DNA of 64,000 nt. Origin: Ostreococcus lucimarinus. Taxonomy: Eukaryota. The position numbers and the translations under genes were made by a program. The notes beneath the pieces are model-generated. The model was not told where the DNA came from and made no database searches. It was given only the letters and a program-made list of their open reading frames with translations. Within the stretch, counting starts at the first letter, position 1; each line of letters opens with the position of its first letter. This document shows positions 1-64,000 of this stretch, in pieces. The stretch lies in NCBI GenBank assembly GCA_000092065.1, contig CP000595.1; one strand, 5' to 3'.

Positions 1-1374
1 GGCAAAGTTCATGGCGCTGTCCACGTCCCCGCCCGAGTGCGTGGTCTTTAAAACCCACAAGTAATGTTTGAAAGAATCGATCATTTGCGGCATGTGGAAC
101 GCGGGGCCGTGGATGCCGTCCGAGCGCCAACCCGCCTTCATACCGGCCAAATCTTCTCGCGTCAAGCCGGCGTTATCCCACAAGTGCGCCCAGAAATCGT
201 CCCAGTTACCGGTGTGCAAAAAGTGCAGGTATGCCTCGCAAATCTTCACATCATCGGGCGTGGTGTTAGAGTGAAGCTTTTGATGCCACTGCGCGATGAA
301 CGGATCCTCGATTCCCGGACGATGTCCCTCTTTGATGCCGTGCGTTCGCATGATGTTCAAGATGCCCATGCGAATATCGTCGCCGTTGCCTCCTCCGCGC
401 GGTAAGAATGCGAGCGAGGCGCGCATGAGTCCGCGCGACGTGGCGTCCGGCGCCGTCGTCGCCGCGTGCGCGATGCGTCCCGCCAAGCGCTCTTGCTTGC
501 TCGCCATGTCCTTGCCCTGGTAATTGTTCCCGGCGTACCAGTGCAACTGGCGCAGCGAGCTCAGGCGCAACCACGCGTAGACGAGCGCCGCACCCTCGGG
601 CCCGATCGCCAACGCGGCGTCCAGGGCGTCGTCAACCATGCAAAATCGCGTGAACAAGTTCACGCTCCCACCCTCGTGCTCGGCGGCGCGTCGCGCCAAC
701 GATTCCGCGCCCGCCGCGCCGCCGCCGCCGCCCGCCGCGGATTCTCTCACCCTCATCTCCACGTCCCCGTCCTCCGCGTGCGCCCAAAACTCTCCGCACA
801 CGACGATCCCGACGATCGACCCAACGTTTCTCAACCCCTCGACGTCCCCTTCGCTCGCGTTCGAGCAATCCATCTCCAACGTCAGCGTCCCGCTCGCGTC
901 GAACGCGCTCCTCGACGCGATCCCGTCCCCGAAATCCCTACTCCCCGTCCTCGCCTCCAGCCCGCGCGGCGCCTTCGCCCACGACCCATCGCCATCGACC
1001 GCCCGCGTCGCCCAGTGCAGTTCGACCTCGCCTCTCGCGCACCGCTCCAGGAGCGCGTCGTCCGCCGCCCGCAGCGTCGCCGTCGTCGTCCCGTTCGCGC
1101 GCGTCCGCGTCTCCACTCGCACCGCGTGCCCCCCCGCGAGCGCGTGCGTCGTCTCGCGGACCACGTCCGGGACGTCCGCCTTTTTTTCGCGCGCGCCGGC
1201 GCCTCGTCCGACGCGCGCGCGCGTCCCGGCGTCGATCGCGCCGCGCGCCGTGGATAGCGTTCCTCGCGAAGATCGCGTCGCGCGGCGCGCCGTCGCGCGG
1301 TCGATCGTCGCGCGCGCCGCGTCCGCGCGCGCGAACGTCGCGCGCGTCGCGTCGCGCGCGAGAGAGACGCGCAT
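1..1374 (-). CDS. alpha-glucan water dikinase (GWD)-like protein, N-terminal part; gene continues past the left window edge
   Basis: Minus-strand frame is open from about 1374 to base 1 and is not in the ORF track because it has no stop in the window. Translation contains WHQKLHSNTTPDDVKICEAYLHFL and LVYAWLRLSSLRQLHWYAGNNYQ (conserved GWD central region) and a CBM45-like VELHWATRAVDGDGSWAKAP. The N-terminus MRVSLARDATRATF... is Ala/Arg/Ser/Thr-rich and resembles a transit peptide. The true start is uncertain. Confidence 0.55.
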   Translation of the reverse strand, partial: MRVSLARDATRATFARADAARATIDRATARRATRSSRGTLSTARGAIDAGTRARVGRGAGAREKKADVPDVVRETTHALAGGHAVRVETRTRANGTTTATLRAADDALLERCARGEVELHWATRAVDGDGSWAKAPRGLEARTGSRDFGDGIASRSAFDASGTLTLEMDCSNASEGDVEGLRNVGSIVGIVVCGEFWAHAEDGDVEMRVRESAAGGGGGAAGAESLARRAAEHEGGSVNLFTRFCMVDDALDAALAIGPEGAALVYAWLRLSSLRQLHWYAGNNYQGKDMASKQERLAGRIAHAATTAPDATSRGLMRASLAFLPRGGGNGDDIRMGILNIMRTHGIKEGHRPGIEDPFIAQWHQKLHSNTTPDDVKICEAYLHFLHTGNWDDFWAHLWDNAGLTREDLAGMKAGWRSDGIHGPAFHMPQMIDSFKHYLWVLKTTHSGGDVDSAMNFA

Positions 1375-1516
1375 CGCGCGCGCGCGCGTCGTCGGTCGCG
1401 GTGTGACGATTCGCTTCGACGAATCGAATCGTCAGAGCGCGACGCCGCGCCGCGCGGACGCGTCGACGCGCGGCGCGACGCGACGGCGACGCGCGCGGTC
1501 CTCCGCGGCGTTTCGC

Positions 1517-1726
1517 ATGTGCGGCGCGTGCCGCGCGCGGCGCGCGAGCGCGAGAGAGACGACGACGCGCGCGGAATTCTGCGCGCCGTGTCGCGACGGC
1601 GCGAGAGCGACGACGACGCGCGCGACGCGCGTCGCGGACGGGGCGTCGTTCGACGTCGTCGTGTGCGGCGCGGGCGCGGCGGGGACGTCGTTCGCGCGGA
1701 CGTACCTGGAGACGACGGCGCGGGGT

Positions 1727-1766
<40 letters not shown>

Positions 1767-3241
1767 CGCGCGGCGCGAGGCTGCTGCTGCTCGATCGCGG
1801 CGGATGCGCGAAGACGGTCGAGCGCGTGGAGCGCGTGACGCGGCGGGCGTCGGTGTACGGCGCGCGGGAGAGCGCGCTGGGGGCGCTGGAGGCGCTGGGG
1901 GCGCGGACGGCGACGGCGAGCGTCGCGGCGTGCGACGCCGAGTCGAAGACGTTGACGCTGGACGACGGCGCGCGCGTGCGGTACGGCGCGCTGTGCGTCG
2001 CCACGGGGGCGACGCCGCGATGTCCGCTGCCGGAGGCGAGCGATGGAGCGGTCGACGCGCACGAGGTGCGAGACGTGGAGAGCGCGGACGCGCTGGCGAG
2101 ACGGTTGAGCTCGATGACGGCGACGGCGAGCGCGGATTCGGATTCAAAGACGAAACGGATCGCGATCGCGGGGAACGGAGGGATCGCGCTCGAGCTCGTC
2201 GACGCGCTCTGTGTGCGAGGTTTGCGCGCGCGAGGGTTGGAGGCGTGCGAATTGGTGTGGTTGGTGAAACACGGCGAAGTCGGCGACGCCTTTTTCGACG
2301 TCGACGCCGCGGATTTCTTGCTGCGCGCGCTCGACGCGAGACGGCGAGACGGCGAGGCGAAAGACGACGACGGCGCGGACGTGGACTGGGACTCACCGAC
2401 GCCCGAACGCGGTGCCGGACGATCGACGAAGAAGCGCGCGCGAGGGCGCGAATCAGGCGCCGCCGCCGGTCCGGATTGGCTCGACAGATTTAGAGCGAAG
2501 AGCGCGGCGGACGACGCGCGCGCGCCTCTCAGCCGCATGAAGCTTCGCGTGCTGAAAAATGTGTGCATACGCGAAGCGCGTAAAGACGCAAACACCGGCG
2601 TCAACGTATTGACGCTGAGCGATGGGACGACGATCGAGGTGGACGCCGTCGTCGCCGCCGCGGGCGTCGAGCCGAGATGCGATTGGCTCGACGAAGTCGC
2701 CGCGCCGAGGTCGAAATCAGACGGCGGTATACTCGTCGATGCGTGCATGCGCACCGTAGGACCGTACGGCGACTCAATATTTGCCGTCGGCGACGCGTGC
2801 ACGATGTCGGCGCGCGCGTCGAACCCAGAGACGCCGTGGTTTCAAATGCGACTGTGGAGCCAGGCGGCGCAAACAGGCGCCTTCGCCGCGAAAGTCGCCG
2901 TGGGCGTCTGCGACGCCGACGCCCTCGGATTCAATTTCGAAATCTTTACCCACGTCACCAGGTTTTTCGGTCTCAAAGTCATCTTGCTCGGGCTGTACAA
3001 CGCCCAGAAGCTCGACGACGTCCCGGCGAACGAGGTGACGACGTACCAGCGCGAGTCGCTCGCCGACGCGACGTACGTGCGCGTGCTCCTCGTCCGCGGT
3101 CGCATGATGGGCGCCGTGCTCGTCGGCGACACCGATCTCGAGGAAACTTTCGAAAACCTAATCTTAGACGGCGTCGATCTATCGCGTTTCGGTCCGAGTT
3201 TACTCGATCCCGAGCTCGACTTGGAGGATTATTTCGACTGA
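1517..3241 (+). CDS. PYROXD1-like pyridine nucleotide-disulfide oxidoreductase (FAD/NAD(P)-binding), copy 1
   Basis: Rossmann motif FDVVVCGAGAAG is present. The C-terminal block WFQMRLWSQAAQTGAFAAKV...FEIFTHVTRFFGLKVILLGLYNAQ...RGRMMGAVLVGDTDLEETFENLILDGVDLS...LLDPELDLEDYFD matches the PYROXD1 C-terminal domain almost motif for motif. Start is taken at MCGACRAR. The upstream part of ORF 638..3241 is antisense to the GWD gene and is rejected. Confidence 0.75.
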
Positions 3242-3323
3242 CGCGACGCGCGAGACGAGCGAGAAACGAATGAAATCAAATGACAATCAACCCTAGACAA
3301 CTACCACCGTCCGACGCCCGCGC

Positions 3324-3674
3324 TCAGTGCGGTTTCGGCACGAACCCGTCCACCGCGAAATTCCGCGTCGCGCGCGGTAAAATCACGACGCATCCCTCCA
3401 ACGCTCCGCGCTCCAGCGTCACCTGACACCCCAACCTCGACGTCGCCGTCAACCCGTACGCCAAATCTAACATGTCGTTCTCGTCGTCGCACGCCTCCGG
3501 CAGCGTCTCGAACACTTTTTCGTCCTCGAACACGACGTGGCACGTGGAACACGCGAGCGAGCCCTCGCACGCGCCCTCGAGCTCGACGTCGTGCCGGTGC
3601 GCCGTCTCCAGCAGGTTCTCGCCAATCAATCCGCGCACCGCGCGTCGCTCACCGTCGCGCTCGACGAACGTCAC
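3324..3674 (-). pseudogene. truncated adrenodoxin-type [2Fe-2S] ferredoxin fragment (duplicate lacking N-terminus and ATG)
   Basis: Encodes the same C-terminal 116 aa as the full gene at 10442..11047, including CEGSLACSTCHVVFEDE and LGCQVTL. It starts at a GTG, the in-frame upstream sequence has no ATG, and the duplication boundary (about 3727) cuts off the presequence. Confidence 0.6.
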
Positions 3675-4283
3675 CTCGATCGAGTTCTCGGGCGTGAGTT
3701 TCGTCTTTTTGTCCGCGCCGTGCGCGACCGTGATCCCGGCTCGTCCACGTGGCGCGTACGAATAAGAATGAGAATGAGAATGCGCGGCGATCGAGCGTCT
3801 TCGTTCGCGCGGTCGCGTCCCCGCGCTCGGCCGCTCGTGCGTTCGCGCGCGTTCGCGGTCGAGTCGATCACCGGACGACGCGTTCGTTCGCGCGTCGTCG
3901 AGTGCGGCGACCGAGGGCCGTCGCGCCCGGTGATGCGATGTCCACGTGGGATCGTGGAATATCTGGCTGTGTGCGTAAACAGTGACGGGGGGCTTCTCGG
4001 ATCGACCCCGCGGCCCGTGGGGAGAGGGGCATGGTGTTGGATGGTGTGTACGCGAAACGTGTGTGCATCATACGTATATTGACCCAAAGGTATCTATCAC
4101 GTGTAAAGGTACTAATGTGTGTGTGAAATTCAATGATGGGTCATGACTCGAGAACGGGGGGGGGAGGCACACCCGGGATGCGCGCCGATTCTTATCGACA
4201 GAGGAGGACGAGGAGGACGATTGGCGCGCGCGTCGCGTTCGATGGAAAACCGATGTCGTATGACAAACAGATAAAAACGTTAT

Positions 4284-5918
4284 TTAGTGCGCGTGCCCGT
4301 GCGAGTGGCCGCCGCCGCCGCCGGCTGTGCAGTGCTTGTGGTTGAGGAGCACGAGACTGACGGCGACGACGCCGACGACGAACGTCAAGAGGCTCGCCGC
4401 GCGAAGACGAGACGTAGTGGCGCTCACCGAAACTCGCGGCATACACTCCGCGGCAGCGATTTGTAGATAGATTCCAGCGCCAAAGGCGAGCAAAAGTCCG
4501 TGCCAGAAGTCGTTGTTACTTCCAGATCCAACGCTGATGAGAACGCCGAGGATGACGCTCACGCCGGAGATGAAGTTCATGAACAGCGAGCGAAACGGCG
4601 TGAGATCGCCCTGGAAGGGATCCGTGAGTACCAAATAGTCGGCGAGCTCTTGCGCGATTTCGTGATAGACGGTCGCGGCGGTGATCGACCATCCCATGGT
4701 CTTTCCACAGTTCAGGAAACCGAATCCGATGAAGATGCCATCCACGAGGTTGTGCATGAAATCTCCGAGGATGATGCCGCTTCGAACGCGATACTTGTGC
4801 GAGTGGCACGTTTCGCAATCTTCTTGAACGCCTTTGATCGCGTTCTCCGCGTCGATCGTCTTCGTCTCGGCTAAACGAGAAGGGAACGCGATGGAGATGC
4901 CCAAATCGATGATGTACGCCACGAGAAAGCCAAAGACGGACGCGGACGCCCACCACGCGGTTTGTTGCGACTCATCCGAACCGGCGGGTTTGATCAAATG
5001 CGTGGCTTCGTACAACATCAGATAGAACGCAGCCGAAAGAAGTGCACCGGCGGCAAAGGAGTTAATGATGCAACTCACGAATTCGGGGTACGCTTTCTGC
5101 TTCTTCGCGAAGCTCGGAGAGAGAAAGATGACGCCGGAAAGCGTGACGATGTTGACGATGATCGCCGCCCCGATGGCGTCGGACCACGGTTTTGATTTCT
5201 TTGTAGTCACCGTTTCGGGAAGCGAAGCCACTGGCTCCACGTCATCCCCGTTGACATCCTTGAGATAGTGCGTATCGCGCTCGAACTCGGTGGGAACGTG
5301 CTCGGCGAAAATCGAGACGGCGGCGACGCCAGTCGTATCAATCTTAAACGACGACGTGTGCCAAGCGTTATCAAATTGAAGTTTGACGCATCCACTCCCG
5401 GGCGTCAAAACGCTGTTTCGCGTTTTAACCGTCGTGCACGCCGTCTCGAGCGCGGCCTCGCCCGCGTCCTCGCGAGCCTCGAGCTCTTCGTGTCCGGCGG
5501 CGGTTTCGGCGTAGATGACCATCTTCATGGTCGCGTCCGCGTACTGGTCCTTCACCTTTTCCGCCTGCCACACGTACGCATCGTCCGGAGTCTCAAAGAT
5601 CCCCGCCCATTCGAACGAGTGCGCGTGCGCGCCGGACGCGAGCGCGCCGCGCGCCGCGAGCGCGCTCGAGACGACCGCCGCGCCTCCGAGCGCGGCGCCC
5701 ATCCTCCATCCGCCTCCTCGTCGTCGTCGTCGTCGTCCCGCGCCCGCGGTCGCGTCTCGCGTCGTCATCGCGTCGCGCATCGTCTCGTCTATCGTCTCGT
5801 GCATCGTCTCGTTCGTCGTCGTCGTCGTCGTCGCGCGTCGTCGAGTGCGGCGACCGCGCGCGCCGGCATCGCGACGAGACGACTCGAACCGGCGCGAGGG
5901 GGGTACTTCTCGAGTCAT
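4284..5918 (-). CDS. ZIP-family metal (zinc) transporter, LIV-1-like subtype
   Basis: TM4 motif HNLVDGIFIGFGF and TM5 motif YHEIAQELADYLVL (HExxxExxD) are present. There is a His-rich C-terminal tail GGGGGHSHGHAH and a long extracellular N-domain. A probable signal peptide MGAALGGAAVVSSALAARGALASG suggests the true start is at about 5702. Confidence 0.8.
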   Translation of the reverse strand: MTREVPPSRRFESSRRDAGARGRRTRRRATTTTTTNETMHETIDETMRDAMTTRDATAGAGRRRRRRGGGWRMGAALGGAAVVSSALAARGALASGAHAHSFEWAGIFETPDDAYVWQAEKVKDQYADATMKMVIYAETAAGHEELEAREDAGEAALETACTTVKTRNSVLTPGSGCVKLQFDNAWHTSSFKIDTTGVAAVSIFAEHVPTEFERDTHYLKDVNGDDVEPVASLPETVTTKKSKPWSDAIGAAIIVNIVTLSGVIFLSPSFAKKQKAYPEFVSCIINSFAAGALLSAAFYLMLYEATHLIKPAGSDESQQTAWWASASVFGFLVAYIIDLGISIAFPSRLAETKTIDAENAIKGVQEDCETCHSHKYRVRSGIILGDFMHNLVDGIFIGFGFLNCGKTMGWSITAATVYHEIAQELADYLVLTDPFQGDLTPFRSLFMNFISGVSVILGVLISVGSGSNNDFWHGLLLAFGAGIYLQIAAAECMPRVSVSATTSRLRAASLLTFVVGVVAVSLVLLNHKHCTAGGGGGHSHGHAH

Positions 5919-5943
5919 GACTCGATATTCATGAGAACACCAT

Positions 5944-5971
5944 GTGTCGACACCTCGCGAGGTGTCGACAC
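5944..5971. promoter_or_regulatory. 28-bp composite palindrome GTGTCGACAC-CTCGCGAG-GTGTCGACAC containing two ZDRE-like sites (RTGTCGACAY)
   Basis: Read directly from the sequence. It lies in the divergent promoter between the ZIP gene (minus) and the bZIP-like gene (plus). Confidence 0.5.
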
Positions 5972-6017
5972 GCGTGTCTTCGTACGTCCGCGCGCGACGA
6001 CGACGACGACGACGAGG

Positions 6018-6680
6018 ATGACGACCGTCGGCGGCGCCGCGCGACGTGACGATCGAGGCTCGGCGTTGCCTCCGCGATGCGTCGAGATCGCGCGCGAGTC
6101 GCCGTCGGCGTCGCCGTCTCGAAGGAAAACGCCCGCGAACGATCGCGCCGTCAATCGCGCCGCCGTGCGACGGTACCGCGAGCGCAAACGAATGGACGAG
6201 AAGGAGAGAATCGAGGAGTGCGAACGGTTGCGCGGGGAGAACGAGACGTTGAGACTGGCGTTGGAGACGTCACGAGCGGAGTTGAAACATTCGAGGTGGT
6301 TGTTGCGCGTCGTCGCGTGGAAGTACGACTTAGACTTGGCGGATATTCCGACGGAGAAACCGTCGACGTCGACGATGCCGCAAGGGAGGGTGAGAGGAAG
6401 CGATGCAAACGCGGTGTTTCCCGCGGGTGGGGTCCCCGCGCGGAACGACATCGCGCGACCGTTCGCCGCGCGCGGCGTCGCCGAGACGCGGCCTCGGAAA
6501 ATTCCTCGCGCAGCCGACGACGACGCGAAACCGGCGGGCGCGCCTGATGAACTCGAGCTCAAAGATTTCTTGGAGGAATACTTCACGCACGGCGACGCGT
6601 GCCCGTGCTACGAGATCACGGACGCGGACGCGCGCGCGGCGCCGACGCGCGGCGCCGACGCGCGGCACGCGTGGTTCTAG
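6018..6680 (+). CDS. small bZIP-like protein with C-terminal His/Asp/Cys-Pro-Cys motif (paralog A)
   Basis: Basic region NRAAVRRYRERKR (N-x7-R) is followed by a Leu heptad zipper, a conserved ELKHSRWLLRVVA block, and the C-terminal FLEEYFTHGDACPCYE. Start is taken at MTTVGG; the longer ORF 5268..6680 overlaps the ZIP gene and the palindrome. Confidence 0.6.
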   Translation: MTTVGGAARRDDRGSALPPRCVEIARESPSASPSRRKTPANDRAVNRAAVRRYRERKRMDEKERIEECERLRGENETLRLALETSRAELKHSRWLLRVVAWKYDLDLADIPTEKPSTSTMPQGRVRGSDANAVFPAGGVPARNDIARPFAARGVAETRPRKIPRAADDDAKPAGAPDELELKDFLEEYFTHGDACPCYEITDADARAAPTRGADARHAWF

Positions 6681-6869
6681 GTATGACGACACATTTACGT
6701 CACACGGTGAAACGTTTTACGCTTCTAATATTATATTATAAAGTTAGTCAACCTATATAGTTACACGCACCACATGATGTCACACGTGATGTGCACACGC
6801 GTATGTATTCGTACTGTGAGTACAATAAGCCTAACATTGTGTAAAATCCCGTGCCCACGATGATCGCGC

Positions 6870-6879
6870 GTGTCGACAC
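6870..6879. promoter_or_regulatory. ZDRE-like palindrome GTGTCGACAC upstream of the COG0523 gene
   Basis: Exact 10-mer about 75 bp upstream of the MADEQDQ ATG. A CACGTG G-box at about 6783 lies in the AT-rich region just upstream. Confidence 0.45.
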
Positions 6880-6952
6880 GAACAGACGGTTGGCCGAAAA
6901 GGCGAAAGGGTCGGCGGCTGTCGTCATCTCTCGACGAACGTTGGCGCTCGAC

Positions 6953-8167
6953 ATGGCGGACGAGCAAGACCAGACCTCGCGCGTGCCGGTGACCATTCTC
7001 ACCGGATTTCTCGGTTCCGGGAAGACGACGCTCCTCAATGAAATCTTGGAATCCGAAACGCACGGATTGCGCTTCGCGGTGATTGAAAATGAATTCGGAG
7101 AGGTGGGCGTCGACGAGAGGATTCTGTCGGAGAAGGCGGACGAAGAGATCATCGAGGTCATGAACGGTTGCATCTGCTGCACGGTGCGCGGTGATCTCGT
7201 GGTGGCGCTGAAAAAGCTCTACTCGAAGATCGCGCAGTTCGACGCCGTCATCATCGAGACGACGGGTTTGGCGGATCCGGCGCCGGTGGCGCAGACGTTC
7301 TTCGTCGACGATGACATTCGAGAAAAGTTTGTGCTCGACGGAATCATCACGGTCACGGACGCGAAGCACATCCTCACGCGGCTCGATGATGAAAAACCCG
7401 AGGGTGTGGAGAATGAAGCCGCCGAACAGGTCGCTTTTGCCGATCGGATACTCCTCAACAAGACCGACTTGGTGTCCGAAGACGAACTCGAAACCATCAC
7501 GGGCCGGATCAAGCAAATTAATCCGAGCGCCGATATCTTCCGATGCCAGTATTCCAAGGTTGATCCGAAAAATTTGATCGGAATCAATTCCTTCTCGCTC
7601 GAGAAGACCTTAAAAATGGATCCCGAATTCCTCAACACGGAGGGCGAGCATGAACACGACCCAACCGTGTCTTCGACGAGCACAAAATTCTCTGGGCACC
7701 TCAACATCAATAAATTAGAACGCTGGATAGGCGAAATAATTCAAACAATGGGTGCGGACTTGTTTCGGTACAAGGGTGTTCTTTCCGTTGCGGGCATGGA
7801 TCAAAAGTTTGTTTTCCAGGGCGTCGGCATGCTTTTCTCCGGCGGCTTCGTCGACGCCAAGTGGGGAGCCGACGAGGAGCGCGAATGCCGCTTCGTCTTC
7901 ATCGGTAAAAATCTGGACAAAGACGCCCTCATCAACGGTTTCATGGATTGCAAGTGTTCCTCGAAGCTTCGCTTCAAGGTGGGCGACGCGGTTCTCGCGC
8001 AGGTGGGCGCCGCCGACAACGACGGCTACTGCCGCGGCACCGTCCGTAAGACGTGGGACTCGGGCAACCCGTACCAGATCGAACTTGAAGACGGTAAAAA
8101 GACAAAAGTGTGGGGACCCGTCGACGAAGACGAGTTCGTCAAAGCTTCGCTCAGCGCCACCGCGTAA
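6953..8167 (+). CDS. COG0523 / CobW-family GTPase (ZNG1/ZCP-like zinc metallochaperone) with extra C-terminal domain
   Basis: Walker A motif GFLGSGKTT and the metal-binding motif GCICC are present, with a CobW C-terminal domain. The extra C-terminal module is KLRFKVGDAVLAQVG...YQIELEDGKKTKVWGPVDEDEF. Start is moved to MADEQDQ because the ZDRE-like site lies inside the annotated ORF start region. Confidence 0.85.
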   Translation: MADEQDQTSRVPVTILTGFLGSGKTTLLNEILESETHGLRFAVIENEFGEVGVDERILSEKADEEIIEVMNGCICCTVRGDLVVALKKLYSKIAQFDAVIIETTGLADPAPVAQTFFVDDDIREKFVLDGIITVTDAKHILTRLDDEKPEGVENEAAEQVAFADRILLNKTDLVSEDELETITGRIKQINPSADIFRCQYSKVDPKNLIGINSFSLEKTLKMDPEFLNTEGEHEHDPTVSSTSTKFSGHLNINKLERWIGEIIQTMGADLFRYKGVLSVAGMDQKFVFQGVGMLFSGGFVDAKWGADEERECRFVFIGKNLDKDALINGFMDCKCSSKLRFKVGDAVLAQVGAADNDGYCRGTVRKTWDSGNPYQIELEDGKKTKVWGPVDEDEFVKASLSATA

Positions 8168-8315
8168 ATGTCGTTTTGTATGAAATCAAATCAAAATTTT
8201 GACCAGTCATGAACCTTCGTGTACACACTCCTCCTTTAGCGCGAACACACACGCATAGTATAGATACAAAAAGACAAGGTAAAACCCATCCAACGCACTC
8301 GCACCGGCTCGCCGG

Positions 8316-8492
8316 CTCGCCTCGTCCGACGCGCGCGCGCGTCCCGGCGTCGATCGCGCCGCGCGCCGTGGATAGCGTTCCTCGCGAAGATCGCGTCGCG
8401 CGGCGCGCCGTCGCGCGGTCGATCGTCGCGCGCGCCGCGTCCGCGCGCGCGAACGTCGCGCGCGTCGCGTCGCGCGCGAGAGAGACGCGCAT
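8316..8492 (-). pseudogene. orphan 5' fragment of the GWD-like gene (first about 60 codons) carried in duplication copy 2
   Basis: ORF 8151..8492 begins MRVSLARDATRATF..., identical to the GWD N-terminus at 1198..1374, then reads into unrelated sequence. Confidence 0.4.
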
Positions 8493-8634
8493 CGCGCGCG
8501 CGCGCGTCGTCGGTCGCGGTGTGACGATTCGCTTCGACGAATCGAATCGTCAGAGCGCGACGCCGCGCCGCGCGGACGCGTCGACGCGCGGCGCGACGCG
8601 ACGGCGACGCGCGCGGTCCTCCGCGGCGTTTCGC

Positions 8635-8844
8635 ATGTGCGGCGCGTGCCGCGCGCGGCGCGCGAGCGCGAGAGAGACGACGACGCGCGCGGAATTCTGC
8701 GCGCCGTGTCGCGACGGCGCGAGAGCGACGACGACGCGCGCGACGCGCGTCGCGGACGGGGCGTCGTTCGACGTCGTCGTGTGCGGCGCGGGCGCGGCGG
8801 GGACGTCGTTCGCGCGGACGTACCTGGAGACGACGGCGCGGGGT

Positions 8845-8884
<40 letters not shown>

Positions 8885-10359
8885 CGCGCGGCGCGAGGCT
8901 GCTGCTGCTCGATCGCGGCGGATGCGCGAAGACGGTCGAGCGCGTGGAGCGCGTGACGCGGCGGGCGTCGGTGTACGGCGCGCGGGAGGACGCGCTGGGG
9001 GCGCTGGAGGCGCTGGGGGCGCGGACGGCGACGGCGAGCGTCGCGGCGTGCGACGCCGAGTCGAAGACGTTGACGCTGGACGACGGCGCGCGCGTGCGGT
9101 ACGGCGCGCTGTGCGTCGCCACGGGGGCGACGCCGCGATGTCCACTGCCGGAGGCGAGCGATGGAGCGGTCGACGCGCACGAGGTGCGAGACGTGGAGAG
9201 CGCGGACGCGCTGGCGAGACGGTTGAGCTCGATGACGGCGACGGCGAGCGCGGATTCGGATTCAAAGACGAAACGGATCGCGATCGCGGGGAACGGAGGG
9301 ATCGCGCTCGAGCTCGTCGACGCGCTATGTGTGCGAGGTTTGCGCGCGCGAGGGTTGGAGGCGTGTGAATTGGTGTGGTTGGTGAAACACGGCGAAGTCG
9401 GCGACGCCTTTTTCGACGTCGACGCCGCGGATTTCTTGCTGCGCGCGCTCGACGCGAGACGGCGAGACGGCGAGGCGAAAGACGACGACGGCGCGGACGT
9501 GGACTGGGACTCACCGACGCCCGAACGCGGTGCCGGACGATCGACGAAGAAGCGCGCGCGAGGGCGCGAATCAGGCGCCGCCGCCGGTCCGGATTGGCTC
9601 GACAGATTTAGAGCGAAGAGCGCGGCGGACGACGCGCGCGCGCCTCTCAGCCGCATGAAGCTTCGCGTGCTGAAAAATGTGTGCATACGCGAAGCGCGTA
9701 AAGACGCAAACACCGGCGTCAACGTATTGACGCTGAGCGATGGGACGACGATCGAGGTGGACGCCGTCGTCGCCGCCGCGGGCGTCGAGCCGAGATGCGA
9801 TTGGCTCGACGAAGTCGCCGCGCCGAGGTCGAAATCAGACGGCGGTATACTCGTCGATGCGTGCATGCGCACCGTAGGACCGTACGGCGACTCAATATTT
9901 GCCGTCGGCGACGCGTGCACGATGTCGGCGCGCGCGTCGAACCCAGAGACGCCGTGGTTTCAAATGCGACTGTGGAGCCAGGCGGCGCAAACAGGCGCCT
10001 TCGCCGCGAAAGTCGCCGCGGGCGTCTGCGACGCCGACGCCCTCGGATTCAATTTCGAAATCTTTACCCACGTCACCAGGTTTTTCGGTCTCAAAGTCAT
10101 CTTGCTCGGGCTGTACAACGCCCAGAAGCTCGACGACGTCCCGGCGAACGAGGTGACGACGTACCAGCGCGAGTCGCTCGCCGACGCGACGTACGTGCGC
10201 GTGCTCCTCGTCCGCGGTCGCATGATGGGCGCCGTGCTCGTCGGCGACACCGATCTCGAGGAAACTTTCGAAAACCTAATCTTAGACGGCGTCGATCTAT
10301 CGCGTTTCGGTCCGAGTTTACTCGATCCCGAGCTCGACTTGGAGGATTATTTCGACTGA
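8635..10359 (+). CDS. PYROXD1-like oxidoreductase, copy 2
   Basis: Identical to copy 1 except for two residues. Its upstream flank is the 3' region of the COG0523 gene. Confidence 0.75.
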
Positions 10360-10441
10360 CGCGACGCGCGAGACGAGCGAGAAACGAATGAAATCAAATG
10401 ACAATCAACCCTAGACAACTACCACCGTCCGACGCCCGCGC

Positions 10442-11047
10442 TCAGTGCGGTTTCGGCACGAACCCGTCCACCGCGAAATTCCGCGTCGCGCGCGGTAAAA
10501 TCACGACGCATCCCTCCAACGCTCCGCGCTCCAGCGTCACCTGACACCCCAACCTCGACGTCGCCGTCAACCCGTACGCCAAATCTAACATGTCGTTCTC
10601 GTCGTCGCACGCCTCCGGCAGCGTCTCGAACACTTTTTCGTCCTCGAACACGACGTGGCACGTGGAACACGCGAGCGAGCCCTCGCACGCGCCCTCGAGC
10701 TCGACGTCGTGCCGGTGCGCCGTCTCCAGCAGGTTCTCGCCAATCAATCCGCGCACCGCGCGTCGCTCACCGTCGCGCTCGACGAACGTCACCTCGATCG
10801 AGTTCTCGGGCGTGAGTTTCGTCTTTTTGTCCGCGCCGTGCGCGATCCGCGGCGACGCGGAGACGCCGCGAGCGACGTAAAGCTGGGCAGGTTTCTGGGA
10901 CGCGCGCGGCGCGGCGTCCCGGGGACGCGACGCCGACGCGCGCGGGAGGGCGGTCGAGGCGAAACACGCGGTCGACGACGACGACGACGACGACGACGCG
11001 CATCGCGCGCTCGCGGCGGCGCACGCGCGCGCGAGACGGCGAAACAT
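10442..11047 (-). CDS. adrenodoxin-type [2Fe-2S] ferredoxin with N-terminal organellar presequence
   Basis: Cys ligand motifs CEGSLACSTCHV...LGCQV are present. The Ala/Ser/Arg-rich N-terminus MFRRLARACAAASARC looks like an organellar presequence. It is convergent with the oxidoreductase, with 83 bp between their stops. Confidence 0.85.
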   Translation of the reverse strand: MFRRLARACAAASARCASSSSSSSSTACFASTALPRASASRPRDAAPRASQKPAQLYVARGVSASPRIAHGADKKTKLTPENSIEVTFVERDGERRAVRGLIGENLLETAHRHDVELEGACEGSLACSTCHVVFEDEKVFETLPEACDDENDMLDLAYGLTATSRLGCQVTLERGALEGCVVILPRATRNFAVDGFVPKPH

Positions 11048-11334
11048 CGGCGCGGTGGGACCTCGCGAGGCGCGAAGTGAAGCCGAGGCGAAGACAAAGT
11101 TGAAAGTCGAATTGCAACGCGGCGGCGCCTCGCGGCGGCGCGAGGGCCCGCGCGCGACGTGTAAGTGTTAATGTTGGTTAATAGTCGGTGGATCATTCGT
11201 CGACGTCCAGGGCGCGCGCGCGGTTCGACGCCGCTCGGCCGAGGTTTTGTTCAAACAGACGCGAAGAGCGGCGCGAGCGCGACTTCGCCGCTCGCCCCCC
11301 CTGCGGACGAGGGCGTCGGGCGCGCGTAAAAGAA

Positions 11335-12252
11335 TCATTCGTTCGGGTAAAGTTCCCTCTCAAACTCCTCCAAAGTTGCTAAATCGCTCGGTTTGAGCTT
11401 AATGCCCTTGTGTCCGCGCGGGTATCGGCGCTCCAGCGCCCGCATCGCGTCCTCCAATTTCCTCCGCTCGCTATACATCAGATACGCCACGGCGACGCTC
11501 GGCGCGCGCGAGTGCCCGCTCATGCAGTACACCAGCACCCTATTCGGCACCCCAGCCTCATCCGCGCGCTTCGCCTTGACGTGTAATTGCTCTAACTTCC
11601 TCACCGTCTCCCCTAAATCCAATTTCGTACCGTCATTCGCGTTTCGCGGCGCCGTGAAGACGTCTATTTGCCTAGAGCTACAGCACGGCGTGCACTGCGG
11701 CACGCTCTGTTCGTTCGCGCGCGTCGCGCCGTTCGTCAGTCACCGCGCTTCGCGCCCGCCGATCGCGTCCACCCATCCCACATCGTCCCCAAACCGTCGT
11801 CTCGCGCCTTCGATCTCGTCCCCTCCATTCGCGCTCGCCTCCTCCTCGTCTCTCCGCGCGCGTCCCGCTCGCGCGCGGGCCCCCCAAGTCCCGCGCCCTT
11901 CCCCGCGCTCCCGTCCCGTCGCCTCTCTCTTCCCGCGCTCGCGTCGTTCGCCCGCCGCGCTCGCCCGCTCGAAACGCACGTTCATCACCGTTCGTATCCC
12001 GCACGCCAGCAGCACGTCCTCCTTGCTCGTGTGTTCGAACGCGCCGAGGCACAAAAACTTGTCGATGACTTCGATGATTGGTTCGTCGTGCCCCAATCGC
12101 GGTCTCGGGAGGTCGTCGAGGTCGTCGTCGACGCGTCGGTGGTGGCCGCAGACGCCGCACGTCGTGCCCGGCGCGTGGTCGTGGCCGCACGCGCGGCACC
12201 AGGCGGCGCGCGGCGGCGGGGCGTCGTCGTCGCTGTCGACGACGTGCGGCAT
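11335..12252 (-). CDS. dual-specificity phosphatase, two exons: join(12252..11980, 11706..11335)
   Basis: Exon 1 encodes IIEVIDKFLCLGAFEHTSKEDVLLACGIRTVMN and is followed by a GTGCGT donor. The intron has a CTGAC branch and an AG acceptor. Exon 2 carries the catalytic CX5R motif VLVYCMSGHSR. The N-terminus has CRACGHDH...CGVCGHH (CxxC...CxxC). Confidence 0.6.
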
Positions 12253-12305
12253 CGTGTGCGCGCGTGGGGGGGTCGGGGGCGATGCTTTGCGTGTGATTGT
12301 CGCGC

Positions 12306-12510
12306 ATTCGGCGTGTCTAATACGGGGTTGAGGTGCGTATTGGGGGGGGCGTTCGCGTTGATTAGGTTAGGCGATTTTTGTGTCCGTGTTTTTATGGAGG
12401 TGATTGATTCTTTGGGTGCGCGCGTCCCGGATTCGGCGTGTACAATACGGGGTTTAGGTGCGTATTGCGGGGGACCGTGATCGGGCGATTTTTGTGTCCG
12501 TGTTTATATG
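12306..12510. repeat. tandem duplication of an about 125-bp element (2 copies) in the bidirectional promoter between the phosphatase and PITH genes
   Basis: attcggcgtgt(c/a)(t/c)aatacggggtt(g/t)aggtgcgtattg...ggcgatttttgtgtccgtgttt(t/a)tatg occurs twice. Confidence 0.6.
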
Positions 12511-12597
12511 TAGTCTCACACTGACCTCGGCGGTCGATCGCGCGCCGTCGTCGGTTCGAAACGCGCCGCAACGCCACGCGCGTCGCCATATCGCGCG

Positions 12598-13095
12598 ATG
12601 CTCGACTTGATCGACCACGTCGATGAGCGCTCGGTGGAGTGCCTGAACGCGCTGACGGACGAGAGCTGGCGCAACGCGCTGTGGCCCGGACCGCGGGATC
12701 GGGCGTCGTCGACGCTCGTGAGCGACGACGACGAGGAGCTCATCCTGCGCGTGGAGTTCACGTCCAACGTGCGACCGCGCGCGGTGAAAATCGCGGGCGC
12801 GAGCGCGACGCACGCGCGCGAGGACGCGAGCGCGCCGCGGGTGGTGAAGATATTCGTGAACGCGCCGAGTCTGAGCTTTGAGAATGCGGCCAAGCGGCGC
12901 GCGGCGCAAGTCGTCGAGCTCGACGGCGACGACGAGGTCGAGCTCGACGTGACGGCGTTTGAGAACGTGCGCGTGATGACGTTTTACGTGGAGAGCAACG
13001 TGGGCGGGACGGCGCGGACGGAGATCGGGAGGATCGATATCAAGGGCGAGCTCTCGGGCGAGCTGCGAGACGTGTCGGAGCTCAAGCCGTGCTGA
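12598..13095 (+). CDS. PITH-domain protein
   Basis: Blocks similar to PITHD1 are present: VECLNALTDE, DDDEELILRVEFTSNV and VMTFYVESNVGG...IGRIDIKGE. Confidence 0.65.
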   Translation: MLDLIDHVDERSVECLNALTDESWRNALWPGPRDRASSTLVSDDDEELILRVEFTSNVRPRAVKIAGASATHAREDASAPRVVKIFVNAPSLSFENAAKRRAAQVVELDGDDEVELDVTAFENVRVMTFYVESNVGGTARTEIGRIDIKGELSGELRDVSELKPC

Positions 13096-13467
13096 GGACG
13101 GTAGGATTCGTCGTCACCGACGATGGATCCGGCCCCGAACGATGCGGTTACGATACGACTGAATGTTTTTACGCGCGTCGGTGCCGGGCACCGACGGGAG
13201 CGGTGGATTTTTACCGGGTCAAGGCGTCGGCGGCGCTCGAAACGAATTCGAGCGCCGCCGACCCGCGTGACGACGCGCGGCGAAAGCTCGCACCTCGAGC
13301 CGCCGCGCGTCCGATTTTCCGGTTCAAAAATGCCATTCACGAATCAAACCAACATACTAGACTATAGCGTATAGCCTCGCGCTGTGTAATATAGAGCATG
13401 TGTACCCGACGCCGCGTCTGTACCCGACGCCGCGGCGCCGCATTGACCGACTCGCGCGCGCGCCGTC

Positions 13468-14952
13468 ATGTCCTCCGCGCCCGCGCCGCCCGTGCGCGTC
13501 GGTCACGCGCTGAGTGGGATATTCGTCATCAACCTGCGCGGAGACGTGCTGCTGATGCGCGCGTACCGCGAAGACATCGAGCGACACGTGTTGGATGCAT
13601 TTCGCACGCAGATCCTGAATCCGCGCGGTGGCGCGCGACGCGACGCGCGATCGACGCCTCGACGCGGACGCAAAGACGACGGATTCGCCACGGAAGCGCC
13701 GGTGCGAAGAATCGGGAGCGTGACGTACATGATGAAACGGTCGAGAGACGTGTACGTGGTGGGGATCGCGCGCGGGCAAGGCGAACGGGGCGGACCGGGC
13801 GACGCGAATTTAATGCTCGGATTCACGTTCCTGGGACACGTCGTGCGGCTGTGCAATCAATACTTTGGCGCGTGCGATGAAAACGCGATCCGTGGGAACT
13901 TTGTGCTGATGTACGAGCTGCTGGATGAGATTTGCGACGACGGGTATCCGCAGATAACCGCTGGGGAGACGCTGAAGACGTACATCACGCAGAAGGGTTC
14001 TAAACTTGAAGGTGCGATCGGAAAAGAGGCGATGGAACGGAGCGCGGCGGAGGACCAACGCCGGGCGATGGAGGCGGCGAAACAGGTGACGAGCGCGGTG
14101 CAATGGCGAAGAGAGGGGTTATCGTATAAGAAGAATGAAGTGTATTTGGACATCGTGGAGAGCGTGAATCTGATGATGAGCGCGGAAGGCACGGTATTGC
14201 GAGCGAACGTGCAGGGTTCGATTTACATGAGGACTTTTCTGAGTGGGATGCCAAACCTCAGCGTCGGGCTGAACGATCGCCTCGGGGAGACGACGCGCGT
14301 GACGTCGCGCGGCGAAGACGCCGAGACGAGCGCGGCTCGCGATCGAAGGCTGATCGACCTGGACGATTTACAGTTTCATCAGTGCGTGCGACTGGATAAA
14401 TTTAGCGCGGAAAAAGTGATCGAGTTCACCCCGCCCGATGGCGAGTTCGAGCTCGTCAAGTATCGCGTGTCGGATAACATCACGCTTCCGTTCAAGCTCA
14501 TGCCCGTAGTGAAGGAACTCGGTAGAACGCGTCTGGCCGTCACCGTCAACCTACGCTCGCTCTACGGTCCCACGACCGTGGCGAACGAAATTAAAGTGCG
14601 AATCCCCGTCCCCAAGCTCACCGCGCGGGCGACGATCAACGTGAGCGGGGGCAAGGCCAAGTACGTACCCGAGGAGGGCTGTCTTCGCTGGAAAATCAAA
14701 AAGTGCGCGGGTCACGAGGAATACCAGCTCGACGCCGAGGTCTTACTCGCCAACACGCTGGAGGACCACAAACCTTGGGTGCAACCGCCGATAAACATCG
14801 CGTTTCACGTCCCGATGTTCACCGCCTCGGGCTTGCGAGTGCGCTTTCTCGAAGTCAAGGAGGCGTCCAACTACGACGTCGTCAGGTGGGTGCGATACTT
14901 GTGCCAGAGCGGCGGTTCGTCGTCGTCGTCGTACGAGATTAGATGCGCGTGA
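13468..14952 (+). CDS. adaptor-protein complex mu subunit (AP-2 mu-like)
   Basis: NFVLMYELLDEICDDGYPQ, WRREGLSYKKNEVYLDIVESVNLMMSAEG, LQFHQCVRLDKF, IEFTPPDGEFELVKYR and a C-terminal ...YEIRCA tail (AP-2 mu ends ...YETRC) are present. Confidence 0.85.
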   Translation: MSSAPAPPVRVGHALSGIFVINLRGDVLLMRAYREDIERHVLDAFRTQILNPRGGARRDARSTPRRGRKDDGFATEAPVRRIGSVTYMMKRSRDVYVVGIARGQGERGGPGDANLMLGFTFLGHVVRLCNQYFGACDENAIRGNFVLMYELLDEICDDGYPQITAGETLKTYITQKGSKLEGAIGKEAMERSAAEDQRRAMEAAKQVTSAVQWRREGLSYKKNEVYLDIVESVNLMMSAEGTVLRANVQGSIYMRTFLSGMPNLSVGLNDRLGETTRVTSRGEDAETSAARDRRLIDLDDLQFHQCVRLDKFSAEKVIEFTPPDGEFELVKYRVSDNITLPFKLMPVVKELGRTRLAVTVNLRSLYGPTTVANEIKVRIPVPKLTARATINVSGGKAKYVPEEGCLRWKIKKCAGHEEYQLDAEVLLANTLEDHKPWVQPPINIAFHVPMFTASGLRVRFLEVKEASNYDVVRWVRYLCQSGGSSSSSYEIRCA

Positions 14953-15109
14953 AATGTCGGTTATAATTCACATCCCGCTTTAGCCATCCCGTCACCGCGC
15001 TGTTTTTATCGTCGCGAAGCTGTCGTCCCGCTCGCGTCTGGGACAGACTCCTCAGATACCGCCTCGCCGCCCGTCGTCTCGCCACCTCGCGCGGTACCGG
15101 CGTCACGCG

Positions 15110-15283
15110 ATGTCCATGTTTACCACACGCGCGTCGAGCTTCGCCGTAGGCTTCGCCGTGGCTTCCGCGGGTGGCTTTTACGTCATCAAAGAGGAGATTC
15201 AGAAGAATCACGAGGCGTTGGCGCGTGAGTGTTCGACGCTGTGCGATCGCGTCAAGGCTCTCGAGGCGCGCGTGGGGAAGTAA
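15110..15283 (+). CDS. candidate small (57 aa) membrane/coiled-coil protein, below the ORF-track length cutoff
   Basis: It has an ATG start. The translation MSMFTTRASSFAVGFAVASAGGFYVIKEEIQKNHEALARECSTLCDRVKALEARVGK has a Gly/Ala-rich hydrophobic segment followed by an amphipathic helix. It sits in a 400-bp gap between two genes. Confidence 0.3.
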   Translation: MSMFTTRASSFAVGFAVASAGGFYVIKEEIQKNHEALARECSTLCDRVKALEARVGK

Positions 15284-15348
15284 TAGCATAGCCGATGCCA
15301 CCGCATCGTTGTAGTAGCGCACGGATATCACGTCGTGTATCTGACAAG

Positions 15349-16980
15349 TCACCGCGGTTCCACGGATGGCGTCGAGAGAAGCGTTTCGCGAAGCGTCGGA
15401 AACGCGTCGACGCACAGAGCGCGGTGCGTCGGCCAGGATAACCTCTGACACGCGGATGAACAGTAAATCTCGCTTTTGCATCGCGCGCAGCGTTTCGGCG
15501 ACGTCGTCAGACGGAAACATCCCGCGCACGTCTTCGGCTTTCGAGGAAGCTGGGCAAGATCGAAGTGCCGCGCACAGAGCGCAGAGGCGGCACCGATGGC
15601 GCTCGCGATGTCTGCGTCGGTGTCTCGTTCGCGCGTGCCTAAAACGTCGCCTCTTTCGATCGGGTCGGGCCATGATCGATGTTTTCGGGGTGTGTCGATG
15701 CTCGCCGCGAGAAGCGCCTCGCCAGATTGGCCGTCATTGTCGACGATTTCCCTCACGACGCGGATGACATCGAACTCTTTCAAAACTTCGAGCGCCTCTG
15801 TCGCGTTGCGATGACACGCCCAGTGGTACGCCGTACGCCCGCGCGAATCGACAAGTGCGGTGAGTTTCGCCGGATCTTTCGCTCGTCGTAAAATCATTCG
15901 AGCCAGCGGCGCGTTGGAGTGCGCGCACGCGAGCATCAACAACGTTTGCCCGCTCGAACACCGCACTTCGTCGTCTCCGTCGTTCTCATGCGCATCGAGT
16001 GCGAATGTCATCAACTTCATGCGGCTCGCGAGCATCTCAGTGGCGCGTCCTGGTTGTCTGACGGCGTCGCGAGTCATGCTATCCGCGAGATAGTGCACGG
16101 GCAACCACCCGTGGGGTCTACAACGCACGTTCAAGTCGCCGCCGGCTGCGCACAGAGCTTCTACCGTTCGTAGCTCTACTCCGAATCCGAAAGCCGTGTG
16201 AAGCGCGAAATCGTCCACCCTGATACCCGGGGTTCGCAAGAGCGCTTCTACGATAGAATGCCGGCCGATCCTGCAAGCATGCTGAAGCACGCTGCCGTGC
16301 GCTCCCTTCGCGTTGACATCGGCGCCAAGGTGTATCAGAAACTCGACAAAATCCACATCTTGTCTACCATCGATCGCGTACATCAGCGGCGTCCTCTGAA
16401 GACTATCTCTGCGATTGACGACGCATCGCGCCGATTCGAACGGTTGCCGATTTCCGACGAACGCCGCGACGTGCGACGTCGATCGGTCGGCGTCCCCTAC
16501 TTCATCCAATATACTTTCGATCCACGTCTCATTCCATCGATCTATATCCATCGCAAACGTTGCGTTCGCGATGCGTCGACGAACGGGCGACCCGATCGTT
16601 TTCTCGCCGTCGGCGAGTCGCATCAAGATGTCACATCGTTGCCATCGCGCCGCGCAATCCACTAAATGAATCTGCTTCGACGGCGTGTTCGCGGCCCTCA
16701 CGACCGTCTCAACGATCATATCGGATGTTTTTGCGTCGCAGCACACGAGCATGGCGGCGGAAACACCGATGGGTGAGACTTTGAACGCGTCGCAACCGTT
16801 CGCGAGCAACCACAGCGTCGTGCTCGGCGAGGCGAAGGGAGAGAGCACAGAAACGGAAAGCGCATCAAGGCCATCCACGCACGCCAGCGCGGGATCGATC
16901 TTCCCTTCCAACGACAGCGCTATGACGTCGTCCAACTGGTCGTGATAAACCGCGATGAGGAAGATTTTATTGATGGACAT
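15349..16980 (-). CDS. ankyrin-repeat protein with C-terminal MYND-type zinc finger
   Basis: 33-aa ANK repeats are present, for example TPLMYAIDGRQDVDFVEFLIHLGADVNAKG. The C-terminal MYND pattern is CAGCFRLTTSPKRCARCKSEIYCSSACQRLSWPTHRALC. Confidence 0.7.
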   Translation of the reverse strand: MSINKIFLIAVYHDQLDDVIALSLEGKIDPALACVDGLDALSVSVLSPFASPSTTLWLLANGCDAFKVSPIGVSAAMLVCCDAKTSDMIVETVVRAANTPSKQIHLVDCAARWQRCDILMRLADGEKTIGSPVRRRIANATFAMDIDRWNETWIESILDEVGDADRSTSHVAAFVGNRQPFESARCVVNRRDSLQRTPLMYAIDGRQDVDFVEFLIHLGADVNAKGAHGSVLQHACRIGRHSIVEALLRTPGIRVDDFALHTAFGFGVELRTVEALCAAGGDLNVRCRPHGWLPVHYLADSMTRDAVRQPGRATEMLASRMKLMTFALDAHENDGDDEVRCSSGQTLLMLACAHSNAPLARMILRRAKDPAKLTALVDSRGRTAYHWACHRNATEALEVLKEFDVIRVVREIVDNDGQSGEALLAASIDTPRKHRSWPDPIERGDVLGTRERDTDADIASAIGAASALCARHFDLAQLPRKPKTCAGCFRLTTSPKRCARCKSEIYCSSACQRLSWPTHRALCVDAFPTLRETLLSTPSVEPR

Positions 16981-17058
16981 CGAGAGGCGAGGCGAGGAGT
17001 GGAGGTTCGTTCTTCGTTTCGTACTACAGACTAAAGTTAAAGTGTAAAAAGCGTCGCC

Positions 17059-17712
17059 CTAGTTCATGCTCGCCATGCGAGCCGCCACGTCCGCCATCAA
17101 ATCTCTTCGTTTCTTCAACCGATCGGTGGCGTCGTACACGATCGTCTCGCACCCGTTCTTATCGACAATCTTGACCAAATAATCCGTCGGCGCGGTGACC
17201 AAGCGCTCGCACACCTCGCCGACGCACAAATCCACCAAATCCATCGCCTGCGCCCTCGACATGTTCGGCACCCAGTGCTTATCGAACAACGACAAGCAAA
17301 ACATCCCCCCGTACCCGTGTCCTCCGGTGTTCACCCGATGACACGTCGCCAAGTAATCCATAAAATGCAACTCGGGTTCGTTTTTCAATTTATCAAACCC
17401 CGCGAGCAAGCAGTTCACCTGATACGGTCCGCTCCTCAGCGCCTCCGCGAGTTCATTCCTCGCGTAATGCGCCGTCGCGCTCACGTCCAACTCGTGTCCA
17501 TATTTCAACCGGTACAACCGCACGTTCGCGCGCAGGTACTCTCCGAACGCGACGCAGTCGCCCTTCGGTCCGCTCAGCGCCATGATCTTCGTCGAGTCCA
17601 GCTCCACGATCTTGTCCTCGTCCAGTTTTTGCACTATGATTTGCTGCGTCGCCGCGCGGTCGGCGACCAGCACGGCGAAGTCGTATCCCACGAATCCGAA
17701 CACCACGTCCAT
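17059..17712 (-). CDS. PSMB2: 20S proteasome subunit beta type-2
   Basis: Near-colinear with PSMB2: FGFVGYDFAVLVADRAA...CVAFGEYLRANVRLYRLKYGHEL...RSGPYQVNCLLAGFD...KIVDKNG. Confidence 0.9.
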   Translation of the reverse strand: MDVVFGFVGYDFAVLVADRAATQQIIVQKLDEDKIVELDSTKIMALSGPKGDCVAFGEYLRANVRLYRLKYGHELDVSATAHYARNELAEALRSGPYQVNCLLAGFDKLKNEPELHFMDYLATCHRVNTGGHGYGGMFCLSLFDKHWVPNMSRAQAMDLVDLCVGEVCERLVTAPTDYLVKIVDKNGCETIVYDATDRLKKRRDLMADVAARMASMN

Positions 17713-18005
17713 CGCGCGTCGTCGTCGTTTCTATTCGTTGAATGAATGAATGAACGCTCGCGCGCGATCGATCTGTGATTCGCGACTTTAACCGTCTCCG
17801 CGCGCGCGCGATCGCGTCCCGCTCGACCGCGTCCCGCTCGACCGCGTCGCGCGCACCGTTCCGCGCTTTCGGCGCTCGCTCGCTCGACGCGCGGACTCGA
17901 CGCGTCGACGTGTGCGGCGCCGAAAGCGCCAATCGTCAACGACGCGTCAACGACCGACGCGCGGCGACACTTCGCGTCGCGCGCTCGCGTCGCGCCGCTC
18001 TCGAC

Positions 18006-18605
18006 ATGTCCGCCGAGCGCAAGCGCTACGCCGTGGTGTGCGCGGCGAACTTTAACCGCTCCATGGAGGCGCACAAGGTGCTCGCCGAGCGCGGACTCGA
18101 CGTCGCGAGTTTCGGCGCGGCGTCGCGCGTCAAGCTCCCGGGGGCGTCCCGGGACGACCCGAACGTGTACGATTTCGATTCGATCACGTACGAGGACATC
18201 GCGAGCGATCTGGAGCGACAACCGCGGGAGACGGTGGAGAATTACGAGGCGAGAGGGATGTTTGAGATGCTGCGGCGAAACGCGAAGATCAAACCGGCGC
18301 CGCAGCGATGGCAGACGCACAGCGATCGAGAGCGGTTCGACGTGGTCGTGTGCTTCGAGGAGAGGGTGTTCGATCTCGTGATGGAGGATCTGCGAGCGAA
18401 GGGAGGGGCGCGGGAGGGGGTGCTGGTGGTGAATTTGGACGTGCGAGACTCGCACGATTCGAGCGTGGACGCGGCGCCGAGGGCGTTGCGGTTGTGCGAG
18501 GCGTTGGAGGCGAGCGAGGATTGGGAGAGCGAGGTGGATGAGATCATGAATGCGTTCGAAGAGGCGGAGGGGATGCGACCGTTGTACGGCGTGTGTTATT
18601 ATTGA
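18006..18605 (+). CDS. SSU72: RNA polymerase II CTD phosphatase SSU72
   Basis: YAVVCAANFNRSMEAHKVL (CX5R-type VCxxNxNRS), PNVYDFDSITYE, VVCFEERVFDLVMEDL and VVNLDVRDSHDS are present. Start is taken at MSAERKRY. Confidence 0.9.
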   Translation: MSAERKRYAVVCAANFNRSMEAHKVLAERGLDVASFGAASRVKLPGASRDDPNVYDFDSITYEDIASDLERQPRETVENYEARGMFEMLRRNAKIKPAPQRWQTHSDRERFDVVVCFEERVFDLVMEDLRAKGGAREGVLVVNLDVRDSHDSSVDAAPRALRLCEALEASEDWESEVDEIMNAFEEAEGMRPLYGVCYY

Positions 18606-18653
18606 TGGATGATTGTACAGCGCGCCGGCGACGCGCTCGTATTTTACAACTCG

Positions 18654-20486
18654 CTAACGCAAAAGGGTGTAGATGACGCTGTCGCACACCTCTTGACGCG
18701 CTTTCGGGGACGAAATAGGTTCACCGTTGAAATCGGTGAGTAAAAATCTGTGCACTTCATCTTGGATGAAGTTCTCGACCGTGCGCGGGTCGATCAAAAT
18801 ATCCGCCTTGAAAACCATGACGTTGAGCGCTTGCAGCGCCTCGGTGACGTCGAGCAACACGCGAGGTCGGGTGTGGCCGGAGATATCCAGCGGCGCGACG
18901 ACTCGAAGCTCGCTCGTCATGCTCTCGCCTTTGTGACACAGCATCTCGACCTTGAGCGGACGATCGACGTGTTCCTTGTACTTGGCGCAGAGGTATTCCA
19001 TTTGCTCTTCGTTTTCGATGTTTCGCGTGAACAGGGCGACTTCGCAAATGGAGTCGTCGACGATTTCAATCTTGGCGTAGCTCACGGAGACTTTCAAATC
19101 CTTCGACACGCGCAAGCAATCGTACAACAAGCCTTGCCTGTCTCGAGTGCGGATTTGAAACACCGTGTGCGCGGGACTCATGAGGTTATCCACCTCCACG
19201 GTTGTTTCGTAATCGAACACCGGCGGTTTGGCTTCGGTGACGATCATCCCGGACGACTCGCGCAAGGTTTTCGTGCGACCTTGTCGAGTGACGAACGACG
19301 GCGCGGGGTGAACCAATATATTGACCCGATTCAACGCCTCGGGCGTTCGCGCGACGACGGGTTTGACGCGTCGGGAAATATCGCCGACGCGCGACGGATT
19401 CGGCAGCTCGTGTAAATCATCCGTCACGTAGAATAGATCCACCGCCTTGCCGCACGGCGCCGTCGTGACGTGCGCGCGATGCACGGTGAGCTGAAGCTCC
19501 CACAACGCGAGCGTGACGTCGTGCAACAGCCCCACGCGATCGTGCGCCTCGACTTGTAAAATATACAGACTCTGATTCGCGTGCATCTGCTCCAACATCT
19601 CAAACGACTCGACGGATGGAATCGTGCTAATCGTGCTCTTGTGCGGACACAGCAACTCTAACCGCTGCCTCAGCAGCTCCCAATCCACGACGCACGTCCG
19701 AGGCGCTATGGACTCCTCGAGCTCGGCCAACGCCGCGTTCCCGCCGTGCGCGCTCCCCTCGAACCGTCGCAATTTCGGCGAACTCATCGACGCCGGCATC
19801 GGCGACCCCGTCGCCGCCGCGCGCTCCCGACCCAGCCCCCGGTCCACGCTCGCCCCCCTATCCCCACTCCCACTCACCCCACCGTCTTTCGCGCGCCCAT
19901 CTCGCCCGCGCGCCCCTAACCAAGCCTTCCTCGCGACGTCGCCGACGCGTCTCGCGATTTCTCCCGCTCGCCTCGCGACTCGCCTCGCCACTCCTCCGAC
20001 CCCCGTTTCCTCGCTCGCCGCGCCCGCGCCCGCGCCCGCGCCCTCGCGCGCCGCGTTCTCATCCATCAGCGATCCGTGGCTCACGCCTCGATCGAGCGCG
20101 CCCGCGCGCACCGTGAGCAACACCAGCGCCCACACGCCGTCCGTCGTAAAGTCGCCGCGCGTCACCACGAGCCCGAATTCAAACACCACCCTGCAGATGT
20201 CCGCCCCGAGCCCCGTCTTGTCCGGGCACGTCACTCGAAACTCCGCGCACGGCACCGCGTCCGCGCCGTCGTCCAGCGCGGCGTACGCGACGCACCGCTC
20301 GTCGTCCGCCGCGTCGTCGGCGATCGTCGCCGCGCGCGCGCGCGCCGACGCGTCGCGCGCGCGCGGCGCGGACGGCGCGCGCGACATGCCGGCGACGCGA
20401 CGAACCGCGGGCGCGACGCTCGACCGACGCGTCGGCGCGCGCGCGACGCCCCTCGAGCGCGCGCGGCGCGTCGATGAGTGACGCAT
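18654..20486 (-). CDS. ACT-domain repeat protein (ACR-like)
   Basis: Several ACT-like units are present: FRVTCPDKTGLGADICRVVFEFGLVV, TVFQIRTRDRQGLLYDCLRVSKDL and LDISGHTRPRVLLDVTEALQAL. The ORF-track start (20939) would overlap the next gene, so the start is probably near 20387-20486. Confidence 0.55.
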   Translation of the reverse strand: MRHSSTRRARSRGVARAPTRRSSVAPAVRRVAGMSRAPSAPRARDASARARAATIADDAADDERCVAYAALDDGADAVPCAEFRVTCPDKTGLGADICRVVFEFGLVVTRGDFTTDGVWALVLLTVRAGALDRGVSHGSLMDENAAREGAGAGAGAASEETGVGGVARRVARRAGEIARRVGDVARKAWLGARGRDGRAKDGGVSGSGDRGASVDRGLGRERAAATGSPMPASMSSPKLRRFEGSAHGGNAALAELEESIAPRTCVVDWELLRQRLELLCPHKSTISTIPSVESFEMLEQMHANQSLYILQVEAHDRVGLLHDVTLALWELQLTVHRAHVTTAPCGKAVDLFYVTDDLHELPNPSRVGDISRRVKPVVARTPEALNRVNILVHPAPSFVTRQGRTKTLRESSGMIVTEAKPPVFDYETTVEVDNLMSPAHTVFQIRTRDRQGLLYDCLRVSKDLKVSVSYAKIEIVDDSICEVALFTRNIENEEQMEYLCAKYKEHVDRPLKVEMLCHKGESMTSELRVVAPLDISGHTRPRVLLDVTEALQALNVMVFKADILIDPRTVENFIQDEVHRFLLTDFNGEPISSPKARQEVCDSVIYTLLR

Positions 20487-20529
20487 CGCGATGGCGAATC
20501 GCGATCGCGAATCGCGTCGCCACAGCGCG

Positions 20530-22176
20530 ATGCGCGCGGTCGCGCGGTCGCTCCTGCTCTGGCTGACGCTCGCGCCGACCCTGGCGCGCGCGTCGGCGCA
20601 CGCGTACGCGCGCGACTCGCTGTACGCGACGAACGACGCGGCGATCCTCGTCGCGGGCGCGGAGGGCGTCTTCGCGTCGCGCGTGCGCCTCGAGCGCGAG
20701 ACGACGGACGTCCGAAAGCGATGGCTCGGCGCGAATCCGCGCGTCGCGGACGGGCGCGCGTACGTCCGACTGGACGCGCTGACGTTCGAGCGGCCGCGGG
20801 AGACGGCGCGGGCGAGGGGCGCGACGGGGGGGGCGAGCGGCTTGGTCGAGGCGGCGACGTTTAAACGCGAGGACGTCGATCGGATCGGCGTGTGGGACGA
20901 CGAGGCGGGCGCGAGGAAGTTTTGTTGCACGGGTGACATGGCGAAGCGAGGGCTGTGCGAGAAGGGAGAGGTGGGACGATTGGTGGTGCGAGGGCGGGGC
21001 GACGGCGGCGCGACGGCGCCGTGGAAGACGGAGATTTGGTTCGAGGGCGACGACGTCGAGGCGAGGAGCGATGTGCAGGCGGTGAGCGTGCGGGAGACGG
21101 GGATGTATTACATGTGGTTCGTGGTGTGCGATCCGGAGCACGCGGGGGTGACGGTGAGCGGGAGGACGCTTTGGAAGAATCCGGATGGATATCTGCCGGG
21201 GGCGAAGACGGCGCTGTTGCCGTTTTACGGCTTCGCGGCGATGGCGTACCTCGGGTTGGGGTTCGCGTGGGCGATGGCGTACGTGGGGAATTGGCGACAC
21301 GTTTTAGAGCTGCATAATTGCATCACCGTCGTGCTGGCGCTGTCGATGTGCGAGACGGCGGTGTGGTATTTCGATTACGCCAACTGGAACGCCACGGGCT
21401 ATCGCCCGTACGTGTTCACCGTGGTCGCCGTCTTGCTCGGCAGTCTTCGCACGACGCTCAGTCGCACGCTCGTGCTCATGATGTCCATGGGGTACGGCGT
21501 CGTTCGCCCCACCCTCGGCGGGTTGAACGCCAAAGTGGTGTCGTTGAGCGTTTGCTATCTCTTCTCCACCGCCGTCAAGGACGTCGTCGAGCACGTCGGA
21601 TCGGTGGATGACTTGAAACCCGGCGCGAGGTTGTTTTTGGTGCTGCCGGTGTCGGTGTTTGATTCCGTGTTCTTGATTTGGATCTTCAACTCGCTGTCGA
21701 GGACGCTCACGCAGCTCGTGTTGAGACAACAAAAGCAAAAGCTGTCGCTCTACCGCGCGTTCACCAATCTCTTGGCGGCGAACGTCGTGCTCTCGGTCGG
21801 TTGGCTCGCGTACGAGATGTGGTTCAAGAGCACGGACATGATTGAAGAGAAGTGGGAGTCGGTGTGGATGTTGACTGCGTTTTGGCAAGCGTTATCCTTC
21901 GGTTTACTCGCCGGCATTTGCTTTTTATGGCGCCCCGCGAGCGAGTCGACGCAGTACGCCTACAGCGAGCTCGCGAACGACATCTCCGAAGACGCGTGGT
22001 GGGGCGAGCTCATCACCAACGACGACATCGAGCAATTCGCGGGGTCGTCGAAAATGTCCAAGTCACCGCGCGTGATGAATAGTGCGAAGAAGACGCGAGC
22101 GATGAACGACTTTTCGCTCGACGCCGACGACGACTCGGCGGCGGAAATCGAAATGGAAATGGGAAAGATTGACTGA
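20530..22176 (+). CDS. lung seven-transmembrane receptor family protein (GPR107/108-like)
   Basis: A signal peptide MRAVARSLLLWLTLAPTLARASA and a 7-TM C-terminal half (YMWFVVCD, WRHVLELHNCITVV, FLIWIFNSLS, LTAFWQALSFG) are present. Confidence 0.8.
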   Translation: MRAVARSLLLWLTLAPTLARASAHAYARDSLYATNDAAILVAGAEGVFASRVRLERETTDVRKRWLGANPRVADGRAYVRLDALTFERPRETARARGATGGASGLVEAATFKREDVDRIGVWDDEAGARKFCCTGDMAKRGLCEKGEVGRLVVRGRGDGGATAPWKTEIWFEGDDVEARSDVQAVSVRETGMYYMWFVVCDPEHAGVTVSGRTLWKNPDGYLPGAKTALLPFYGFAAMAYLGLGFAWAMAYVGNWRHVLELHNCITVVLALSMCETAVWYFDYANWNATGYRPYVFTVVAVLLGSLRTTLSRTLVLMMSMGYGVVRPTLGGLNAKVVSLSVCYLFSTAVKDVVEHVGSVDDLKPGARLFLVLPVSVFDSVFLIWIFNSLSRTLTQLVLRQQKQKLSLYRAFTNLLAANVVLSVGWLAYEMWFKSTDMIEEKWESVWMLTAFWQALSFGLLAGICFLWRPASESTQYAYSELANDISEDAWWGELITNDDIEQFAGSSKMSKSPRVMNSAKKTRAMNDFSLDADDDSAAEIEMEMGKID

Positions 22177-22278
22177 TTGATTGAATCGATCGACGCACGC
22201 GTCCTTCGCTTCAACGCTGTAATTTGAATTGACACGCAATCGCGCGCTCTCTATTTGCTAAACGGCAATCACCGTACT

Positions 22279-23340
22279 TTACTTGCGTCCGCCCTTTCGC
22301 GACGCCCCGCGCGCGTCCGAGAGCGCCTGCAGCGTCTCGTCAAAGTGCCCGAGCGCCTCTTCGCGTTTCACCGGCGGCGGCGAATCCGGTTCGTCGGTGA
22401 ATACTTTTGACTTGTTCGCGCGCGCCTTGAACGGCGAAAACAAACCTCCGCGCTCCTTCGCGGACGCCGACGGCGGCGGCGGCTCCGCGGCTTTGGTCTT
22501 GATCGCCCTCGGCGCCTTCGGCGTCTTCGGCGCCGTTTTCTCCCTATCCGGCGCGTACGCCTCCGGCAGCCGACACAACCGACACACGCTGGTGCGAACC
22601 TGAATATCGCTCCCGTCCTCCCCCCGCTCTATCGCCGCCGCCCTCGCGTCCGCCGCGATCGCCCGCTCCGCGACGATGTACTCGTACGTCGACATCCGCC
22701 TCCAACACAGCGTCGCGTGAAACGCGAACAACTCCCCCACCACGTACAACAGCCCCATCCCGAGCGCCACGTACGCGCACACTCCCACGATCAACGACGC
22801 GTGCGTCACCCCGTTCCCCGCGTACCGCGCCCGCTCGTTCACGTACCTCTTCGCCTCGTCTCCGTTCGCCGCCAACCACGCCGCGAGACACGCGCCGCAC
22901 GCCGTCTGCCCCCCGATCTGCACCGTCGCGCTCGTCACCAGCGCCAAGAACGCCCCGTAATTCCGTCCACCGACGCAATTATTCAACCACTTGCAGTGAT
23001 GATCGAAATCGTCCACGCACTTATCGCAGTCCCGGCAGTGCTTCGCGCGTCGCCCGACGCTCGCGTCGCAGCGCCCGCAATACAGCGCCGCGTCGTCCGT
23101 CGCGCGCGCGCCCGGGTCGATCGCCGTCGCGCGCGCGAACGCGCACGTCACGAACGCGCACGCGCACGCGTACGCGATGATCGCGCCGCGTCGCGAGCGC
23201 GCGTCGGCGATCGACGGCGCGAGCAGCAGGTAAAATCCGAGCGCTTCGCACGTCCACACGACGATCGCCGTCGTTTGGTGCGCGTTGAGCGCCGCGCGCC
23301 CGCGCGCGTCGACGAATCCGTTGCGCCGCGTCGGCGGCAT
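22279..23340 (-). CDS. DHHC-type palmitoyltransferase
   Basis: The Cys-rich domain CGRCDASVGRRAKHCRDCDKCVDDFDHHCKWLNNCVG is flanked by TM segments. Confidence 0.85.
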   Translation of the reverse strand: MPPTRRNGFVDARGRAALNAHQTTAIVVWTCEALGFYLLLAPSIADARSRRGAIIAYACACAFVTCAFARATAIDPGARATDDAALYCGRCDASVGRRAKHCRDCDKCVDDFDHHCKWLNNCVGGRNYGAFLALVTSATVQIGGQTACGACLAAWLAANGDEAKRYVNERARYAGNGVTHASLIVGVCAYVALGMGLLYVVGELFAFHATLCWRRMSTYEYIVAERAIAADARAAAIERGEDGSDIQVRTSVCRLCRLPEAYAPDREKTAPKTPKAPRAIKTKAAEPPPPSASAKERGGLFSPFKARANKSKVFTDEPDSPPPVKREEALGHFDETLQALSDARGASRKGGRK

Positions 23341-23456
23341 CGTTCGTCCGCGCCCGCGCGCGATCGAGCGCGGTTCGGGCTTCGCGCGGCGTCGATGAGT
23401 GTCGAAAACGACCCGCGCGGATTACCATTCGCCGCAGAAATCGCCGCGAATTCGCG

Positions 23457-23963
23457 ATGCGCGCGCCCGCGTCGGCGCTCGCGACGACGGAGACGCGAGA
23501 CGACGCGTTGGCGCTCGCGATCGCGGACGCGTCGAACGCGCCGGACGATCGCGCGCGGCGGGAGGCGGACGCGAAGGTGCTGGAACTGAAGCTCGGCGCG
23601 ATTCGCGACGACGTCAGGGCGTCGACGCTCGGCCGCGACGTGCAGGGCTCGCAGGCGGGCGCGGGGTCGGGGGAGTTTCACAAGTATCGCGAGCGGCGAC
23701 GGCGCGAGCGCGCGCGGTTGGAGGCGATGGAGGCGGCGGACGCGGCGCGGGTCGAAGCGGAGGCGCGCGCGCGGCGAGCGGCGGCGGCGAGCGAGGCGAG
23801 CGAGGCGAAGACGGCGAAGAACAGGGCGAAGCGAGCGAAGGCGAAGGCGAAGCGAGCGGCGAAACGGCGACGGGGGGGAGGGGGGGCGACGATCGGGGAG
23901 GCGAAGGCGGACGAGGAGGAGGAGGAGGAGGAGGCGGAGGCGACGGCGACGGCGCTCGATTGA
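23457..23963 (+). CDS. PRKRIP1-like (DUF1168) Lys/Arg-rich protein
   Basis: The GSGEFHKYRERRRRE motif matches the PRKRIP1 core (GSGEFHVYRHLRRRE), and there is a basic, acidic C-terminal tail. Confidence 0.55.
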   Translation: MRAPASALATTETRDDALALAIADASNAPDDRARREADAKVLELKLGAIRDDVRASTLGRDVQGSQAGAGSGEFHKYRERRRRERARLEAMEAADAARVEAEARARRAAAASEASEAKTAKNRAKRAKAKAKRAAKRRRGGGGATIGEAKADEEEEEEEAEATATALD

Positions 23964-24045
23964 CGGGACGCGCGCGATCGGTGGGCGCGCGAATCGGTGG
24001 GCGCGCGAATTATAATACAATCTCGTGATGGGTTCGGCGGTGGCG

Positions 24046-25359
24046 TCACGCGGCCGGGGTGGTGGTGGTGGTTGTGGGGTCTCGCGCGTCGTCCGCGGAG
24101 GCGTCGTCGGCGTCGGTTTTCGACGCCTCGGTCTTCGTGTCGGCGAAGACGCCGGCGAACTTGTCCGCGATCGCTTGTTCCATCTCCATGCGCTCGGGCG
24201 AGCCTTTGTTGATGATGGCGTTCACGAAATCCTCGGGATCGACCTTGAGCAGCTGGAACGCGAACAGGATCAGTAACGGCAAATCGCTTCCCGTGGCGAG
24301 CGTCGCGCCGAACGCGACGAAGCCGACGATGAGATTGACGCGCTTCTTCCTCTTCTCCTTGGCGATTTGTTCGGGCGTCTTGTTTTTATCCTCCTCGCTC
24401 GTCTCCGCGATCGGCGCGTCGTCGAGCGTGTTCGTCCACGCGCGCGCTATGGCGCGCGGGAGCAAACACGCCGGCGCGACGTAAAACACGTACGCCATCG
24501 CCATCGCGAACGGGCCCAAGATGAATCCGACCGCGCCACCGCCGCGAAGCGCGCCGAGCGCCTTGGTCAACGTCGTCGACGTAGACAGCAGCAGCGTCGC
24601 CAATCCGACGACGCCGAACACGACCACGCACGCGCGCCGCGCCGTTTTGAAAATCTTCCCTCGGCGTCCGCCGAGCCATCGCAGCGCCATCAAAATCGGC
24701 GCCGTCATCACCCACCAACTGCTCCCTTCGCCGCCGTACGCCCCCGCGGGGACGAGCAACATGTAACCGACGTGAAAATCTAACCACGCGCTCCGACACG
24801 CGCGATTAAACGCGAACGGTCGATGCTCCCCTTCGTGCCTCGGCGACGTCTTGTTCTCGTACCACCACCGCCGCAGCGCGTACAGCGCGCCGAACGTCGG
24901 CAGCACCACGAGCAACAGCCACTGCGCGCCGATGATCGGCGCCTCCCTCGATTCCCTGAGCATCGCTCCCGTGTAGAACAGCAGCACGGCGGTGAGCGGG
25001 TTCAGCCGACCGAAGAACGTCGGCACCGCGTCGAGCGCGCGCGGATACAGCGCGTCGCTCAGCGGCGCGATGGTGTCCTCGAGCTCCGGGCGCGCGTCCT
25101 CGCCGTCGCGCGCCGCCGGGTCCTCCGACGACGCCGTCGCGCGCCGCCGCGTCGACGGACGCTCGCGTCGCGCGCGGGACGCCGCGGGGCGCGCGCGCGG
25201 CGACGCATCGCATCCGACCGCGGCGCGCGCGTCGGCGAACGATCGCGCGCCGCGACGTCCCGCGGACGCCTCGACGCGCGATGACGCGCGTTTGAGACGC
25301 GCGCGATGCCCGCGATCGATCGCGCGCGGCGCGAGGGCGCGCGCGGCGAACGCACGCAT
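24046..25359 (-). CDS. multi-pass membrane protein of unknown function
   Basis: There are at least 6 hydrophobic helices in a 437-aa ORF. No family was recognised. The N-terminal about 100 aa is Arg/Ala-rich, so it may be a presequence or an over-extended ORF. Confidence 0.45.
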   Translation of the reverse strand: MRAFAARALAPRAIDRGHRARLKRASSRVEASAGRRGARSFADARAAVGCDASPRARPAASRARRERPSTRRRATASSEDPAARDGEDARPELEDTIAPLSDALYPRALDAVPTFFGRLNPLTAVLLFYTGAMLRESREAPIIGAQWLLLVVLPTFGALYALRRWWYENKTSPRHEGEHRPFAFNRACRSAWLDFHVGYMLLVPAGAYGGEGSSWWVMTAPILMALRWLGGRRGKIFKTARRACVVVFGVVGLATLLLSTSTTLTKALGALRGGGAVGFILGPFAMAMAYVFYVAPACLLPRAIARAWTNTLDDAPIAETSEEDKNKTPEQIAKEKRKKRVNLIVGFVAFGATLATGSDLPLLILFAFQLLKVDPEDFVNAIINKGSPERMEMEQAIADKFAGVFADTKTEASKTDADDASADDARDPTTTTTTPAA

Positions 25360-25578
25360 CGCGGCGCGCGCGCGAGTGAGGACGGGACGCGGAAAATATC
25401 TTTCGGGACGCGCCGACGCGGGCTTCGCGAGACGCGCGAGGGCGAGTCGCCGCGCCGCCGCGCCGCCGCGACGGGATTTCGATGGAAATAAATAGTGATG
25501 GATTAAACGCGGGTCGAACGCGCGTGGGCGCGAGCGAGGGACTGGCGCGAGAGAGACGCGCGGTCGGTCGGTCGGCGA

Positions 25579-26487
25579 CTACAAGCCGTCGAACGCGGGC
25601 GTCTCCGCGCCTTCGGGGAACAACATCGCGAGCTTGACCGCGCCGAGATCGTTGACGACCTTGCTCGCGCCTTCGCCCATGAAATCGGCGCCGATGTTGC
25701 TGCCGCACGGGGTGATGAGACAGGCCATGTCGGCGCCGACGGCGGCGCGCAAGCCGACGATGGAATCTTCCACGACGAGGCACTTGCTCGCGGGCAAGCC
25801 AACCTTGTCTCTGGCGAGGTTGTAGATCAAGGGATCGGGCTTCTTGCGCGTGACGTCGTCACCAGCCATGAGCACGTCGAGCTTGCTCAAACGCTCGACG
25901 CCGACGACGGAGTTGACAACCTTTTCGAAGCCCGCCTTGGTCGCCGCGCTGCAAATCCCCACCGCGATGGAGGGATCGGCGATCGCCTCGTCCATGAGCG
26001 CGAGCACCCCAGGTCGCGCCACAGCCACTTCTTCGACGATCTTTTTATAAATTTCCGTCTTCTTGTCCTGCAACGCGTCGATGAGCGCGTCTCGATCCGC
26101 GTCGCTCGACGGCGCCTCCGCGAACATCGTCGACGTCGGCCACGCCTTTTTATCCTCGTTAAAATGCCATCGCATCTTCGGCTTCCCCCCGCCCACGGTA
26201 TTTTGCAGCACGTCGTAATATTTCACCACCCACTCCACGCCCTCGCCGTCGATTTTCAAATCAAACGCCTCGAACGCGCCGTTGTACGCCAACCGGTGCA
26301 GCTCCTCCGTCTCCACGATGACGCCGTCGCAATCAAACAAAAGCGCGAATCGCGCGTTCTTCGTGTTCGATCCCGCGTTCGCGCGCGTCGTCGTCGCGCG
26401 TCGCGTCGTCTTCGTCGTCTTCTTCGCCGCCGTCGTCCTCGCGCCGCGTTCAACGCGCGTCGACGTCGTCATCGCCGTCATCGCCAT
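25579..26487 (-). CDS. CbbY-like HAD-superfamily hydrolase
   Basis: HAD motif I LLFDCDGVIVETE is present, with CbbY-like blocks RLAYNGAFEAF and a Ser/Thr/Ala-rich presequence. Start is taken at MAMTAMTT because the ORF-track start at 26682 is likely upstream read-through. Confidence 0.75.
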   Translation of the reverse strand: MAMTAMTTSTRVERGARTTAAKKTTKTTRRATTTRANAGSNTKNARFALLFDCDGVIVETEELHRLAYNGAFEAFDLKIDGEGVEWVVKYYDVLQNTVGGGKPKMRWHFNEDKKAWPTSTMFAEAPSSDADRDALIDALQDKKTEIYKKIVEEVAVARPGVLALMDEAIADPSIAVGICSAATKAGFEKVVNSVVGVERLSKLDVLMAGDDVTRKKPDPLIYNLARDKVGLPASKCLVVEDSIVGLRAAVGADMACLITPCGSNIGADFMGEGASKVVNDLGAVKLAMLFPEGAETPAFDGL

Positions 26488-26699
26488 CGAATCCGTCCCT
26501 CTTATCGATGACGCGTCTTTTTCGTCGTCGCGCCGGCGTCGCGCGTTCGCGCGTCCGAAACGCCGCCCGAGCGCGTTCGACGCGCGTCCGCTCGCGAATC
26601 CGAGAGCGCGTCGCCGTCGTCGCGTCCGCGTCGCGGTGTGCGCGTCCCGAATCGCGCCGTCCCAGGCCCCTCTTCGTCGCACTTCGCCGCGCGACGCGA

Positions 26700-27194
26700 A
26701 TGCGCGCGTCGCGCGGCGACGACGCGCCGGCGCTCCCGGGACGCGCGGTCGCGGTGGACGAAGACAAAAAATCGATCGACAACGACGCGAACAAGCGCGC
26801 CGTCAAGCGCTACCGCGATCGTCAGCGCGACGCGAAGATGAAGTTGGAATCCGAAAACGCGGCGCTGCGAGTGGAGACGACGCGGTTGGCGACGGAGCTC
26901 GCGCACGCGCGATGGGTGCTCGACGCGGTGGCGTCGCGGTGCGGGATGAAGCGACGCGCGACGGGGCGCGACGCGGACGCGGCGCTGCGCCGAAGCGTCG
27001 CGCGCGTGATCCACGGCGCGGGGTGCCCGCTGGGACATCAGGGGCGGGACAGGCCGTTTCGATTGGACGCGACGGAGGCGAGGCGACGCGAGGACGAGGA
27101 CGAGGACGAGTTGGCGGCGTTTTTGAAGGAGTTTTTGGTGCACGAGGACGGGAAGTGTCCGTGCCCGGGGCGCGCGCGCGATGGGGGCGAGTAG
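26700..27194 (+). CDS. small bZIP-like protein with C-terminal Cys-Pro-Cys motif (paralog B)
   Basis: NKRAVKRYRDRQR (N-x7-R) is followed by an L-x6-L-x6-L zipper, the conserved ELAHARWVLDAVA block and FLKEFLVHEDGKCPCPG. It has the same architecture as paralog A. Confidence 0.6.
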   Translation: MRASRGDDAPALPGRAVAVDEDKKSIDNDANKRAVKRYRDRQRDAKMKLESENAALRVETTRLATELAHARWVLDAVASRCGMKRRATGRDADAALRRSVARVIHGAGCPLGHQGRDRPFRLDATEARRREDEDEDELAAFLKEFLVHEDGKCPCPGRARDGGE

Positions 27195-27675
27195 AGGATA
27201 GTTGTGTTGTATGAATAGTGATGTGGCGTGACGAACGGATGCGTGTGATCTGCTGCCCCTCAACCGGTCTCTTGAGTCCGTACTGTAGCGCGGAAATTTA
27301 GTAATTCAGAATGAATTAACTGTCTCAACGCCTGATGCGTTCAGCGTTCCACTGCTAAGCGTATCTCTACCTGATGGGGTCCGAGGCCTCGAAGTCCTAG
27401 GCCGAAGGAGATTGAAGGCAATTCGCGTGCGATTCGTGAAAGCAAATGTGCGTCTTATAAACAACCCCGTCGGTAAGGGACGGGTCTAACAAGTGACGCG
27501 CGCAAAGGAGCAGTTGCGCGTGTCGTCGCTTTATTTGCTGACATTTTTTATATAGCGTAATTGGAGGTATTCTAGTACCTCAGAGTTCATATAAGGACGA
27601 TGCGTATACCTATTTACCATAGAAATGGCTAAGGCCCTTTCGTCAGCGTGCGCGACGACGCGCGCCGCGGCGTTA

Positions 27676-29166
27676 CTAGTGCGCGTGCTCGACGCCGAGT
27701 TGCGCGAGCGCGATGACGAGAACGCCGGCGGTGTAACACACGAACTTGTAAATGCGCATGCCGCGCGCGGGCGCTTCGTGCACGGTGTGCGTGTGCGGAG
27801 CGAGTTTATGGTCGTGACCGTGCTCGTCTTCGCACGATTGCGTTTGCGTCTCGAACTCGTCGCCGATGACTTCCACGGTACCGACGTAAATGAACGTACC
27901 GGCGGCGATGCCCTCGAGGACGGCGGAGACGGCTGGGCTGTGTGCGCTTTCCGCCGCGCACCCGATCAAGATCCCGATCGGGGTTATGAACGAAAACGCC
28001 GTCATGAAAATGAAGAGCGTCTGCGGATTCGTCATGCCGCAGCGCAAAAACGCGCACCCGATGCTGAACGCGGCCGCGGCTTTGTGCGACGCGATGGCGG
28101 TGAAAATCGCGTACACACTGTTTCGATCGCTTTGAAGCCCGAGGGAGACACCCGCGAGAGAGGCGTGCAACGCGACGCCCGCCATGAAGAGCAAAGCCGT
28201 TCTCGTCTGCGCGAAGATGGACACGTGACGACCCTTCTCGTCGTGCGCGCACGTGTCGCACGCGTCGGTCGACGCCTTGTCCACGACGACGACGACGGCC
28301 GCATCGACGTGATGTTCTTTACTTTGTCCGTGTCCGTGTCCGTGTCCGTGGCCGTGCTCTCCGTCGCCCTCGCTCTCCGTCACGTGCGAGTGCGTGTGAA
28401 ACACGACGCGTTCGACGAAGAACGCGATGAGAAATCCCAGCATGACCATGACCATGGCGAAAGGATACTCCTTCGCCGTACCGATGCGTGCCTCCGTCGC
28501 GCTCTCGAGCGCGTGCGGGACGAGGTGCACGAACCCAGACGCGAGAAACAATCCCCCGCTGAACGCGTTCATAAACTCCAACGCGCTCTGCATCTTCGGC
28601 AGCGTTCTCACGAACAGCGACGGCAACATTCCTCCCGCCAAACCTTCAAAAAACACAGCCACCATGAGACCCATCTTGAGTTTGAAATGCTTCAACCCAC
28701 CCGTCGCCGCCGCCGCGCTTTCCGCCTCGCTCGCGATGAACGTGCACGTCGACTCGCTCAGGCACCGCGCCGCCAAACTCAGCGCCGAGAGCAACTCGGT
28801 CTCGTTCAACTTTTGATCCGCGCCCGCGTACGTCGTGATCACGTCCGCCGACGACACGTTCGTCAGCGTCTCCTCCGCGCTCGCGTGCGCGTGTCCAGCG
28901 CTCGCGTGCGCGTGTCCAGCGTGCGAATCCGCGCCCGCGCCCGCGCCGCTCGTCCTCGCCGCGAACCGCTCGAACAATTCGCTCAGCTCGTGAGCGTCCA
29001 TCGTCGCGTCGTCGTTGTCGTCGTTGTACGTCTCCAAGATGTGATCCACCGGCGTCTCGTCGCCTCTCGCGACGCGCGCCATCGCGCACGCGCACGCGCA
29101 CACCGTCAGCGCCGTCGCGAATCGCGCGCGCGCCCGTCGACACCGCCGCCGGTCGTTCGCCGTCAT
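27676..29166 (-). CDS. ZIP-family metal transporter, IRT/ZRT-like subtype
   Basis: His-rich motifs DSHAGHAHASAGHAHAS and GEHGHGHGHGHGQSKEHH are present, with TM motifs LHASLAGVSLGL and SHKAAAAFSIG. The 496-aa product starts at MTANDRR; the 1118-aa ORF-track call is upstream read-through. Confidence 0.8.
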   Translation of the reverse strand: MTANDRRRCRRARARFATALTVCACACAMARVARGDETPVDHILETYNDDNDDATMDAHELSELFERFAARTSGAGAGADSHAGHAHASAGHAHASAEETLTNVSSADVITTYAGADQKLNETELLSALSLAARCLSESTCTFIASEAESAAAATGGLKHFKLKMGLMVAVFFEGLAGGMLPSLFVRTLPKMQSALEFMNAFSGGLFLASGFVHLVPHALESATEARIGTAKEYPFAMVMVMLGFLIAFFVERVVFHTHSHVTESEGDGEHGHGHGHGHGQSKEHHVDAAVVVVVDKASTDACDTCAHDEKGRHVSIFAQTRTALLFMAGVALHASLAGVSLGLQSDRNSVYAIFTAIASHKAAAAFSIGCAFLRCGMTNPQTLFIFMTAFSFITPIGILIGCAAESAHSPAVSAVLEGIAAGTFIYVGTVEVIGDEFETQTQSCEDEHGHDHKLAPHTHTVHEAPARGMRIYKFVCYTAGVLVIALAQLGVEHAH

Positions 29167-29397
29167 CTTGTCTCGCGCCGTCGCGAATCGCGCGCGCGTC
29201 GAGTCCCGGTCTCGACGCCCGCGCCCGGTTCGCCCCGGTTCGAGCGCGCGCGAACGAGCCGAAGAGGCGTCGCGAAGTGCGGCGATGCGCGCGCGTCGTG
29301 CACGTGTCGACGATTCGCGTCGTGCACGTGTCGAGGATCGTCGTACGCGACGCCCCGCGAAGCCCATCACGGATCGCGTCGCGACGCGCGTCGTAAA

Positions 29398-29497
29398 CAT
29401 GTCGACACGCATGTCGACATATTTACCCACGCGCGTGTACGCATTGAACCCCGTGATGCATCTATATACGAAAAACGTCTCGACGCACATGTCGACA
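29398..29497. promoter_or_regulatory. three ZDRE-like palindromes (ATGTCGACAC at 29398, ATGTCGACAT at 29410 and 29488) in the promoter shared by the ZIP and LHC genes
   Basis: Exact 10-mers read from the sequence. They lie about 230-330 bp upstream of both flanking start codons. Confidence 0.5.
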
Positions 29498-29565
29498 TAT
29501 TTACCCCACGCGCGTGTACGCATTGAACCCCGTGATGCATCTATATACGAAACAGATAAATGCAC
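29408..29565. repeat. about 78-bp tandem repeat (2 copies), relatively AT-rich, carrying the ZDRE-like motifs
   Basis: catgtcgacatatttaccc(c)acgcgcgtgtacgcattgaaccccgtgatgcatctatatacgaaa occurs twice. Confidence 0.6.
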
Positions 29566-29715
29566 GAAATACACGGTGGTAAACAGACCCCGAATGCGAT
29601 GCGCACGGACGTTCGAGCGCGCAAAAAGCGCGATCGAGCGAGCGATCCGATCCGCGCGCGATCGCTCGCTCGATCGCGCGCGTCGCCACACGCCGACGAC
29701 GCGCGCGCACTCGCG

Positions 29716-30987
29716 ATGTTCAAGACGAAAGCCCCCGCGCCGAAGACGGCGGTGAAGAAATCCGCGCCGGCGAAGAAGGCGCCGGCGAAGAAGGCGCCGG
29801 CGAAGAAGGTCGCGGCGAAGAAGGCGCCCGTTCGCAAGGCGGGCGACGACGAGGTGCGACGCGAACGACGACGATCGCGACGACCGGGCGCGCGCGACGA
29901 CGCGATGGCGCGCGCGACGACGCGATTGAATGGGAAGAATATTCGCGGCGCGCGTCGGGCGGGGACGGCGCGACGCGCGGCGGGAGGGGAGACGGGAAGG
30001 CGATGGATGCGCGGACGGGGACGATATCCTGGAGATATGGTTTGACGCGCGCGACGCGGGCGCGAGACGCGAGGGCGGCGCGCGGCGCGAGACGGTCGCG
30101 AACGATCGAGAGGGAGAGAAATCGTGGACGCGCGCGCGGTGCGGGACGGATCGGCGGGTCGACGCGCGCGGTGGGCGACGCGGGAGGGCGCGACGCGAAG
30201 ACGACGAGACGACGCGAGACGGAGGACTGACGGCGAACGCTCGCGTTCTCGCGCGATAGCTCTGGCGTCCGGGTGCCGTGCGACCGGCGTGGTTGGATGG
30301 CTCTCTCCCGGGTGACCGTGGATTCGATCCGTTCAACTTGTCCAAGTGCGTGTGGCGACGTGACGCGATGCGACGCGAGCGCGCGAGACGCGTCGACGAA
30401 TCGCAGACTGACGGCGTTTGTTTCGCAGGCCGATTGAATACGTTCAATTCGATCTTGACGCTCTCGATGGCTCCGCCGCGACGAACCCGGCGGGTCGGGT
30501 GATCGGTAAGCTCAAGAAGACCGACAACAAGCCGAAGGCGCGCGCGATCGTGCCGTACGACGAGTCCTTCGACATCATGCGCTTCCGCGAGTGCGAACTC
30601 TTGCACTCTCGCTGGGCCATGCTCGGCTTGGTCGGCGCCACCGCCGCGGAAGCCGCCACGGGTATCTCCTGGGCCGACGCCGGTAAGGTTGAACTTGAAC
30701 AACCGCAATACCTCGGCTTCCCGCTCCCGGGCTTGTCCGTCGCCTCCTTGACGGCGATTGAAGTGCTCGCGATGGGTTACCTCGAAGTCGCCCGCTCGGC
30801 GGAGCTCGACCAAAACAAGCGCATGTACCCGGGCGGCGCGTTCGACCCGCTCGGCTACGTCGCCAACGCCGACGCCGAGGAGGAATTCCGCCTCAAGACG
30901 GCTGAACTCAAGCACGGTCGCTTGGCAATGGTGGGCATGTTGATCATCTCCATCGAAGCCGCGGCCGGCCACGGCGTGCTTCCGTAA
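29716..30987 (+). CDS. light-harvesting chlorophyll a/b-binding protein (Lhca-like), three exons: join(29716..29853, 30260..30345, 30429..30987)
   Basis: Exon 2 encodes the Lhca-type [29 protein letters not shown]. Exon 3 has helix 1 [16 protein letters not shown] and helix 3 [14 protein letters not shown]. The donors are GTGCGA and GTGCGT, both introns have a CTGAC branch, and the acceptors are ...gatag and ...tttcgcag. The spliced CDS is 783 nt in frame. Exon 1 is Lys/Ala-rich ([15 protein letters not shown]...). Confidence 0.7.
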
Positions 30988-31241
30988 GCGAGCGATGTGA
31001 GCTGTTGAACATCGAAGCGCGCGACGATTCAAATCCGCCGAAACTCGCGAGGGTCGACGCCGATCGCGACGCCGCGCGCGTCAATTAGCGAATCATCATC
31101 ATTTACCTTAGCACCTTCGTCATGTATCGCAGGAAGACGCACGATTAATCGCTCGACGCTTTCGCTCGTCGCGCGCGCAAACCTCGTCGTCGCGCGAGCT
31201 AACCCTCGGCGCGCACGCCCCGCACACCCGCGCGACGCACC

Positions 31242-32177
31242 ATGCTCGCGCGCGCGTGCGGCTTCCCCCGAGCGAGCGCGCGATTCTGTCACCGCGCGTC
31301 CGCGTCGTCCTCGCGCGCGTCGCGCGCGCGCGCGCGCGTCGGCGTCGCCGTTTCCGCGCGCGTCGTGGCGAACGACCGCGAACGACGCGCGTCTTTCGAC
31401 GCCGATGACGCCTCGCGCGACGGCGCGCGCGCGACGCGACGGCGCTCGAACGAACGACCGCGACGACGCGCCGTCGCGCGCGCGGCGAGCGGGACGGACG
31501 ACGAGCCACCGGCGCCGCTGTACGTCAAGATACCGCTGGGCTTCGCGTACGCGGCGCTCACGTACGCGGCGGCGTGCAACGCCTTCATGTGGACGCTCGA
31601 TCTGAGCGCGCCGATCATCGAGGGACCGACGAGCTTGGTGGTTGGACGACTGTGCGTCGCCCTCGGGGCGACGCTGCTCGCGGGATTGAACTTTTGGCCG
31701 CAGGCGGAGAAACAGTTGGGACGGTGCGCGCGAACGTTCGCGTCGAAGGAATCGAGCGAACGATTAAAGGCGGACGCCGCGAAGTTCGCCGCCATGGTCG
31801 CGATGAAGATGGGGTTTGAGTTTTACGCGTATTGGAAGGCGCTGACGTCGTTCACGCCGTGCAGTCAATCGCTCGAGTTGCCGGCGTGGTACGGGTTGGC
31901 GTTCGTCGGGCACGCGACCTTCGTCGCCGCGAGCTCAAAGATTCTCGGCCCGGGCGGCGCGTCCACGGAGGACGTGCCGTTACAGATGCGCAAACTCATC
32001 GGCGGGTTCGATGTTTTGCTGGCGTTGGCGTGCGTGGGGACGAGTAAGCTCGCGATGGCTGGGTACGGCGTTCCGAGCGCGGCGCTCGGTTTCGTCTTCA
32101 TGCTCGCCGCGACGTACTTTACGTTTGAAAACAAGCTCCCATCCAAAAAGACGCCGAGTTCCGGCGCCGCGGCGTGA
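31242..32177 (+). CDS. hypothetical membrane protein with organellar-type presequence
   Basis: An Arg/Ser/Ala-rich N-terminus is followed by at least 5 hydrophobic segments. No family was recognised. Confidence 0.45.
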   Translation: MLARACGFPRASARFCHRASASSSRASRARARVGVAVSARVVANDRERRASFDADDASRDGARATRRRSNERPRRRAVARAASGTDDEPPAPLYVKIPLGFAYAALTYAAACNAFMWTLDLSAPIIEGPTSLVVGRLCVALGATLLAGLNFWPQAEKQLGRCARTFASKESSERLKADAAKFAAMVAMKMGFEFYAYWKALTSFTPCSQSLELPAWYGLAFVGHATFVAASSKILGPGGASTEDVPLQMRKLIGGFDVLLALACVGTSKLAMAGYGVPSAALGFVFMLAATYFTFENKLPSKKTPSSGAAA

Positions 32178-32304
32178 CGCCCTTCGCGAATCTATTCGCG
32201 CCTCGAACACGTAGCACACCATTGTTAGAACACCCGAGACGATCGTCTTCTCGCGCGTCTCGCCCGCGTCGCCGCACTCGCGCGCTCGCCCTCGCGTCGC
32301 CCCC

Positions 32305-33474
32305 ATGCGCGTCCCCAGCGCCGCGAAAAACATTCGCAACGCCGCCGCCCGGCTTCTCAGCGCCGAACCACCGCCTTCGGTCGCGTCCTCGGTCGTCGAT
32401 CCGTTCGCGCTCCCTCCCGTGGACGTCGCCTACGACGTCGAGAGCGCCGAGCGCGCGCTCGCCCTGCGCGGCTTCGCGCCCTCCGCGGCGCCCGGAGCGC
32501 CGCGTTTCATCGGTTTCGACGTCGAGACGAAGCCGAATTTCACGAAAAACGTCGCCAACGTCAACGCGCCGGCGCTGGTGCAGCTGGCGAACGAGCGCGG
32601 GTGCGTGCTGGTGCACCTGGCGAGCATGCGCGGGGAGACGCCGCCGACGCTGCGAGCGCTGTGCGAGGACGCGGGGTCGATATTCGTCGGGAACGGGGTG
32701 TGGTCGGACATGCGGGACGTCGACTGGGCGTTCGGGACGAAATCGCGAGGGTACGTCGACGTGGGGGTGATCGCGCAGACGTTTGGACACTCGAGACACG
32801 GGTTGAAGGCGATGAGCGCGAGATACGGATACGACGCCGAAAAGCCGAAATCCGTGCAGACGTCGAATTGGGAAAAAAGCCCCCTGGAGGCGAAGCAGAT
32901 CGATTACGGGGCGAAGGACGCGGCGTTGGGGTTGTGGGTGCTGAAACAGTTGTACGCGGAGTACGCGGGAGGGGAGGTGTCGCTCGAGGATTGGGCGATG
33001 GCGTTTGGAAACGCGTCGCAGCCGAAGGAGGCGTTTCGGTCGGCGCGAGCGAACGCGAAGACGACGCCGGAGTGCGTGATGAAGGCGTTCGAGAGATTCG
33101 ATCAGAAGAATCGAGAGTTGGTGAAAGAGGCGTGGTTGGTTCGTCAGATGAAAAAGGCCCAGCGCGTCGTGAAACAGATGGCGGAGGGCGCGTTGCATCC
33201 GGTGAGCGCGACGCACGCGTTGATGGATATTTTGCATGCGCCCAAGTCGAAGCGCAAAGTCGTCGAGTGGGTGGGAAGTGGTAGTAAAGGTGGCGGACTG
33301 TTCGAGATCGAGCTCAAACTGGGCTCGTCCGTGCGCGCGCGCGGTGAAGGGCGCACGGTGAAGGCGGCGAAATTCGAAGCCGCTCGAGGCGCGTTCGCCG
33401 CCTTAAAAGACGGGGACGCCGCCGACGCGACGATTTGGATCAAGCGCGAGTTAGAGCACGCTTGGTCGCAGTAG
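32305..33474 (+). CDS. DEDDy 3'-5' exonuclease-domain protein (WRN-exo/RNase D-like) with dsRBD-like C-terminus
   Basis: Exo I FIGFDVETKP, VQLANERGCVLVH and Exo III YGAKDAALGLWVLKQLY are present. The C-terminus GGGLFEIELK...AAKFEAARGAFAAL is dsRBM-like. Confidence 0.7.
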   Translation: MRVPSAAKNIRNAAARLLSAEPPPSVASSVVDPFALPPVDVAYDVESAERALALRGFAPSAAPGAPRFIGFDVETKPNFTKNVANVNAPALVQLANERGCVLVHLASMRGETPPTLRALCEDAGSIFVGNGVWSDMRDVDWAFGTKSRGYVDVGVIAQTFGHSRHGLKAMSARYGYDAEKPKSVQTSNWEKSPLEAKQIDYGAKDAALGLWVLKQLYAEYAGGEVSLEDWAMAFGNASQPKEAFRSARANAKTTPECVMKAFERFDQKNRELVKEAWLVRQMKKAQRVVKQMAEGALHPVSATHALMDILHAPKSKRKVVEWVGSGSKGGGLFEIELKLGSSVRARGEGRTVKAAKFEAARGAFAALKDGDAADATIWIKRELEHAWSQ

Positions 33475-33527
33475 AAGTGTTGTAGTGGCATTTTGTACAA
33501 AACTATTGAAACTATTGGATGAACGCG

Positions 33528-35228
33528 TTACACCAGTGAGTTTCCATCCGGGCGACCGTACATCATCGGCGCGTTCGGCGTTTGGAACACGACGCCCGGA
33601 TCCGACCGGGCGGTCGGCGGCGGACGCTGCGCTCGCTGCGCCGCCGCCACCGCGACGTCGGGCGCCCTCGTCTTTTCCGTGACCTCGTCGTAGATGGCGA
33701 CAATTTCGGGCTTGGTGATCATGTTCTCGTCCTTGTCTCGGGCGTAGCAAATGAACACGGCGTCGATGCACGTCAAGAGGACGGAGAACAAAAATGACAA
33801 AATCACAATCGAAGAGACGCCCGCGCACGCGCCGACAATTGCACCGACGTTGTGAGCCAAATCATCGTCACCGGTTGATACTTGCACACCTACGTGCACG
33901 GAAATCCCCACGACGACGCCGTAGAAGATGGCGAAGAAGAGCGCGGTCATGTTCAAAATCATCTCCGGTAACCACCACACGCGCAGGGCGCTCAAAAAGT
34001 TATCCTTCAGCAATCGCGTGACTTCGCGACCGGATTCCAACAACGATTCACCCGTGATGGCGCACTGGATGGTCGCAAACTTGGTGATGGTTTCAATGAT
34101 TTCGGCGATACAGTCCATGACGGCGGTGACGATGCACGCAAGAATAGCCATGAAGCCGCGCGATTCGCGTCGCAATCTTTCATTCAAGTTGCGCAAAATG
34201 GTCACACCTGTCAAAACTAACCCGCCGAACGCCAACGAGCCGAACGATGCGCCGAAGGCGTGGCCGATGAACTCGCGCGTCGTTCCCACGAACGCCGTCG
34301 TTCCCGCCGGGGCAAAGTACCAGCGCGAGATTGACCCGCCGATGACGAATGTGCGCATCTCCGCCGCGATCATGTGTGACCAGAGCCACACGAGCAAGGC
34401 GAAAACGACGTACGGGCCCACCCAGCTGTCGGTTTGCCATTCGCAACACGGAACGACTTCCTCGCCGTAGTAGCATTTCCCGCCAGTGTAGTGCTCGTAA
34501 TCGCTCGGCGCGATCGAGCCGTTCATGTACGCCCCCCACACGCACGTGAAAAACATGATCGAGGACACGATGACGGCCAAACCGGCGAAGACGCTCGTGG
34601 TGATGAGATGAGGATTATCCTTCAACGCCGTCGACGCGGCGCCGAGAAGCTTCGCGACGAGCTCCACCCGGTCGCGCGTCGCGTGCATCCAATACGCGAA
34701 AAACGCAGCGAACAACGCGAACAGAATACACGGAAACGCCATCCTTTCAATCGCGAACGCGATCGACAACGCGAAGCAACTTCCGATTTTCACGTAAATC
34801 ATCGACCACGTGGCGAATCGAGGGTGTCGCTTAAACGCCGTCAAAGCCAACGCTCCCATCGCGCACGCCCCGAGCATCGCCATCACGACGTACGGTCTCG
34901 CCTTCGTCAACGCCGTCGCCGCGTCTTCGTCCGCGCCGTCCTCCAACAGCGTCCTTCGTCGCGCGCCGACGCCGTTCGCCGCGTGACAACTCTCGTACTT
35001 GTTCAGCGTCTCCGCCTCCGTCAACACGTGCGCGTCCGCGGAGACGCGCGAGAGCGCCAAAAGTCCGCACAGGATCGTCACCGCGAGCGACGTCGCGAAC
35101 GCGCGCTTGAACGCGACGTCGCGGTGCGGTCGCGCGGCGAGATTTCCGTCGTTTTCATTCGCGATTTCGTGACGTTCCGACGACGTAAAGAGCGCGCTGT
35201 CGTCGTCCTCGCGCGCGTGGTCGGCCAT
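33528..35228 (-). CDS. choline transporter-like (CTL/SLC44) family membrane protein
   Basis: About 10 TM segments, with blocks typical of the family (WYFAPAG, FGSLAFGGLVLTGV, ITKFATIQCAITGE). Start is taken at MADHARED because the ORF-track start overlaps the upstream gene. Confidence 0.8.
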   Translation of the reverse strand: MADHAREDDDSALFTSSERHEIANENDGNLAARPHRDVAFKRAFATSLAVTILCGLLALSRVSADAHVLTEAETLNKYESCHAANGVGARRRTLLEDGADEDAATALTKARPYVVMAMLGACAMGALALTAFKRHPRFATWSMIYVKIGSCFALSIAFAIERMAFPCILFALFAAFFAYWMHATRDRVELVAKLLGAASTALKDNPHLITTSVFAGLAVIVSSIMFFTCVWGAYMNGSIAPSDYEHYTGGKCYYGEEVVPCCEWQTDSWVGPYVVFALLVWLWSHMIAAEMRTFVIGGSISRWYFAPAGTTAFVGTTREFIGHAFGASFGSLAFGGLVLTGVTILRNLNERLRRESRGFMAILACIVTAVMDCIAEIIETITKFATIQCAITGESLLESGREVTRLLKDNFLSALRVWWLPEMILNMTALFFAIFYGVVVGISVHVGVQVSTGDDDLAHNVGAIVGACAGVSSIVILSFLFSVLLTCIDAVFICYARDKDENMITKPEIVAIYDEVTEKTRAPDVAVAAAQRAQRPPPTARSDPGVVFQTPNAPMMYGRPDGNSLV

Positions 35229-35389
35229 CGCCGCGTTCGACGTTCGCGGTTCGTTCGCCTCGCGCGCGGTCGCGACGAGGCGCGACGCGCGCGGTCGCGA
35301 CGAGGCGCGAAGTGACGCGAGGGCACCAGATCCAGAGTCGCCGGCGCCGCGGGTGCCGAGTTTACGCAAACGCCGCGACGGCGCGTGGA

Positions 35390-36409
35390 TTACAACGTCG
35401 GCGCCGAGGAGGAGCGCTTTTCTAAGAACGGCGCGGTTTCGCCGAGCGTCGCGCGACGCTCGGCGAGGTGCTCGCGGACGGTGATGTTGTCTAAAGCCTT
35501 GGCGTGATTGAAGGCGACGAAACCGGCGGTGGCGACGGCGTAGCCGACGATTTCGGTGACGCTCACCTCGTCGCCGTATAAGAACATGGCGGCGCCGATG
35601 ACGGCAACGTTCTTCAATTGTGACATCGTCTTCACCATGAGCGATCCCGCGTGTTTGACGACGCCGAGGCAGACGTAATTGACGGCGAAGCCGAACGTCG
35701 CGCAAATAAAGAATAGGTACCAATACCGGGTAAACGTGGCGATATTTTCGGTGCGAAACAATTCCTCGCGCTCGAAAATCAAGCTCAACGCCATCAAAAA
35801 CACTAACGTCGCCGGGGAGAAGTAATACATCCCGTTGAACAGCGAAAACTTTTTGTTGCTGATCAAGTATTGAATCCCGACGCTCCTAAACGCCTCGGCG
35901 ATTTCCGCCGTCAGCATGCACGCCAAACCAAACATCGTCACGTGCGCCTCTCCCCACGCCGCGATGAAACATCCTATCATCACCACGCTCAACGTGGCGA
36001 TGATTCTGCCGCTCCATCGGTCTAAACCGAACGCCACCAAAGTGAAATAGCACACCACCGGCGCGAACGCCTTGAGCATCTGAATAAACGACAGCGACAA
36101 ATACGAATACGCCACGTTCGCCGCCGCGAGCGACAGCGCGGTGCAAAACCCGATCGGCAGTATGTTCGCCGTCCACTCCCTCGCGCTCAACCGGTGCGAC
36201 ATGCGCTTCGGGTCGAGTTTTATCGCCGCCGCCGCGACCCCCCAGCCGAACCAGCTCCCCAGCGAGCTCACGAACACCGGGCAGTTGAACGACGTCTCCG
36301 TGATCAGGTGCTTATTCGCCAGGATCAACACCGTGGCGACGAGCAGATACGCCACCGCGTACGCCATCGCGTACGCCGCGCCCTCCTCGCCGTACGTCGA
36401 CAGTTCCAT
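35390..36409 (-). CDS. triose-phosphate/nucleotide-sugar transporter family (DMT superfamily) protein
   Basis: 10-TM EamA-like topology. FIQMLKAFAPV and VKHAGSLMVKTMSQLKNV are typical of TPT/NST proteins. Confidence 0.8.
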   Translation of the reverse strand: MELSTYGEEGAAYAMAYAVAYLLVATVLILANKHLITETSFNCPVFVSSLGSWFGWGVAAAAIKLDPKRMSHRLSAREWTANILPIGFCTALSLAAANVAYSYLSLSFIQMLKAFAPVVCYFTLVAFGLDRWSGRIIATLSVVMIGCFIAAWGEAHVTMFGLACMLTAEIAEAFRSVGIQYLISNKKFSLFNGMYYFSPATLVFLMALSLIFEREELFRTENIATFTRYWYLFFICATFGFAVNYVCLGVVKHAGSLMVKTMSQLKNVAVIGAAMFLYGDEVSVTEIVGYAVATAGFVAFNHAKALDNITVREHLAERRATLGETAPFLEKRSSSAPTL

Positions 36410-36469
36410 CGCTTCGTCGTGTCAACACCCTCAGCGCGTTCGCGCGTTCGCGCCGCGCGTCGATCGCCG

Positions 36470-36550
36470 ACGATTCGCGCGATTCGCGCGATTCGCGATT
36501 CGCGATTCGCGTCGTCGCGTCGTCGCGTCGTCGCGTCGTCGCGTCGTCGC
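36470..36550. repeat. microsatellites (gattcgc)n and (gtcgtcgc)n
   Basis: Read from the sequence, in a 750-bp intergenic region. Confidence 0.6.
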
Positions 36551-37238
36551 GACGCGCGCGCGAGTGTCGATTCGCGTCGCGTTTGACGCGCGCGTCGGTG
36601 CGCGCCGAACCGAATCGTCAGACATGCGCGCGACGCCCGCGATTCGCGCGCTCCCGTCGGCGTCGGCGCGCGCGTCGGCGAGCGCGTCGGCGCCTCGCGC
36701 GGTCGATCGCGCGCGACGCGCGGTTCGATCGACGGCGCGCGGCGCGAGAGACGGCGCGCGAGCGATGGCGGCGGCGACGCGCGTGTCGCGCGCGACGGCG
36801 CGAGAGAGCGCGAGAGGTGCGCGCGCGCTCGCGAGAGGGACGTGGGACGACGCGCGCGCGATTCGCGCGCTCGCGGGCGACGAACGGCGCGCGGGCGGCG
36901 CGGGGAGGGGGCGCGGGGTGGTGAGCGCGAGCGCGGCGAGCGGCGCGAGCGGCGCGAGCGAGCGAGAGGTGCGAGAAGGAGGGGGAGAGCGATCGCGCGC
37001 GAGATCTCGAACGCCGATGATGCTTAATACTGCGTTATCTTCCTTATTAGAGCGCCGCGACGGGTCTCTCGGGGCGCGGGCGCGGCGAAATCTGTGAGGC
37101 AACTCAACAACTACCTGAGGCGTTTGAGGTCGAGCGAGTTTTGATTTTAAGTTTTTTTTTGTGTTTTGGGCGGTCGAGAGGCGCGGACGAGGCGCGCGCG
37201 CGCTAGAGACTGACGATTCGCGTGCGTTTCTTGCGCAG

Positions 37239-38717
37239 ATCGCTTCGGCGCAGACGGTGCACGCGAAGGTGCGGTGGGCGCTGAAGAATTTGGGATTCGA
37301 GACGCTGACGGAGATTCAAGCCGCCGCGGTGCCGGCGGCGGCGGAGAACAGCGACGTTGTCATCGCGGCGGAGACTGGGAGCGGTAAAACCTTGAGTTAT
37401 TTGATTCCGATTTGGAGTAATCTCCTCGAGCGCGGCGTCGGAGGACGAGACGACGACGACGGCTCGCGCGAGACGGGGGCGTTGATTTTATGCCCGAACG
37501 CGACGCTGTGCGAACAAGTCGCGCGCGTCGCGAATTCGCTCGTCGACGAGGGCACGGGCGAACCGCTGTTGCGAACGTACGCGCTGACGCCGGAAACGGG
37601 AACGCCGTTTCACGCCCCGGACGTGTACGTCACCACGCCGGCGCGCGCGGTGGACGACTTGTTACGATTTCGCGAGGGCGCGTGGCGACGCGGCTCGTTC
37701 AGTCCGACGGCGCGCACGCTTCGGCACGTCGTCTTCGACGAGGCCGACATGTTGTTTTCGGGAGGGTACTTGAAACCGCTCCGCATGTGCTTCGACGTGC
37801 TGTATCGCGAAGAAAAGCTCGCGAGCGAGGGGTTTTACCTCCCGGGCACTGGGAACGAGGACGCCGCCGCGGAGTGGGACGGCGACGTCGATCGCGACGC
37901 GTCGTCGTTCGAGCGGGATTGGCGCAAAGACCACGACGGCCCGCGGAAGCGTGGACCAGCGCTCGGAGGCAAGGGTAAAGTTGGTTTAGGTGACGGTAGA
38001 GACTTTAGACGACAGTACATCTTCGCCGCGGCGACGGTGATGAGCAACGGGAAGAAGACGCCGGGGGCGATGATCAAGTACGGCTTCCCTGACGCCAAGT
38101 GGATCGAGGGACGACGATTACACCGCTCCGTGGAGAGCGTGAATCAGACGTGGGTGGAAGCGACTTTGGAAACGCGCGCCATGGCGCTCGCGGACGCCGT
38201 CGGATTGACGTCCGCCGGCGCTTCGGCGGAGAAGACTATGATTTTCGTCAACACCGCGGCGGCGGCGGATGAAATCGCTCGCGAGTTCAACGCGCTCGGC
38301 TTGCGCGCCGCCGCGTTCCACGCCGACATGGCTTCGCACGAACGCGCCATGCGCCTGAAAGATTTCGCCGACGGCGTCATCACGGCGTTGGTGTGCACGG
38401 ACAGCGCGGCTCGAGGCGTGGACATTCCGGGCGTGACGCACGTCGTCCAAGCCGAATTCGCGGGCAACGCCGTCGATTATCTCCATCGCATCGGCCGCAC
38501 CGCGCGCGCGGGCGCTACCGGTCGCGTCACAAACATATGTTTACCCGGAAGCGCCGATCTCGTACGCGCCGTGCGCGACGCCGAGGCGAACGGCGATCCC
38601 GTCGAGAGCGCGTTCAGCCGAAAGCGATCGTTTCGCAAAAAAACCAAAAAATACGGCCCGTCCAGAAAAGGCGTCGCCGATCTCTCCCTCAGGCGCGCCC
38701 GCGATCAACGTTCGTAA
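37239..38717 (+). CDS. DEAD-box ATP-dependent RNA helicase (main exon); probably an upstream exon at about 36624..36968
   Basis: Q motif TEIQ, motif I AETGSGKT, DEAD motif FDEADML, SAARGVDIP and HRIGRTARAG are present. The ORF has no ATG before the DEAD box. An intron 3' end (CTGAC...tttcttgcgcag) lies immediately upstream of IASAQTVHAK. A candidate first exon encodes an Ala/Arg-rich presequence starting MRATPAIRALPS, with GTGAGC or GTGCGA donors. Confidence 0.85.
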   Translation: MASAQTVHAKVRWALKNLGFETLTEIQAAAVPAAAENSDVVIAAETGSGKTLSYLIPIWSNLLERGVGGRDDDDGSRETGALILCPNATLCEQVARVANSLVDEGTGEPLLRTYALTPETGTPFHAPDVYVTTPARAVDDLLRFREGAWRRGSFSPTARTLRHVVFDEADMLFSGGYLKPLRMCFDVLYREEKLASEGFYLPGTGNEDAAAEWDGDVDRDASSFERDWRKDHDGPRKRGPALGGKGKVGLGDGRDFRRQYIFAAATVMSNGKKTPGAMIKYGFPDAKWIEGRRLHRSVESVNQTWVEATLETRAMALADAVGLTSAGASAEKTMIFVNTAAAADEIAREFNALGLRAAAFHADMASHERAMRLKDFADGVITALVCTDSAARGVDIPGVTHVVQAEFAGNAVDYLHRIGRTARAGATGRVTNICLPGSADLVRAVRDAEANGDPVESAFSRKRSFRKKTKKYGPSRKGVADLSLRRARDQRS

Positions 38718-38805
38718 TGATTGTACATTTTATTTTCCGACGCGCCGCCGACTGAAAACTCCTTGAACGCGCCGACCGCACACGCCCGCGCACCGCGCCG
38801 CGGAG

Positions 38806-40920
38806 ATGCCCGCGCGCGCGCCGCGCCGCGCGATGGACGTCGACGCCCTCGACGTCGATCTGCGCGTGCCGGACGATCGCGAGGTGCGACGACGACGCGA
38901 CGGGACGCGACGAAACGCGACGCGACAGCTCGAGACGAATTTGAATTCGAAATTGAAACGAACGACTGACGACGCGATGCGACGCCGACGACAGGGCCTG
39001 ACGCGACGAGCGAAAGAATTGCGCGAGCTGCGAGCGACGCTGGCGCGGGAACTCGCGCGGCGACGGCGAGAGGCGTTCGGGGAGGATGACGAGACGGCGG
39101 CGCCGAGCGGCGCGAAGGAGGAGGAGGAGAACGACGACGACGACGACGTGAGAGGCGACGACGCGCGCGGTGAAGAATGCGTGTTCGAGGATGATGATGC
39201 GACGGTGCCGAACGCGCGATCGTTGTCGGATGGGGAGGAGTACGCGGCGGCGGTCGCGGCGGCGCTAGAACCGACGATTCCGCAGAGCGACGATTTCGCG
39301 GCGGCAGGCGACGATGGGGGCGACGATGGCGTCGACGCGCACGATGGGGGAGGGCGTTCGATACCCACGGTGCTCGATGAAGACGATGAGGCGTTGGCGA
39401 CGCTGGAGGCGTTGGGCGTGGCGAGCGAGAGCGAGACGCGCGGGACGGATTCGAAGAGGAAACGCGGGAGGATCGAGGAGACGCCGATGGCGGTGGGCGC
39501 GGACGAGGGCGTCGATGCGCGCGATCGCGTCGCGGAAAGCCCGGGACGGGTGTTGCGATTCAGCGTCGGGGCGAGTTTGGGGTTGGATGATGACGATCTC
39601 ATCGCCGCCGCGGAGGCGCGCGAACGCGCGGCGGCGACGCCCGCGAAGGACGCGTCGATGGCGTACGTGCGCGCCATGACGACTCGATTCGACGGTGGTG
39701 CGCCCGTTCGCGTCGTGTTTTCGGACACCATGCGCGGTGCGAACGCGGCTCAGCACTTGGTCGTCGTCGTGGAGACTTCGGGCGGCGCGTCGATGGACGC
39801 GTTGGTGTTTCGCGTCGACGTCGACGAGGCGACGTGCGTGGGCTCGTGTTCGCTGCACGAGACGCGCAGTTCGCCGAGTCAGCGTGCGACGCGCCGGCGT
39901 CCGTCCATCGGCGCCACCGCGAGCGCCGCATCGGCGCCGCCGAGCCCGGACGCCGTGCGCGTGAGTCCGAACGGGCGTTTCGTCTTCGCGGCGCACGCCG
40001 AAGACGGCGTGCGTTTGCTCGCCGTGCGCGACGGCGACGCACCCGCGTCGAAGAACACGTCGACGTCCAGTGACGTGGTGAAACATCTGGGGTGTGGGTT
40101 CAAAGTGACGCGCGTGGCGACGACGATGGGGGAGTCTGGATTTCTTCTCGCCGCCGCGGGCGAACCGGGACGATGCGTCGTGTGGTCCTGGTCGGTGAAC
40201 GACGCTAACGACGACGAGTTCTTGCTCAAAGAACACGTGACTTGCGATGAGATGCCCGCGATGAACTATCGAGGCGTCGTGCCCAAGCCGGGCACTCCCA
40301 CGAGTCTGCAGTGGCTCGACGTCGATCGCAATCCAAAAATCGTCGCCGTCGTCGACGAAGGTTTGACCTACGTGTGGAACGTCTTGGAGAAGGCGCGCGA
40401 TCGCTCGTCGTACGCGATCGACCACGGCATTCGATCATTGATTCCGGTTCACTGCGAAGGCGTGCCATCGCGTGGCCCCGCCGAAGACGAGCCCTTGGCC
40501 GCAGTGGCGCTCGCGCGTCGCAAGCGCGCGCCGCTTTTGGATCTCGAGTCGAAAGACTCCTCCGACGACTCTCTGTCGAGCGAGCGCGGAGAATCGTGCG
40601 CGATCGGTGCCGCACTCATTCGTGTTCACGGTTTATCCATCGGCGAGTCGTTATTCGCCTCGGAGTCGTCCACGGCGGTATCGTTGGCGTGCGCGGGCGA
40701 AGACGCGTGCTTCGGCGCGCGAGACGGCGCGTTCGTCGCCTGGAACATAGCCACCGGCGAGTGCGCGCTCAAGGTGCTGCTCGCCGTACCGGCAAGTGGT
40801 GAACTCACCGACGACCAGGACCTCGCCGTGCGCTCGGTGGCGTGCGCTGAGAGGCACGTCGCCGCGTGTTGCGGCGACGGCGTCTTCGTCTTCGCCAAAT
40901 CCGCGCCGCGCGCGAGCTAA
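38806..40920 (+). CDS. WD40-like beta-propeller protein with acidic N-terminal region
   Basis: Repeated blade-end motifs CVVWSWS, LTYVWNV and AFVAWNI are present, with an Asp/Glu-rich N-terminus. No specific family was recognised. Confidence 0.5.
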   Translation: MPARAPRRAMDVDALDVDLRVPDDREVRRRRDGTRRNATRQLETNLNSKLKRTTDDAMRRRRQGLTRRAKELRELRATLARELARRRREAFGEDDETAAPSGAKEEEENDDDDDVRGDDARGEECVFEDDDATVPNARSLSDGEEYAAAVAAALEPTIPQSDDFAAAGDDGGDDGVDAHDGGGRSIPTVLDEDDEALATLEALGVASESETRGTDSKRKRGRIEETPMAVGADEGVDARDRVAESPGRVLRFSVGASLGLDDDDLIAAAEARERAAATPAKDASMAYVRAMTTRFDGGAPVRVVFSDTMRGANAAQHLVVVVETSGGASMDALVFRVDVDEATCVGSCSLHETRSSPSQRATRRRPSIGATASAASAPPSPDAVRVSPNGRFVFAAHAEDGVRLLAVRDGDAPASKNTSTSSDVVKHLGCGFKVTRVATTMGESGFLLAAAGEPGRCVVWSWSVNDANDDEFLLKEHVTCDEMPAMNYRGVVPKPGTPTSLQWLDVDRNPKIVAVVDEGLTYVWNVLEKARDRSSYAIDHGIRSLIPVHCEGVPSRGPAEDEPLAAVALARRKRAPLLDLESKDSSDDSLSSERGESCAIGAALIRVHGLSIGESLFASESSTAVSLACAGEDACFGARDGAFVAWNIATGECALKVLLAVPASGELTDDQDLAVRSVACAERHVAACCGDGVFVFAKSAPRAS

Positions 40921-41570
40921 CGCTCGAGCCGACGCGCGCGAGTCGTTCGCGCGCGAATCGATCGATCGGCACCGCGTCGCCGTTTCCGCCGCCGCGATGG
41001 CGCAGCTCGTTGTATCTACAGATTTCGATAGAATTACACGCGGTTCCTCGTTTCTCCGCTCGCTCGCCAGCCTACCACACCGGCCGTCTCCCCGGCACGT
41101 CGTCCCCCGTCTGATTCGCGTCCGCGTACGCCAACTGCGACTTCTCCCTCAGCCAATACCGATCGCTCTTCGTCGGCTGATCCCAATTATCCTTCCTGCG
41201 CGCGAATCCCGAGCCGCGATCCCTCTCGTCAGTCGCCGTCCGCGCCGTCGTCGCCGCAAACCCTCGCGTCGTCGTCGCCGCGCCGCGATCCCGCCGCGTC
41301 GTCCGCCGCGCGCTCGCCGCCACGGCGAGTCCGCGCGCGCTCGCCGCGCGCGACCGCGTCGCGATCCGGAATCCCCGTCGACGCGCCGCCTCGGCGTCTC
41401 GCGCGCGCGCGCCGTCGTTCGCGCGCCGCGCGATCGTCATCGTCTTCATCGCGCGTCGGCGTCGTCTTCATCGCGCGCGTCGCGTCGCGCGCACGCACAG
41501 CGTCGCGCACTTCGCGCTCGTCTTCTCGAGGTGCTTCTCGAGCGCGCGCTGCCGCTCGACGCCGTCGTCG

Positions 41571-44090
41571 ATGCCGCTCGCGATGAATCGCGTGAGAAAT
41601 CCCATGGCGCGTCGGTCTGTGACGGCACAGCGTCGCGCGATGCTCGACGAGGCGCGCGACGCGCGCGCGAGCGTCGACGCGCGCGTTCGCGCGTGCGCGG
41701 CGACGCTCGAGCGGTGCGCGCGCGGCGACGACGAGAGCGACGCGCGATGGCGCGCGCGGTGTCGAGACATTTGTGAAAAAATGACGCGCGCGTGCGCGCC
41801 GACGACGCGCGACGACGGCGAGTGCCGCGCGAGGATGCTCGAGTGCGCGTTCGCGGCGTGCGCGGCGACGGGAGGGCGGTGCGAGCGCGGGCGCGCGGCG
41901 GTGGAGGCGTTGGCGGCGGCGGCGCGCGGGGACGGCGAACGCGCGAGCGACGCGCTGGACGCGCTGTCGAGGACGACGATCGGAGCGTGGGACGAGGCGA
42001 GCGATGCGATGGTGCGTCGAAGCGTCGCGGACGCGGCGTTCGGGGCGATGGAGACGGCGATCGGGGCGGGCGGGAGGACGTGGGCGCGGGCGACGAGCGC
42101 GCTGTGTCGAACGGCGGCGCGGTTGGACGCGCGCGATACGGAGGATGGGAAACGGTACCTCGACGAATCGTTGCGGCTGCTCGAGACGAGGGAGAGCGAG
42201 CGCGGGAGTGGGGACGCGGACGCGCGCGCGAGAGCGGCGATGTGCGCGCGATTGAGCGGCGCGCGGGTGTTGGGATCGATGGGCTCGGCGGCGAAGGAGA
42301 GCGCGAGAGGCGCGTTCGACGAGACGGGCGCGCTTCGAGGCGAGTTCTTCGCGCGCGCCGTTCCCGCGCTGTTGGAACATTCGTATAAAGATAAAGCGGG
42401 AAGCGTGCGGCGGGCGTGCGCGGAGGCGCTCGGGCGCGTGGGAGGGTTGAAGACGACGGACGTTCGCCAGCTCGGACGCGCGTTGGGCGATAAGCGCGAC
42501 GACGTGCGAACGGCGGCGACGCGGTCAGTCGGCGCGCAGGGTGGAGTGGCGAAGTTTTTAGTGCCCAAACTCGTCGAGAACGCGAGGCGCGATGATCCAG
42601 AGTTGCGTCAAACCACGTGCGAGGCGCTGGAGAGCGTGTGGAAAGGACGCCAAGGCGATCCCGCGCAAGACGGTTCGGAGGACGTTCTTTTGTTTCAAAC
42701 CGCGGAGTGTATGGGCGAACTCACGAATGATGCAGACGCTGGCGTGCGCGCGGCGGCGACGAGGTGCTTAGGTCACCTTCGAGGCGCCGCGGCGGCGAAA
42801 GTGAGCTTGATTAACAAGCGCGTAGACGATAGCGATGAAGGCGTGCGAGACGCCGCGGCGGAGACTTTAATCAAGCTCGGATTCATCAATCCGAGCACGG
42901 GCACGCTACGAAACAAGGGCAACTACCGCACGTCAAAGTTTTCGGCGAATAAAAACTTATTCGCCGTCCTGACTGGCAAGCAAGATTCCCTCGCGACGAC
43001 GTCGCGCGTCAACGTTCCCGCGGGAGCCATCGTGCGCGTGTGGTGGCCTCTGGATGAGTGCTACTACGAAGCAAAGGTCAAGGGATACGACAAGTCAACG
43101 CGCAAGTACAGGCTTCTATACCTAGACGACAACGTAGAAGAAGAGGTGAACTTTAGGAAGGAAAAGGTTGACTTGAAGCACAAGCCGACGAAGAACGCCA
43201 GGGCGACGTGGATCCCGTGCGGCGCGGTGCAGCGCAAGCCAAAGTCGAAGGACAAGGATCAACCAAAACACAAAATAGCGCGAAAGCGATCGTCGGCGAC
43301 GAGCGCGTGGGTGGATTACGACGCCGAAGAGCAAAAACGGATCGGTCGCGAAGCGCTCGTCGGTCGTCGAATGAAAGTTTGGTGGCCAGACGACAAGGCG
43401 TGGTACGCCGGCGAGATTCGTCGCTTCAGCGCCGACACGGGCAAGTATACGGTGTTTTACTTCGAGGACGGCGAAGAGGAAGATTTAGATTTCGACAAAG
43501 AAGAGCGCGCGCCAAAGATTTACGAACCTGTTCAAGACGAATCCGCGACGCCTACGATTCACGGTTTGGAACCGCGGCGACTGCCCGTTCGCTCTGGCGA
43601 AAAGGACGCGCTGTACGAACCGGGATGTTTCCGCGGGAGCGAGTGCTGCAGCTTCGTGAACGAAGAGGGCGAGAAAACAACAATGTTGTGCTCGGACTTT
43701 GACAAAATGTACGGCGGCGGAAGTCGCTGGCGACGTTCCATCGTCGTGACTTCCGAAACCGGCGCCGAGCCGATTGACACCTTCTTCCGCGTCAACGGCG
43801 AGCGCTGGGGGAACGCCGTCTTAGGTTATGAGTTCGATATGGACGTCGCCGTCGACATGCGAGACTTTCCCGTCGATCGACAGCCCGTCGAACCGTCTTG
43901 GCAACGCGTGAAAATCATCTCGTACAACCCGACGAGCGGCGAGCACCAATGCGTCGACATCAAGGACGACGGCGAGCCCGATCCCAGTCGCGCCGTGTGG
44001 CTTCCGCTCTGCATGCAACGCACGCGCGCGCGCGCCGCCGCCGACGACGACGACGGTGAAGATTCGATTTCTGACATCATTAGTTCATAG
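41571..44090 (+). CDS. HEAT (PBS-lyase type) repeat protein with two C-terminal Tudor-like domains
   Basis: HEAT repeats VRRACAEALGRVG, VRTAATRSVGAQG and VRAAATRCLGHL are present. The Tudor-like units are IVRVWWPLDECYYEAKVKGYDKSTRKYRLLYLDDNVEEEV and RRMKVWWPDDKAWYAGEIRRFSADTGKYTVFYFEDGEEED, similar to the plant PDS5/EMSY Tudor domain. Confidence 0.6.
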   Translation: MPLAMNRVRNPMARRSVTAQRRAMLDEARDARASVDARVRACAATLERCARGDDESDARWRARCRDICEKMTRACAPTTRDDGECRARMLECAFAACAATGGRCERGRAAVEALAAAARGDGERASDALDALSRTTIGAWDEASDAMVRRSVADAAFGAMETAIGAGGRTWARATSALCRTAARLDARDTEDGKRYLDESLRLLETRESERGSGDADARARAAMCARLSGARVLGSMGSAAKESARGAFDETGALRGEFFARAVPALLEHSYKDKAGSVRRACAEALGRVGGLKTTDVRQLGRALGDKRDDVRTAATRSVGAQGGVAKFLVPKLVENARRDDPELRQTTCEALESVWKGRQGDPAQDGSEDVLLFQTAECMGELTNDADAGVRAAATRCLGHLRGAAAAKVSLINKRVDDSDEGVRDAAAETLIKLGFINPSTGTLRNKGNYRTSKFSANKNLFAVLTGKQDSLATTSRVNVPAGAIVRVWWPLDECYYEAKVKGYDKSTRKYRLLYLDDNVEEEVNFRKEKVDLKHKPTKNARATWIPCGAVQRKPKSKDKDQPKHKIARKRSSATSAWVDYDAEEQKRIGREALVGRRMKVWWPDDKAWYAGEIRRFSADTGKYTVFYFEDGEEEDLDFDKEERAPKIYEPVQDESATPTIHGLEPRRLPVRSGEKDALYEPGCFRGSECCSFVNEEGEKTTMLCSDFDKMYGGGSRWRRSIVVTSETGAEPIDTFFRVNGERWGNAVLGYEFDMDVAVDMRDFPVDRQPVEPSWQRVKIISYNPTSGEHQCVDIKDDGEPDPSRAVWLPLCMQRTRARAAADDDDGEDSISDIISS

Positions 44091-44263
44091 AATTTTGTAA
44101 CTCTGCGCCTCCCGCGAGCGCGTCGCCCGCACTCACCGACGCGACGTCTTGAAACCGCGACGCCGCGCGCGCAAAGCTCAACGAAAACGCATCCGCGCCA
44201 TCGGCGTCGCGTTTTTGGTCGTTCTCGCCGCGCGCGCGCCGCATTCCCTCGCGCCGTCGCGTC

Positions 44264-45889
44264 ATGCACAAAACCTGCGCCTTCCAACGAACGCTCGCGC
44301 GCGGCGTCCTCACGGCGCGCGCGCCGCGAACGAGCGCGGACGCACCGCGCTCGAGTCGTAGAATCACCGCGCACGCGCAGACGCGCCGCGAGTCCCATCG
44401 GAAAGTCGATGGGAACGGTGGCAAGGATTACGCGCAAGTCCGGCACCAACCAGATCCGAGCGCGCATCCGACGCACTTGATTCCGGATGATTTACGCGCG
44501 CCCGACGTCGACGACGCGCGGAAAAAGAAACCAGTGGCGATTGTTTTGGCGTACGTCGGGCAAGGGTACAAAGGGAACACGCACAACGCGCAGGCGCCGC
44601 GAGGGACGACGGTGGACGACGTCGTCGAGGACGCGCTCTTCGCGTGGGGCGGGATTTTAATGCCAAATTATCGCAGTCGCGGGTTGCAGCGGTTGAAGTG
44701 GAGTCGGAGCAGTCGCACGGATAAAGGAGTGAGTTCGTTGTGCACGGTGGTGAGTTTGCGGGCGGAGATCGATCCGGAGGTGTGGACGAAGGACGTCGAG
44801 GCGAGGGAGACGGCGAGAGAAATCACGAAACATTTGCCAGAAGACGTGGAGTGTTTCGCGGTGTACAACACGCCGAAATCGTTTCAAGCGCGAAGAGAGT
44901 GCATCATGCGCACGTACGAGTACTTGCTTCCGGCGCGGGTGTTAGATTTAGAGCGCGGTGTGCTCGATGCGAGCGATGCCGAGCGATTGGAACTGTTTTC
45001 AAAGGCGCTCGCGGCGTTCGTCGGCGCGCACCCGTTTCACAATTATACGAAACGGAAGCAGTACACGCGAGAGGCGATAGGAAAGTACAGCGCGAAACGG
45101 CGAGACGCGCGCGGTAAGTTGGCATGGAAAGGGCAAGAGGGTGCGGTCATGGACGATGGATCGGACGAAGACGTGGAAGGGGAGCACGGCGAGGAGGACG
45201 AGGAGGAGAACGTCGTCGCGTCGACGTCCGCCGCCGAACACGACGACGGGTTTCCAAAACACGTCGGTGAACGCAGGCGAGGCACGTATTGGTTGTACGA
45301 AAGCGACCCGAACGACAAAATCGGCCCGTCGCACTTTCGAAGGATTCACAACTTTACCGCGGGCGCGGATGTCGAGCGTATGGAAATCACGAACGACGAC
45401 GGATCGAAGACGACGAGCGAACCGTTTATTCGCGTCTCCGTTCGAGGGGAGTCGTTCATGCTGTACCAGATTCGCAAAATGATCGCCAGCGCCGTGGCGG
45501 TGAGTCTCGGTCATTGTCCACTCGAGTTCCTTCCCGCGTCGCTCTCTCGACCGTGCCGCGCGGCGATGCCGCTCGCGCCCGCGTCCACGCTCTACCTCTA
45601 CGACGTCGAATTCATGAAGTTTCGCGTCAATCACGACCCGTCGCAGCCGAACCGTTTAGAACGGCTCGAGCCGTCCGAGAGCGTGCGCGCGGACTTGGCG
45701 CGTTTCCAACGCGAAAAGCTCGAGCCCGCGCTCGCGCCCGCGCTGCTGAACGACGAATGGGACGACTTTAAGGAAAACTTGAAGCAAGGCAACGTCACGC
45801 CCGAGCTCTCGCGCGACATCTTAGCCGCGTACGAGACGTACAAGGCGAACAGAGACGAGGCGCGCGCGTTACAGGACGCCGAAGAAGCC

Positions 45890-45923
<34 letters not shown>

Positions 45924-45934
45924 ATTCGCCATGA
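44264..45934 (+). CDS. tRNA pseudouridine synthase, TruA/Pus1 family
   Basis: VAIVLAYVGQGYKG and the catalytic RTDKGVSS are present, and the C-terminal half resembles Pus1. Confidence 0.8.
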
Positions 45935-46025
45935 TAAAAGCGGCGCGCGCGGTACACATTAATATTTCAACATCGCTCTCTAGCCGTCGACGAAGCGACG
46001 AAGCGACCGACTCCTCGACATCGCT

Positions 46026-46352
46026 CTACTGCAACACCGAGTCCAGCGAGTGATTACCCGTGACGACGACCCACAGCGCCCCCAGCGCCGCGCTCACGAT
46101 GATCGCGTCGAGCCACAGCGGCACCTCTTGCCGAAGCGCCGTCGTCACCAGACGATACGCCACCAGCGGCGAAGCCAAATCCACCGCCAAATCCGGCGTC
46201 TGATACGCGTAATCCTCCTCCGCGAACGACGGCGCGCCCGCGAATCCATCGCCGCCGCCCACCGCGAACGATGCCGCGCCCGCGACGTCCGCGTGCGCCA
46301 GCGCGAGCGTCGCGAGCGCGCACGCGCGCGTCACCGCGCGAATCTTCATCTT
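46026..46352 (-). CDS. candidate small secreted/membrane protein (about 108 aa)
   Basis: Signal-peptide-like MKIRAVTRACALATLALAHA and a C-terminal hydrophobic helix are present. It is the only non-Arg-rich ORF in an about 1-kb gap. Confidence 0.3.
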   Translation of the reverse strand, partial: KMKIRAVTRACALATLALAHADVAGAASFAVGGGDGFAGAPSFAEEDYAYQTPDLAVDLASPLVAYRLVTTALRQEVPLWLDAIIVSAALGALWVVVTGNHSLDSVLQ

Positions 46353-46920
46353 CACCGCCGCGTCCCGGTCGCCGTCGGGCGCCGCGCGCGCGCGCGTCGC
46401 GCGCCGACGACGCGCGCGCGTCGTCCGGCGCGCGCCGACCGACGCGCGCGCGTCCGCGCGGCGCGCGGCGAGCGCCATCGCGTCGCGAAGTCGCGCTCGT
46501 TGGATGCCGGCCGCGTCGCCATCGCGCGACGCGCGGCGCGCGTCATGTCGGCGACGCAGCTCGAGCACGCGCGACGAGCGCACGAAGAGATCGAGCGGCT
46601 GGAGCGTCGCGCGGCGCGCGCGCTGAGCGACGGCGCGCCGACGACGCACCGGGCGCGATTGACGCAGAATCGAATCGTCGACGCGATTTTAACGGCGAGC
46701 GTCGACAGGGCGAAGCGATTGGTGCGTCGATCGAGCGACGCGCGCGTCGGCGCGGTTTCGCGCGCGCGCGCGGCGTTCGGGCGCGCGAGACGCGCCGGGA
46801 GGGGTGAAAGACGACGGATGGGGCGTTAGGGCAATTTGGACGCGCGAGCGCGACTGACGAACGAACGCGAACGCGAACGAACGCGCGCAGCGACGAACGT
46901 ACGCGGACGACGATGGATCG

Positions 46921-48288
46921 ATGCGGGAAGAGGCGGAGAGCATGGGCGACGGTGAGGACGTCGAGAGGGCGCTGCGAGGGTTCTATGAGGCGGTGAAGGA
47001 GACGCGGCGGTCGCACGCGGCGCGCGCGGGGGCGGTGGCGGAGGCGGGCGGAGCGTTCGCGGAGGAAATCGTAGAAGAGGCGGAGCGCGCGGTCGGTGGG
47101 GTGTTTAGTGGAGAGGAGAATAGTGGGAGGTATTTGGATTTGCACGAATCGCACATGACGTACGCGAACGCGACGTTCGGGGAGAGGTGCGATTATTCAG
47201 AGTATTTGGAACGGTGCGGGAATTTCGCCGAGACGCCGAGGTCGAAGAAGTTTTGCGCGGCGTACACCGATTATTTGGACGCGTTGTTGGCGTACTTGCG
47301 ATCGTTTCATGAGCGCGCGATTCCTCTGCAGTTCGTTCACAAGGCGTTAGCGCAAGACGCGGAGGAGTTTGAGCGCCGATGGAAAAAGGGCGAGTGTCCG
47401 GGGTGGGAAGACGGCGGCGTGCGCGCCGTGGACGAAAAGACCCTCGAGTCGAGCGCGGTGGATCTCTCGGCGTTCAAGTCTTTGAAAGACATGGAAAAGG
47501 CGCTCGACGTCGATGCGATCAAATCCGCCCTCGGGTCCTTGGGTCTGAAGGCGGGAGGCACGCCCGAGCAGCGCGCCGAGCGATTGTGGAGCGTCAAGGG
47601 CAAAAAGCTGAGCGACATCGACCGAAAGCTCTTCGCCAAGGGTGTAGTCCTCGGTTCTGCGTCGTCGACGTCAAAGAAGAAAAAGTCACAAAACGGTGAA
47701 GACGGCGACGCGAAAGTCAAGGCTGAAAACCGCGCGCGCGCCATCGCCTTCAAAGAGAGCCAGTGCGCGCTCGTGTTGAAGCTCCTCGGCAAGCAACTCG
47801 ACGCGACGCGCACCAACGTGGAGAAGAAATCCACGCTTTCGCTCGCAGAGCTTCAAGCCGAGGCCGAGGAAGACGATGATTTCTCCGACGCGGAAACGGA
47901 TGAGGACGAAGAAATTTACAACCCGTTGAAGTTACCGTTGGGGTGGGACGGGAAACCGATTCCGTACTGGCTTTACAAGCTTCACGGTTTGAACATGGAG
48001 TACACGTGCGAGATTTGCGGTAATTACTCTTATTGGGGACGACGCGCCTTCGAGCGCCATTTCACCGAGTGGCGACATCAGCACGGCATGCGGTGCTTGA
48101 AAATCCCGTACACGAAAGCCTTCAACGAAGTGACGTCCATCGCCGACGCCGCGGCGTTGCACAAAAATTTGTCCCAACGCGAGGTGGGAACCTTCAACGT
48201 CAAGCTCGATGCCGAAGTGGAAGACGCACAAGGAAACGTGTACAACAAGAAGACGTACGAAGATTTACAGCGTCAAGGCTTACTTTAG
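46921..48288 (+). CDS. SF3A3: splicing factor 3A subunit 3 (SF3a60/PRP9)
   Basis: The C-terminus NPLKLPLGWDGKPIPYWLYKLHGLNMEYTCEICGNYSYWGRRAFERHFTEWRHQHGMRCLKIPYT...NKKTYEDLQRQGLL is near-identical to SF3A3. Confidence 0.9.
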   Translation: MREEAESMGDGEDVERALRGFYEAVKETRRSHAARAGAVAEAGGAFAEEIVEEAERAVGGVFSGEENSGRYLDLHESHMTYANATFGERCDYSEYLERCGNFAETPRSKKFCAAYTDYLDALLAYLRSFHERAIPLQFVHKALAQDAEEFERRWKKGECPGWEDGGVRAVDEKTLESSAVDLSAFKSLKDMEKALDVDAIKSALGSLGLKAGGTPEQRAERLWSVKGKKLSDIDRKLFAKGVVLGSASSTSKKKKSQNGEDGDAKVKAENRARAIAFKESQCALVLKLLGKQLDATRTNVEKKSTLSLAELQAEAEEDDDFSDAETDEDEEIYNPLKLPLGWDGKPIPYWLYKLHGLNMEYTCEICGNYSYWGRRAFERHFTEWRHQHGMRCLKIPYTKAFNEVTSIADAAALHKNLSQREVGTFNVKLDAEVEDAQGNVYNKKTYEDLQRQGLL

Positions 48289-48385
48289 CGCGTCGCGGTT
48301 GTGATTGAACGAAACGTCGACAAAACGACGTCGTCGATGTGCGAGCGCGCTCGCATTATAAGCTAATCGCAGCTAATACTACTGT

Positions 48386-49534
48386 TCACCGTTTGCGTTT
48401 CTTGTGCTCGTCGTGCGAAAGCTTGAGCGCGGCGCAAATTGTGACGTACGCGCCCTCCGGGATATCGCGGGCGATTTCGTCCAGCGCCGACATCGCGTCG
48501 TCGAGCTTTGATTCTTCCGCGTCTTTCAGCGTGAGCATGTACGTCAGGCACGCGGTAAAGTGCAATCTACGCGCGGCGTCGATGCACTGGTCTTTGTCCC
48601 AAGGACACCCGTGCTCGTGCGCGTACTTCAAACACTCCAACTGTCCATCATAGGCGGCATCACGGCACGTATCCTCGTTCCAAGGACACCCGCGCTCGTG
48701 CGCGTACTTCAAACACTCCAAGCTTCCACTCCCGGCGGCACGTGCGCACGTCTCCTCGTGCCAAGGACACCCGTTCTCGTGCGCGTACTTCAAACACTCC
48801 AAATGTCCATTCAAGGCGGCAAATGAGCACGTCCTCTCGTTCCAAGGACATCCGTGCTCGCGCGCGTACTTCAAACACTCCAAATGTCCATTCGAGGCGG
48901 CAACCGCGCACGTTTTCTCGTCCCAAGGACACCCGCGCTCGTGCAAGTACTTCAAACACTCCAACTGTCCTTTCCAGGCGGCAGAGATGCACGTCTCTTC
49001 GTCCCAATCACACCCTTGCTCGTGCGCGTACTTCAAACACTCCAACTGTCCATTCGAAGCGGCATTATTGCACGTCCTCAGGTTCCAATCGCATCCGTGC
49101 TCGCGCGCGTACTTCAAACACTCCAACTGTCCATGCGAAGCGGCAGCGTTGCACGTCCCTTTGTCCCAAGGACACCCGTGCTCGTGCGCGTACTTCAAAC
49201 ACTCCAAATGTCCACTATAGGCGGCACATGCGCACGTATCCTCGTGCCAAGGACACCCGTTCTCGTGCGCGTACTTCAAACACTCCAAATGTCCATTCGA
49301 GGCGGCAGACTTGCACGTCCAAGCGTTCCAACGACACCCGCGCTCGCGCAAGTACTTTAAACATTCCAAATGTCCAGTCGAAGCGGCTTCCGCGCAGTCC
49401 GGCGCCGTGAACGCGAGCGCGAGCAAGCGCATATAACTTTCATGTCCATTCAAAGCGGCTTCCGCGATGTGCGACGCCGCGAACGCGCGCTCGCGCAAGC
49501 GCGCCAACGCGGTCGCCTCCTCGCTCGACGCCAT
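48386..49534 (-). CDS. protein with 10 tandem 27-aa ankyrin-like repeats
   Basis: Repeat unit A(S/A)NGHLECLKYAHE(N/H)GCPW(D/N)ExTCxxA. The helix part matches the ANK consensus AAxNGHLEVVKLL. Start is taken at MASSEEAT. Confidence 0.7.
   Translation of the reverse strand: MASSEEATALARLRERAFAASHIAEAALNGHESYMRLLALAFTAPDCAEAASTGHLECLKYLRERGCRWNAWTCKSAASNGHLECLKYAHENGCPWHEDTCACAAYSGHLECLKYAHEHGCPWDKGTCNAAASHGQLECLKYAREHGCDWNLRTCNNAASNGQLECLKYAHEQGCDWDEETCISAAWKGQLECLKYLHERGCPWDEKTCAVAASNGHLECLKYAREHGCPWNERTCSFAALNGHLECLKYAHENGCPWHEETCARAAGSGSLECLKYAHERGCPWNEDTCRDAAYDGQLECLKYAHEHGCPWDKDQCIDAARRLHFTACLTYMLTLKDAEESKLDDAMSALDEIARDIPEGAYVTICAALKLSHDEHKKRKR
48540..49365. repeat. 81-bp in-frame tandem DNA repeat (about 10 units) encoding the ankyrin-like array
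   Basis: The periodicity is visible in both sense and antisense translations (RTSNTPNVHSRRQ recurs every 27 aa in ORF 48742..49410). Confidence 0.7.
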
Positions 49535-49604
49535 CGGCGCCGATCGTCGCGCCTCACCGTCGCGCGCGCGTCGGCGTCGACGCCGCGCGTCACACTCTGC
49601 CGCG

Positions 49605-51890
49605 ATGGTCGAGCGCGCGCCGCGTCGTCGTCGCGCGCGCTCGCCCGTCGCGCGTCGCGCGCGTCGCGCGCTCGATCGATTCCGCGATGAACTCGGCGGT
49701 CCCGCGCCGTCGGCGTCGATCGCGACGTCGCGCGCGGCGCCGAGCGACGAGGACGACGCCGACGCGGAATCGCGACCGCGCCGGGACGACGCCGCCGCCG
49801 ACGCGCGCGGCGCGGACGTCGCGGCGCTGCGAAGCGCGCTGACGTGCGTGATCACGAACGCGCTGTTCGTGGACCCGGTGACGACGGCGTGCGGACACAC
49901 GTTCGAGCGGGACGCGCTCGCGAGGTGGCTCACGCGAGGCGAGCGAGAACGCGCGGCGGGACGAGACGGACGCGGACGCGTCGCGAGCGGGGAGGCGCCG
50001 GCGAGCTGCCCGCAGTGTCGATCGCCGCTGTATCACGAATTGCCGCACGAGTGGCCGGTGAACACGACGGTGCGGGAGTGCGTGGAGGCGACGTTCGGAA
50101 GGGAGGCGGCGCTGGGAGAGGCGGAGGCGAGACGCGAGGCGAACGCGCGAGGCGAACGCGAGGACGATCGACGAGGGCGCGACGGCGGCGAGGGAACGAG
50201 ACGACGACGCGCGCAGGATGAGGCGTGGGTGTCGACGCGAGGGAACGTGAACGTCGTGGGACCGACGTACGAGCTTCCGATGTTTTTTCTCGAGGCGTTG
50301 GTGCCGGGGCAGGAGGTCACGCTGAACGTGTTCGAGGCCAAGTATAAGGTGCTGGTGCGACGATGTTTGAGCGGATCGAGGAAGTTTTTGATGATGACGA
50401 ACGAGGATAGCAACGAGGAACATTATTTGGAGGACTTGGAAGACGACGACGCGACGGCGGCCGTCTCTCGAGGCGTGGCGGATGGGTACGGATTGACGGA
50501 TGTCGATTTGGCGCAGTTTGGGCGATTTTGCGCCGAGTGTCAAATCGTGACGTGTCAAGAGCTCGTCGATGGGCGGTTTTTGGTGCGCATTCGCGCCATG
50601 CGACACGTCTTCGTGCACAGCGCGGTGAAGGATCCATCTGGGTTCATCGTCGCCAGGTGCTCGCGCGTTCGCGACGAAATCAACGCGGATCTGAGCGTGC
50701 TCGACAACAGGGGCTTCAAAGACGACAGCGAACTGCGGAAAGCCAACGCGGCGGCGGTGAAGCTCGAACTTCGCATAGATCGCGTGCTAGAGCTTTTCGA
50801 CGTGTGGGTCGCGATGACGATCGGCTCGCGTTGGTTGTACAATTACGGCGGATCGATGAGCCAATTGCTTCAAGCCGTCGGCCCGTCTCCGCGCAGGGAA
50901 TCTCCGAGCGATCTCGCGTGGTGGATCGTGCGCGTGCTCAATCCACTGCCGACGATCGACGGCACGATCGAGATGCGATCGATTTGCTTGAACACGTCGC
51001 ACATCGACACGCGGTTTCAAGTCATAGCGCAAATGCTGATTTATTCGCTCTCCCTCGTGCAGCGCATCAACGTTCGCGACTGGACCAAGCGCGAGCACGT
51101 CGTGGCGGTGAGCGTATGCAACGAATTATTCGCGGTACTCAGCGAATCACCCAGTGATGCCGCCGGCGATTTACGTCGCGAACGATTGGTGGAGGACATC
51201 TATGAATTGCTCTACGACGTGGACTTTATCGAGCACGAAGCGTACGAAGGCTTACGCATTTGCCCTCCGGGCTACGACGACCCCCAAGGCGTGGCCGCAA
51301 AATCCTTTCTCTTAGAAAAGAGCAAGAGACCGGATCCATCGAAACAAACCGATAGCAAAAAGGCGCAGTCTGAACAGACGAAGTGGAGCGATTACCCTCC
51401 TCCGGTGTTCGACGCAGTGATGGACCGCTTGATATGGGAGCACGGTTACGGCGCGTTGGCGCTCGCGGCGTGGCGCGCGCTGTCGGATTACGAGTGCGGC
51501 GACCCCAAACTCAAGCGATGGAACGAGCGCCTTCTCGCGCATTGCCCGAGCAGCATCAATGTCGGGACGCACGTGAAGGACACGAACGAGCTGTTGCGAT
51601 TATCCCGCAAGTTCAGCAAGTGTCTTCGCCGCGACATGCGATGCGGCTTTTACAAATTTTTATACCTCTTCGACTTGTGTCGAATGCTCGTCTATTTAGT
51701 CTACCGCGTCCTCGTGTTGGTCATCTTCGCCCTCGGATTCTTGTTCGAGCTCGCCTTCGACCGTGAGTTCCACGGTGGGCACAGAACCGCCGCACGCGGG
51801 CTCTTCATGGCTGTCGCAATCGGCGCGGCGAGCGGCTTGTTCGCTCGAAGCTCGCTCGACGCGTACTTGGGTCGCGTTCGGAGCGAATGA
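49605..51890 (+). CDS. RING-finger plus Lon N-terminal-domain protein (LONRF-like) with C-terminal TM helices
   Basis: RING motif CVITNALFVDPVTTACGHTFERDALARWL...CPQCR is present. The LON N-domain is LPMFFLEALVPGQEVTLNVFEAKYKVLV. The C-terminal TM segment is LVYLVYRVLVLVIFALGFLF. Start is taken at MVERAP. Confidence 0.6.
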   Translation: MVERAPRRRRARSPVARRARRALDRFRDELGGPAPSASIATSRAAPSDEDDADAESRPRRDDAAADARGADVAALRSALTCVITNALFVDPVTTACGHTFERDALARWLTRGERERAAGRDGRGRVASGEAPASCPQCRSPLYHELPHEWPVNTTVRECVEATFGREAALGEAEARREANARGEREDDRRGRDGGEGTRRRRAQDEAWVSTRGNVNVVGPTYELPMFFLEALVPGQEVTLNVFEAKYKVLVRRCLSGSRKFLMMTNEDSNEEHYLEDLEDDDATAAVSRGVADGYGLTDVDLAQFGRFCAECQIVTCQELVDGRFLVRIRAMRHVFVHSAVKDPSGFIVARCSRVRDEINADLSVLDNRGFKDDSELRKANAAAVKLELRIDRVLELFDVWVAMTIGSRWLYNYGGSMSQLLQAVGPSPRRESPSDLAWWIVRVLNPLPTIDGTIEMRSICLNTSHIDTRFQVIAQMLIYSLSLVQRINVRDWTKREHVVAVSVCNELFAVLSESPSDAAGDLRRERLVEDIYELLYDVDFIEHEAYEGLRICPPGYDDPQGVAAKSFLLEKSKRPDPSKQTDSKKAQSEQTKWSDYPPPVFDAVMDRLIWEHGYGALALAAWRALSDYECGDPKLKRWNERLLAHCPSSINVGTHVKDTNELLRLSRKFSKCLRRDMRCGFYKFLYLFDLCRMLVYLVYRVLVLVIFALGFLFELAFDREFHGGHRTAARGLFMAVAIGAASGLFARSSLDAYLGRVRSE

Positions 51891-51922
51891 ATGAGTCATT
51901 TGATGTAAGCATAACAGTAAAT

Positions 51923-52552
51923 CTACCCCCGCTTCTGGCGCTTATTATCCAACACCGCCTTCGTCGCCACCACGCGCCCGCTCCGACCGTACCTCCACCG
52001 CTCGTACTCCGCCTGCGCCATCCTTCCCGCGTCCCAAATCCTCCGCTCCTCGCGCGACAGCAACCGCTCCGTCTTATCGTCGTCGCCTACCCTTCCGATC
52101 GAATCCACCAGCACTTCCCGCCACCGTCGCTCCAACGCATCACTTATCTTTTCCTTCAACTCGATCACCGGTTCCATCGCCTCCGCGTCGTCTCCCGCGT
52201 CTCGTTCGAGCGCGTCCAACGTCGCCCTCGCGAATCCAAAGTACGACTCGCACGTCGTCCTCAAGTTTGTGATCTTCGCCCCGTCCTCCGCCTTCAACAG
52301 CGCGAACACGTCGTCCGCGAACGCCGCGGGCGTCTCACAAATGTACACGTCCTTCGCCATCTCCCCGTCCAGCCACCACAGCGGCACGGGCGCGCGATGC
52401 TCCTTCGGGACGTCGGCGCGACCGTTTGAATCCTTCTTCGCCTTGGGACCGATGACTTCCGGGCCGACCGTCGCCGCGCCCCACGCGAACTCCACCGTGA
52501 CCGCGTGTTCGCGCGCTAAGAAATCATCGATGTCGTAGTAATCCCGCCGCAT
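51923..52552 (-). CDS. GINS3: GINS complex subunit Psf3
   Basis: DYYDIDDFLAREHAVTVEF, PVPLWWL and ESYFGFARATL align with GINS3 blocks (NFLSLDDILMSHEKLP, LPLWLA, HFYGFGSQLL). Confidence 0.6.
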   Translation of the reverse strand: MRRDYYDIDDFLAREHAVTVEFAWGAATVGPEVIGPKAKKDSNGRADVPKEHRAPVPLWWLDGEMAKDVYICETPAAFADDVFALLKAEDGAKITNLRTTCESYFGFARATLDALERDAGDDAEAMEPVIELKEKISDALERRWREVLVDSIGRVGDDDKTERLLSREERRIWDAGRMAQAEYERWRYGRSGRVVATKAVLDNKRQKRG

Positions 52553-52635
52553 CTCGCCCGCGCGATCGACGCGCGCGTCGCGAAGTGTCGCCGAGCCGTC
52601 GCGCGCCGTCCCGAAAAGCGCACCGGCCGCACACG

Positions 52636-53283
52636 ATGACGCCCGCAGACGTCGAAGCGACGTCGTTCGACGACGTCGACGCGCTCGTGTTCGACTGCGA
52701 TGGAACGCTGATCGACACCATGGGATTGTTTTACGTCGCCGACGTCCGGGCGTGCGACGAGGTCGGGGTGAAGATGTCGAAGGGGACGTTTTACGAGCTC
52801 GCGGGCGTCCCCATACGGGACATATTCCGTAAACTGTGCGTCGAACAGGGCGCGGCGAGCGACGACGCGACGCTGGACGCGATGGTGCGGTCGTGCGGCG
52901 CGCACGCGCGCGCGCTCGGGCCGCCGAAGGCGATCGAGTGCGTCGTGGAGGTGGCGAGGAACGCGAAGGCGCGCGGGAAACGCGTCGCCGTGGCGTCGAG
53001 CGGCGTCAAGACGACCGTGCTCGAGCACCTCGAGCACCACGGATTATTAGATTTATTCGAAGTCGTCGTCACGTGCGAGGACGTGACGCGCGGGAAGCCC
53101 GCGCCGGATCTGTACGCGCTCGCGGCGGAAAAATTAGGCGTCGCGCCCGAGCGGTGCTGCGCGTACGAGGACGCCGTCCTCGGCGTGGAGAGCGCGCGCG
53201 CCGCGGGGTACAAGCGCGTCGTGGACGTTCGCGCGATGTCTGGGTACCATCCGACGGATTATTTATGCTCGAACGAGCCGTAG
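52636..53283 (+). CDS. HAD-superfamily phosphatase (beta-phosphoglucomutase-like subfamily)
   Basis: Motif I LVFDCDGTLIDT, motif II VAVASSG, motif III K in RGKPAPD and motif IV YEDAVLG are present. Confidence 0.75.
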   Translation: MTPADVEATSFDDVDALVFDCDGTLIDTMGLFYVADVRACDEVGVKMSKGTFYELAGVPIRDIFRKLCVEQGAASDDATLDAMVRSCGAHARALGPPKAIECVVEVARNAKARGKRVAVASSGVKTTVLEHLEHHGLLDLFEVVVTCEDVTRGKPAPDLYALAAEKLGVAPERCCAYEDAVLGVESARAAGYKRVVDVRAMSGYHPTDYLCSNEP

Positions 53284-53348
53284 CGCGCGCTGTATTCTTT
53301 CCCTCGCGTCTCGCGTTCCTTCGTCGGCGGCACACCTCGACGCGAGCG

Positions 53349-54293
53349 ATGCGCGCGGCCGCGGCGTCCGTCGTCGCCGTTCGCGTCCTCGCGCGCGCGT
53401 CGTCCTCGCGCGCGCGCGCGTCGTTCTCGCGCGCGCGCGCGATGTCGCGCGCGTCGCCGACGTTCGTGGACACGCACGCGCACGTCGACGTCGTGCTGGA
53501 TAAACTCGGCCTGCCCTCCGCGGATGCGTACCTCGAGTACGCCGACGCGTTCGCGCGCGAGCACGGCGCCGCGGCCGCGCTCGAGGCGTGCGTCACGATC
53601 GGATGCTCGGAGAAGAGCCTCGCGAGCGCGGCGGCGGTCGTGGACGGGAGCGAGAGAATGTTCGGCGCGTACGGGTGTCACCCGCTGAGCGCGCGAGAGT
53701 GGACGAGGACGAGGACGCGCGTTCGCGAGATGTTGACCACGGGCGCGCGCGTCGTCGCGGTCGGAGAGACGGGATTGGATTATCACAGGATCCGCGACGA
53801 CGCGGAGGACGGGGAGGACGCGGAGGCGTACAAGACGACGCAAAGGGACGCGTTCGCGGAGCAAATGCGCTTGGCGACGGAACTCGGGCTGCCGCTCATC
53901 GTGCACACGCGAGAGGCCGAGACGGACACCGTCGCGATGATGAAGGAACATTTACCCGCGGACGCGCGCGTGCACGTGCACTGCTTCACGTCGAGCGTCG
54001 GGATGGCGATGGAATTGTTGCGCGCGTTTCCAAATTTGTGCCTCGGCTTCACCGGCGTATCGACGTTTAAAAACGGGCAGGACGTTCGCGACACGATCAA
54101 AGAGGTACCGCTCGATCGCATTTTGCTCGAAACCGACTCGCCGTACATGGCGCCGGTTCCATTCAGAGGGCAAACGTGCCACCCCGCGATGGGCGAGCGC
54201 GTCGCGCACGCCGTCGCCGCCGTGCACGAAGTCGACGTCGAGGAAGTCTTCGCGCGATGCCGCGAGAACACGAGGCGCGTGTACGGCATTTAA
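53349..54293 (+). CDS. TatD-family metal-dependent hydrolase/DNase
   Basis: FVDTHAHVD, AVGETGLDYHR, LPLIVHTREAE, VHCFTSS, GFTGV and LLETDSPY are present. Start is taken at MRAAAAS, which looks like a presequence. Confidence 0.85.
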   Translation: MRAAAASVVAVRVLARASSSRARASFSRARAMSRASPTFVDTHAHVDVVLDKLGLPSADAYLEYADAFAREHGAAAALEACVTIGCSEKSLASAAAVVDGSERMFGAYGCHPLSAREWTRTRTRVREMLTTGARVVAVGETGLDYHRIRDDAEDGEDAEAYKTTQRDAFAEQMRLATELGLPLIVHTREAETDTVAMMKEHLPADARVHVHCFTSSVGMAMELLRAFPNLCLGFTGVSTFKNGQDVRDTIKEVPLDRILLETDSPYMAPVPFRGQTCHPAMGERVAHAVAAVHEVDVEEVFARCRENTRRVYGI

Positions 54294-54417
54294 GTGTATT
54301 CCTAGAACCATCAGCCATTGCATCCGATTCATCATTAACCGTAATCTTTCGCCGCGTCCCGCGTTCGCGTCCCGCGTTCGCGTCCCGCGCGGCATTCCGC
54401 GCCCCTCGGCCGTCGTC

Positions 54418-55527
54418 ATGCCGCGCCCGCGCCTCGTCGAGACCATGCTCGACGCCGACAACGCGTCCACGCGCGCGCGCGCCTTCGAACGCGGCGCGAC
54501 GCTCCAGCCCGAATACGATTCGTTCTCTTGGCTCAAGACTGCGCTCCTCGCGACGCCTCGCGCGCGCGGCTTGCGCGCGTTCGCCTGGCCCTGGCTCTGT
54601 ATCAACGGCGTGAGCGTGTTGTGGACGTCGCTCTACGAGCTCGCGCTGCCCAAGCGGACGTCGTCGCTCGGAAGCTTCGGCATGGTGTACCAGCTCGTGT
54701 TCTCGACGATGGGATTTCTGTTGGTTTTTCGGTTGAGCCGAGCGGCGGTGCGGTTCTGGGATTGCCGCGCGGCGTTCGGGAACTTTAACGTCGGCGTGCG
54801 AAGGCTCGTGGACGTGGCGCTGGTGCACGGGAAAGGACGAGACGCGCGGGCGCTGGATGATGTGTGCGCGTGGGCGTGCGCGTTCGTCGTGGCGAGTAAA
54901 CAGTTTTTGCGAGGCGTGAAGACGATTTCGGCGGAGGAGGTGATGGGGATTCTGAGCGACGATGACCGGAAGCGAGTGGAGAACGCGAGACATCCGCCGT
55001 TGTATTGCGCGTCGATGCTCAGACGGGCGATTCATCGCGCGTTCGGGGTGGATGAGAAAGGCGGGACGACGAGCGATACGATTCGACTCGAGTCGCGCTT
55101 GCGGCAGTTGCACGAGCAGTGTGATTTTTTAATCACCAACGAGGGCGCGTTAGAGCGATTGCGAGGGACCAAGTTGCCGATGATCTACGTGATGCATTTG
55201 AGAACGTTTTTAATGGCGTATTGCGTCTCTATGCCGTTCGTGTTCGTAAACCAGTGGCGCTGGGGGACAATCGTCGCCGTCGCCGTCGTGTCCTTCGCGC
55301 TGTTGGGCATCGAGGGCGCGGCGACGGAGTGCGAGATTCCATTCTCTGCCGACCACGCGAATCACTTGCGGATGGATCAGTACGCGCAAGCGTGTCTTTT
55401 GAGCGTTGGTGCGTACTTGGCGTGGAACGAGCGGCTCGAGGGAGCAAACGATTTCGGTCATCGCGAGGGCAACGTCTCGTGCGCGTCGCTCGAAGATTTA
55501 GTCATCGACGTCGATACGAACGTCTAG
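54418..55527 (+). CDS. bestrophin/UPF0187 family anion-channel-like protein
   Basis: RFWDCRAAFGNF, a 4-TM layout and EIPFSADHANHLRMDQY are typical of the family. Confidence 0.7.
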   Translation: MPRPRLVETMLDADNASTRARAFERGATLQPEYDSFSWLKTALLATPRARGLRAFAWPWLCINGVSVLWTSLYELALPKRTSSLGSFGMVYQLVFSTMGFLLVFRLSRAAVRFWDCRAAFGNFNVGVRRLVDVALVHGKGRDARALDDVCAWACAFVVASKQFLRGVKTISAEEVMGILSDDDRKRVENARHPPLYCASMLRRAIHRAFGVDEKGGTTSDTIRLESRLRQLHEQCDFLITNEGALERLRGTKLPMIYVMHLRTFLMAYCVSMPFVFVNQWRWGTIVAVAVVSFALLGIEGAATECEIPFSADHANHLRMDQYAQACLLSVGAYLAWNERLEGANDFGHREGNVSCASLEDLVIDVDTNV

Positions 55528-55594
55528 AGCACCTGAATGTCGGTAGAAGTATACTTATTATTAAACGCAAGAGCATGCAAGAGCGCGCGCGCGA

Positions 55595-56749
55595 TCACTT
55601 GGCGAAGCCGCCGTAGATTTCTTTGACGTTCTCGATCGCGTACACTTCGCCGTGTTCGGGGAGGACGCCAAAGGACAAATCAAACGACACGACGCCGCAG
55701 TTGACGATTTTCTTCTTCTTTCCCGGGCACGTCGAGTCGAAGGGTAAATACGTCTTGAAGAACTCGCGGAACCAGATGGAGTGACCGCCGGCGATGACGA
55801 CGTCGGCGTCCTGATTCATCACCCACGCGGCGAACTCTCGCATGGAGTCGCGGCCTTTTCGGTTGAGCTTCTTCTGACCGGCGTTCGACGACGCGTCGAA
55901 GAGTTTAGCTTCGTCGACGCTGGACACGCCGAGTTCTTTCGCGAGCGTTTGTGTCGGCACAAAATCGCCCTTCTTACACGCCAACGCATACGTGTCGACG
56001 TTGCGCGCCATCTCTTGCAAAGCGCTGTGAATGATTATTTTATCGTTCGCCTTCGCGTTCGACAACCGGCACCACAGCGCGTGCGCAGTGGTGTTCACCG
56101 CTCGCCGCAAATTACTGCTCGCGATGACCGATTTACCTCGAAGCCCCAACATGACGTCCACGACGTCACCGACGTATCCTTTCGTCTGGCTCTTCGCCGC
56201 GCGAGACGCCGATTCCGTCGCGAAGTGCGCGCGCAGCGCCTGCGCCTGCGCCACCCCCGTCGCGCTCAGCGGCGAATCCAAAAAAAACGAATCTCGCGCG
56301 AAAAACTTCCCCAGCTCCGCGATGACGCCCCCGATCAGTCGCACTGGAAACGTGTGATCAAACTTTCGATTGAACACCTCGTTCCACGTGCTCTCACCGT
56401 GTCGAATGAAGACGACGGTGCGCGTCTTCGTCGCCCGCGTCGCCAGCGTCTTCGGGTCCACCTTCGACCGCTTCCATCGCTTCTCATCGCTCGCCACCAG
56501 GTGCGCGTTCGCGCGCACCGCGTCGTGCACCTTTCGCACGCCGCGTTTCGCGCGCTTATCGACGAGCGACGCGCAGAGCAGGGCGCCGTACGCGGTGAGC
56601 AGCGCGCGCAGAATCATCGCAATCGTCGCCGCGCGCGCCCCGCTCGTCGCGCTCGAGCCCGCGTCCGCGAACCGCAGCGCGCCGAACAGCGCGTCCGCGA
56701 GCGCGCGCGCGATCGAACGCTCGATCGGCGGCGGCGCGCGCGAGAACAT
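55595..56749 (-). CDS. histidine-phosphatase superfamily (phosphoglycerate-mutase-like) protein
   Basis: The RHG catalytic motif VVFIRHGESTWNE and a second His in GGHSIWFREF are present. Confidence 0.75.
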   Translation of the reverse strand: MFSRAPPPIERSIARALADALFGALRFADAGSSATSGARAATIAMILRALLTAYGALLCASLVDKRAKRGVRKVHDAVRANAHLVASDEKRWKRSKVDPKTLATRATKTRTVVFIRHGESTWNEVFNRKFDHTFPVRLIGGVIAELGKFFARDSFFLDSPLSATGVAQAQALRAHFATESASRAAKSQTKGYVGDVVDVMLGLRGKSVIASSNLRRAVNTTAHALWCRLSNAKANDKIIIHSALQEMARNVDTYALACKKGDFVPTQTLAKELGVSSVDEAKLFDASSNAGQKKLNRKGRDSMREFAAWVMNQDADVVIAGGHSIWFREFFKTYLPFDSTCPGKKKKIVNCGVVSFDLSFGVLPEHGEVYAIENVKEIYGGFAK

Positions 56750-56871
56750 GCGCGTCGAAGAGTGCCGCGGTCGTCTGCCGTCGTCCTTCGTCCTTCGTCA
56801 TTCGCCGACGGCCGTCGACGCGACGCTCGACGGTTCGCGCGACGCGCGCGACGCGCGCGCGGCGACGCGCG

Positions 56872-57807
56872 ATGCCCGAGCGACGCGCGGACGCGCGCGG
56901 GCGGCGCGCGCGGACGATTGTATCCGTCGTTCGCGATGGCTGTCGTCGCTTCATCGCGCGCGCGCTCCGCGCCGGCCCGATCCCGCGGCACGTGGCGGTG
57001 ATCATGGATGGGAATCGTCGGTTCGCTTGCGCGAGCGGCGTGGCGCTGGCGCGCGGGCACGCGCGCGGCGCGGACGTGCTCAGGGAGGCGTGCGCGTGGT
57101 GCTTCGAGCTCGGCGTGGAGACGCTGAGCGTCTACGCGCTGAGCACGGAGAATTTCAAGCGCTCGGAGCGCGAGCTCGAGGCGTTGTTCGATTTGGCGTG
57201 CGGGGAAATCGGAACGCTGATCGACGACGAAGGGTTGCGACTTAGAGAGGCGCGCGTGCACGTGAGCGGGGATTTGGACGCGCTGCCGAAGCGCGTGCGA
57301 GACAAGGCGAAGGAGGCGATGGAAAAGACGAAGGATAATCGAGGACCGATGTTGAACGTGTGCATGGCGTACACGGGGCGAGAGGATATCGCGCGCGCGG
57401 TGATGAAGACGCGGGAAGACGTCCGGGGAGGAGCGTTGGACGCGAGCGAGGTGGACGAACGCGCGGTGGCGTCGCGATTGCACGGCGCCGAGCGGGAAAT
57501 CGAGCTCGGAGCAGGCATGCCGGAGGTTGATTTGCTCGTGCGCACGAGCGGGGAAACGCGGTTGAGCGATTTTATGCTCTTCAACGCGCGATTCGCGAAG
57601 TTGGTGTTCGTGGAGGTGTTGTGGCCGGATTTCACGTTTATGGATTTTGTGCACGCGGTTTGGCAGTATCAGCTCGGGGCGAAGGATTTGAAACGGTCGA
57701 GACAGGCGTACGGCGACGCGAATGCGATCGAGGCGGAATCTGCCGTCGTCGCCGAGGTTCGCGTTCAGCCGGGGCGCGTGGCGAAAGGGGCGAAGCGTAG
57801 TGTGTAG
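56872..57807 (+). CDS. cis-prenyltransferase (undecaprenyl/dehydrodolichyl diphosphate synthase)
   Basis: HVAVIMDGNRRFA, LSVYALSTENFKRS, NVCMAYTGRED and DLLVRTSGETRLSDFMLF are present. Confidence 0.85.
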   Translation: MPERRADARGRRARTIVSVVRDGCRRFIARALRAGPIPRHVAVIMDGNRRFACASGVALARGHARGADVLREACAWCFELGVETLSVYALSTENFKRSERELEALFDLACGEIGTLIDDEGLRLREARVHVSGDLDALPKRVRDKAKEAMEKTKDNRGPMLNVCMAYTGREDIARAVMKTREDVRGGALDASEVDERAVASRLHGAEREIELGAGMPEVDLLVRTSGETRLSDFMLFNARFAKLVFVEVLWPDFTFMDFVHAVWQYQLGAKDLKRSRQAYGDANAIEAESAVVAEVRVQPGRVAKGAKRSV

Positions 57808-57908
57808 TCTAGTTTGTGTGCAATTGTAGTTGTTAGATGATGATTCGCGACGACGAGGGATGTACGTGACGCGCGAACCCGTCGCACTCGTCGACGCGCG
57901 CTCGGTCG

Positions 57909-59420
57909 ATGCGCGCGAGTCTCTTGCGCGCGACGACAGTTGTTCTCCTGTTATATGCATCGACCGTGGCGAACGCGGCGTCGCTTAATGCTTTCGGTCA
58001 GGACGGTTTGTTTGAGTTCGACACCGTGACGGTTGCCATCCCATCCGCGTCGGCTCGCGAGGGAGGGGAAATCGTCGTCACGCATCCCACGGGCGTGATG
58101 GATGAACCCGCGCCGCTCGTGCTCTTCATGTTTCCAATACACGGTTTTCCGTTCTCGACATGGCGAACGCTCATGGCGAACGTCATTCGCGCGCTTGCGT
58201 CCAACGGCTTTGCCGTCGCGACGCCGGCGAGTATCGACCCGAACGGGAATCGCCCGATCCAAGGAGGCATGTTCCCAGGAACCACTTCGACGGTGAGCGG
58301 CATCGATCTTCGCGAGATGGCGACGCGCTATCTGAATTTTTTCACGCACGCGAGCAGGTACTTGGTCGACCTCGCGCAGTCGGATCCGAGCTTCGCGTTG
58401 CACGGCAAGCTCGATACGTCTCGCATCGGCACGATGGGCTTCAGCGTCGGCGGCGCTCTATCGCAATACCTCGCTCAGCGGCTAGATGCGGAGCTCCCCG
58501 GAAGAGTGGTAGCAGAAGTCGCGCTCGCGCCTACCATCGGCACGGAAGTTCCCTTCACAGGCGTCGACGACATCGGCGCCGAATTGTTTCGCGAGTTCGC
58601 GAGCTCGATGACGGTCCCAACCGTCTTTGTCGCCGGAGAAAACGATGGAATGGGTGGTCTGCGAGATTCGGCGATTTACTACGACCAATCGCGCGCACCG
58701 AGAGTGCGTGTGACTGCTGGTAATGGCGCCACGCATTGTCACGCCATCGTGCCGATGAGCGAATGCGATCTCGTTCAAGGCACCAGAGGTTTACAGAGCT
58801 TGGACTCCATCATCGCGCACGCGATGATGACGCTGTATCTTCGGCCAGACACGCCACGTTGGCGCGACGAACGTGAGTTAGCGACGGAAATCATATGGCG
58901 TGATGGTCTCGAGGCGCTTCACGCGCAAATGGTGACGCCGCTCGCGCCGCCGAACCGCGCGTGGGAGATTAGAAAAGTCGAACGCGATCCCGAGTTGTCT
59001 TTGACGATGAACGCGTATTCGGTCGCCGCACCGCTCGCGCCGCAATCGGTCGAGCTCATCGCTGTGGTGCGTTCATCGTCGCGCGCCGACGAATGCGACG
59101 AAGTGCAGGTGACGGTGGAGAACGTTCCAGTCGGCATCGAGGCGACGGTGACGCGATTATCGCCGACAGAGTTTGGAGTCGACGTGCGATGGACGACGGT
59201 GCCACAGCGCGCGCGCGGCGCACAAACGCGACAGTTTCTCGGAAACTTGCTCAACGCGAGATCAAACAGGCGTCCAGTCCAGGTGTCGAGCGAGTTCGGA
59301 CCTCGCGTCGGCTTCGCCGCGCCCTCGCAGAGCGTGTTGACGATTCAGGCGAAACACGCGTGCGTGCGATCCGGCTTCGCCTTCGCGGACGTCTTCGTGA
59401 ACCAGCCGTACGCGTATTGA
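57909..59420 (+). CDS. secreted alpha/beta-hydrolase (chlorophyllase/dienelactone-hydrolase-like fold)
   Basis: A signal peptide MRASLLRATTVVLLLYASTVANA is present, and the GxSxG nucleophile elbow is in GTMGFSVGGA. Confidence 0.65.
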   Translation: MRASLLRATTVVLLLYASTVANAASLNAFGQDGLFEFDTVTVAIPSASAREGGEIVVTHPTGVMDEPAPLVLFMFPIHGFPFSTWRTLMANVIRALASNGFAVATPASIDPNGNRPIQGGMFPGTTSTVSGIDLREMATRYLNFFTHASRYLVDLAQSDPSFALHGKLDTSRIGTMGFSVGGALSQYLAQRLDAELPGRVVAEVALAPTIGTEVPFTGVDDIGAELFREFASSMTVPTVFVAGENDGMGGLRDSAIYYDQSRAPRVRVTAGNGATHCHAIVPMSECDLVQGTRGLQSLDSIIAHAMMTLYLRPDTPRWRDERELATEIIWRDGLEALHAQMVTPLAPPNRAWEIRKVERDPELSLTMNAYSVAAPLAPQSVELIAVVRSSSRADECDEVQVTVENVPVGIEATVTRLSPTEFGVDVRWTTVPQRARGAQTRQFLGNLLNARSNRRPVQVSSEFGPRVGFAAPSQSVLTIQAKHACVRSGFAFADVFVNQPYAY

Positions 59421-59508
59421 TGAGACGCAAATGATATAAAGTGGCATCACAACATCATAATTTCACACGCGCGCGCCGCTCGCCTAACGAATGTGGTGCC
59501 TAAAAGAC

Positions 59509-60387
59509 TCAATTATCGACGCCGACTCGCCCGTCGAATCCGTCGAGCGCCCCCCCCCACGAATCGACCGGCGGTAACTCCACCGCGAATCGATTGAACG
59601 GCACGCGCCCGGTGCCCGACGAGCGCACTCGACCGTCCATTCGCAACCCAACGTAAACCCCTTTATCGTCGCTCACCTTTGACATCTTCTTCTGTTCCGC
59701 GACCCACTCCAACCAATCGTTCGCGCGCAGCGGCGTGCATCGAAACTTGCGATCCTCGGCGCTCGGCGCCTCGATCGCGCCGTCTCCTCGAATCACCGGC
59801 ACCACGAGCACCCCGCGCTCGATCAACGCCTCCCTGACGTCCTCCGCGTCCTCCAGCGCGGTTCGCGCGTACGCCTCGTCCCCGCTCACCACGACTACCC
59901 TCGAAAACGACCGCAAATCCTCCAACCGCACCGTCTTCCCCCCCGCGAGCTCCACCCGCAATCGCCCCAACCTCTCCTCGCGCCCGATCCTCGCCATCTG
60001 TCGCTCGCGCGCCGCCTCCTCTCGCGCGTACAGCCACGCGAACGTCGCCAGCGCCGCGCCGTCGATCGCCAAATTCTCCAGCGATCCCTCCAGCGGCGGC
60101 GCGTTCGGCGCCCCCGCCGCCTTCGTCGCCGCCTGGATCGTCGCGATCCCGAATCCGATCGTCGCCGACGCCGCGCACGCGCCGTAGAGGAACTGTCGAG
60201 CCACGCGAAACGGCGCCTGCGCCTCGCTTCGCAGTTTCGTCTCGTTCGAGTACCGCGCGTCGTCGTCCTCGAGCGCGCGTCGCGGCGTCGTCGTCGCGCG
60301 TCGCGCCGGCCGTCGCGCCGCGCGTCGCGCCGTCGGTCGCGCCGCCGGTCGCGCGCTCGACCGCGCCGGCGCCGTCGCCATCGCCAT
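59509..60387 (-). CDS. hypothetical organelle-targeted protein
   Basis: The 292-aa product starts [11 protein letters not shown] (Ala/Arg-rich), with a hydrophobic segment [19 protein letters not shown] and a conserved-looking core [35 protein letters not shown]. No family was recognised. The ORF-track start at 61284 is read-through. Confidence 0.45.
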
Positions 60388-60628
60388 CGCCGCGCGTCGT
60401 CGTCCCCCGTCGACGCAGTGCGCGGTCTTCGAGCATCGTACCCGGTCCGTGTTTTTAATCGACGAACCGCGAGACTCGGGTTCGAATCCCACGATCCGCG
60501 TCAGCGTCGCGGACGCGCGACACCGCCGCGACGACGCGACGCCGCGACGACGCGCGCGCGCGACGCGACGCGCGCGCCGACGACGACGACGACCGCGACG
60601 ACGACGACCGCGCGCGAATCTCGACGCG

Positions 60629-62590
60629 ATGGCGCGCGGCGCGGCGACGACGCGCGGCGTCGCATCCGACGCGGCGACGACGACGGGACGCGCGCGACGC
60701 GCGCGAATGGCGCGGCGCGGCGTCGCGCGCGCGACGCGAGGACGCGCGGCGATGACGACGACGGAGGACGAGGACGCGCGCGCGGCGCGGTTGGAGGCGC
60801 TCAGGGCGAAGTCGGTGGAGCTGCTGGAGAAGCGGCGCGCGCTGACGGAGAGGTTGGAACGGCGACGCGCGGCGCGGGAAGAGAAGAGCGCGTACGGGGG
60901 GGGGGGGAAGCCGGCGTTCGAGGACGCGTCGGCGTTCGTGGAGCGCGCGGGAAGCGGGGGGGGTGGGACGGCGTCGGAGGCGGCGGTCGCGGAGGCGGCG
61001 GTCGCGGAGGCGGCGGTCGCGGAGGCGGCGGCGGTCGCGGCGGCGGCGGCGGAAGCGGAGGCGGAACGTGAAGCGCCGGCGGCGCCGAAATGTCGAGAGC
61101 GGCTGAACATCATCATGGTCGCGAGCGAGTGCGCGCCGTTTAGTAAGACTGGCGGTCTTGGTGACGTCATGCAGTCGCTTCCGAAGGCGCTCGCCGGGCG
61201 AGGCCATCGCGTGATGGTCGTCGCGCCGAGGTATAAAGAGTACGAAGAAGTGTACGACACCGACGTTCGGTTGACGTTAAACATTCTCGGGAGTCAAGTG
61301 GAGGTTGGGTACTTTCACTCGTACCGCGATGGGGTGGATTTTGTGTTCGTCGATCACGGCGCCTATCACTTTGTGCGCGACAACATTTACGCGGGCGAAC
61401 GCTCGGACGCGATGTTTCGCAACGCGATGCTGTGTCAAGCCGCTTTAGAGGCGGTGTGGCACGTGCCGTGCGGAGGTGTGCCGTATGGAGATGAAAATTT
61501 AATATTCGTCGCCAACGATTGGCACGCGGCGTTGCTTCCGGTGTACTTGCAGGCGTACTATCGCGATCACGGCAAGTTTGAGTTCGCGCGCTCGTGCTTC
61601 GTTATTCACAACATGGCGCACCAGGGTCGCGGACCTTTAGTCGAATTCAACAACTTGCAGCTTCCAGATCATTACAAGCACCACTTCTTGCTCGACGATC
61701 CGATGGGCGGTGAATGCATGAACATCATGCAAGCCGGATTGCGTCTCGCCACCAAAGTCATCGCCGTGAGCGAAGGGTACGCGTGGGAGATCACGACGGA
61801 CATGGGCGGCTGGGGGCTCGCGCCGACGATTCGCGAATTCGGCGAGCACAAGCTCAGTGGCATCGTCAACGGCATCGACTTGAACGAGTGGTCGCCCGAC
61901 ATTGATCATCATTTGGACGGCGACGGATACGCGAGATACGAGCCGCGCGCCGGCGCGTTTGAGGACGGCAAGCGCGCGTGCAAACTCGCGCTTCAGCGCC
62001 AACTCGGGTTGGCCGAACGCGAAGACGTGCCTATTTTAGCATTCATCGGGCGTCTCGATGACCAGAAAGGCGTAGACTTGATCGCCGAAGCTGAAGGATG
62101 GTTGATGAGCCAAGACGTGCAACTCATCATGTTGGGCAGCGGGCGGGGCGATTTGGAAGACGCTCTGCGGGGGATGGAGAGCCGACATCACGACAAATGT
62201 CGCGCCTGGGTTGGGTTTTCGGTGCAAATGGCGCATCGAATCACCGCCGGGGCGGACATTCTGTTGATGCCCTCCCGATTCGAGCCGTGCGGATTGAACC
62301 AACTGTACGCGATGCGGTACGGCACCGTGCCCGTCGTCCACGCCGTCGGCGGCTTACGAGACACGGTGAAGCAATACGACCCGTTCAATGACACCGGTAA
62401 CGGTTGGACTTTTGATAGCGCGGAAACGAACAAGCTCATCGACGCCATGGGCCACGCGATTACAACCTATCGCGATCACCGGGACGCGTTTCGCCGTATT
62501 CAAGCGCGCGGTTTCGAGCGCGATTTGGGTTGGGATCGCGCCGCCGAGCTCTACGAAGACCGTTTCATCGACGCCAAGTACTCGTGGTGA
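60629..62590 (+). CDS. starch synthase (GT5, ADP-glucose type) with coiled-coil N-terminal extension
   Basis: The KTGGLGDV motif in [31 protein letters not shown], the GT1 C-domain [34 protein letters not shown] and an N-terminal (AAVAE)n coiled-coil are present. Start is taken at MARGAATT. Confidence 0.9.
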
Positions 62591-62772
62591 TCACGTCGTC
62601 TCGTTTTACCCTTGTAACGCACGCGACAGCGTTTCTAGCCACGCGTCTCGTTCCGTCGCCCGACGTTCGCGTCTCGCTCGCCTCCGCGCGGCGTCAACCC
62701 TCCGCGCGGCGCGTGCCACTCCCCGCACACGCCCGCGCGTCCGTCGTCGCACCGCGCGCGCGGTTCGGCGAC

Positions 62773-64000
62773 ATGGAAGACCTTCGCGCCGCACTCGCTG
62801 GGTCAGTGAGCGCCGATGAGGGCACGCGCGTCGCCGCCGACGCGTTTTTAAAATCCGCCGCCGCCCGCAGCGGCGCCGCGCTCGGCCTTCTCGGCCTCGC
62901 GAGCGACGCCGCGACGGAGATGGGCACGCGGCAGAGCGCGAGCATTTACTTCAAGCATCTCGTCAATAAGTCGTGGACGCAGCGCGAAGGCGCGACGGCG
63001 ACGACGGAGACGAATCCGATCTTGGACGAGGGCGACAAAGCGGCGGTTCGACGCGTCGCGCTGGAGGCGATCGCGAACACGCCGAGCAAGGTGCGAAGTC
63101 AGCTCGTGGAGGCGGTGCGAGTGATCGTTCATCATGATTTCCCCGGGCGTTGGCCGGAGGTGGCGAATCAGGTGCTGGATGGGTTGAACGCCGCGTCGTC
63201 GAGCGAGAGCGGAAAGCTGTGCGGGACGGTGTTGGTGTTGCACGCGCTGTGTCGAAAGTATGAGTTCAAGGCGGTGGATGAGCGAGCAGACATCGAAGAG
63301 ATGATACGCGTGGTGTTTCCAAAGTTGCTGGAGATTTTGAAGGCGTTGCTTGCGTATCAAGGCCCGCCGGACACGGAATTGGAGGAGTTGAAGAAGGCGA
63401 TTTGCAAGACGTACTTGAGCGCAACGTATCTTAACGTCGGACCGTCTTTGCGCGAGGAAGGGACGTTTCGGGAATGGATGGCGGCGTTTCACGCGATCAT
63501 CACCGCGCCAGTGCCGACAGAGAATATGCCGACGGACGATAAGACTGAGTTGAAACATTGGCCGTGGTGGAAGACGAAGAAGTGGGCGATGCACGTCGTC
63601 AATCGGATGTTCAATAGATACGGCAACTTGAAAAAGTGCCAACCTCACGACAAGGCTCAAGCGACGGTGTATCGTGACAAATACGCTGGACACTTTGTGA
63701 CAGTATACATCCAATTACTGAGCTCCCTCGCCACGGGTGCGGTGATGCCCGACCGAGTCGTCAATCTCGCCGTGCACCATCTCTCCACGGCGTTGGGGGT
63801 TCCGACGATGTACAAGCACATGGAGCCGCACCTCGATGCAATCTTCCAGCAAATCGTATTTCCAATGCTATGTTTCAGCGCTGAGGACGACGAGCTGTGG
63901 AAGGATGATCCCCAAGAGTACGTTCGAAAATCACAAGATCTCATAGAAGACATGTATTCGCCACGAACCGCGGCGTGCAGTTACACACAAGAATTGGTGA
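62773..64000 (+). CDS. importin-beta family (importin-7/8-like) protein, N-terminal part; continues past the right window edge
   Basis: An ATG at 62773 and an open frame to the window end (not in the ORF track because it has no stop). The importin N-terminal signature ASIYFKHLVNKSW and HEAT-like repeats follow. Confidence 0.7.
   Translation, partial: MEDLRAALAGSVSADEGTRVAADAFLKSAAARSGAALGLLGLASDAATEMGTRQSASIYFKHLVNKSWTQREGATATTETNPILDEGDKAAVRRVALEAIANTPSKVRSQLVEAVRVIVHHDFPGRWPEVANQVLDGLNAASSSESGKLCGTVLVLHALCRKYEFKAVDERADIEEMIRVVFPKLLEILKALLAYQGPPDTELEELKKAICKTYLSATYLNVGPSLREEGTFREWMAAFHAIITAPVPTENMPTDDKTELKHWPWWKTKKWAMHVVNRMFNRYGNLKKCQPHDKAQATVYRDKYAGHFVTVYIQLLSSLATGAVMPDRVVNLAVHHLSTALGVPTMYKHMEPHLDAIFQQIVFPMLCFSAEDDELWKDDPQEYVRKSQDLIEDMYSPRTAACSYTQELV

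What the first reader, a model, noticed from the sequence alone, without database searches (positions are those of the whole stretch)
1198..10845. Recent 2.5-kb segmental duplication flanking the zinc module as direct repeats
Positions 1198-3727 and 8316-10845 are about 99.7% identical (about 7 substitutions), at an offset of 7118 bp. Each copy carries an intact PYROXD1-like gene and the 3' two-thirds of the convergent ferredoxin gene. The 4.6 kb between the copies is exactly the ZIP, bZIP-like and COG0523 module. Long direct repeats flanking a metal-homeostasis cassette could mediate copy-number change of the cassette by unequal crossing-over or excision, or they could mark a relatively recent insertion of the cassette. 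The near-identity implies the event was recent or that gene conversion is ongoing.
Basis: seen in the sequence. Interest (0 to 1): 0.7.

Follow-up and report, generated by a model that had tools for sequence, protein, structure and literature searches.

The report
Zinc gene cassette inserted with duplication
In the marine picoalga Ostreococcus lucimarinus, a 4.6-kb three-gene zinc-uptake cassette was recently inserted at a new chromosomal site, copying 2.5 kb of that site on either side; the structure is real and found in wild populations, but it is a known type of rearrangement.

Summary
Positions 1200-3727 (R1) and 8318-10845 (R2) are ungapped direct repeats of 2528 bp with 6 mismatches, at an offset of 7118 bp. 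They flank a 4590-bp segment (M) that carries ZIP, bZIP and COG0523 genes. The window matches Ostreococcus lucimarinus CCE9901.

Four related lineages have the same neighbourhood (GWD-like, PYROXD1-like, ferredoxin, DSPc) with one R and no M. The window structure L-R1-M-R2-F is therefore derived.

The donor site was found in close relatives. There M lies between a 1032-aa protein gene and RPS26e/DnaJ/tRNase Z. Homology to the window stops exactly at the edges of M, with 1 bp and 7 bp of junction microhomology.

This is an insertion with a 2.5-kb target duplication. It formed by template switching or by end-joining capture. It is not a transposon and not an assembly artefact: both new junctions recur in more than 15 independent metagenome assemblies.

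The event is within-species in age: R1 and R2 differ by 0.24%, against 11% to the sister lineage. A derived 235-bp junction deletion allele also circulates. Evidence for copy-number change or an empty-site allele is only suggestive.

Side finding: plant-type zinc-deficiency elements (RTGTCGACAY) mark the cassette promoters across Ostreococcus species.

The parts
1..1374 (-). 5' part of the GWD-like (glucan water dikinase / PPDK_N) gene. The start codon is at 1374. Codons 1-58 (1200-1374) lie inside R1.
   Evidence: The translation is open from 1374 to the window edge. Gene calls with Pfam GWD1_pHisD/PPDK_N come from homologous contigs.
1200..3727 (.). R1, the left copy of the 2528-bp direct repeat. 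Its left edge is the ancestral L/R continuity. Its right edge (3727/3728) is a new junction.
1517..3241 (+). PYROXD1-like FAD/NAD(P) oxidoreductase, copy 1 (574 aa, intact).
   Evidence: Pfam Pyr_redox_2 at 1.5e-25. Homologues named PYROXD1 at 30-40% identity. Copy differences.
3324..3727 (-). Truncated ferredoxin copy, codons 68-201. It keeps the whole Fer2 domain but lacks the presequence and the start codon.
3728..8317 (.). M, the 4590-bp inserted segment copied or moved from donor locus D. Its edges are ambiguous by 1 bp (3727) and 7 bp (8318-8324) because of junction microhomology.
   Evidence: Homology of donor-context contigs L028, L029 and L033 to the window stops at these points.
3728..4283 (-). 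Donor intergenic DNA: the ZIP 3' region plus the promoter and 5'UTR of the donor-side 1032-aa gene. That gene's start codon (ATG in donors) is ACG at 3729-3731 and lies in frame with the ferredoxin fragment.
4284..5918 (-). ZIP metal transporter (544-aa ORF; 472 aa from the ATG at 5702).
   Evidence: Pfam Zip at 3.2e-21. tblastx shows 75% amino-acid identity to the O. tauri orthologue.
5944..5971 (.). 28-nt perfect palindrome holding two GTGTCGACAC motifs (ZDRE consensus RTGTCGACAY), in the divergent ZIP/bZIP promoter.
6018..6680 (+). bZIP transcription factor. Its basic region is NRAAVRRYRERKR and it has a conserved C-terminal FTHGDACPC motif.
   Evidence: Pfam bZIP_2. Alignment with Mamiellales relatives.
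6860..8167 (+). COG0523 (CobW-type G3E GTPase, 435 aa). A third ZDRE-like motif lies at 6870-6879.
   Evidence: Pfam cobW at 2.4e-61 and CobW_C. 87% identity to O. tauri CobW-like. Motif.
8318..10845 (.). R2, the right copy of the repeat. Its left edge (8317/8318) is a new junction. Its right edge is the ancestral R/F continuity.
8151..8492 (-). 113-aa chimeric ORF. It joins the duplicated first 58 codons of the GWD-like gene to read-through antisense to the COG0523 3' end.
8289..8523 (.). 235 bp spanning the M/R2 junction. This stretch is deleted in a second natural allele (allele B).
   Evidence: Contigs L013 and L053-L056 join 8288 directly to 8524.
8635..10359 (+). PYROXD1-like oxidoreductase, copy 2 (574 aa, intact).
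10442..11047 (-). Intact mitochondrial-type 2Fe-2S ferredoxin (201 aa). It spans the R2/F boundary at 10845/10846.

Best explanation
The two repeats are the scar of a single insertion event. The ancestral locus was L-R-F: GWD-like gene, PYROXD1-like gene, ferredoxin, DSPc.

In one lineage of Ostreococcus lucimarinus, a 4.59-kb block was placed into this locus. The block carries the ZIP/bZIP/COG0523 zinc cassette and its flanking intergenic DNA. It came from another locus (D), which lies between a 1032-aa protein gene and RPS26e/DnaJ/tRNase Z.

The new strand ran through R to codon 68 of ferredoxin (3727) and jumped to D at the start codon of the 1032-aa gene, using 1 bp of microhomology. It copied M, then jumped back to the target 2.5 kb upstream, at codon 58 of the GWD-like gene. 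That second jump used a 7-bp microhomology, CGCCTCG, set in about 24 bp of imperfect GC-rich similarity. R was therefore copied a second time.

This is the pattern expected from replication template switching (MMBIR/FoSTeS type).

The repeats have no designed function. The event left one extra intact PYROXD1-like gene, a start-less ferredoxin fragment and a GWD 5' fragment. It also left a 7118-bp unit that is now a substrate for unequal recombination.

Shown: the derived state, the donor, the breakpoints, the microhomologies and recurrence in wild populations. Inferred: a single step and a replicative mechanism.
For: Single-copy L-R-F without M is found in four outgroup lineages at 80%, 65%, 61% and 56% PYROXD1 identity.

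Contigs L028 (99.5% identical to M), L029, L030 and L033 carry M in context D. Their homology to the window ends at 3727/3728 and about 8324.

The junction sequences show the 7-bp and 1-bp microhomologies.

M has no terminal repeats and no transposase.

Ferredoxin is intact only across R2/F, and the GWD-like gene only across L/R1. The inner junctions are therefore the new ones.

Eight substitutions over 3951 bp (0.20%) are fixed between all R-locus copies of M and donor-type M. This matches the R1-R2 divergence of 0.24% and fits one simultaneous event.

Both new junctions were recovered in more than 15 independent metagenome assemblies from at least 6 projects.

The window's PITH protein is exactly XP_001421636.1 of O. 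lucimarinus CCE9901.
Against: A replicative copy should leave the donor copy in place. Yet 16 R-locus contigs carry the donor-type base at the 8 fixed sites only once (L056 at 4361). Assemblers also run straight through M. Genomes with M at the R locus therefore probably lack a donor copy. That favours cut-and-paste, or requires a later deletion.

The donor locus of the window's own genome could not be inspected.

One base at the left junction differs from the donor: the donor's CCATG is CCGTG in the window.

No long-read or read-depth data were available to fix the copy number.
Confidence: 0.5

Rival explanations
1. The outcome and the donor are the same, but the mechanism is non-replicative. 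M was excised from locus D by two breaks and captured by end joining. It joined a left chromatid end broken at 3727 to a sister-chromatid end broken at 1200. This is a cut-and-paste relocation with unequal sister-chromatid joining.
For: R-locus contigs almost never show donor-type bases at the 8 fixed sites (one exception, L056 at 4361), and they assemble straight through M. This implies no second copy of M in those genomes. Microhomologies of 1 bp and 7 bp also fit alternative end joining. The one-base mismatch at the left junction could be a repair error.
Against: This route needs four coordinated breaks. Template switching needs one collapsed fork and two switches. No empty donor site was seen, because the look-ups were exhausted.
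Confidence: 0.35
2. The structure arose in two steps. R first duplicated in tandem (L-R-R-F), and the cassette later inserted exactly at the R|R joint.
For: The final sequence alone does not exclude this.
Against: It needs a second, independent event to hit the 1-bp joint. No L-R-R-F allele appeared among more than 30 contigs. M and R show similar divergence.
Confidence: 0.05
3. R-M-R is ancestral, and relatives lost M and one R by recombination between the repeats.
For: Recombination between direct repeats would give exactly L-R-F. L-R-F contigs do exist at 99.7-99.9% identity to the window.
Against: Four successively deeper outgroups all lack M. Relatives at 95-99.5% identity hold M at locus D, with continuous flanks. 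R1 and R2 differ by 0.24%, against 11% between sister lineages. The truncated gene fragments show that the inner junctions are secondary.
Confidence: 0.03
4. The duplication is an assembly artefact. The real genome is L-R-F, plus either a mis-joined contig or a 7.1-kb R-M circle.
For: Short-read graphs cannot tell L-R-M-R-F apart from L-R-F plus a circle. Within every metagenome scaffold, R1 and R2 are identical collapsed copies.
Against: The window carries six phased differences between the copies. From general knowledge, not tested here, the CCE9901 genome was finished from Sanger clones. The R1/M and M/R2 junctions recur in many assemblies made with different assemblers. A derived junction-deletion allele also exists.
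Confidence: 0.03
5. M is a mobile element, or a transposon-captured gene block, and the repeats are its target-site duplication.
For: The cassette sits in at least four different contexts across Ostreococcus lineages.
Against: M has no terminal inverted or direct repeats and no transposase or integrase gene. Its edges fall inside a neighbour's start codon and in ordinary intergenic DNA that is continuous with the donor flanks. A 2.5-kb target duplication is far outside the range made by transposases.
Confidence: 0.02

Closest known systems
Non-recurrent complex structural variants formed by replication template switching (FoSTeS/MMBIR), described in human, mouse, Drosophila and yeast copy-number variants (e.g. 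PMC3447954, PMC4056370, PMC6258378)
   Same: The duplication is direct. A segment templated from elsewhere lies at the duplication joint. The breakpoints have 1-7 bp of microhomology and no long homology. The breakpoints fall in ordinary unique sequence.
   Different: It was found as a segregating variant in a haploid marine picoalga and reconstructed from wild metagenomes. The inserted block is a complete three-gene functional module. The donor copy seems to be absent from the carrier genomes.
Breakage-replication/fusion model of segmental gains (Zhang et al. 2026, PMC12807874)
   Same: It also explains duplications and insertions from broken ends that are joined with little homology.
   Different: Its hallmark, adjacent parallel breakpoints from one replicated end, could not be assessed from a single fixed product. 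Here the two target breakpoints are 2.5 kb apart and overlap.
Low-copy repeats as substrates of non-allelic homologous recombination (segmental duplications flanking dosage-sensitive genes)
   Same: There are two direct repeats longer than 2 kb and more than 99% identical around a gene block. The predicted outcomes are deletion and tandem amplification of the 7118-bp unit.
   Different: Recombination products are not demonstrated here. There are only ambiguous short-read topologies (L053, L047-L052).
Plant bZIP19/23 (F-bZIP)-ZDRE zinc-deficiency regulon (Castro 2017, PMC5476651; review PMC9643250)
   Same: The same 10-bp palindrome, RTGTCGACAY, is enriched in the promoters of ZIP transporter genes. 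A bZIP gene lies next to them.
   Different: The literature says F-bZIPs are absent from green algae, naming O. lucimarinus. phmmer finds no plant relatives of this bZIP. The conserved Cys/His motif here is C-terminal (HGDACPC), not the N-terminal plant sensor motif. The regulator, its sites, a transporter and a COG0523 gene are physically clustered.

Membership tests
Segmental duplication / direct low-copy repeat pair | Two copies of at least 1 kb, at least 90% identical, in the same orientation on one chromosome | tested here: met
   The copies are 2528 bp, 99.76% identical and ungapped, at an offset of 7118 bp.
Template-switch / microhomology-mediated insertion with target duplication | The ancestral state has a single copy of the duplicated segment and no insert | tested here: met
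   Four outgroup lineages have L-R-F only.
Template-switch / microhomology-mediated insertion with target duplication | The inserted segment is templated from an identifiable donor locus, with homology ending at the junctions | tested here: met
   L028, L029, L030 and L033 carry M with other flanks. Their homology stops at 3727/3728 and about 8324.
Template-switch / microhomology-mediated insertion with target duplication | Short microhomology at the junctions rather than long homology | tested here: met
   There are 7 bp (CGCCTCG) at M/R2 and 1 bp (A) at R1/M.
Template-switch / microhomology-mediated insertion with target duplication | The donor copy is retained (copy, not move) | tested here: inconclusive
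   Indirect population evidence suggests the donor copy is absent from carrier genomes. The donor locus of the window's genome was not available.
Template-switch / microhomology-mediated insertion with target duplication | Dependence on replication-fork collapse | not testable with these tools
   This needs experimental genetics.
Transposable element with target-site duplication | Defined terminal repeats, a transposase or integrase gene, and a short target-site duplication of fixed length | tested here: not met
   There are no terminal repeats. M holds only ZIP, bZIP and COG0523. The duplication is 2.5 kb.
PYROXD1 (the duplicated gene) | Class I pyridine nucleotide-disulphide oxidoreductase fold with a C-terminal dimerisation-like domain, and orthology to proteins named PYROXD1 | tested here: met
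   Pfam gives Pyr_redox_2 at 1.5e-25 and a weak Rubredoxin_C hit. Hits named PYROXD1 in algae, Dictyostelium and animals are 29-40% identical over more than 80% of the length. Orthology by phylogeny was not tested.
COG0523 / ZIP zinc-homeostasis genes | cobW plus CobW_C domains, and a Zip domain | tested here: met
   cobW at 2.4e-61, CobW_C at 9.5e-23 and Zip at 3.2e-21. Zinc responsiveness is inferred from Chlamydomonas COG0523 data (PMC2770081) and was not tested.
F-bZIP / ZDRE zinc-deficiency regulon | ZDRE (RTGTCGACAY) in the promoters of target ZIP genes | tested here: met
   The window has 6 matches against 0.5 expected. All lie upstream of ZIP, bZIP, COG0523 or a second ZIP gene. The motif is conserved in O. 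tauri and other relatives and absent from 82 kb of control loci.
F-bZIP / ZDRE zinc-deficiency regulon | The regulator is a sequence homologue of plant F-group bZIPs, with the N-terminal Cys/His-rich zinc-sensor motif | tested here: not met
   phmmer against 1.84 billion representatives found only 11 hits; those aligned are Mamiellales-type relatives of this bZIP, and no plant-type bZIP was seen. The conserved Cys/His motif is C-terminal. The resemblance of the basic region to the plant F-group is from memory only.
F-bZIP / ZDRE zinc-deficiency regulon | Zinc-dependent DNA binding and zinc-responsive expression | not testable with these tools
   This needs EMSA or DAP-seq, and RNA-seq under zinc limitation.

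The most novel reading that the evidence does not exclude
The 7.1-kb R-M unit is more than a scar. It carries a self-contained zinc-deficiency regulon: ZDRE sites, a zinc-sensing bZIP, a ZIP transporter and a COG0523 chaperone. On this reading, the regulon has relocated repeatedly within Ostreococcus. Its copy number or presence now varies among wild O. lucimarinus strains through recombination between the flanking repeats. This would mean that the plant bZIP-ZDRE zinc circuit predates land plants, and that its dosage is under selection in the ocean.
Probability: 0.2. Interest if true: 0.75.

Novelty: new member of a known kind. Interest (0 to 1): 0.45.

Why it matters
This is a base-pair-resolved example of how a compact, haploid marine alga moves a whole functional gene module between loci. 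The donor, the target, both junctions and a derived allele are all visible in natural populations.

The event created an extra PYROXD1-like gene and two gene fragments. It also created a recombination-prone 7.1-kb unit around the cell's zinc-uptake module. That unit gives a concrete marker for tracking structural variation of a trace-metal trait in ocean metagenomes.

The side observation may matter more. Plant-type ZDRE palindromes decorate the cassette across Ostreococcus species. This challenges the published view that the bZIP-ZDRE zinc response arose with land plants.

Tried and rejected
L010 and L019 looked like a natural deletion of R2. They in fact hold a 100-N scaffold gap in its place.

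I tried to use R1/R2 differences in metagenome contigs to test for gene conversion. In every short-read scaffold the two copies are identical collapsed consensus, so this is uninformative.

I treated six L-R-F contigs as an empty-site allele. In sample ERZ17174981, however, a separate contig with the M/R2 junction has 0.8 times the coverage of the L-R-F contig. MEGAHIT contigs also cross the repeat without any distinguishing SNP. Loop skipping therefore cannot be excluded. Flanking SNPs do not separate the allele classes.

The L053 topology M-R-M-R-F may be loop unrolling by the assembler.

The clustering of the 5 difference events in the central 1 kb of R is not significant by a range test (P = 0.09).

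A search for the donor locus in its empty state failed. The DnaJ homologue look-ups returned only more distant lineages.

P0109 was not the exact window protein and gave only short contigs.

phmmer with the bZIP reached no plant proteins.

The window has no tRNA genes. M has no terminal repeats.
Full report
**1. Observation**

An offset scan and a self-BLAST of the window place the repeat at 1200-3727 (R1) and 8318-10845 (R2). It is 2528 bp and ungapped, with six mismatches at R1 positions 1871, 1872, 2026, 2209, 2248 and 2901. That is 99.76% identity at an offset of 7118 bp. No other long repeat exists in the first 16 kb.

All six differences fall inside the 574-aa PYROXD1-like ORF: two amino-acid changes and three synonymous changes.

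The R1 ferredoxin piece is codons 68-201 of 201, with no in-frame ATG upstream. R also includes the first 58 codons of the divergently transcribed GWD-like gene. In R2 this produces a 113-aa chimeric ORF.

**2. Organism**

The window's PITH protein is exactly XP_001421636.1 of Ostreococcus lucimarinus CCE9901. The cassette's COG0523 protein is 87% identical to its O. tauri orthologue. That CCE9901 was finished from Sanger clones is my own background knowledge, not a tool result.

**3. Polarity of the event**

Contigs encoding PYROXD1 homologues at 80%, 65%, 61% and 56% identity were examined (L002, L020, L021/22, L023). All show the same gene order:
- giant protein
- AMP-binding/Ank protein
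- GWD-like (-)
- PYROXD1 (+)
- Fer2 (-)
- DSPc (-)
- PITH
- AP-mu

Each has one R and no cassette. BLAST shows that L, R and F are contiguous in L002 at about 89% nucleotide identity.

Ferredoxin is intact only across R2/F, and the GWD-like gene only across L/R1. The window structure L-R1-M-R2-F is therefore derived, and the two inner junctions are the new ones.

**4. The donor locus**

The order ZIP(-)/bZIP(+)/COG0523(+) is conserved in O. tauri chromosome 6, between a raffinose synthase gene and a methyltransferase/MDH pair. In another lineage it lies next to NO synthase. None of those flanking genes occurs in the 64-kb window.

A metagenome scan with the ZIP protein found M in a third context (D):
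- L028, 99.5% identical to the window over 4338-8341
- L029, 94.7% identical
- L030 and L033

In these contigs the right flank is RPS26e/DnaJ/tRNase Z and the left flank is a 1032-aa protein gene.

Homology to the window stops at 3727/3728 and just inside R2. The sequences at the M/R2 side are:
- donor: ...GCCGGCT|CGCCTCGAGCGACGC
- target: ...CGCGCCGG|CGCCTCGTCCGACGC
- product: ...GCCGGCT|CGCCTCGTCCGACGC

This is a 7-bp microhomology set in about 24 bp of imperfect similarity. At the R1/M side a single A is shared.

The left breakpoint lies 4 nt into the coding sequence of the 1032-aa gene. The captured promoter and start codon are in frame with ferredoxin codons 68-201. However, the ATG is ACG in the window and in all 12 contigs that carry this junction.

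M has no terminal repeats and no transposase.

**5. Reality of the structure in nature**

The following assemblies carry one or both new junctions at 99.4-99.95% identity to the window:
- ten ENA scaffolds from several projects
- L001, L024, L026 and L027
- L053-L056

The truncated-ferredoxin ORF is indexed in 306 sample blocks.

Two apparent deletions of R2 (L010, L019) are 100-N scaffold gaps.

In every short-read scaffold R1 and R2 are identical, because the assembler walked one collapsed node twice. The window's variable sites are mosaic among contigs.

A second allele (B) joins 8288 directly to 8524. It removes 29 bp of donor sequence and the first 206 bp of R2. It occurs in L013 and L053-L056, so it is derived from the window's allele and is widespread.

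**6. Age**

- R1 and R2 differ by 0.24%. R differs from the sister lineage by about 11%, a ratio of about 0.02.
- Eight sites over 3951 bp (0.20%) are fixed between all R-locus copies of M and the donor-type copies L028 and L029. This fits one simultaneous origin.
- The R1/R2 variable sites are also polymorphic in apparently single-copy contigs. They need not all be mutations that arose after the duplication.
- The insertion also occurs on a strongly divergent right-flank haplotype (L011, L012). This points to recombination since the event, or to chimeric assembly.

**7. Copy versus move**

At the eight fixed sites, 16 R-locus contigs show the donor base only once (L056 at 4361). Assemblers also traverse M without breaking. 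A second, donor-site copy is therefore probably absent from carrier genomes.

This favours cut-and-paste, or a later loss of the donor copy. I could not inspect the donor site of the window's own genome, because the look-ups were exhausted.

**8. Consequences of the repeats**

Six contigs at 99.7-99.9% identity show L-R-F. One Tara scaffold (L053) shows M-R-M-R-F. These are the products expected from unequal recombination, or from an ancestral empty allele.

The evidence is weak for two reasons:
- In sample ERZ17174981 the L-R-F contig (coverage 12.0) coexists with a contig carrying the M/R2 junction (coverage 9.7).
- MEGAHIT contigs cross the repeat without any distinguishing SNP.

Loop skipping or loop unrolling by the assembler therefore cannot be excluded.

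**9. Mechanism**

The favoured mechanism (0.5) is one collapsed replication fork followed by two microhomology-guided template switches.

The main rival (0.35) is end-joining capture of an excised fragment between unequal sister-chromatid breaks.

The remaining possibilities are each 0.05 or less:
- a two-step origin
- an ancestral R-M-R structure
- an assembly artefact
- a transposon

**10. Side finding**

The plant ZDRE consensus RTGTCGACAY occurs six times in the window, against 0.5 expected:
- twice in a 28-nt palindrome in the ZIP/bZIP promoter
- once upstream of COG0523
- three times upstream of a second ZIP gene near 29.4 kb

The motif is conserved at the same places in O. tauri and other relatives. 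It is absent from 82 kb of control loci.

Published work states that F-bZIPs are absent from green algae, and names O. lucimarinus (PMC5476651, PMC9643250). phmmer finds no plant relatives of the cassette bZIP. The Mamiellales family of this bZIP conserves a basic region and a C-terminal HGDACPC motif.

**11. Verdict**

The rearrangement belongs to a known mechanistic class but is unusually well documented. Active copy-number change is not shown.

Noticed in passing
window 5944-5971, 6870-6879, 29399-29498; L003 9082-9115; L004 164, 888, 1041, 1059: The plant zinc-deficiency response element RTGTCGACAY occurs 6 times in the window against 0.5 expected. All copies lie in the promoters of ZIP, bZIP, COG0523 and a second ZIP gene. 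The motif is conserved at the cassette in O. tauri and other relatives and absent from 82 kb of control loci. The literature says the F-bZIP/ZDRE system is absent from green algae.
   Followed up: partly
window 6018-6680 (+): The cassette bZIP belongs to a small Mamiellales family. It has a conserved basic region, DNRAAVRRYRERKR, and a conserved C-terminal motif, DFLEEYFTHGDACPC, which may bind metal. phmmer against 1.84 billion proteins found only 11 relatives and no plant-type bZIP among those inspected.
   Followed up: partly
window 27676-31032 (-), 29395-29552: This is a second ZIP-domain gene (Zip domain at residues 784-1109 of an over-long ORF). Its upstream region holds a 79-bp tandem duplication, and each copy carries ZDRE-like motifs.
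   Followed up: partly
window 3728-3731 with 3324-3727 (-): The insertion fused the captured promoter and start codon of the donor-side 1032-aa gene in frame to ferredoxin codons 68-201. The product would be a ferredoxin without its presequence. However, the ATG is ACG in the window and in all 12 wild contigs.
   Followed up: yes
window 8151-8492 (-): This 113-aa chimeric ORF is made of the duplicated first 58 codons of the GWD-like gene, reading on antisense into the COG0523 3' end.
   Followed up: partly
window 8289-8523; L013, L053-L056: A natural allele has a 235-bp deletion across the M/R2 junction. It is present in several Tara and other assemblies.
   Followed up: yes
L053 (TARA_SAMEA2620959-S115 scaffold_171): The scaffold reads M-R'-M-R'-F. 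The 6.9-kb unit appears twice in tandem. This is either amplification or loop unrolling by the assembler.
   Followed up: partly
L011, L012 versus window 11000-12700: Two insertion-bearing contigs carry a strongly divergent haplotype in the right flank (DSPc to PITH intergenic region), with dozens of differences and indels. This suggests recombination, introgression or chimeric assembly.
   Followed up: no
L039 2700-3215; L004 2352-2405; window 8214-8317: In a relative about 84% identical, the RPS26e/DnaJ flank keeps about 95 bp homologous to window 8225-8317, but a different gene replaces COG0523. In L004, homology to the cassette ends at window 8214. The cassette therefore seems to have moved more than once in the genus.
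   Followed up: partly
window 1724-1770 and 8842-8888: A (GACGGC)n microsatellite encodes a Gly-Asp repeat near the N-terminus of both PYROXD1-like copies. One metagenome scaffold (L001) has a gap there.
   Followed up: no
window 48599-49396: This is a tandem array with an 81-bp period (243-bp higher order) and about 10 copies, at 81% matches.
   Followed up: no
window 20320-20449, 41265-41522, 46343-46544, 60504-60790: Several GC-rich, partly palindromic elements of about 100-250 bp are 74-84% similar to each other and to 1275-1497 inside R. They may be low-complexity CG-rich sequence or a dispersed repeat.
   Followed up: no

What the first reader, a model, noticed from the sequence alone, without database searches (positions are those of the whole stretch)
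4284..8167. Putative zinc-deficiency regulon: ZIP transporter, bZIP-like gene and COG0523 metallochaperone clustered, all with RTGTCGACAY palindromes in their promoters
Three adjacent genes make up the module: a ZIP metal transporter (4284..5918, minus), a small bZIP-like gene (6018..6680, plus) and a COG0523 GTPase (6953..8167, plus) with the GCxCC metal motif. In land plants, F-group bZIP19/bZIP23 bind the zinc-deficiency response element RTGTCGACAY in ZIP promoters (established knowledge), and COG0523 proteins are zinc-deficiency-induced metallochaperones in algae and other organisms. Two GTGTCGACAC copies sit between the ZIP and bZIP-like genes, and one sits 75 bp upstream of the COG0523 ATG. 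A second ZIP gene 21 kb away (27676..29166) has three more copies in its promoter and its own bZIP-like paralog next door. All six copies of the 10-mer in the window map to these promoters. I am not aware of such a physically linked transporter, chaperone, candidate regulator and cis-element arrangement having been described for a prasinophyte.
Basis: partly seen in the sequence, partly recalled or inferred. Interest (0 to 1): 0.88.

Follow-up and report, generated by a model that had tools for sequence, protein, structure and literature searches.

The report
Ostreococcus metal-uptake gene cluster with plant-type ZDRE
In the tiny marine green alga Ostreococcus, metal-transporter and metal-chaperone genes sit next to small bZIP regulator genes, and their promoters carry the 10-base palindrome that land plants use to switch on zinc-starvation genes, a circuit the literature says green algae lack.

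Summary
The window is Ostreococcus lucimarinus CCE9901. RTGTCGACAY occurs 6 times (0.5 expected). All copies lie in three spacers: ZIP1<>bZIP1, bZIP1>COG0523 and upstream of ZIP2.

Orthologous loci show the same pattern: O. tauri, four further bZIP1 lineages from metagenomes, and a more distant Mamiellales locus for ZIP2. Pooled over 152 kb, 30 of 33 RTG[T/A]CGACAY sites fall in 3.9% of the sequence. The A-variant, the commonest variant in plants, marks the COG0523 promoters.

Both bZIP paralogs carry the basic-region contact signature N..AV..YR of plant F-bZIPs. They lack the plant N-terminal Cys/His zinc-sensor motif and instead have a conserved C-terminal motif, (acidic helix)-H-x-D-x-C-P-C. 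By overall similarity they are no closer to F-bZIPs than animal ATF4 or C/EBP-like proteins are, so family membership is unproven.

Published O. tauri RNA-seq shows the cluster is expressed. COG0523 and ZIP1 rise together, but under long-term low iron; no zinc experiment exists.

Best reading: a ZDRE/bZIP-controlled zinc-deficiency regulon, or possibly a broader divalent-metal one. It is a new variant of the plant F-bZIP/ZDRE system. I found no description of it in the searchable literature, which states that F-bZIPs are absent from green algae.

The parts
4284..5702 (-). ZIP1: ZIP-family metal transporter of 472 aa. The ORF extends to 5918, but the probable start is Met73 of that ORF.
   Evidence: Pfam Zip E 3e-21. 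Weak ZupT similarity in NCBIfam. Orthologs are 74-84% identical in L001, L002, L003 and L005. The O. tauri ortholog ostta06g02310 is 1422 nt.
5944..5971 (.). Two perfect ZDRE palindromes, GTGTCGACAC, 18 bp apart, in the divergent ZIP1<>bZIP1 spacer.
   Evidence: The same spacer holds 2-5 copies in L001, L002, L003, L005 and L136.
6018..6680 (+). bZIP1: a 220-aa bZIP transcription factor. The basic region NRAAVRRYRERKR is at 6153-6191, followed by the zipper. An acidic helix plus the H-G-D-A-C-P-C motif is at 6546-6608.
   Evidence: Pfam bZIP_2 29.3 bits. Conserved in Mamiellales homologs. AlphaFold gives a helix at residues 40-102 with pLDDT >90 and a short helix at 178-188. The O. tauri ortholog ostta06g02300 is expressed. 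No NCBI-sourced O. lucimarinus protein appeared among the hits.
6683..6692 (.). ZDRE A-variant, ATGACGACAC, immediately after the bZIP1 stop codon.
   Evidence: It is the only RTGACGACAY in the window. The same variant sits at the same place in O. tauri and L003. It is a perfect ZDRE in L002 and L005. RTG[T/A]CGACAY is the commonest plant variant (PMC5476651).
6870..6879 (.). Perfect ZDRE, GTGTCGACAC, about 75 bp upstream of the COG0523 ATG.
   Evidence: Conserved in the O. lucimarinus-like contigs L006-L009.
6953..8167 (+). COG0523 G3E GTPase (candidate metallochaperone) with a CICC motif and a C-terminal extension.
   Evidence: Pfam cobW 2e-61 and CobW_C 9e-23. The nearest solved structure is E. 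coli YjiA, 1.7e-55. It matches XP_001421634.1 of O. lucimarinus exactly. CICC is at residue 73. The O. tauri ortholog ostta06g02290 is induced about 11-fold (logFC 3.5) in long-term low iron.
26700..27194 (+). bZIP2: a 164-aa paralog of bZIP1. The basic region is NKRAVKRYRDRQR. It also has HGAGCPLG (27012-27035) and a C-terminal DELAAFLKEFLVHEDGKCPCPG (27105-27170).
   Evidence: BLASTP 1e-9 against bZIP1. Orthologs are P0198, P0199, P0203 and P0205-P0207. The order HAD(-) bZIP2(+) ZIP2(-) is conserved in L010 and L139, and the bZIP2(+)/ZIP2(-) pair in L014, L015 and L138.
27676..29166 (-). ZIP2: a His-rich ZIP transporter of 496 aa with 33 His and a GHGHGHGHG loop.
   Evidence: Pfam Zip 8e-48. 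NCBIfam zip subfamily 2.5e-29. Sequence. It resembles the O. tauri Ot-Irt1 described in PMC4855317; orthology is inferred, not tested.
29399..29498 (.). Three perfect ZDREs (ATGTCGACAC, ATGTCGACAT, ATGTCGACAT) 233-332 bp upstream of ZIP2. The spacer is shared with a divergent LHC gene.
   Evidence: The 79-bp tandem duplication is shown. In the distant ortholog L010, the only two TGTCGACA in 20.9 kb lie 314-424 bp upstream of ZIP2.
1226..3703 (.). Left copy of a 2.48-kb near-perfect direct repeat (Pyr_redox_2 gene plus ferredoxin) flanking the ZIP1-bZIP1-COG0523 cassette.
   Evidence: 6 mismatches, offset 7118.
8344..10821 (.). Right copy of the same 2.48-kb direct repeat.

Best explanation
This is a conserved Mamiellales metal-deficiency regulon. 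Its cis-element is the plant-type ZDRE palindrome RTG[T/A]CGACAY, and its probable regulators are two small bZIP paralogs encoded inside the regulon.

Proposed mechanism:
- bZIP1 and bZIP2, as homo- or heterodimers, recognise the palindrome through the basic-region contact residues N..AV..YR. Plant bZIP19/23 use the same five residues.
- When intracellular zinc is low, the dimers activate ZIP1, bZIP1 itself (through the shared divergent promoter, a positive loop), COG0523 and ZIP2.
- When zinc is sufficient, Zn2+ binds the conserved C-terminal His/Asp/Cys cluster. In bZIP1 this is H-x-D-x-C-P-C directly after an acidic amphipathic helix; bZIP2 also has HGxGCPLG. Binding silences the factor, by analogy with the plant Cys/His sensor motif and the zinc-masked activation domains of yeast Zap1.

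Shown here: the element, its conservation and confinement to these promoters, the gene order, the bZIP fold and contact residues, and expression with partial co-induction in O. tauri.

Inferred: DNA binding by these bZIPs, zinc as the signal, the sensor role of the C-terminal motif, and activation rather than repression.
For: Motif statistics: 6 sites against 0.5 expected, all in three spacers.

Phylogenetic footprint:
- O. tauri L001 has 3 perfect sites, the only ones in 20.6 kb, in the ZIP1<>bZIP1 spacer.
- L002, L003, L005 and L136 each have 2-5 sites there.
- The A-variant or perfect sites sit between bZIP1 and COG0523 in every lineage that keeps that gene order.
- L010 is a distant ortholog (ZIP2 51% identical). 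Its only two TGTCGACA lie upstream of ZIP2.
- Pooled, 30 of 33 sites fall in 3.9% of 152 kb.

Transcription-factor evidence:
- Pfam bZIP_2 is above threshold, and AlphaFold gives a confident 63-residue helix.
- The basic region NRAAVRRYRERKR compares with plant NREAVRKYREKKK, using real F-bZIP sequences retrieved (BLASTP 4e-7).
- A Mamiellales-only profile searched against 1.84 billion proteins gave no hit from the other land-plant bZIP groups among its 30 hits at E<=1e-3. The best non-Mamiellales hit was P0209 and another was P0217. Both carry the F-type basic region, and both score highest against a plant F-bZIP HMM. The remaining outside hits were mostly ATF4- or C/EBP-like.

Expression (O. 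tauri, PMC4855317 supplement): ostta06g02290 (CobW), ostta06g02300 (bZIP) and ostta06g02310 (ZIP) are transcribed. Their logFC under long-term metal-buffered low iron is +3.5, +0.4 and +2.0. The paper reports only two of six ZIPs as iron-regulated: this ZIP1 ortholog and the His-rich Ot-Irt1, which resembles ZIP2.

COG0523 proteins are zinc-deficiency-induced in Chlamydomonas and Zur-regulated in bacteria (PMC2770081).
Against: - There is no zinc-limitation expression data for any of these genes. The only response seen was to long-term low iron, and there was little response to short-term DFOB.
- There is no binding data.
- The plant N-terminal Cys/His zinc-sensor motif is absent.
- A plant F-bZIP HMM scores bZIP1 orthologs only 14-20 bits, the same range as animal ATF4-like and C/EBP-like sequences. 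Land-plant F-bZIPs did not reach E<=1e-3 with the algal profile.
- bZIP2 has no ZDRE in its own promoter. O. tauri bZIP1 mRNA hardly follows the other two genes (logFC +0.4) and is mainly phased by the day/night cycle.
- A genome-wide count of the motif in Ostreococcus could not be run.
Confidence: 0.55

Rival explanations
1. The cis-element and bZIP regulators are the same, but the physiological signal is iron limitation, or general divalent-metal limitation (Fe, Mn or Co), rather than zinc. In this reading the ZIPs act as Fe2+/divalent importers and COG0523 serves another metal.
For: O. tauri RNA-seq shows CobW up logFC 3.5 and ZIP1 up logFC 2.0 after a week at 54 nM versus 1080 nM Fe-EDTA. 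The authors name the ZIP2-like protein Ot-Irt1 and propose it as the iron importer. ZIP transporters are often promiscuous (established knowledge).
Against: - The response is weak or absent with the iron-specific chelator DFOB over 3-6 h (logFC 0.55, 0.20 and -0.63).
- In plants the ZDRE/F-bZIP pair is described as zinc-specific (PMC9643250).
- Where tested, COG0523 genes respond to zinc (PMC2770081).
- The same paper reports strong zinc-iron cross-talk in O. tauri, so the low-iron response may be secondary.
Confidence: 0.22
2. The palindrome is a genuine shared cis-element of these metal genes, but an unrelated factor binds it. The bZIP genes are then only targets or neighbours, and their resemblance to F-bZIP contact residues is coincidental.
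For: No binding data exist. Overall similarity to F-bZIPs is no better than to ATF4 or C/EBP-like proteins. bZIP2 lacks a ZDRE of its own. O. tauri bZIP1 mRNA is mainly diel and barely co-induced.
Against: - Two different bZIP paralogs sit beside two different ZDRE-bearing ZIP genes, in every lineage examined that holds the respective pair.
- Both carry N..AV..YR. Among the sequences examined here, that signature was otherwise seen only in plant F-bZIPs and in P0209 and P0217, which carry the F-type basic region. F-bZIPs are the one family known to bind this non-ACGT palindrome (PMC5476651).
Confidence: 0.15
3. The result is chance or an artefact. SalI-containing palindromes are scattered in GC-rich DNA or copied by local duplication, and the bZIP-like ORFs are spurious GC-rich reading frames.
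For: One of the six sites arose by a 79-bp tandem duplication. GC-rich DNA gives many long spurious ORFs. Tandem palindromes of this kind are common by chance in huge metagenome collections.
Against: - No shuffle of 100 reached 6 sites.
- Positions are conserved across lineages whose spacers are otherwise diverged.
- The bZIP ORF is conserved in a domain-wise pattern, passes Pfam, folds as a confident long helix, and is annotated and transcribed in O. tauri.
Confidence: 0.02

Closest known systems
Land-plant F-group bZIPs (Arabidopsis bZIP19/bZIP23) with the ZDRE (RTGTCGACAY) controlling ZIP and NAS genes
   Same: - The 10-bp palindrome is identical, including the same tolerated T/A variant at position 4.
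- It occurs as 1-5 copies, mostly two or three, in ZIP promoters.
- The bZIP has the same five basic-region contact residues (N..AV..YR) and a conserved Asn at the zipper 'a' position.
- The regulators come as a pair of paralogs.
- A conserved Cys/His-containing motif outside the bZIP domain is a plausible metal sensor.
   Different: - The two-part N-terminal Cys/His zinc-sensor motif (CTHTHTC...HTHTCFHVHTK) is missing. The candidate sensor is instead C-terminal, H-x-D-x-C-P-C after an acidic helix.
- Overall sequence similarity is only at the generic bZIP level.
- The regulator genes are physically clustered with their targets.
- A COG0523 gene is a target.
- bZIP1 appears to be auto-regulated.
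- The literature states that F-bZIPs are absent from green algae, with O. lucimarinus examined explicitly (PMC5476651, PMC9643250).
Yeast Zap1 with the ZRE, controlling ZRT1, ZRT2 and ZAP1 itself
   Same: The logic matches. A zinc-responsive activator induces ZIP-family importers and its own gene through repeated palindromic elements. Its activation domains are masked by direct zinc binding to adjacent Cys/His ligands (established knowledge).
   Different: Zap1 is a C2H2 zinc-finger protein that binds an 11-bp ZRE (ACCTTNAAGGT). It has no sequence or fold relationship to these bZIPs.
Bacterial Zur regulons (znuABC plus COG0523 paralogs such as ZigA, YeiR and YciC)
   Same: A metal importer and a COG0523 GTPase are co-regulated by one palindromic operator and are often adjacent (PMC2770081).
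   Different: Zur is a Fur-family repressor that binds DNA when loaded with zinc. It is prokaryotic and operon-based.
Chlamydomonas zinc-deficiency response (ZRT genes and the COG0523 genes ZCP1/ZCP2)
   Same: It is a green alga, and the same two gene classes (ZIP and COG0523) are induced by zinc limitation (PMC2770081).
   Different: Its regulator and cis-element are unknown according to that paper. No clustering is reported. Orthology with the genes here was not tested.
Metazoan ATF4 and C/EBP bZIPs
   Same: ATF4 is the nearest solved structure (1ci6, E 0.003). ATF4 shares the Tyr (N..AA..YR) and C/EBP shares the Ala-Val (N..AV..SR). The O. tauri annotation calls the gene 'ATF4/5-like'.
   Different: Neither has the combined AV+Y signature. 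Their target sites differ (CARE and CCAAT-type). They have no metal-sensing role and lack the C-terminal HxDxCPC motif.

Membership tests
Plant F-group bZIP (bZIP19/23/24 type) | bZIP domain with the F-type basic region N-R-E-A-V-R-K-Y-R-E-K-K-K (contact residues N, A, V, Y, R) | tested here: met
   bZIP1 has NRAAVRRYRERKR and bZIP2 has NKRAVKRYRDRQR. Real F-bZIPs P0077, P0080, P0098 and P0115 have NREAVRKYREKKK, and P0153 has NKEAVRKYREKKK. All five contact positions are identical.
Plant F-group bZIP (bZIP19/23/24 type) | Two-part Cys/His-rich zinc-sensor motif N-terminal to the bZIP domain | tested here: not met
   No Cys/His cluster lies N-terminal of the basic region in any Mamiellales bZIP1 or bZIP2. 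A different, C-terminal H-x-D-x-C-P-C motif is invariant instead.
Plant F-group bZIP (bZIP19/23/24 type) | Closer overall sequence relationship to F-bZIPs than to other bZIP groups | tested here: inconclusive
   Pairwise BLASTP gives 4e-7, 31% identity over 75 aa. With the algal profile, the hits outside the Mamiellales were P0209 and P0217, which carry the F-type basic region, together with mostly ATF4- or C/EBP-like proteins. No other land-plant bZIP group appeared. However, a plant F-bZIP HMM scores bZIP1 orthologs 14-20 bits, the same as ATF4-like and C/EBP-like proteins, and bZIP2-type P0203 and P0199 24-27 bits. No phylogeny with all plant groups could be built.
Plant F-group bZIP (bZIP19/23/24 type) | Binds the ZDRE and activates ZIP genes under zinc deficiency | not testable with these tools
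   Support is indirect only: ZDREs are confined to the promoters of the adjacent ZIP, COG0523 and bZIP1 genes across lineages.
ZDRE cis-element | 10-bp palindrome RTGTCGACAY (variant RTGACGACAY), one to four copies in promoters of zinc-uptake genes | tested here: met
   Variant usage is as reported for plants (PMC5476651). Function was not tested.
ZIP (Zrt/Irt-like) transporter family | Match to the Pfam Zip domain above threshold, covering the conserved transmembrane core | tested here: met
   ZIP1 scores 76.4 bits and ZIP2 163.8 bits against a cut-off of 35.1. Metal specificity was not tested.
COG0523 subfamily of G3E GTPases | cobW nucleotide-binding domain, CobW_C domain and the CxCC metal motif | tested here: met
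   cobW 207 bits and CobW_C 80 bits. CICC at residue 73. YjiA 1.7e-55. All NCBIfam equivalog cut-offs (YjiA-type, CobW, ZigA) are missed, so no named subfamily can be assigned.

The most novel reading that the evidence does not exclude
The ZDRE/bZIP zinc-deficiency circuit is not a land-plant invention. It dates back at least to the common ancestor of Chlorophyta and Streptophyta. Ostreococcus and its relatives keep the same DNA element and the same DNA-contact residues. They have replaced the N-terminal Cys/His sensor with a C-terminal HxDxCPC switch and have packed sensor, importer and chaperone into one auto-regulated cassette that can vary in copy number. These would be the first zinc-sensing transcription factors identified in any alga or marine phytoplankter.
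Probability: 0.4. Interest if true: 0.85.

Novelty: new variant of a known kind. Interest (0 to 1): 0.78.

Why it matters
- **An open question in green algae.** A 2009 Chlamydomonas study stated that the zinc sensors and regulators were unknown (PMC2770081). My searches found no later identification.
- **A stated view on plant evolution.** The plant field holds that F-bZIPs and their ZDRE arose with land plants and links this to terrestrialisation (PMC5476651, PMC9643250). A conserved ZDRE next to bZIPs with the same contact residues in Ostreococcus makes that claim directly testable. Either outcome is informative: the circuit is about a billion years older than thought, or a rare non-ACGT bZIP site evolved twice for the same job.
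- **Practical use.** It provides candidate regulators, a cis-element and sentinel genes (ZIP1, ZIP2, COG0523) for trace-metal limitation in one of the most abundant marine picoeukaryotes. O. tauri is transformable.
- **A reinterpretation of published data.** The ZIPs called 'iron-regulated' in O. tauri may be responding to zinc.
- **An annotation gap.** bZIP1 appears to be missing from the O. lucimarinus annotation, which may explain why earlier surveys did not see it.

Tried and rejected
1. **Metagenome-wide pattern scan for tandem ZDREs** (TGTCGACAYN{2,8}RTGTCGACA). Only 2 of 120 loci (L027, L047) were Ostreococcus, and none of the others encoded ZIP, COG0523 or bZIP relatives. It was uninformative for finding further regulon members.
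2. **Third homolog search, with the double-bZIP protein P0209**. It returned only itself, so its organism remains unknown. Cluster look-ups of its neighbours gave no names.
3. **Organism names for the metagenomic loci.** Only L003 could be tied to a named strain, through a 90%-identity cluster containing Ostreococcus sp. RCC789. L010 is probably a different genus, possibly Micromonas. That is an inference from 51% ZIP2 identity and 63% GC.
4. **ZIP2 promoters in further lineages** (L014, L015, L138-L140). The contigs end before, or less than 300 bp upstream of, the ZIP2 start. They confirm the bZIP2/ZIP2 gene order only.
5. **One-mismatch search in the window.** It gave 15 sites against 11.4 expected, which is not enriched. 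Only the perfect sites and the specific A-variant carry signal.
6. **Literature search for TGTCGACA**. It returned cloning primers and nothing on algae.
7. **Rejected: COG0523 as a true CobW.** O. tauri is grown with added B12 and, to my knowledge, Ostreococcus is a B12 auxotroph. The NCBIfam CobW score is also far below its cut-off.
8. **Rejected: the long ORFs reading through the ZDREs** (for example P0001, P0007 and P0019, which begin 'MSTPMSTPVSTP'). These are gene-caller over-extensions. GTC-GAC-AC simply translates as V-D-T or S-T-P.

Full report
**1. Observation**

The 10-mer RTGTCGACAY occurs six times in the 64-kb window, at 5944, 5962, 6870, 29399, 29411 and 29489. Dinucleotide-preserving shuffles give 0.50 on average, and none of 100 reached six. 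These six are also the only copies of the 8-mer core TGTCGACA (1.36 expected), so every core has purine/pyrimidine flanks. Allowing one arbitrary mismatch adds only background: 15 sites against 11.4 expected.

Pfam confirms the genes.

| Coordinates | Result |
|---|---|
| 4284-5918(-) | Zip, E 3e-21 |
| 6018-6680(+) | bZIP_2, 29.3 bits (cut-off 22.3) |
| 6953-8167(+) | cobW + CobW_C; CICC motif at residue 73 |
| 27676-29166(-) | Zip, E 8e-48 |
| 26508-27194(+) | bZIP_2, 16.6 bits (sub-threshold) |

The last ORF is nevertheless a paralog of the first bZIP (BLASTP 1e-9).

Several refinements follow from orthologs.
- The ZIP1 CDS most likely runs 4284-5702. The O. tauri gene is 1422 nt and metagenome calls give 470-473 aa.
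- bZIP2 most likely starts at 26700.
- The third ZIP2-promoter site lies in a 79-bp tandem duplication.
- bZIP2 is convergent with ZIP2 and has no ZDRE of its own.

**2. Organism**

The COG0523 protein is identical to XP_001421634.1 of Ostreococcus lucimarinus CCE9901. The bZIP1 search returned no NCBI-sourced O. lucimarinus protein, only ENA and JGI metagenome proteins and the O. tauri 'Basic-leucine zipper domain' protein. The gene therefore appears to be missing from the reference annotation.

**3. Comparative test**

Loci were fetched by protein identity, not by motif.

- **O. tauri (L001).** The order ZIP(-) bZIP(+) COG0523(+) is kept. Three ZDREs at 12-bp spacing, the only TGTCGACA in 20.6 kb, lie in the ZIP<>bZIP spacer.
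- **L002.** Three sites lie in that spacer and one directly after the bZIP stop codon.
- **L003/L004.** These cluster with Ostreococcus sp. RCC789. Five sites lie in the spacer.
- **L005.** Two sites lie in the spacer, one after the bZIP stop and two just upstream of COG0523.
- **L136/L137.** This is a further lineage with 54% GC. It has ZIP(-), two sites 18 bp apart, then bZIP(+).
- **Second locus, L010.** ZIP2 is only 51% identical there, so this is probably another genus. The order HAD(-) bZIP2(+) ZIP2(-) ... LHC(+) is kept. The only two TGTCGACA in 20.9 kb lie 314-424 bp upstream of ZIP2.
- **Second locus, other lineages.** The bZIP2/ZIP2 pair recurs in L014, L015, L138 and L139. Those contigs stop short of the promoter.

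The variant RTGACGACAY occurs once in the window (6683, just after the bZIP1 stop). It occurs twice in O. tauri, both between bZIP1 and COG0523. It occurs four times in L003: two between bZIP1 and COG0523, one 107 bp upstream of a third (EF-hand) ZIP gene, and one elsewhere. Castro et al. report exactly RTG[T/A]CGACAY as the commonest ZDRE variant in land plants (PMC5476651).

Over six non-redundant loci (152 kb), 30 of 33 RTG[T/A]CGACAY sites lie in the 3.9% of sequence made up of these spacers. The nominal binomial P is about 4e-39. It overstates the significance, because sites cluster and orthologous sites are not independent. The qualitative result is still clear.

**4. The bZIP proteins**

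The homologs found at E<=0.01 were all close relatives. Their alignment shows three conserved blocks separated by variable linkers:
- the basic region NRAAVRRYRERKR;
- a zipper with Asn at an 'a' position;
- a C-terminal block, PDELELKxFLEEYFTHGDACPC, in which H, C, P and C are invariant.

AlphaFold gives one helix at residues 40-102 with pLDDT above 90 and a short helix at 178-188 covering the acidic block. The rest is disordered.

The bZIP2 family shares the basic region (NKRAVKRYR; NRAAVRRYR or NRGAVQRYR in the distant lineage). It also has a second conserved block, AHGxGCPLG...GPFRL, and a C-terminus FLVH(E/D)DxxCPCPGH, sometimes with a His-rich tail.

I retrieved genuine plant F-bZIPs, named bZIP19 or bZIP23 by NCBI, using a recalled AtbZIP19 fragment that proved 96% identical to database entries. 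Their basic region is NREAVRKYREKKK, so the five canonical DNA-contact positions (N, A, V, Y, R) are identical. From general knowledge, other plant groups carry NxxSAxxSR-type signatures, C/EBP has N..AV..SR and ATF4 has N..AA..YR. The AV+Y combination is therefore distinctive. This comparison rests on memory and was not tested here.

**5. Is it an F-bZIP?**

- A Mamiellales-only profile was searched against 1.84 billion representatives and found 30 proteins at E<=1e-3.
- These comprised bZIP1 and bZIP2 orthologs, plus P0209 (E 1.5e-8) and P0217 (E 4e-4). The remaining outside hits were mostly animal-type ATF4-like and C/EBP-like proteins.
- P0209 has two domains, GNR[AE]AVRRYREKKKA, and Cys/His stretches (CVHAHHTC...CWHVHRI) reminiscent of the plant sensor motif.
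- P0217 is 46% identical to bZIP19 across the bZIP domain.
- No member of the other land-plant bZIP groups appeared, which hints at an F-type affinity.
- However, land-plant F-bZIPs themselves did not reach the threshold either.
- In the reverse test, an HMM of 119 plant F-bZIP domains scored P0209 at 53 bits, P0217 at 47, bZIP2-type P0203 and P0199 at 24-27, bZIP1 orthologs at 14-20, and ATF4-like or C/EBP-like proteins at 16-20.

Membership by overall similarity is therefore inconclusive. The defining N-terminal Cys/His sensor motif is absent. I do not file these proteins as F-bZIPs. I do propose that they work like them.

**6. Expression evidence from the literature**

In the O. tauri iron study (PMC4855317), supplementary file 5 lists three consecutive genes whose lengths match the L001 genes exactly:
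- ostta06g02290: CobW-type annotation, 1296 nt;
- ostta06g02300: 'ATF4/5, basic-leucine zipper', 630 nt;
- ostta06g02310: ZIP, 1422 nt.

All three are transcribed. After a week in Aquil medium with 54 nM versus 1080 nM Fe-EDTA, the logFC (-Fe/+Fe) is +3.5, +0.4 and +2.0 respectively. After 3-6 h with DFOB it is +0.55, -0.63 and +0.20.

The authors state that only two of six ZIP genes responded: ostta06g02310 and ostta16g02300 (Ot-Irt1). Ot-Irt1 is a 470-aa protein with 31 His and a GHGHGHGHGHG loop. The window's ZIP2 has 496 aa, 33 His and a GHGHGHGHG loop. It is probably the ortholog, but I could not test this. On that inference, the two ZDRE-bearing ZIPs are the two that respond together, which supports co-regulation.

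The stimulus in that study was low iron. The paper also documents strong zinc-iron cross-talk and did no zinc RNA-seq. The metal signal is therefore the main open point. COG0523 genes are zinc-deficiency-induced in Chlamydomonas and Zur-regulated in bacteria (PMC2770081), which favours zinc.

**7. Mechanism proposed**

Apo-bZIP dimers bind paired ZDREs, which recur at 12- or 18-bp spacing. They activate ZIP1 and bZIP1 divergently, then COG0523 and ZIP2. Zinc binding to the H-x-D-x-C-P-C cluster next to the acidic helix (plus HGxGCPLG in bZIP2) switches them off.

Only the architecture is shown. Binding, the direction of regulation and the sensing step are inferred by analogy with bZIP19/23 (PMC9643250) and yeast Zap1.

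**8. Novelty**

Castro et al. 2017 and the 2022 review both state that F-bZIPs are present only in land plants and were not found in O. lucimarinus or Chlamydomonas. They link the origin of the family to terrestrialisation.

Full-text searches combined ZDRE, F-bZIP or zinc deficiency with algae, Chlorophyta, Micromonas, Ostreococcus or Chlamydomonas. They returned no description of this element or regulon in algae. The library lacks most subscription papers, so this is not proof of absence.

I rate the finding a new variant of a known kind.

**9. Structural note**

The ZIP1-bZIP1-COG0523 cassette is flanked by 2.48-kb direct repeats with 6 mismatches (1226-3703 and 8344-10821). Each repeat carries a Pyr_redox_2 gene and a ferredoxin.

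One metagenome contig (L008) shows the cassette twice in tandem. Others (L006, L009) carry a near-identical cassette, with COG0523 100% identical, beside RPS26e-DnaJ, the context seen in L002. The cassette therefore seems to vary in position and copy number among close strains. Assembly artefacts cannot be excluded.

Noticed in passing
window 1226-3703 and 8344-10821; L006, L008, L009: A 2.48-kb near-perfect direct repeat (6 mismatches) carrying a Pyr_redox_2 gene and a ferredoxin brackets the ZIP1-bZIP1-COG0523 cassette. One metagenome contig has the cassette tandemly duplicated (period 6164 bp). Two others have a near-identical cassette in a different genomic context (RPS26e-DnaJ). This suggests recent movement or copy-number variation of the cassette.
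   Followed up: partly
L013 10001-12289 (protein P0209): An orphan 762-aa protein from a 63%-GC metagenome contig. It has two bZIP domains, GNR[AE]AVRRYREKKKA, and Cys/His stretches (CVHAHHTC, CWHVHRI) resembling the plant zinc-sensor motif. It was the best non-Mamiellales hit of the algal profile and the top scorer against a plant F-bZIP HMM. Two 1-mismatch sites (GTGTCGGCAY) lie in its upstream spacer. Its organism is unknown.
   Followed up: partly
L005 741-750 and ORF 156-626(-): A perfect ZDRE (ATGTCGACAT) lies 116 bp upstream of a 156-aa ORF with a Cys/His cluster (HGCTHLLTHSCSCC) and no Pfam match. It may be a further regulon member.
   Followed up: partly
L003 12929-12938 and gene 13036-14796: A third ZIP paralog with EF-hand hits follows COG0523 in the RCC789-like lineage. 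It has an A-variant ZDRE 107 bp upstream.
   Followed up: partly
window 6018-6680: The bZIP1 gene appears to be absent from the NCBI annotation of O. lucimarinus CCE9901. No NCBI-sourced protein was among the hits, although the flanking COG0523 gene is annotated.
   Followed up: partly
window 29395-29552: A 79-bp tandem duplication in the ZIP2 promoter carries ZDRE copies followed by a conserved ATATTTACCC tail. Further degenerate copies (ACGTGTCGACGAT, ACGTGTCGAGGAT) lie at 29292-29338.
   Followed up: partly
window 29717-30987 (+); L010 14041-14535: A chlorophyll a/b-binding (LHC) gene is divergently oriented from ZIP2 and shares the ZDRE-bearing spacer. The arrangement is conserved in the distant ortholog L010. 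Whether it is co-regulated is unknown.
   Followed up: no
window 48492-49439: An 81-bp tandem repeat of about 9 copies (66-82% identity to the reference copy). It is presumably a repetitive coding region.
   Followed up: no
window 7950-8167 (COG0523 residues ~333-404): The COG0523 protein has a C-terminal extension of about 70 aa beyond CobW_C, with a weak DUF4537 match (E 0.0019).
   Followed up: no
PMC4855317 supplementary data (O. tauri ostta06g02290-02310): All three cluster genes are more highly expressed in the dark in the short-term experiment (logFC light/dark -2.0, -5.2 and -2.9). A diel input therefore acts on these promoters as well.
   Followed up: no

Follow-up and report, generated by a model that had tools for sequence, protein, structure and literature searches.

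We conclude that the 28-nt palindrome between the divergent genes ZIP1 (- strand) and bZIP-A (+ strand) of the marine green alga Ostreococcus lucimarinus is probably a pair of ZDRE-type sites for the neighbouring bZIP proteins, which would drive a compact zinc-deficiency regulon. More narrowly, it is very likely that the decamers function as cis-elements in a regulon of zinc genes. The evidence comes from a 64-kb stretch of O. lucimarinus DNA, here called the window, and from orthologous loci in other Ostreococcus lineages.

ZDRE-type decamers beside zinc genes in the window

The element occupies positions 5944-5971 and reads GTGTCGACAC-CTCGCGAG-GTGTCGACAC. It is identical to its own reverse complement over all 28 nt, and the palindrome does not extend further. 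An earlier note on this DNA had described the 28-mer as dyad-symmetric and built from two self-palindromic decamers and a self-palindromic 8-bp spacer, and a direct check of the sequence confirmed this description. The note had also matched each decamer to the plant ZDRE consensus, and both indeed fit the published RTGTCGACAY (PMC9643250), the land-plant consensus that is bound by Arabidopsis bZIP19 and bZIP23 (Assuncao et al. 2010, as cited in PMC9643250; PMC5476651). Its assignment of the divergent flanking genes to a ZIP transporter and a bZIP protein was borne out by a Pfam scan. The 28-mer starts 242 nt from the ZIP1 ATG. The features of the region are as follows, with the short sites given without a strand:

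4284-5702, - strand: ZIP1, a ZIP-family metal transporter of 472 aa (PF02535, Zip, E 2.3e-21)
5910-5925: second conserved palindrome, TCGAGTCATGACTCGA, whose core is GAGTCATGACTC; it precedes the ZDRE pair by 18 nt
5944-5953: ZDRE-type decamer 1, GTGTCGACAC, whose core is invariant in the seven-lineage alignment
5954-5961: 8-bp spacer, CTCGCGAG, palindromic in O. lucimarinus only and different in the uncultured lineages L008, L011 and L012
5962-5971: ZDRE-type decamer 2, GTGTCGACAC, which ends 46 nt 5' of the bZIP-A ATG
6018-6680, + strand: bZIP-A, 220 aa (PF07716, bZIP_2, 29.3 bits against a cutoff of 22.3)
6683-6692: ZDRE variant ATGACGACAC (RTGACGACAY), 3 nt past the bZIP-A stop codon and the sole such variant in the window
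6870-6879: ZDRE-type decamer 3, GTGTCGACAC, occupying -83 to -74 relative to the COG0523 start codon
6953-8167, + strand: COG0523/CobW-family G3E GTPase of 404 aa (PF02492, E 2.1e-61; PF07683, E 9.2e-23)

The longest perfect palindrome found in 100 shuffles was 26 nt (mean, 19.5). Because the window holds another perfect 28-nt palindrome, in CG-rich sequence at 35439-35466, the length of the 28-mer taken alone is only moderately unusual. What stands out strongly is the identity, clustering and location of the motif.

The occurrence of the motif is non-random. RTGTCGACAY has six matches in the window, compared with a mean of 0.4 and a maximum of 3 in 300 dinucleotide-preserving shuffles, and none of the 300 placed two sites less than 100 bp apart. 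Every one of the six is a 10-bp palindrome of the ZDRE type, in one of three strict forms (three copies of GTGTCGACAC, one of ATGTCGACAC and two of ATGTCGACAT). The 8-mer core TGTCGACA coincides with these six sites and has no further copy in the 64 kb. All six sites fall in three intergenic regions: the ZIP1/bZIP-A spacer, the 272-bp bZIP-A/COG0523 spacer that contains decamer 3, and the region upstream of ZIP2. We found no copy of RTGTCGACAY away from these three spacers in the 64 kb. The features of the ZIP2 cluster are:

26508-27194, + strand: bZIP-B, a paralogue of bZIP-A with the basic region NKRAVKRYRDRQR and the C-terminal sequence FLKEFLVHEDGKCPCPG; its start codon is uncertain
27676-29166, - strand: ZIP2, a second ZIP-family transporter with a His-rich loop; alternative start codon at 29082
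29399-29408: ZDRE-type decamer 4, ATGTCGACAC, in the divergent spacer between ZIP2 and an LHC-like gene
29411-29420: ZDRE-type decamer 5, ATGTCGACAT, 12 bp from decamer 4
29489-29498: ZDRE-type decamer 6, ATGTCGACAT, within copy two of a tandem duplication of 79 bp (29395-29552)

ZIP1, COG0523, ZIP2 and bZIP-A all carry the motif upstream, bZIP-B being the sole exception in the zinc-gene set, and no further ZIP, COG0523 or bZIP-A/B paralogue was found within the window. The association of the sites with zinc genes in the window is therefore exclusive, and the multicopy location and the enrichment beside ZIP-type genes are those of a ZDRE.

The gene assignments rest on domains and motifs. ZIP1, which is divergent from bZIP-A, has an extra N-terminal domain and a His-rich C-terminal tail, and the Zip domain was detected in it directly. 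For ZIP2 the domain (PF02535) was detected through the orthologue in the more distant locus L015, and a member of the ZIP2 protein cluster bears the JGI label "zinc transporter 1/2/3". The upstream spacer that ZIP2 shares with the LHC-like gene lies partly within the 79-bp tandem duplication, and bZIP-B is arranged tail-to-tail (convergently) with ZIP2. The COG0523 protein combines the cobW and CobW_C domains with a CxCC motif, GCICC, and is identical to XP_001421634.1 of O. lucimarinus CCE9901. Of the bZIP-A protein cluster we examined 40 members, and neither NCBI nor UniProt was the source of any of them, which suggests that bZIP-A may be missing from the O. lucimarinus annotation; such an omission would explain why the gene has been overlooked so far.

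Conservation of the decamers across Ostreococcus

Homologues of bZIP-A led us to orthologous loci in O. tauri (L007; GCA_000214015.2) and in uncultured Ostreococcus (L008, L009/L010, L011, L012/L013 and L014), in which the bZIP is 50-73% identical to bZIP-A of the window. The order ZIP(-)/bZIP(+)/COG0523(+) is kept in every contig of sufficient length, including that of O. tauri, with the exception of L008, where an ankyrin-repeat gene takes the place of COG0523. We also observed that the ZDRE-bearing cassette is duplicated and rearranged in populations, with copy-number variation seen in metagenomes.

The persistence of the element in orthologous promoters, which the reading of the earlier note predicts, was found throughout: a strict ZDRE is present in the ZIP-bZIP spacer of every locus recovered, in O. 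tauri and five other lineages. Each spacer holds between two and five decamers, apart from that of the short L014 contig, which has one strict decamer and two decayed ones. The window, L008, L011 and L012 each have two decamers 18 bp apart; O. tauri has three, 12 bp apart, and L009 five strict copies. The sites lie 35-76 nt from the bZIP ATG across lineages. When the seven ZIP-bZIP spacers were aligned, the invariant columns were essentially the two TGTCGACA cores; the remainder had diverged, except for a partly conserved block upstream that contains the second palindrome, GAGTCATGACTC. The full palindrome TCGAGTCATGACTCGA is unique in the window and is conserved in L008, L011, L012, L014 and O. 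tauri L007.

The 8-bp sequence between the paired decamers reads CTCGCGAG, CCTCCGCG, CTTCCGGA and CCGCCGAA in four lineages. The palindromic spacer reported in the earlier note is thus real in O. lucimarinus but does not represent a conserved dyad geometry. Because this sequence differs by lineage, only O. lucimarinus has the perfect 28-mer dyad, which, judging from the four spacers, is an accident of that species. The note had further read the symmetry as the geometry expected for cooperative binding of two bZIP dimers. The decamers stand 18 bp apart in one clade, whereas that of O. tauri has three copies at 12-bp intervals; this difference speaks against a single, obligatory geometry of cooperative binding. 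The conserved unit is the decamer, present in multiple copies at 18-bp or 12-bp spacing according to clade.

Sites at the other genes are conserved as well. The bZIP-COG0523 spacer carries strict sites in the window and L011 and the RTGACGACAY variant in O. tauri L007 and L009. L015 has the same bZIP-B/ZIP2/LHC synteny as the window, and its ZIP2 spacer keeps ATGTCGACAC, the sole strict match in 16.9 kb, together with a second TGTCGACA core. Across 128 kb from seven non-redundant Ostreococcus loci, 26 of 27 strict sites fall within the 5.6 kb (4.4%) of gene-flanking spacer. The nominal P-value for this enrichment is inflated, because the bZIP and COG0523 genes themselves led us to the loci and sites in a cluster do not count independently; even so, the pattern of association between sites and genes is unambiguous.

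We weighed several readings of this conservation other than a protein-binding site. Some gene callers read through the element, extending the bZIP open reading frame so that the sites encode VDT, VST or MST depending on lineage, and this variation indicates that the constraint acts on the DNA and not on the protein. We rejected the coding reading on the grounds that the frame differs between lineages and that the NCBI gene model of the O. tauri bZIP begins 76 nt downstream of the sites. A palindrome could also act through its structure, either as a hairpin in the 5' UTR of the bZIP-A RNA or as a DNA cruciform, with an effect on translation, stability or recombination in place of sequence-specific protein binding. 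Folding energies are -16 kcal/mol (z = -4.8) for the 44-nt region and -19.7 kcal/mol (z = -4.6) for the O. tauri triple, the decamer pair may lie within the 5' UTR, and the rearrangement of the cassette in populations would suit such an element. The fold does not follow the sites, however: the orthologous pair in L012 is weakly folded (z = -1.5), the single site upstream of COG0523 has no fold (z = +1.1), and sites lie upstream of genes on both strands. In every copy, at four promoters and in all lineages, the TGTCGACA core is unchanged while the spacer or loop is free to vary, whereas a structure would tolerate compensatory change. We therefore rejected a hairpin or cruciform as the conserved feature and regard a structural mode of action as highly improbable.

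Even more improbable, in our view, is that the palindrome arose by chance or from base composition, or is the remnant of a repeat or transposon, and has no regulatory role. The genome is GC- and CG-rich and does contain other long palindromes, such as the 28-mer at 35439. We also scanned public metagenomes for paired cores (pattern TGTCGACAYN{2,8}RTGTCGACA) and obtained at least 120 matches. Among the matches listed, almost all were unrelated soil, gut and bacterial contigs, so pairs also arise elsewhere by chance, and the only Ostreococcus sequences among them were L030 (ZIP2) and L050 (ZIP1-bZIP-COG0523). Against this stand the excess of sites and of pairs over the shuffles and the placement of the sites, beside zinc genes in six of six cases in the window and in 26 of 27 across the seven loci. 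The sole repeat involved is the local 79-bp tandem duplication in the ZIP2 spacer. Conservation of the sites while the surrounding spacer has diverged brings the chance reading close to refuted.

The neighbouring bZIP proteins and a model of the regulon

We compared the Ostreococcus proteins with 120 F-bZIPs of land plants, which their sources call bZIP19 or bZIP23 and which we retrieved with an approximate Arabidopsis bZIP19 sequence as the query (92% identical to its best database match). The basic-region signature N-x2-AV-x2-YR is shared by all 120 land-plant proteins and by every Ostreococcus bZIP-A and bZIP-B; the basic region of bZIP-A is NRAAVRRYRERKR, compared with GNREAVRKYREKKK in the plant F-bZIPs. 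A profile-profile comparison (hhalign) matched the Ostreococcus family to the F-bZIPs with a probability of 96% and an E value of 4.7e-9; the match spans 84 columns and runs on beyond the zipper. No Ostreococcus bZIP-A or bZIP-B sequence has the Cys/His zinc-sensor motif that is invariant N-terminal to the basic region in the plant alignment, so that of the features of the F group these proteins show the bZIP domain and the basic region but not the sensor. An exhaustive HMMER search of 1.84 billion representatives placed mostly ATF4-like proteins, which carry N-x2-AA-x2-YR, as the nearest matches outside Ostreococcus, above the land-plant F-bZIPs. Ungapped domain scores were similar for the F-bZIP and the ATF4-like sets, the latter having been pre-selected as top matches. 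Since the ATF4-like proteins rank higher and domain similarity does not separate the two sets, the resemblance to F-bZIPs may have arisen by convergence. We describe the Ostreococcus bZIPs as F-like in their predicted DNA-contact residues and do not call them F-bZIPs, because the basic region fits while the zinc-sensor motif is missing and ATF4-like proteins score similarly.

In place of the plant motif, the two paralogues share two features: H91, an invariant His where the zipper ends, and a C-terminal motif, F-L-x-x-[YF]-[FL]-[TV]-H-x-[DE]-x(1,2)-C-P-C, which in bZIP-A is represented by the conserved sequence FLEEYFTHGDACPC. AlphaFold2 predicted a confident bZIP helix and a helix at the C-terminal motif of bZIP-A, with the rest of the tail disordered. 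It is plausible that the His/Cys motif constitutes an alternative zinc-sensing module. Two further bZIPs were considered as linked systems and rejected. P0214, a eukaryotic protein with two F-type basic regions and Cys/His-rich stretches, is encoded on a contig without a ZDRE, and a search for its relatives returned only P0214 itself. P0247, an F-like bZIP, is encoded on contigs that have no ZDRE nearby.

Our model of the regulon is as follows. Each palindromic decamer, with its abutting half-sites RTGTC|GACAY, would accommodate one bZIP dimer, either a bZIP-A homodimer or bZIP-A paired with bZIP-B, and two or three sites packed at 12 or 18 bp would recruit bZIP-A, perhaps along with bZIP-B. 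The pair in the ZIP1/bZIP-A spacer may serve both divergent genes, as the note had proposed. If the factor behaves like bZIP19/23 (PMC9643250), low zinc would place it on the sites and activate the target genes, namely those for the ZIP1 transporter, the COG0523 zinc-chaperone-type GTPase, the ZIP2 transporter and bZIP-A itself. When zinc is sufficient, the factor would be inactivated as zinc binds to H91, H191, C195 and C197, candidate sensor residues in the zipper end and in the C-terminal FLxxYFTHxDxCPC helix. The presence of decamers upstream of bZIP-A itself implies autoregulation, and bZIP-A probably does regulate its own gene. As the pair lies 46 nt from the bZIP-A ATG, possibly in the 5' UTR, its position may be as compatible with repression as with activation. 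It is from the sequence and from this analogy that we infer binding to the sites, the protein responsible, the direction in which it regulates, its response to zinc and its sensor residues.

The sites could be genuine cis-elements of the zinc-gene cluster and yet be read by an unrelated factor, the likeness to the ZDRE and the bZIP neighbour being coincidental or convergent. The missing F-bZIP zinc-sensor motif and the ATF4-like proteins found by HMMER as the nearest outside relatives would both fit such a reading, and the conserved palindrome GAGTCATGACTC in the same spacer could be the true bZIP site. However, a 10-bp palindrome with abutting half-sites has the typical shape of a site for a bZIP dimer, and the five specificity positions of the basic region are identical to those of the sole bZIP group known to bind this sequence (PMC9643250). 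The tight linkage between bZIP gene and sites is conserved in all lineages, and the second paralogue, bZIP-B, adjoins the second ZIP gene. An unrelated reader is accordingly unlikely on our assessment, and we favor the neighbouring bZIPs as the proteins that act on the decamers.

Relation to known zinc regulons

Castro et al. 2017 reported no F-bZIPs in O. lucimarinus and Chlamydomonas and placed the origin of the system in land plants (PMC5476651), and a 2022 review repeats the land-plant origin and the absence of F-bZIPs from green algae (PMC9643250). We found no description of a ZDRE, of TGTCGACA or of an F-bZIP in any alga in the literature within our coverage, which takes in a minority of subscription-journal papers. 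What is new here is most likely the presence of the plant ZDRE logic in a chlorophyte (Mamiellales), as a clustered and probably autoregulated regulon whose putative regulator has a different architecture. More tentatively, it is possible that the ZDRE/bZIP circuit predates the split between chlorophytes and streptophytes and that Ostreococcus keeps a minimal, clustered, autoregulated version with C-terminal His/Cys sensing.

If this older origin holds, the zinc regulator of green algae would have been identified; as it stands, the ZDRE and a bZIP with the F-type signature give algae a concrete candidate zinc regulator together with its operator, and both can be tested. Either the origin of the circuit would move back by several hundred million years or the case would be one of striking convergence, and a different zinc-sensing module is indicated. 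O. tauri is reportedly transformable with luciferase reporters, which makes the prediction directly testable. Surface oceans are zinc-poor, and Ostreococcus is an abundant primary producer; for these reasons both the regulon and the variable copy number of its cassette may matter ecologically and could mark zinc stress in situ.

Bacterial Zur boxes are found upstream of znuABC, of COG0523 genes and of zinc-independent paralogues, and in many cases the gene for the regulator is linked to the genes that it controls. The Ostreococcus regulon shares with Zur regulons a palindromic operator common to zinc-uptake and COG0523 genes. Zur, however, belongs to the Fur family and not to the bZIPs and acts in prokaryotes by repression with zinc as co-repressor, so the likeness is one of logic only.

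A closer parallel in gene content is the zinc-deficiency regulon of Chlamydomonas (ZRT/ZIP, ZCP1/ZCP2), which comprises the same ZIP and COG0523 gene classes. COG0523 genes of Chlamydomonas are induced by zinc deficiency (Haas et al. 2009, PMC2770081), and the zinc sensor, the regulator and the cis-element were reported there as unknown (PMC2770081). In Ostreococcus, by contrast, the genes are clustered with a candidate regulator and carry a common, explicit motif.

The land-plant ZDRE system is a further close parallel; its defining targets are ZIP genes that carry several ZDREs, and the T-to-A variant RTGACGACAY is known from it too (PMC9643250). Both systems have the 10-bp consensus, including the variant, in multiple copies at ZIP genes, and in both the genome encodes a bZIP with an N-x2-AV-x2-YR basic region. 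In Ostreococcus, however, the copies crowd together, with only 12 or 18 bp from center to center, the candidate regulator gene lies within the target cluster and has sites in its own upstream region, and the proposed regulon includes a COG0523 GTPase; we did not find COG0523 described as an F-bZIP target in the papers that we consulted. The proteins themselves compare in the same way with the F-bZIPs (bZIP19/23/24). They share the bZIP_2-type domain and a basic region of the form NR-AVR-YRE-K-, to which GNREAVRKYREKKK corresponds in plants. The Ostreococcus proteins are shorter (160-260 aa) and do not have the N-terminal CxHxHxC / HxHxCxHxH motif. In its place they have the zipper-end His and, at the C-terminus, an amphipathic helix that leads into H-x-D-x-C-P-C.

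Copy number and surroundings of the zinc-uptake cassette

On either side of the ZIP1-bZIP-A-COG0523 cassette lies a copy of a 2.5-kb direct repeat (99.6% identity between the copies) with genes for an oxidoreductase-like protein and a 2Fe-2S ferredoxin:

1191-3730, 2.5-kb direct repeat, copy 1
8307-10849, 2.5-kb direct repeat, copy 2

Tandem arrays of at least two to three copies, made up of the cassette and 1.9 kb of this repeat, occur on metagenome scaffolds L003 and L006. On L001 and L004 the cassette has other surroundings (S26e, DnaJ), as it does on L008, from an uncultured Ostreococcus lineage. Cassette copies diverge from one another by 3-7%, and all of them (L001, L003, L004, and L006) have kept the three exact decamers that match the ZDRE (zinc-deficiency response element). 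The arrays are possibly artefacts of assembly. If they are genuine, then together with the differing contexts they suggest that the zinc-uptake cassette varies in copy number in natural populations.

Self-comparison of the window also revealed, at 48581-49500, a tandem array that repeats every ~81 bp, with 80-86% identity between its copies.

Further palindromes and ZDRE-like sequences

Additional features were found at or near ZIP genes:

window 5910-5925, palindrome TCGAGTCATGACTCGA with core GAGTCATGACTC, in the ZIP1/bZIP-A spacer, 18 nt upstream of the ZDRE pair
window 29292-29338, 24-bp tandem duplication CGCGTCGTGCACGTGTCGACGATT, ~60-100 nt from ZDREs 4-6
L009:8929-10796, extra ZIP gene with EF-hand hits, after COG0523 in an O. 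tauri-related lineage

The 5910-5925 palindrome occurs only once within the window; five other lineages, one of them O. tauri (where its form is GAGTCGTGACTC), retain it along with a GAACCG...GGGGG block. It could be bound by another factor or belong to the core promoter. The duplication contains the ZDRE-like half matches GTGTCGACGA and GTGTCGAGGA, and the variant ATGACGACAT lies ~100 nt upstream of the start of the extra ZIP gene. Elsewhere in the window, at 35439-35466, we observed a second perfect 28-nt palindrome, TCGCCGAGCGTCGCGCGACGCTCGGCGA, a CG-rich sequence that bears no relation to the ZDRE.

Annotation and C-terminal motifs of the bZIP proteins

None of the 40 members examined from the 186-member bZIP-A cluster was an NCBI or UniProt sequence, unlike the neighbouring COG0523 protein, which has an NCBI accession. 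The bZIP-A gene may therefore be missing from the O. lucimarinus reference annotation, and this could be the reason that no F-type bZIP was found for this species in a published survey (Castro et al. 2017, PMC5476651).

When proteins P0210, P0213, P0218, and P0242 were compared, bZIP-A (6018-6680) and bZIP-B (26508-27194) were found to share a C-terminal FLxx[YF][FL][TV]HxDxCPC motif, to which B-type proteins add AHGxGCPLG...GPFRL. A similar H/C-P-L...GPFRL module is repeated in the algal bZIP P0242, and these sequences may represent a so far undescribed metal-binding module of algal bZIPs.

A protein with two F-like basic regions

One further protein carries two basic regions, GNRAAVRRYREKKKA and GNREAVRRYREKKKA, the first departing from the plant F-bZIP motif GNREAVRKYREKKKA at two positions and the second at one:

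L018:8001-10289, P0214, eukaryotic, 762 aa, contig GC 0.62

A search with P0214 returned no relatives, and its 11-kb contig contains no ZDRE. The N-terminal Cys/His-rich stretches of P0214 (CTHFGG, HTVTCGHLAHGHACH, CVHAHHTC, and CWHVHRI) recall the plant zinc-sensor motif.
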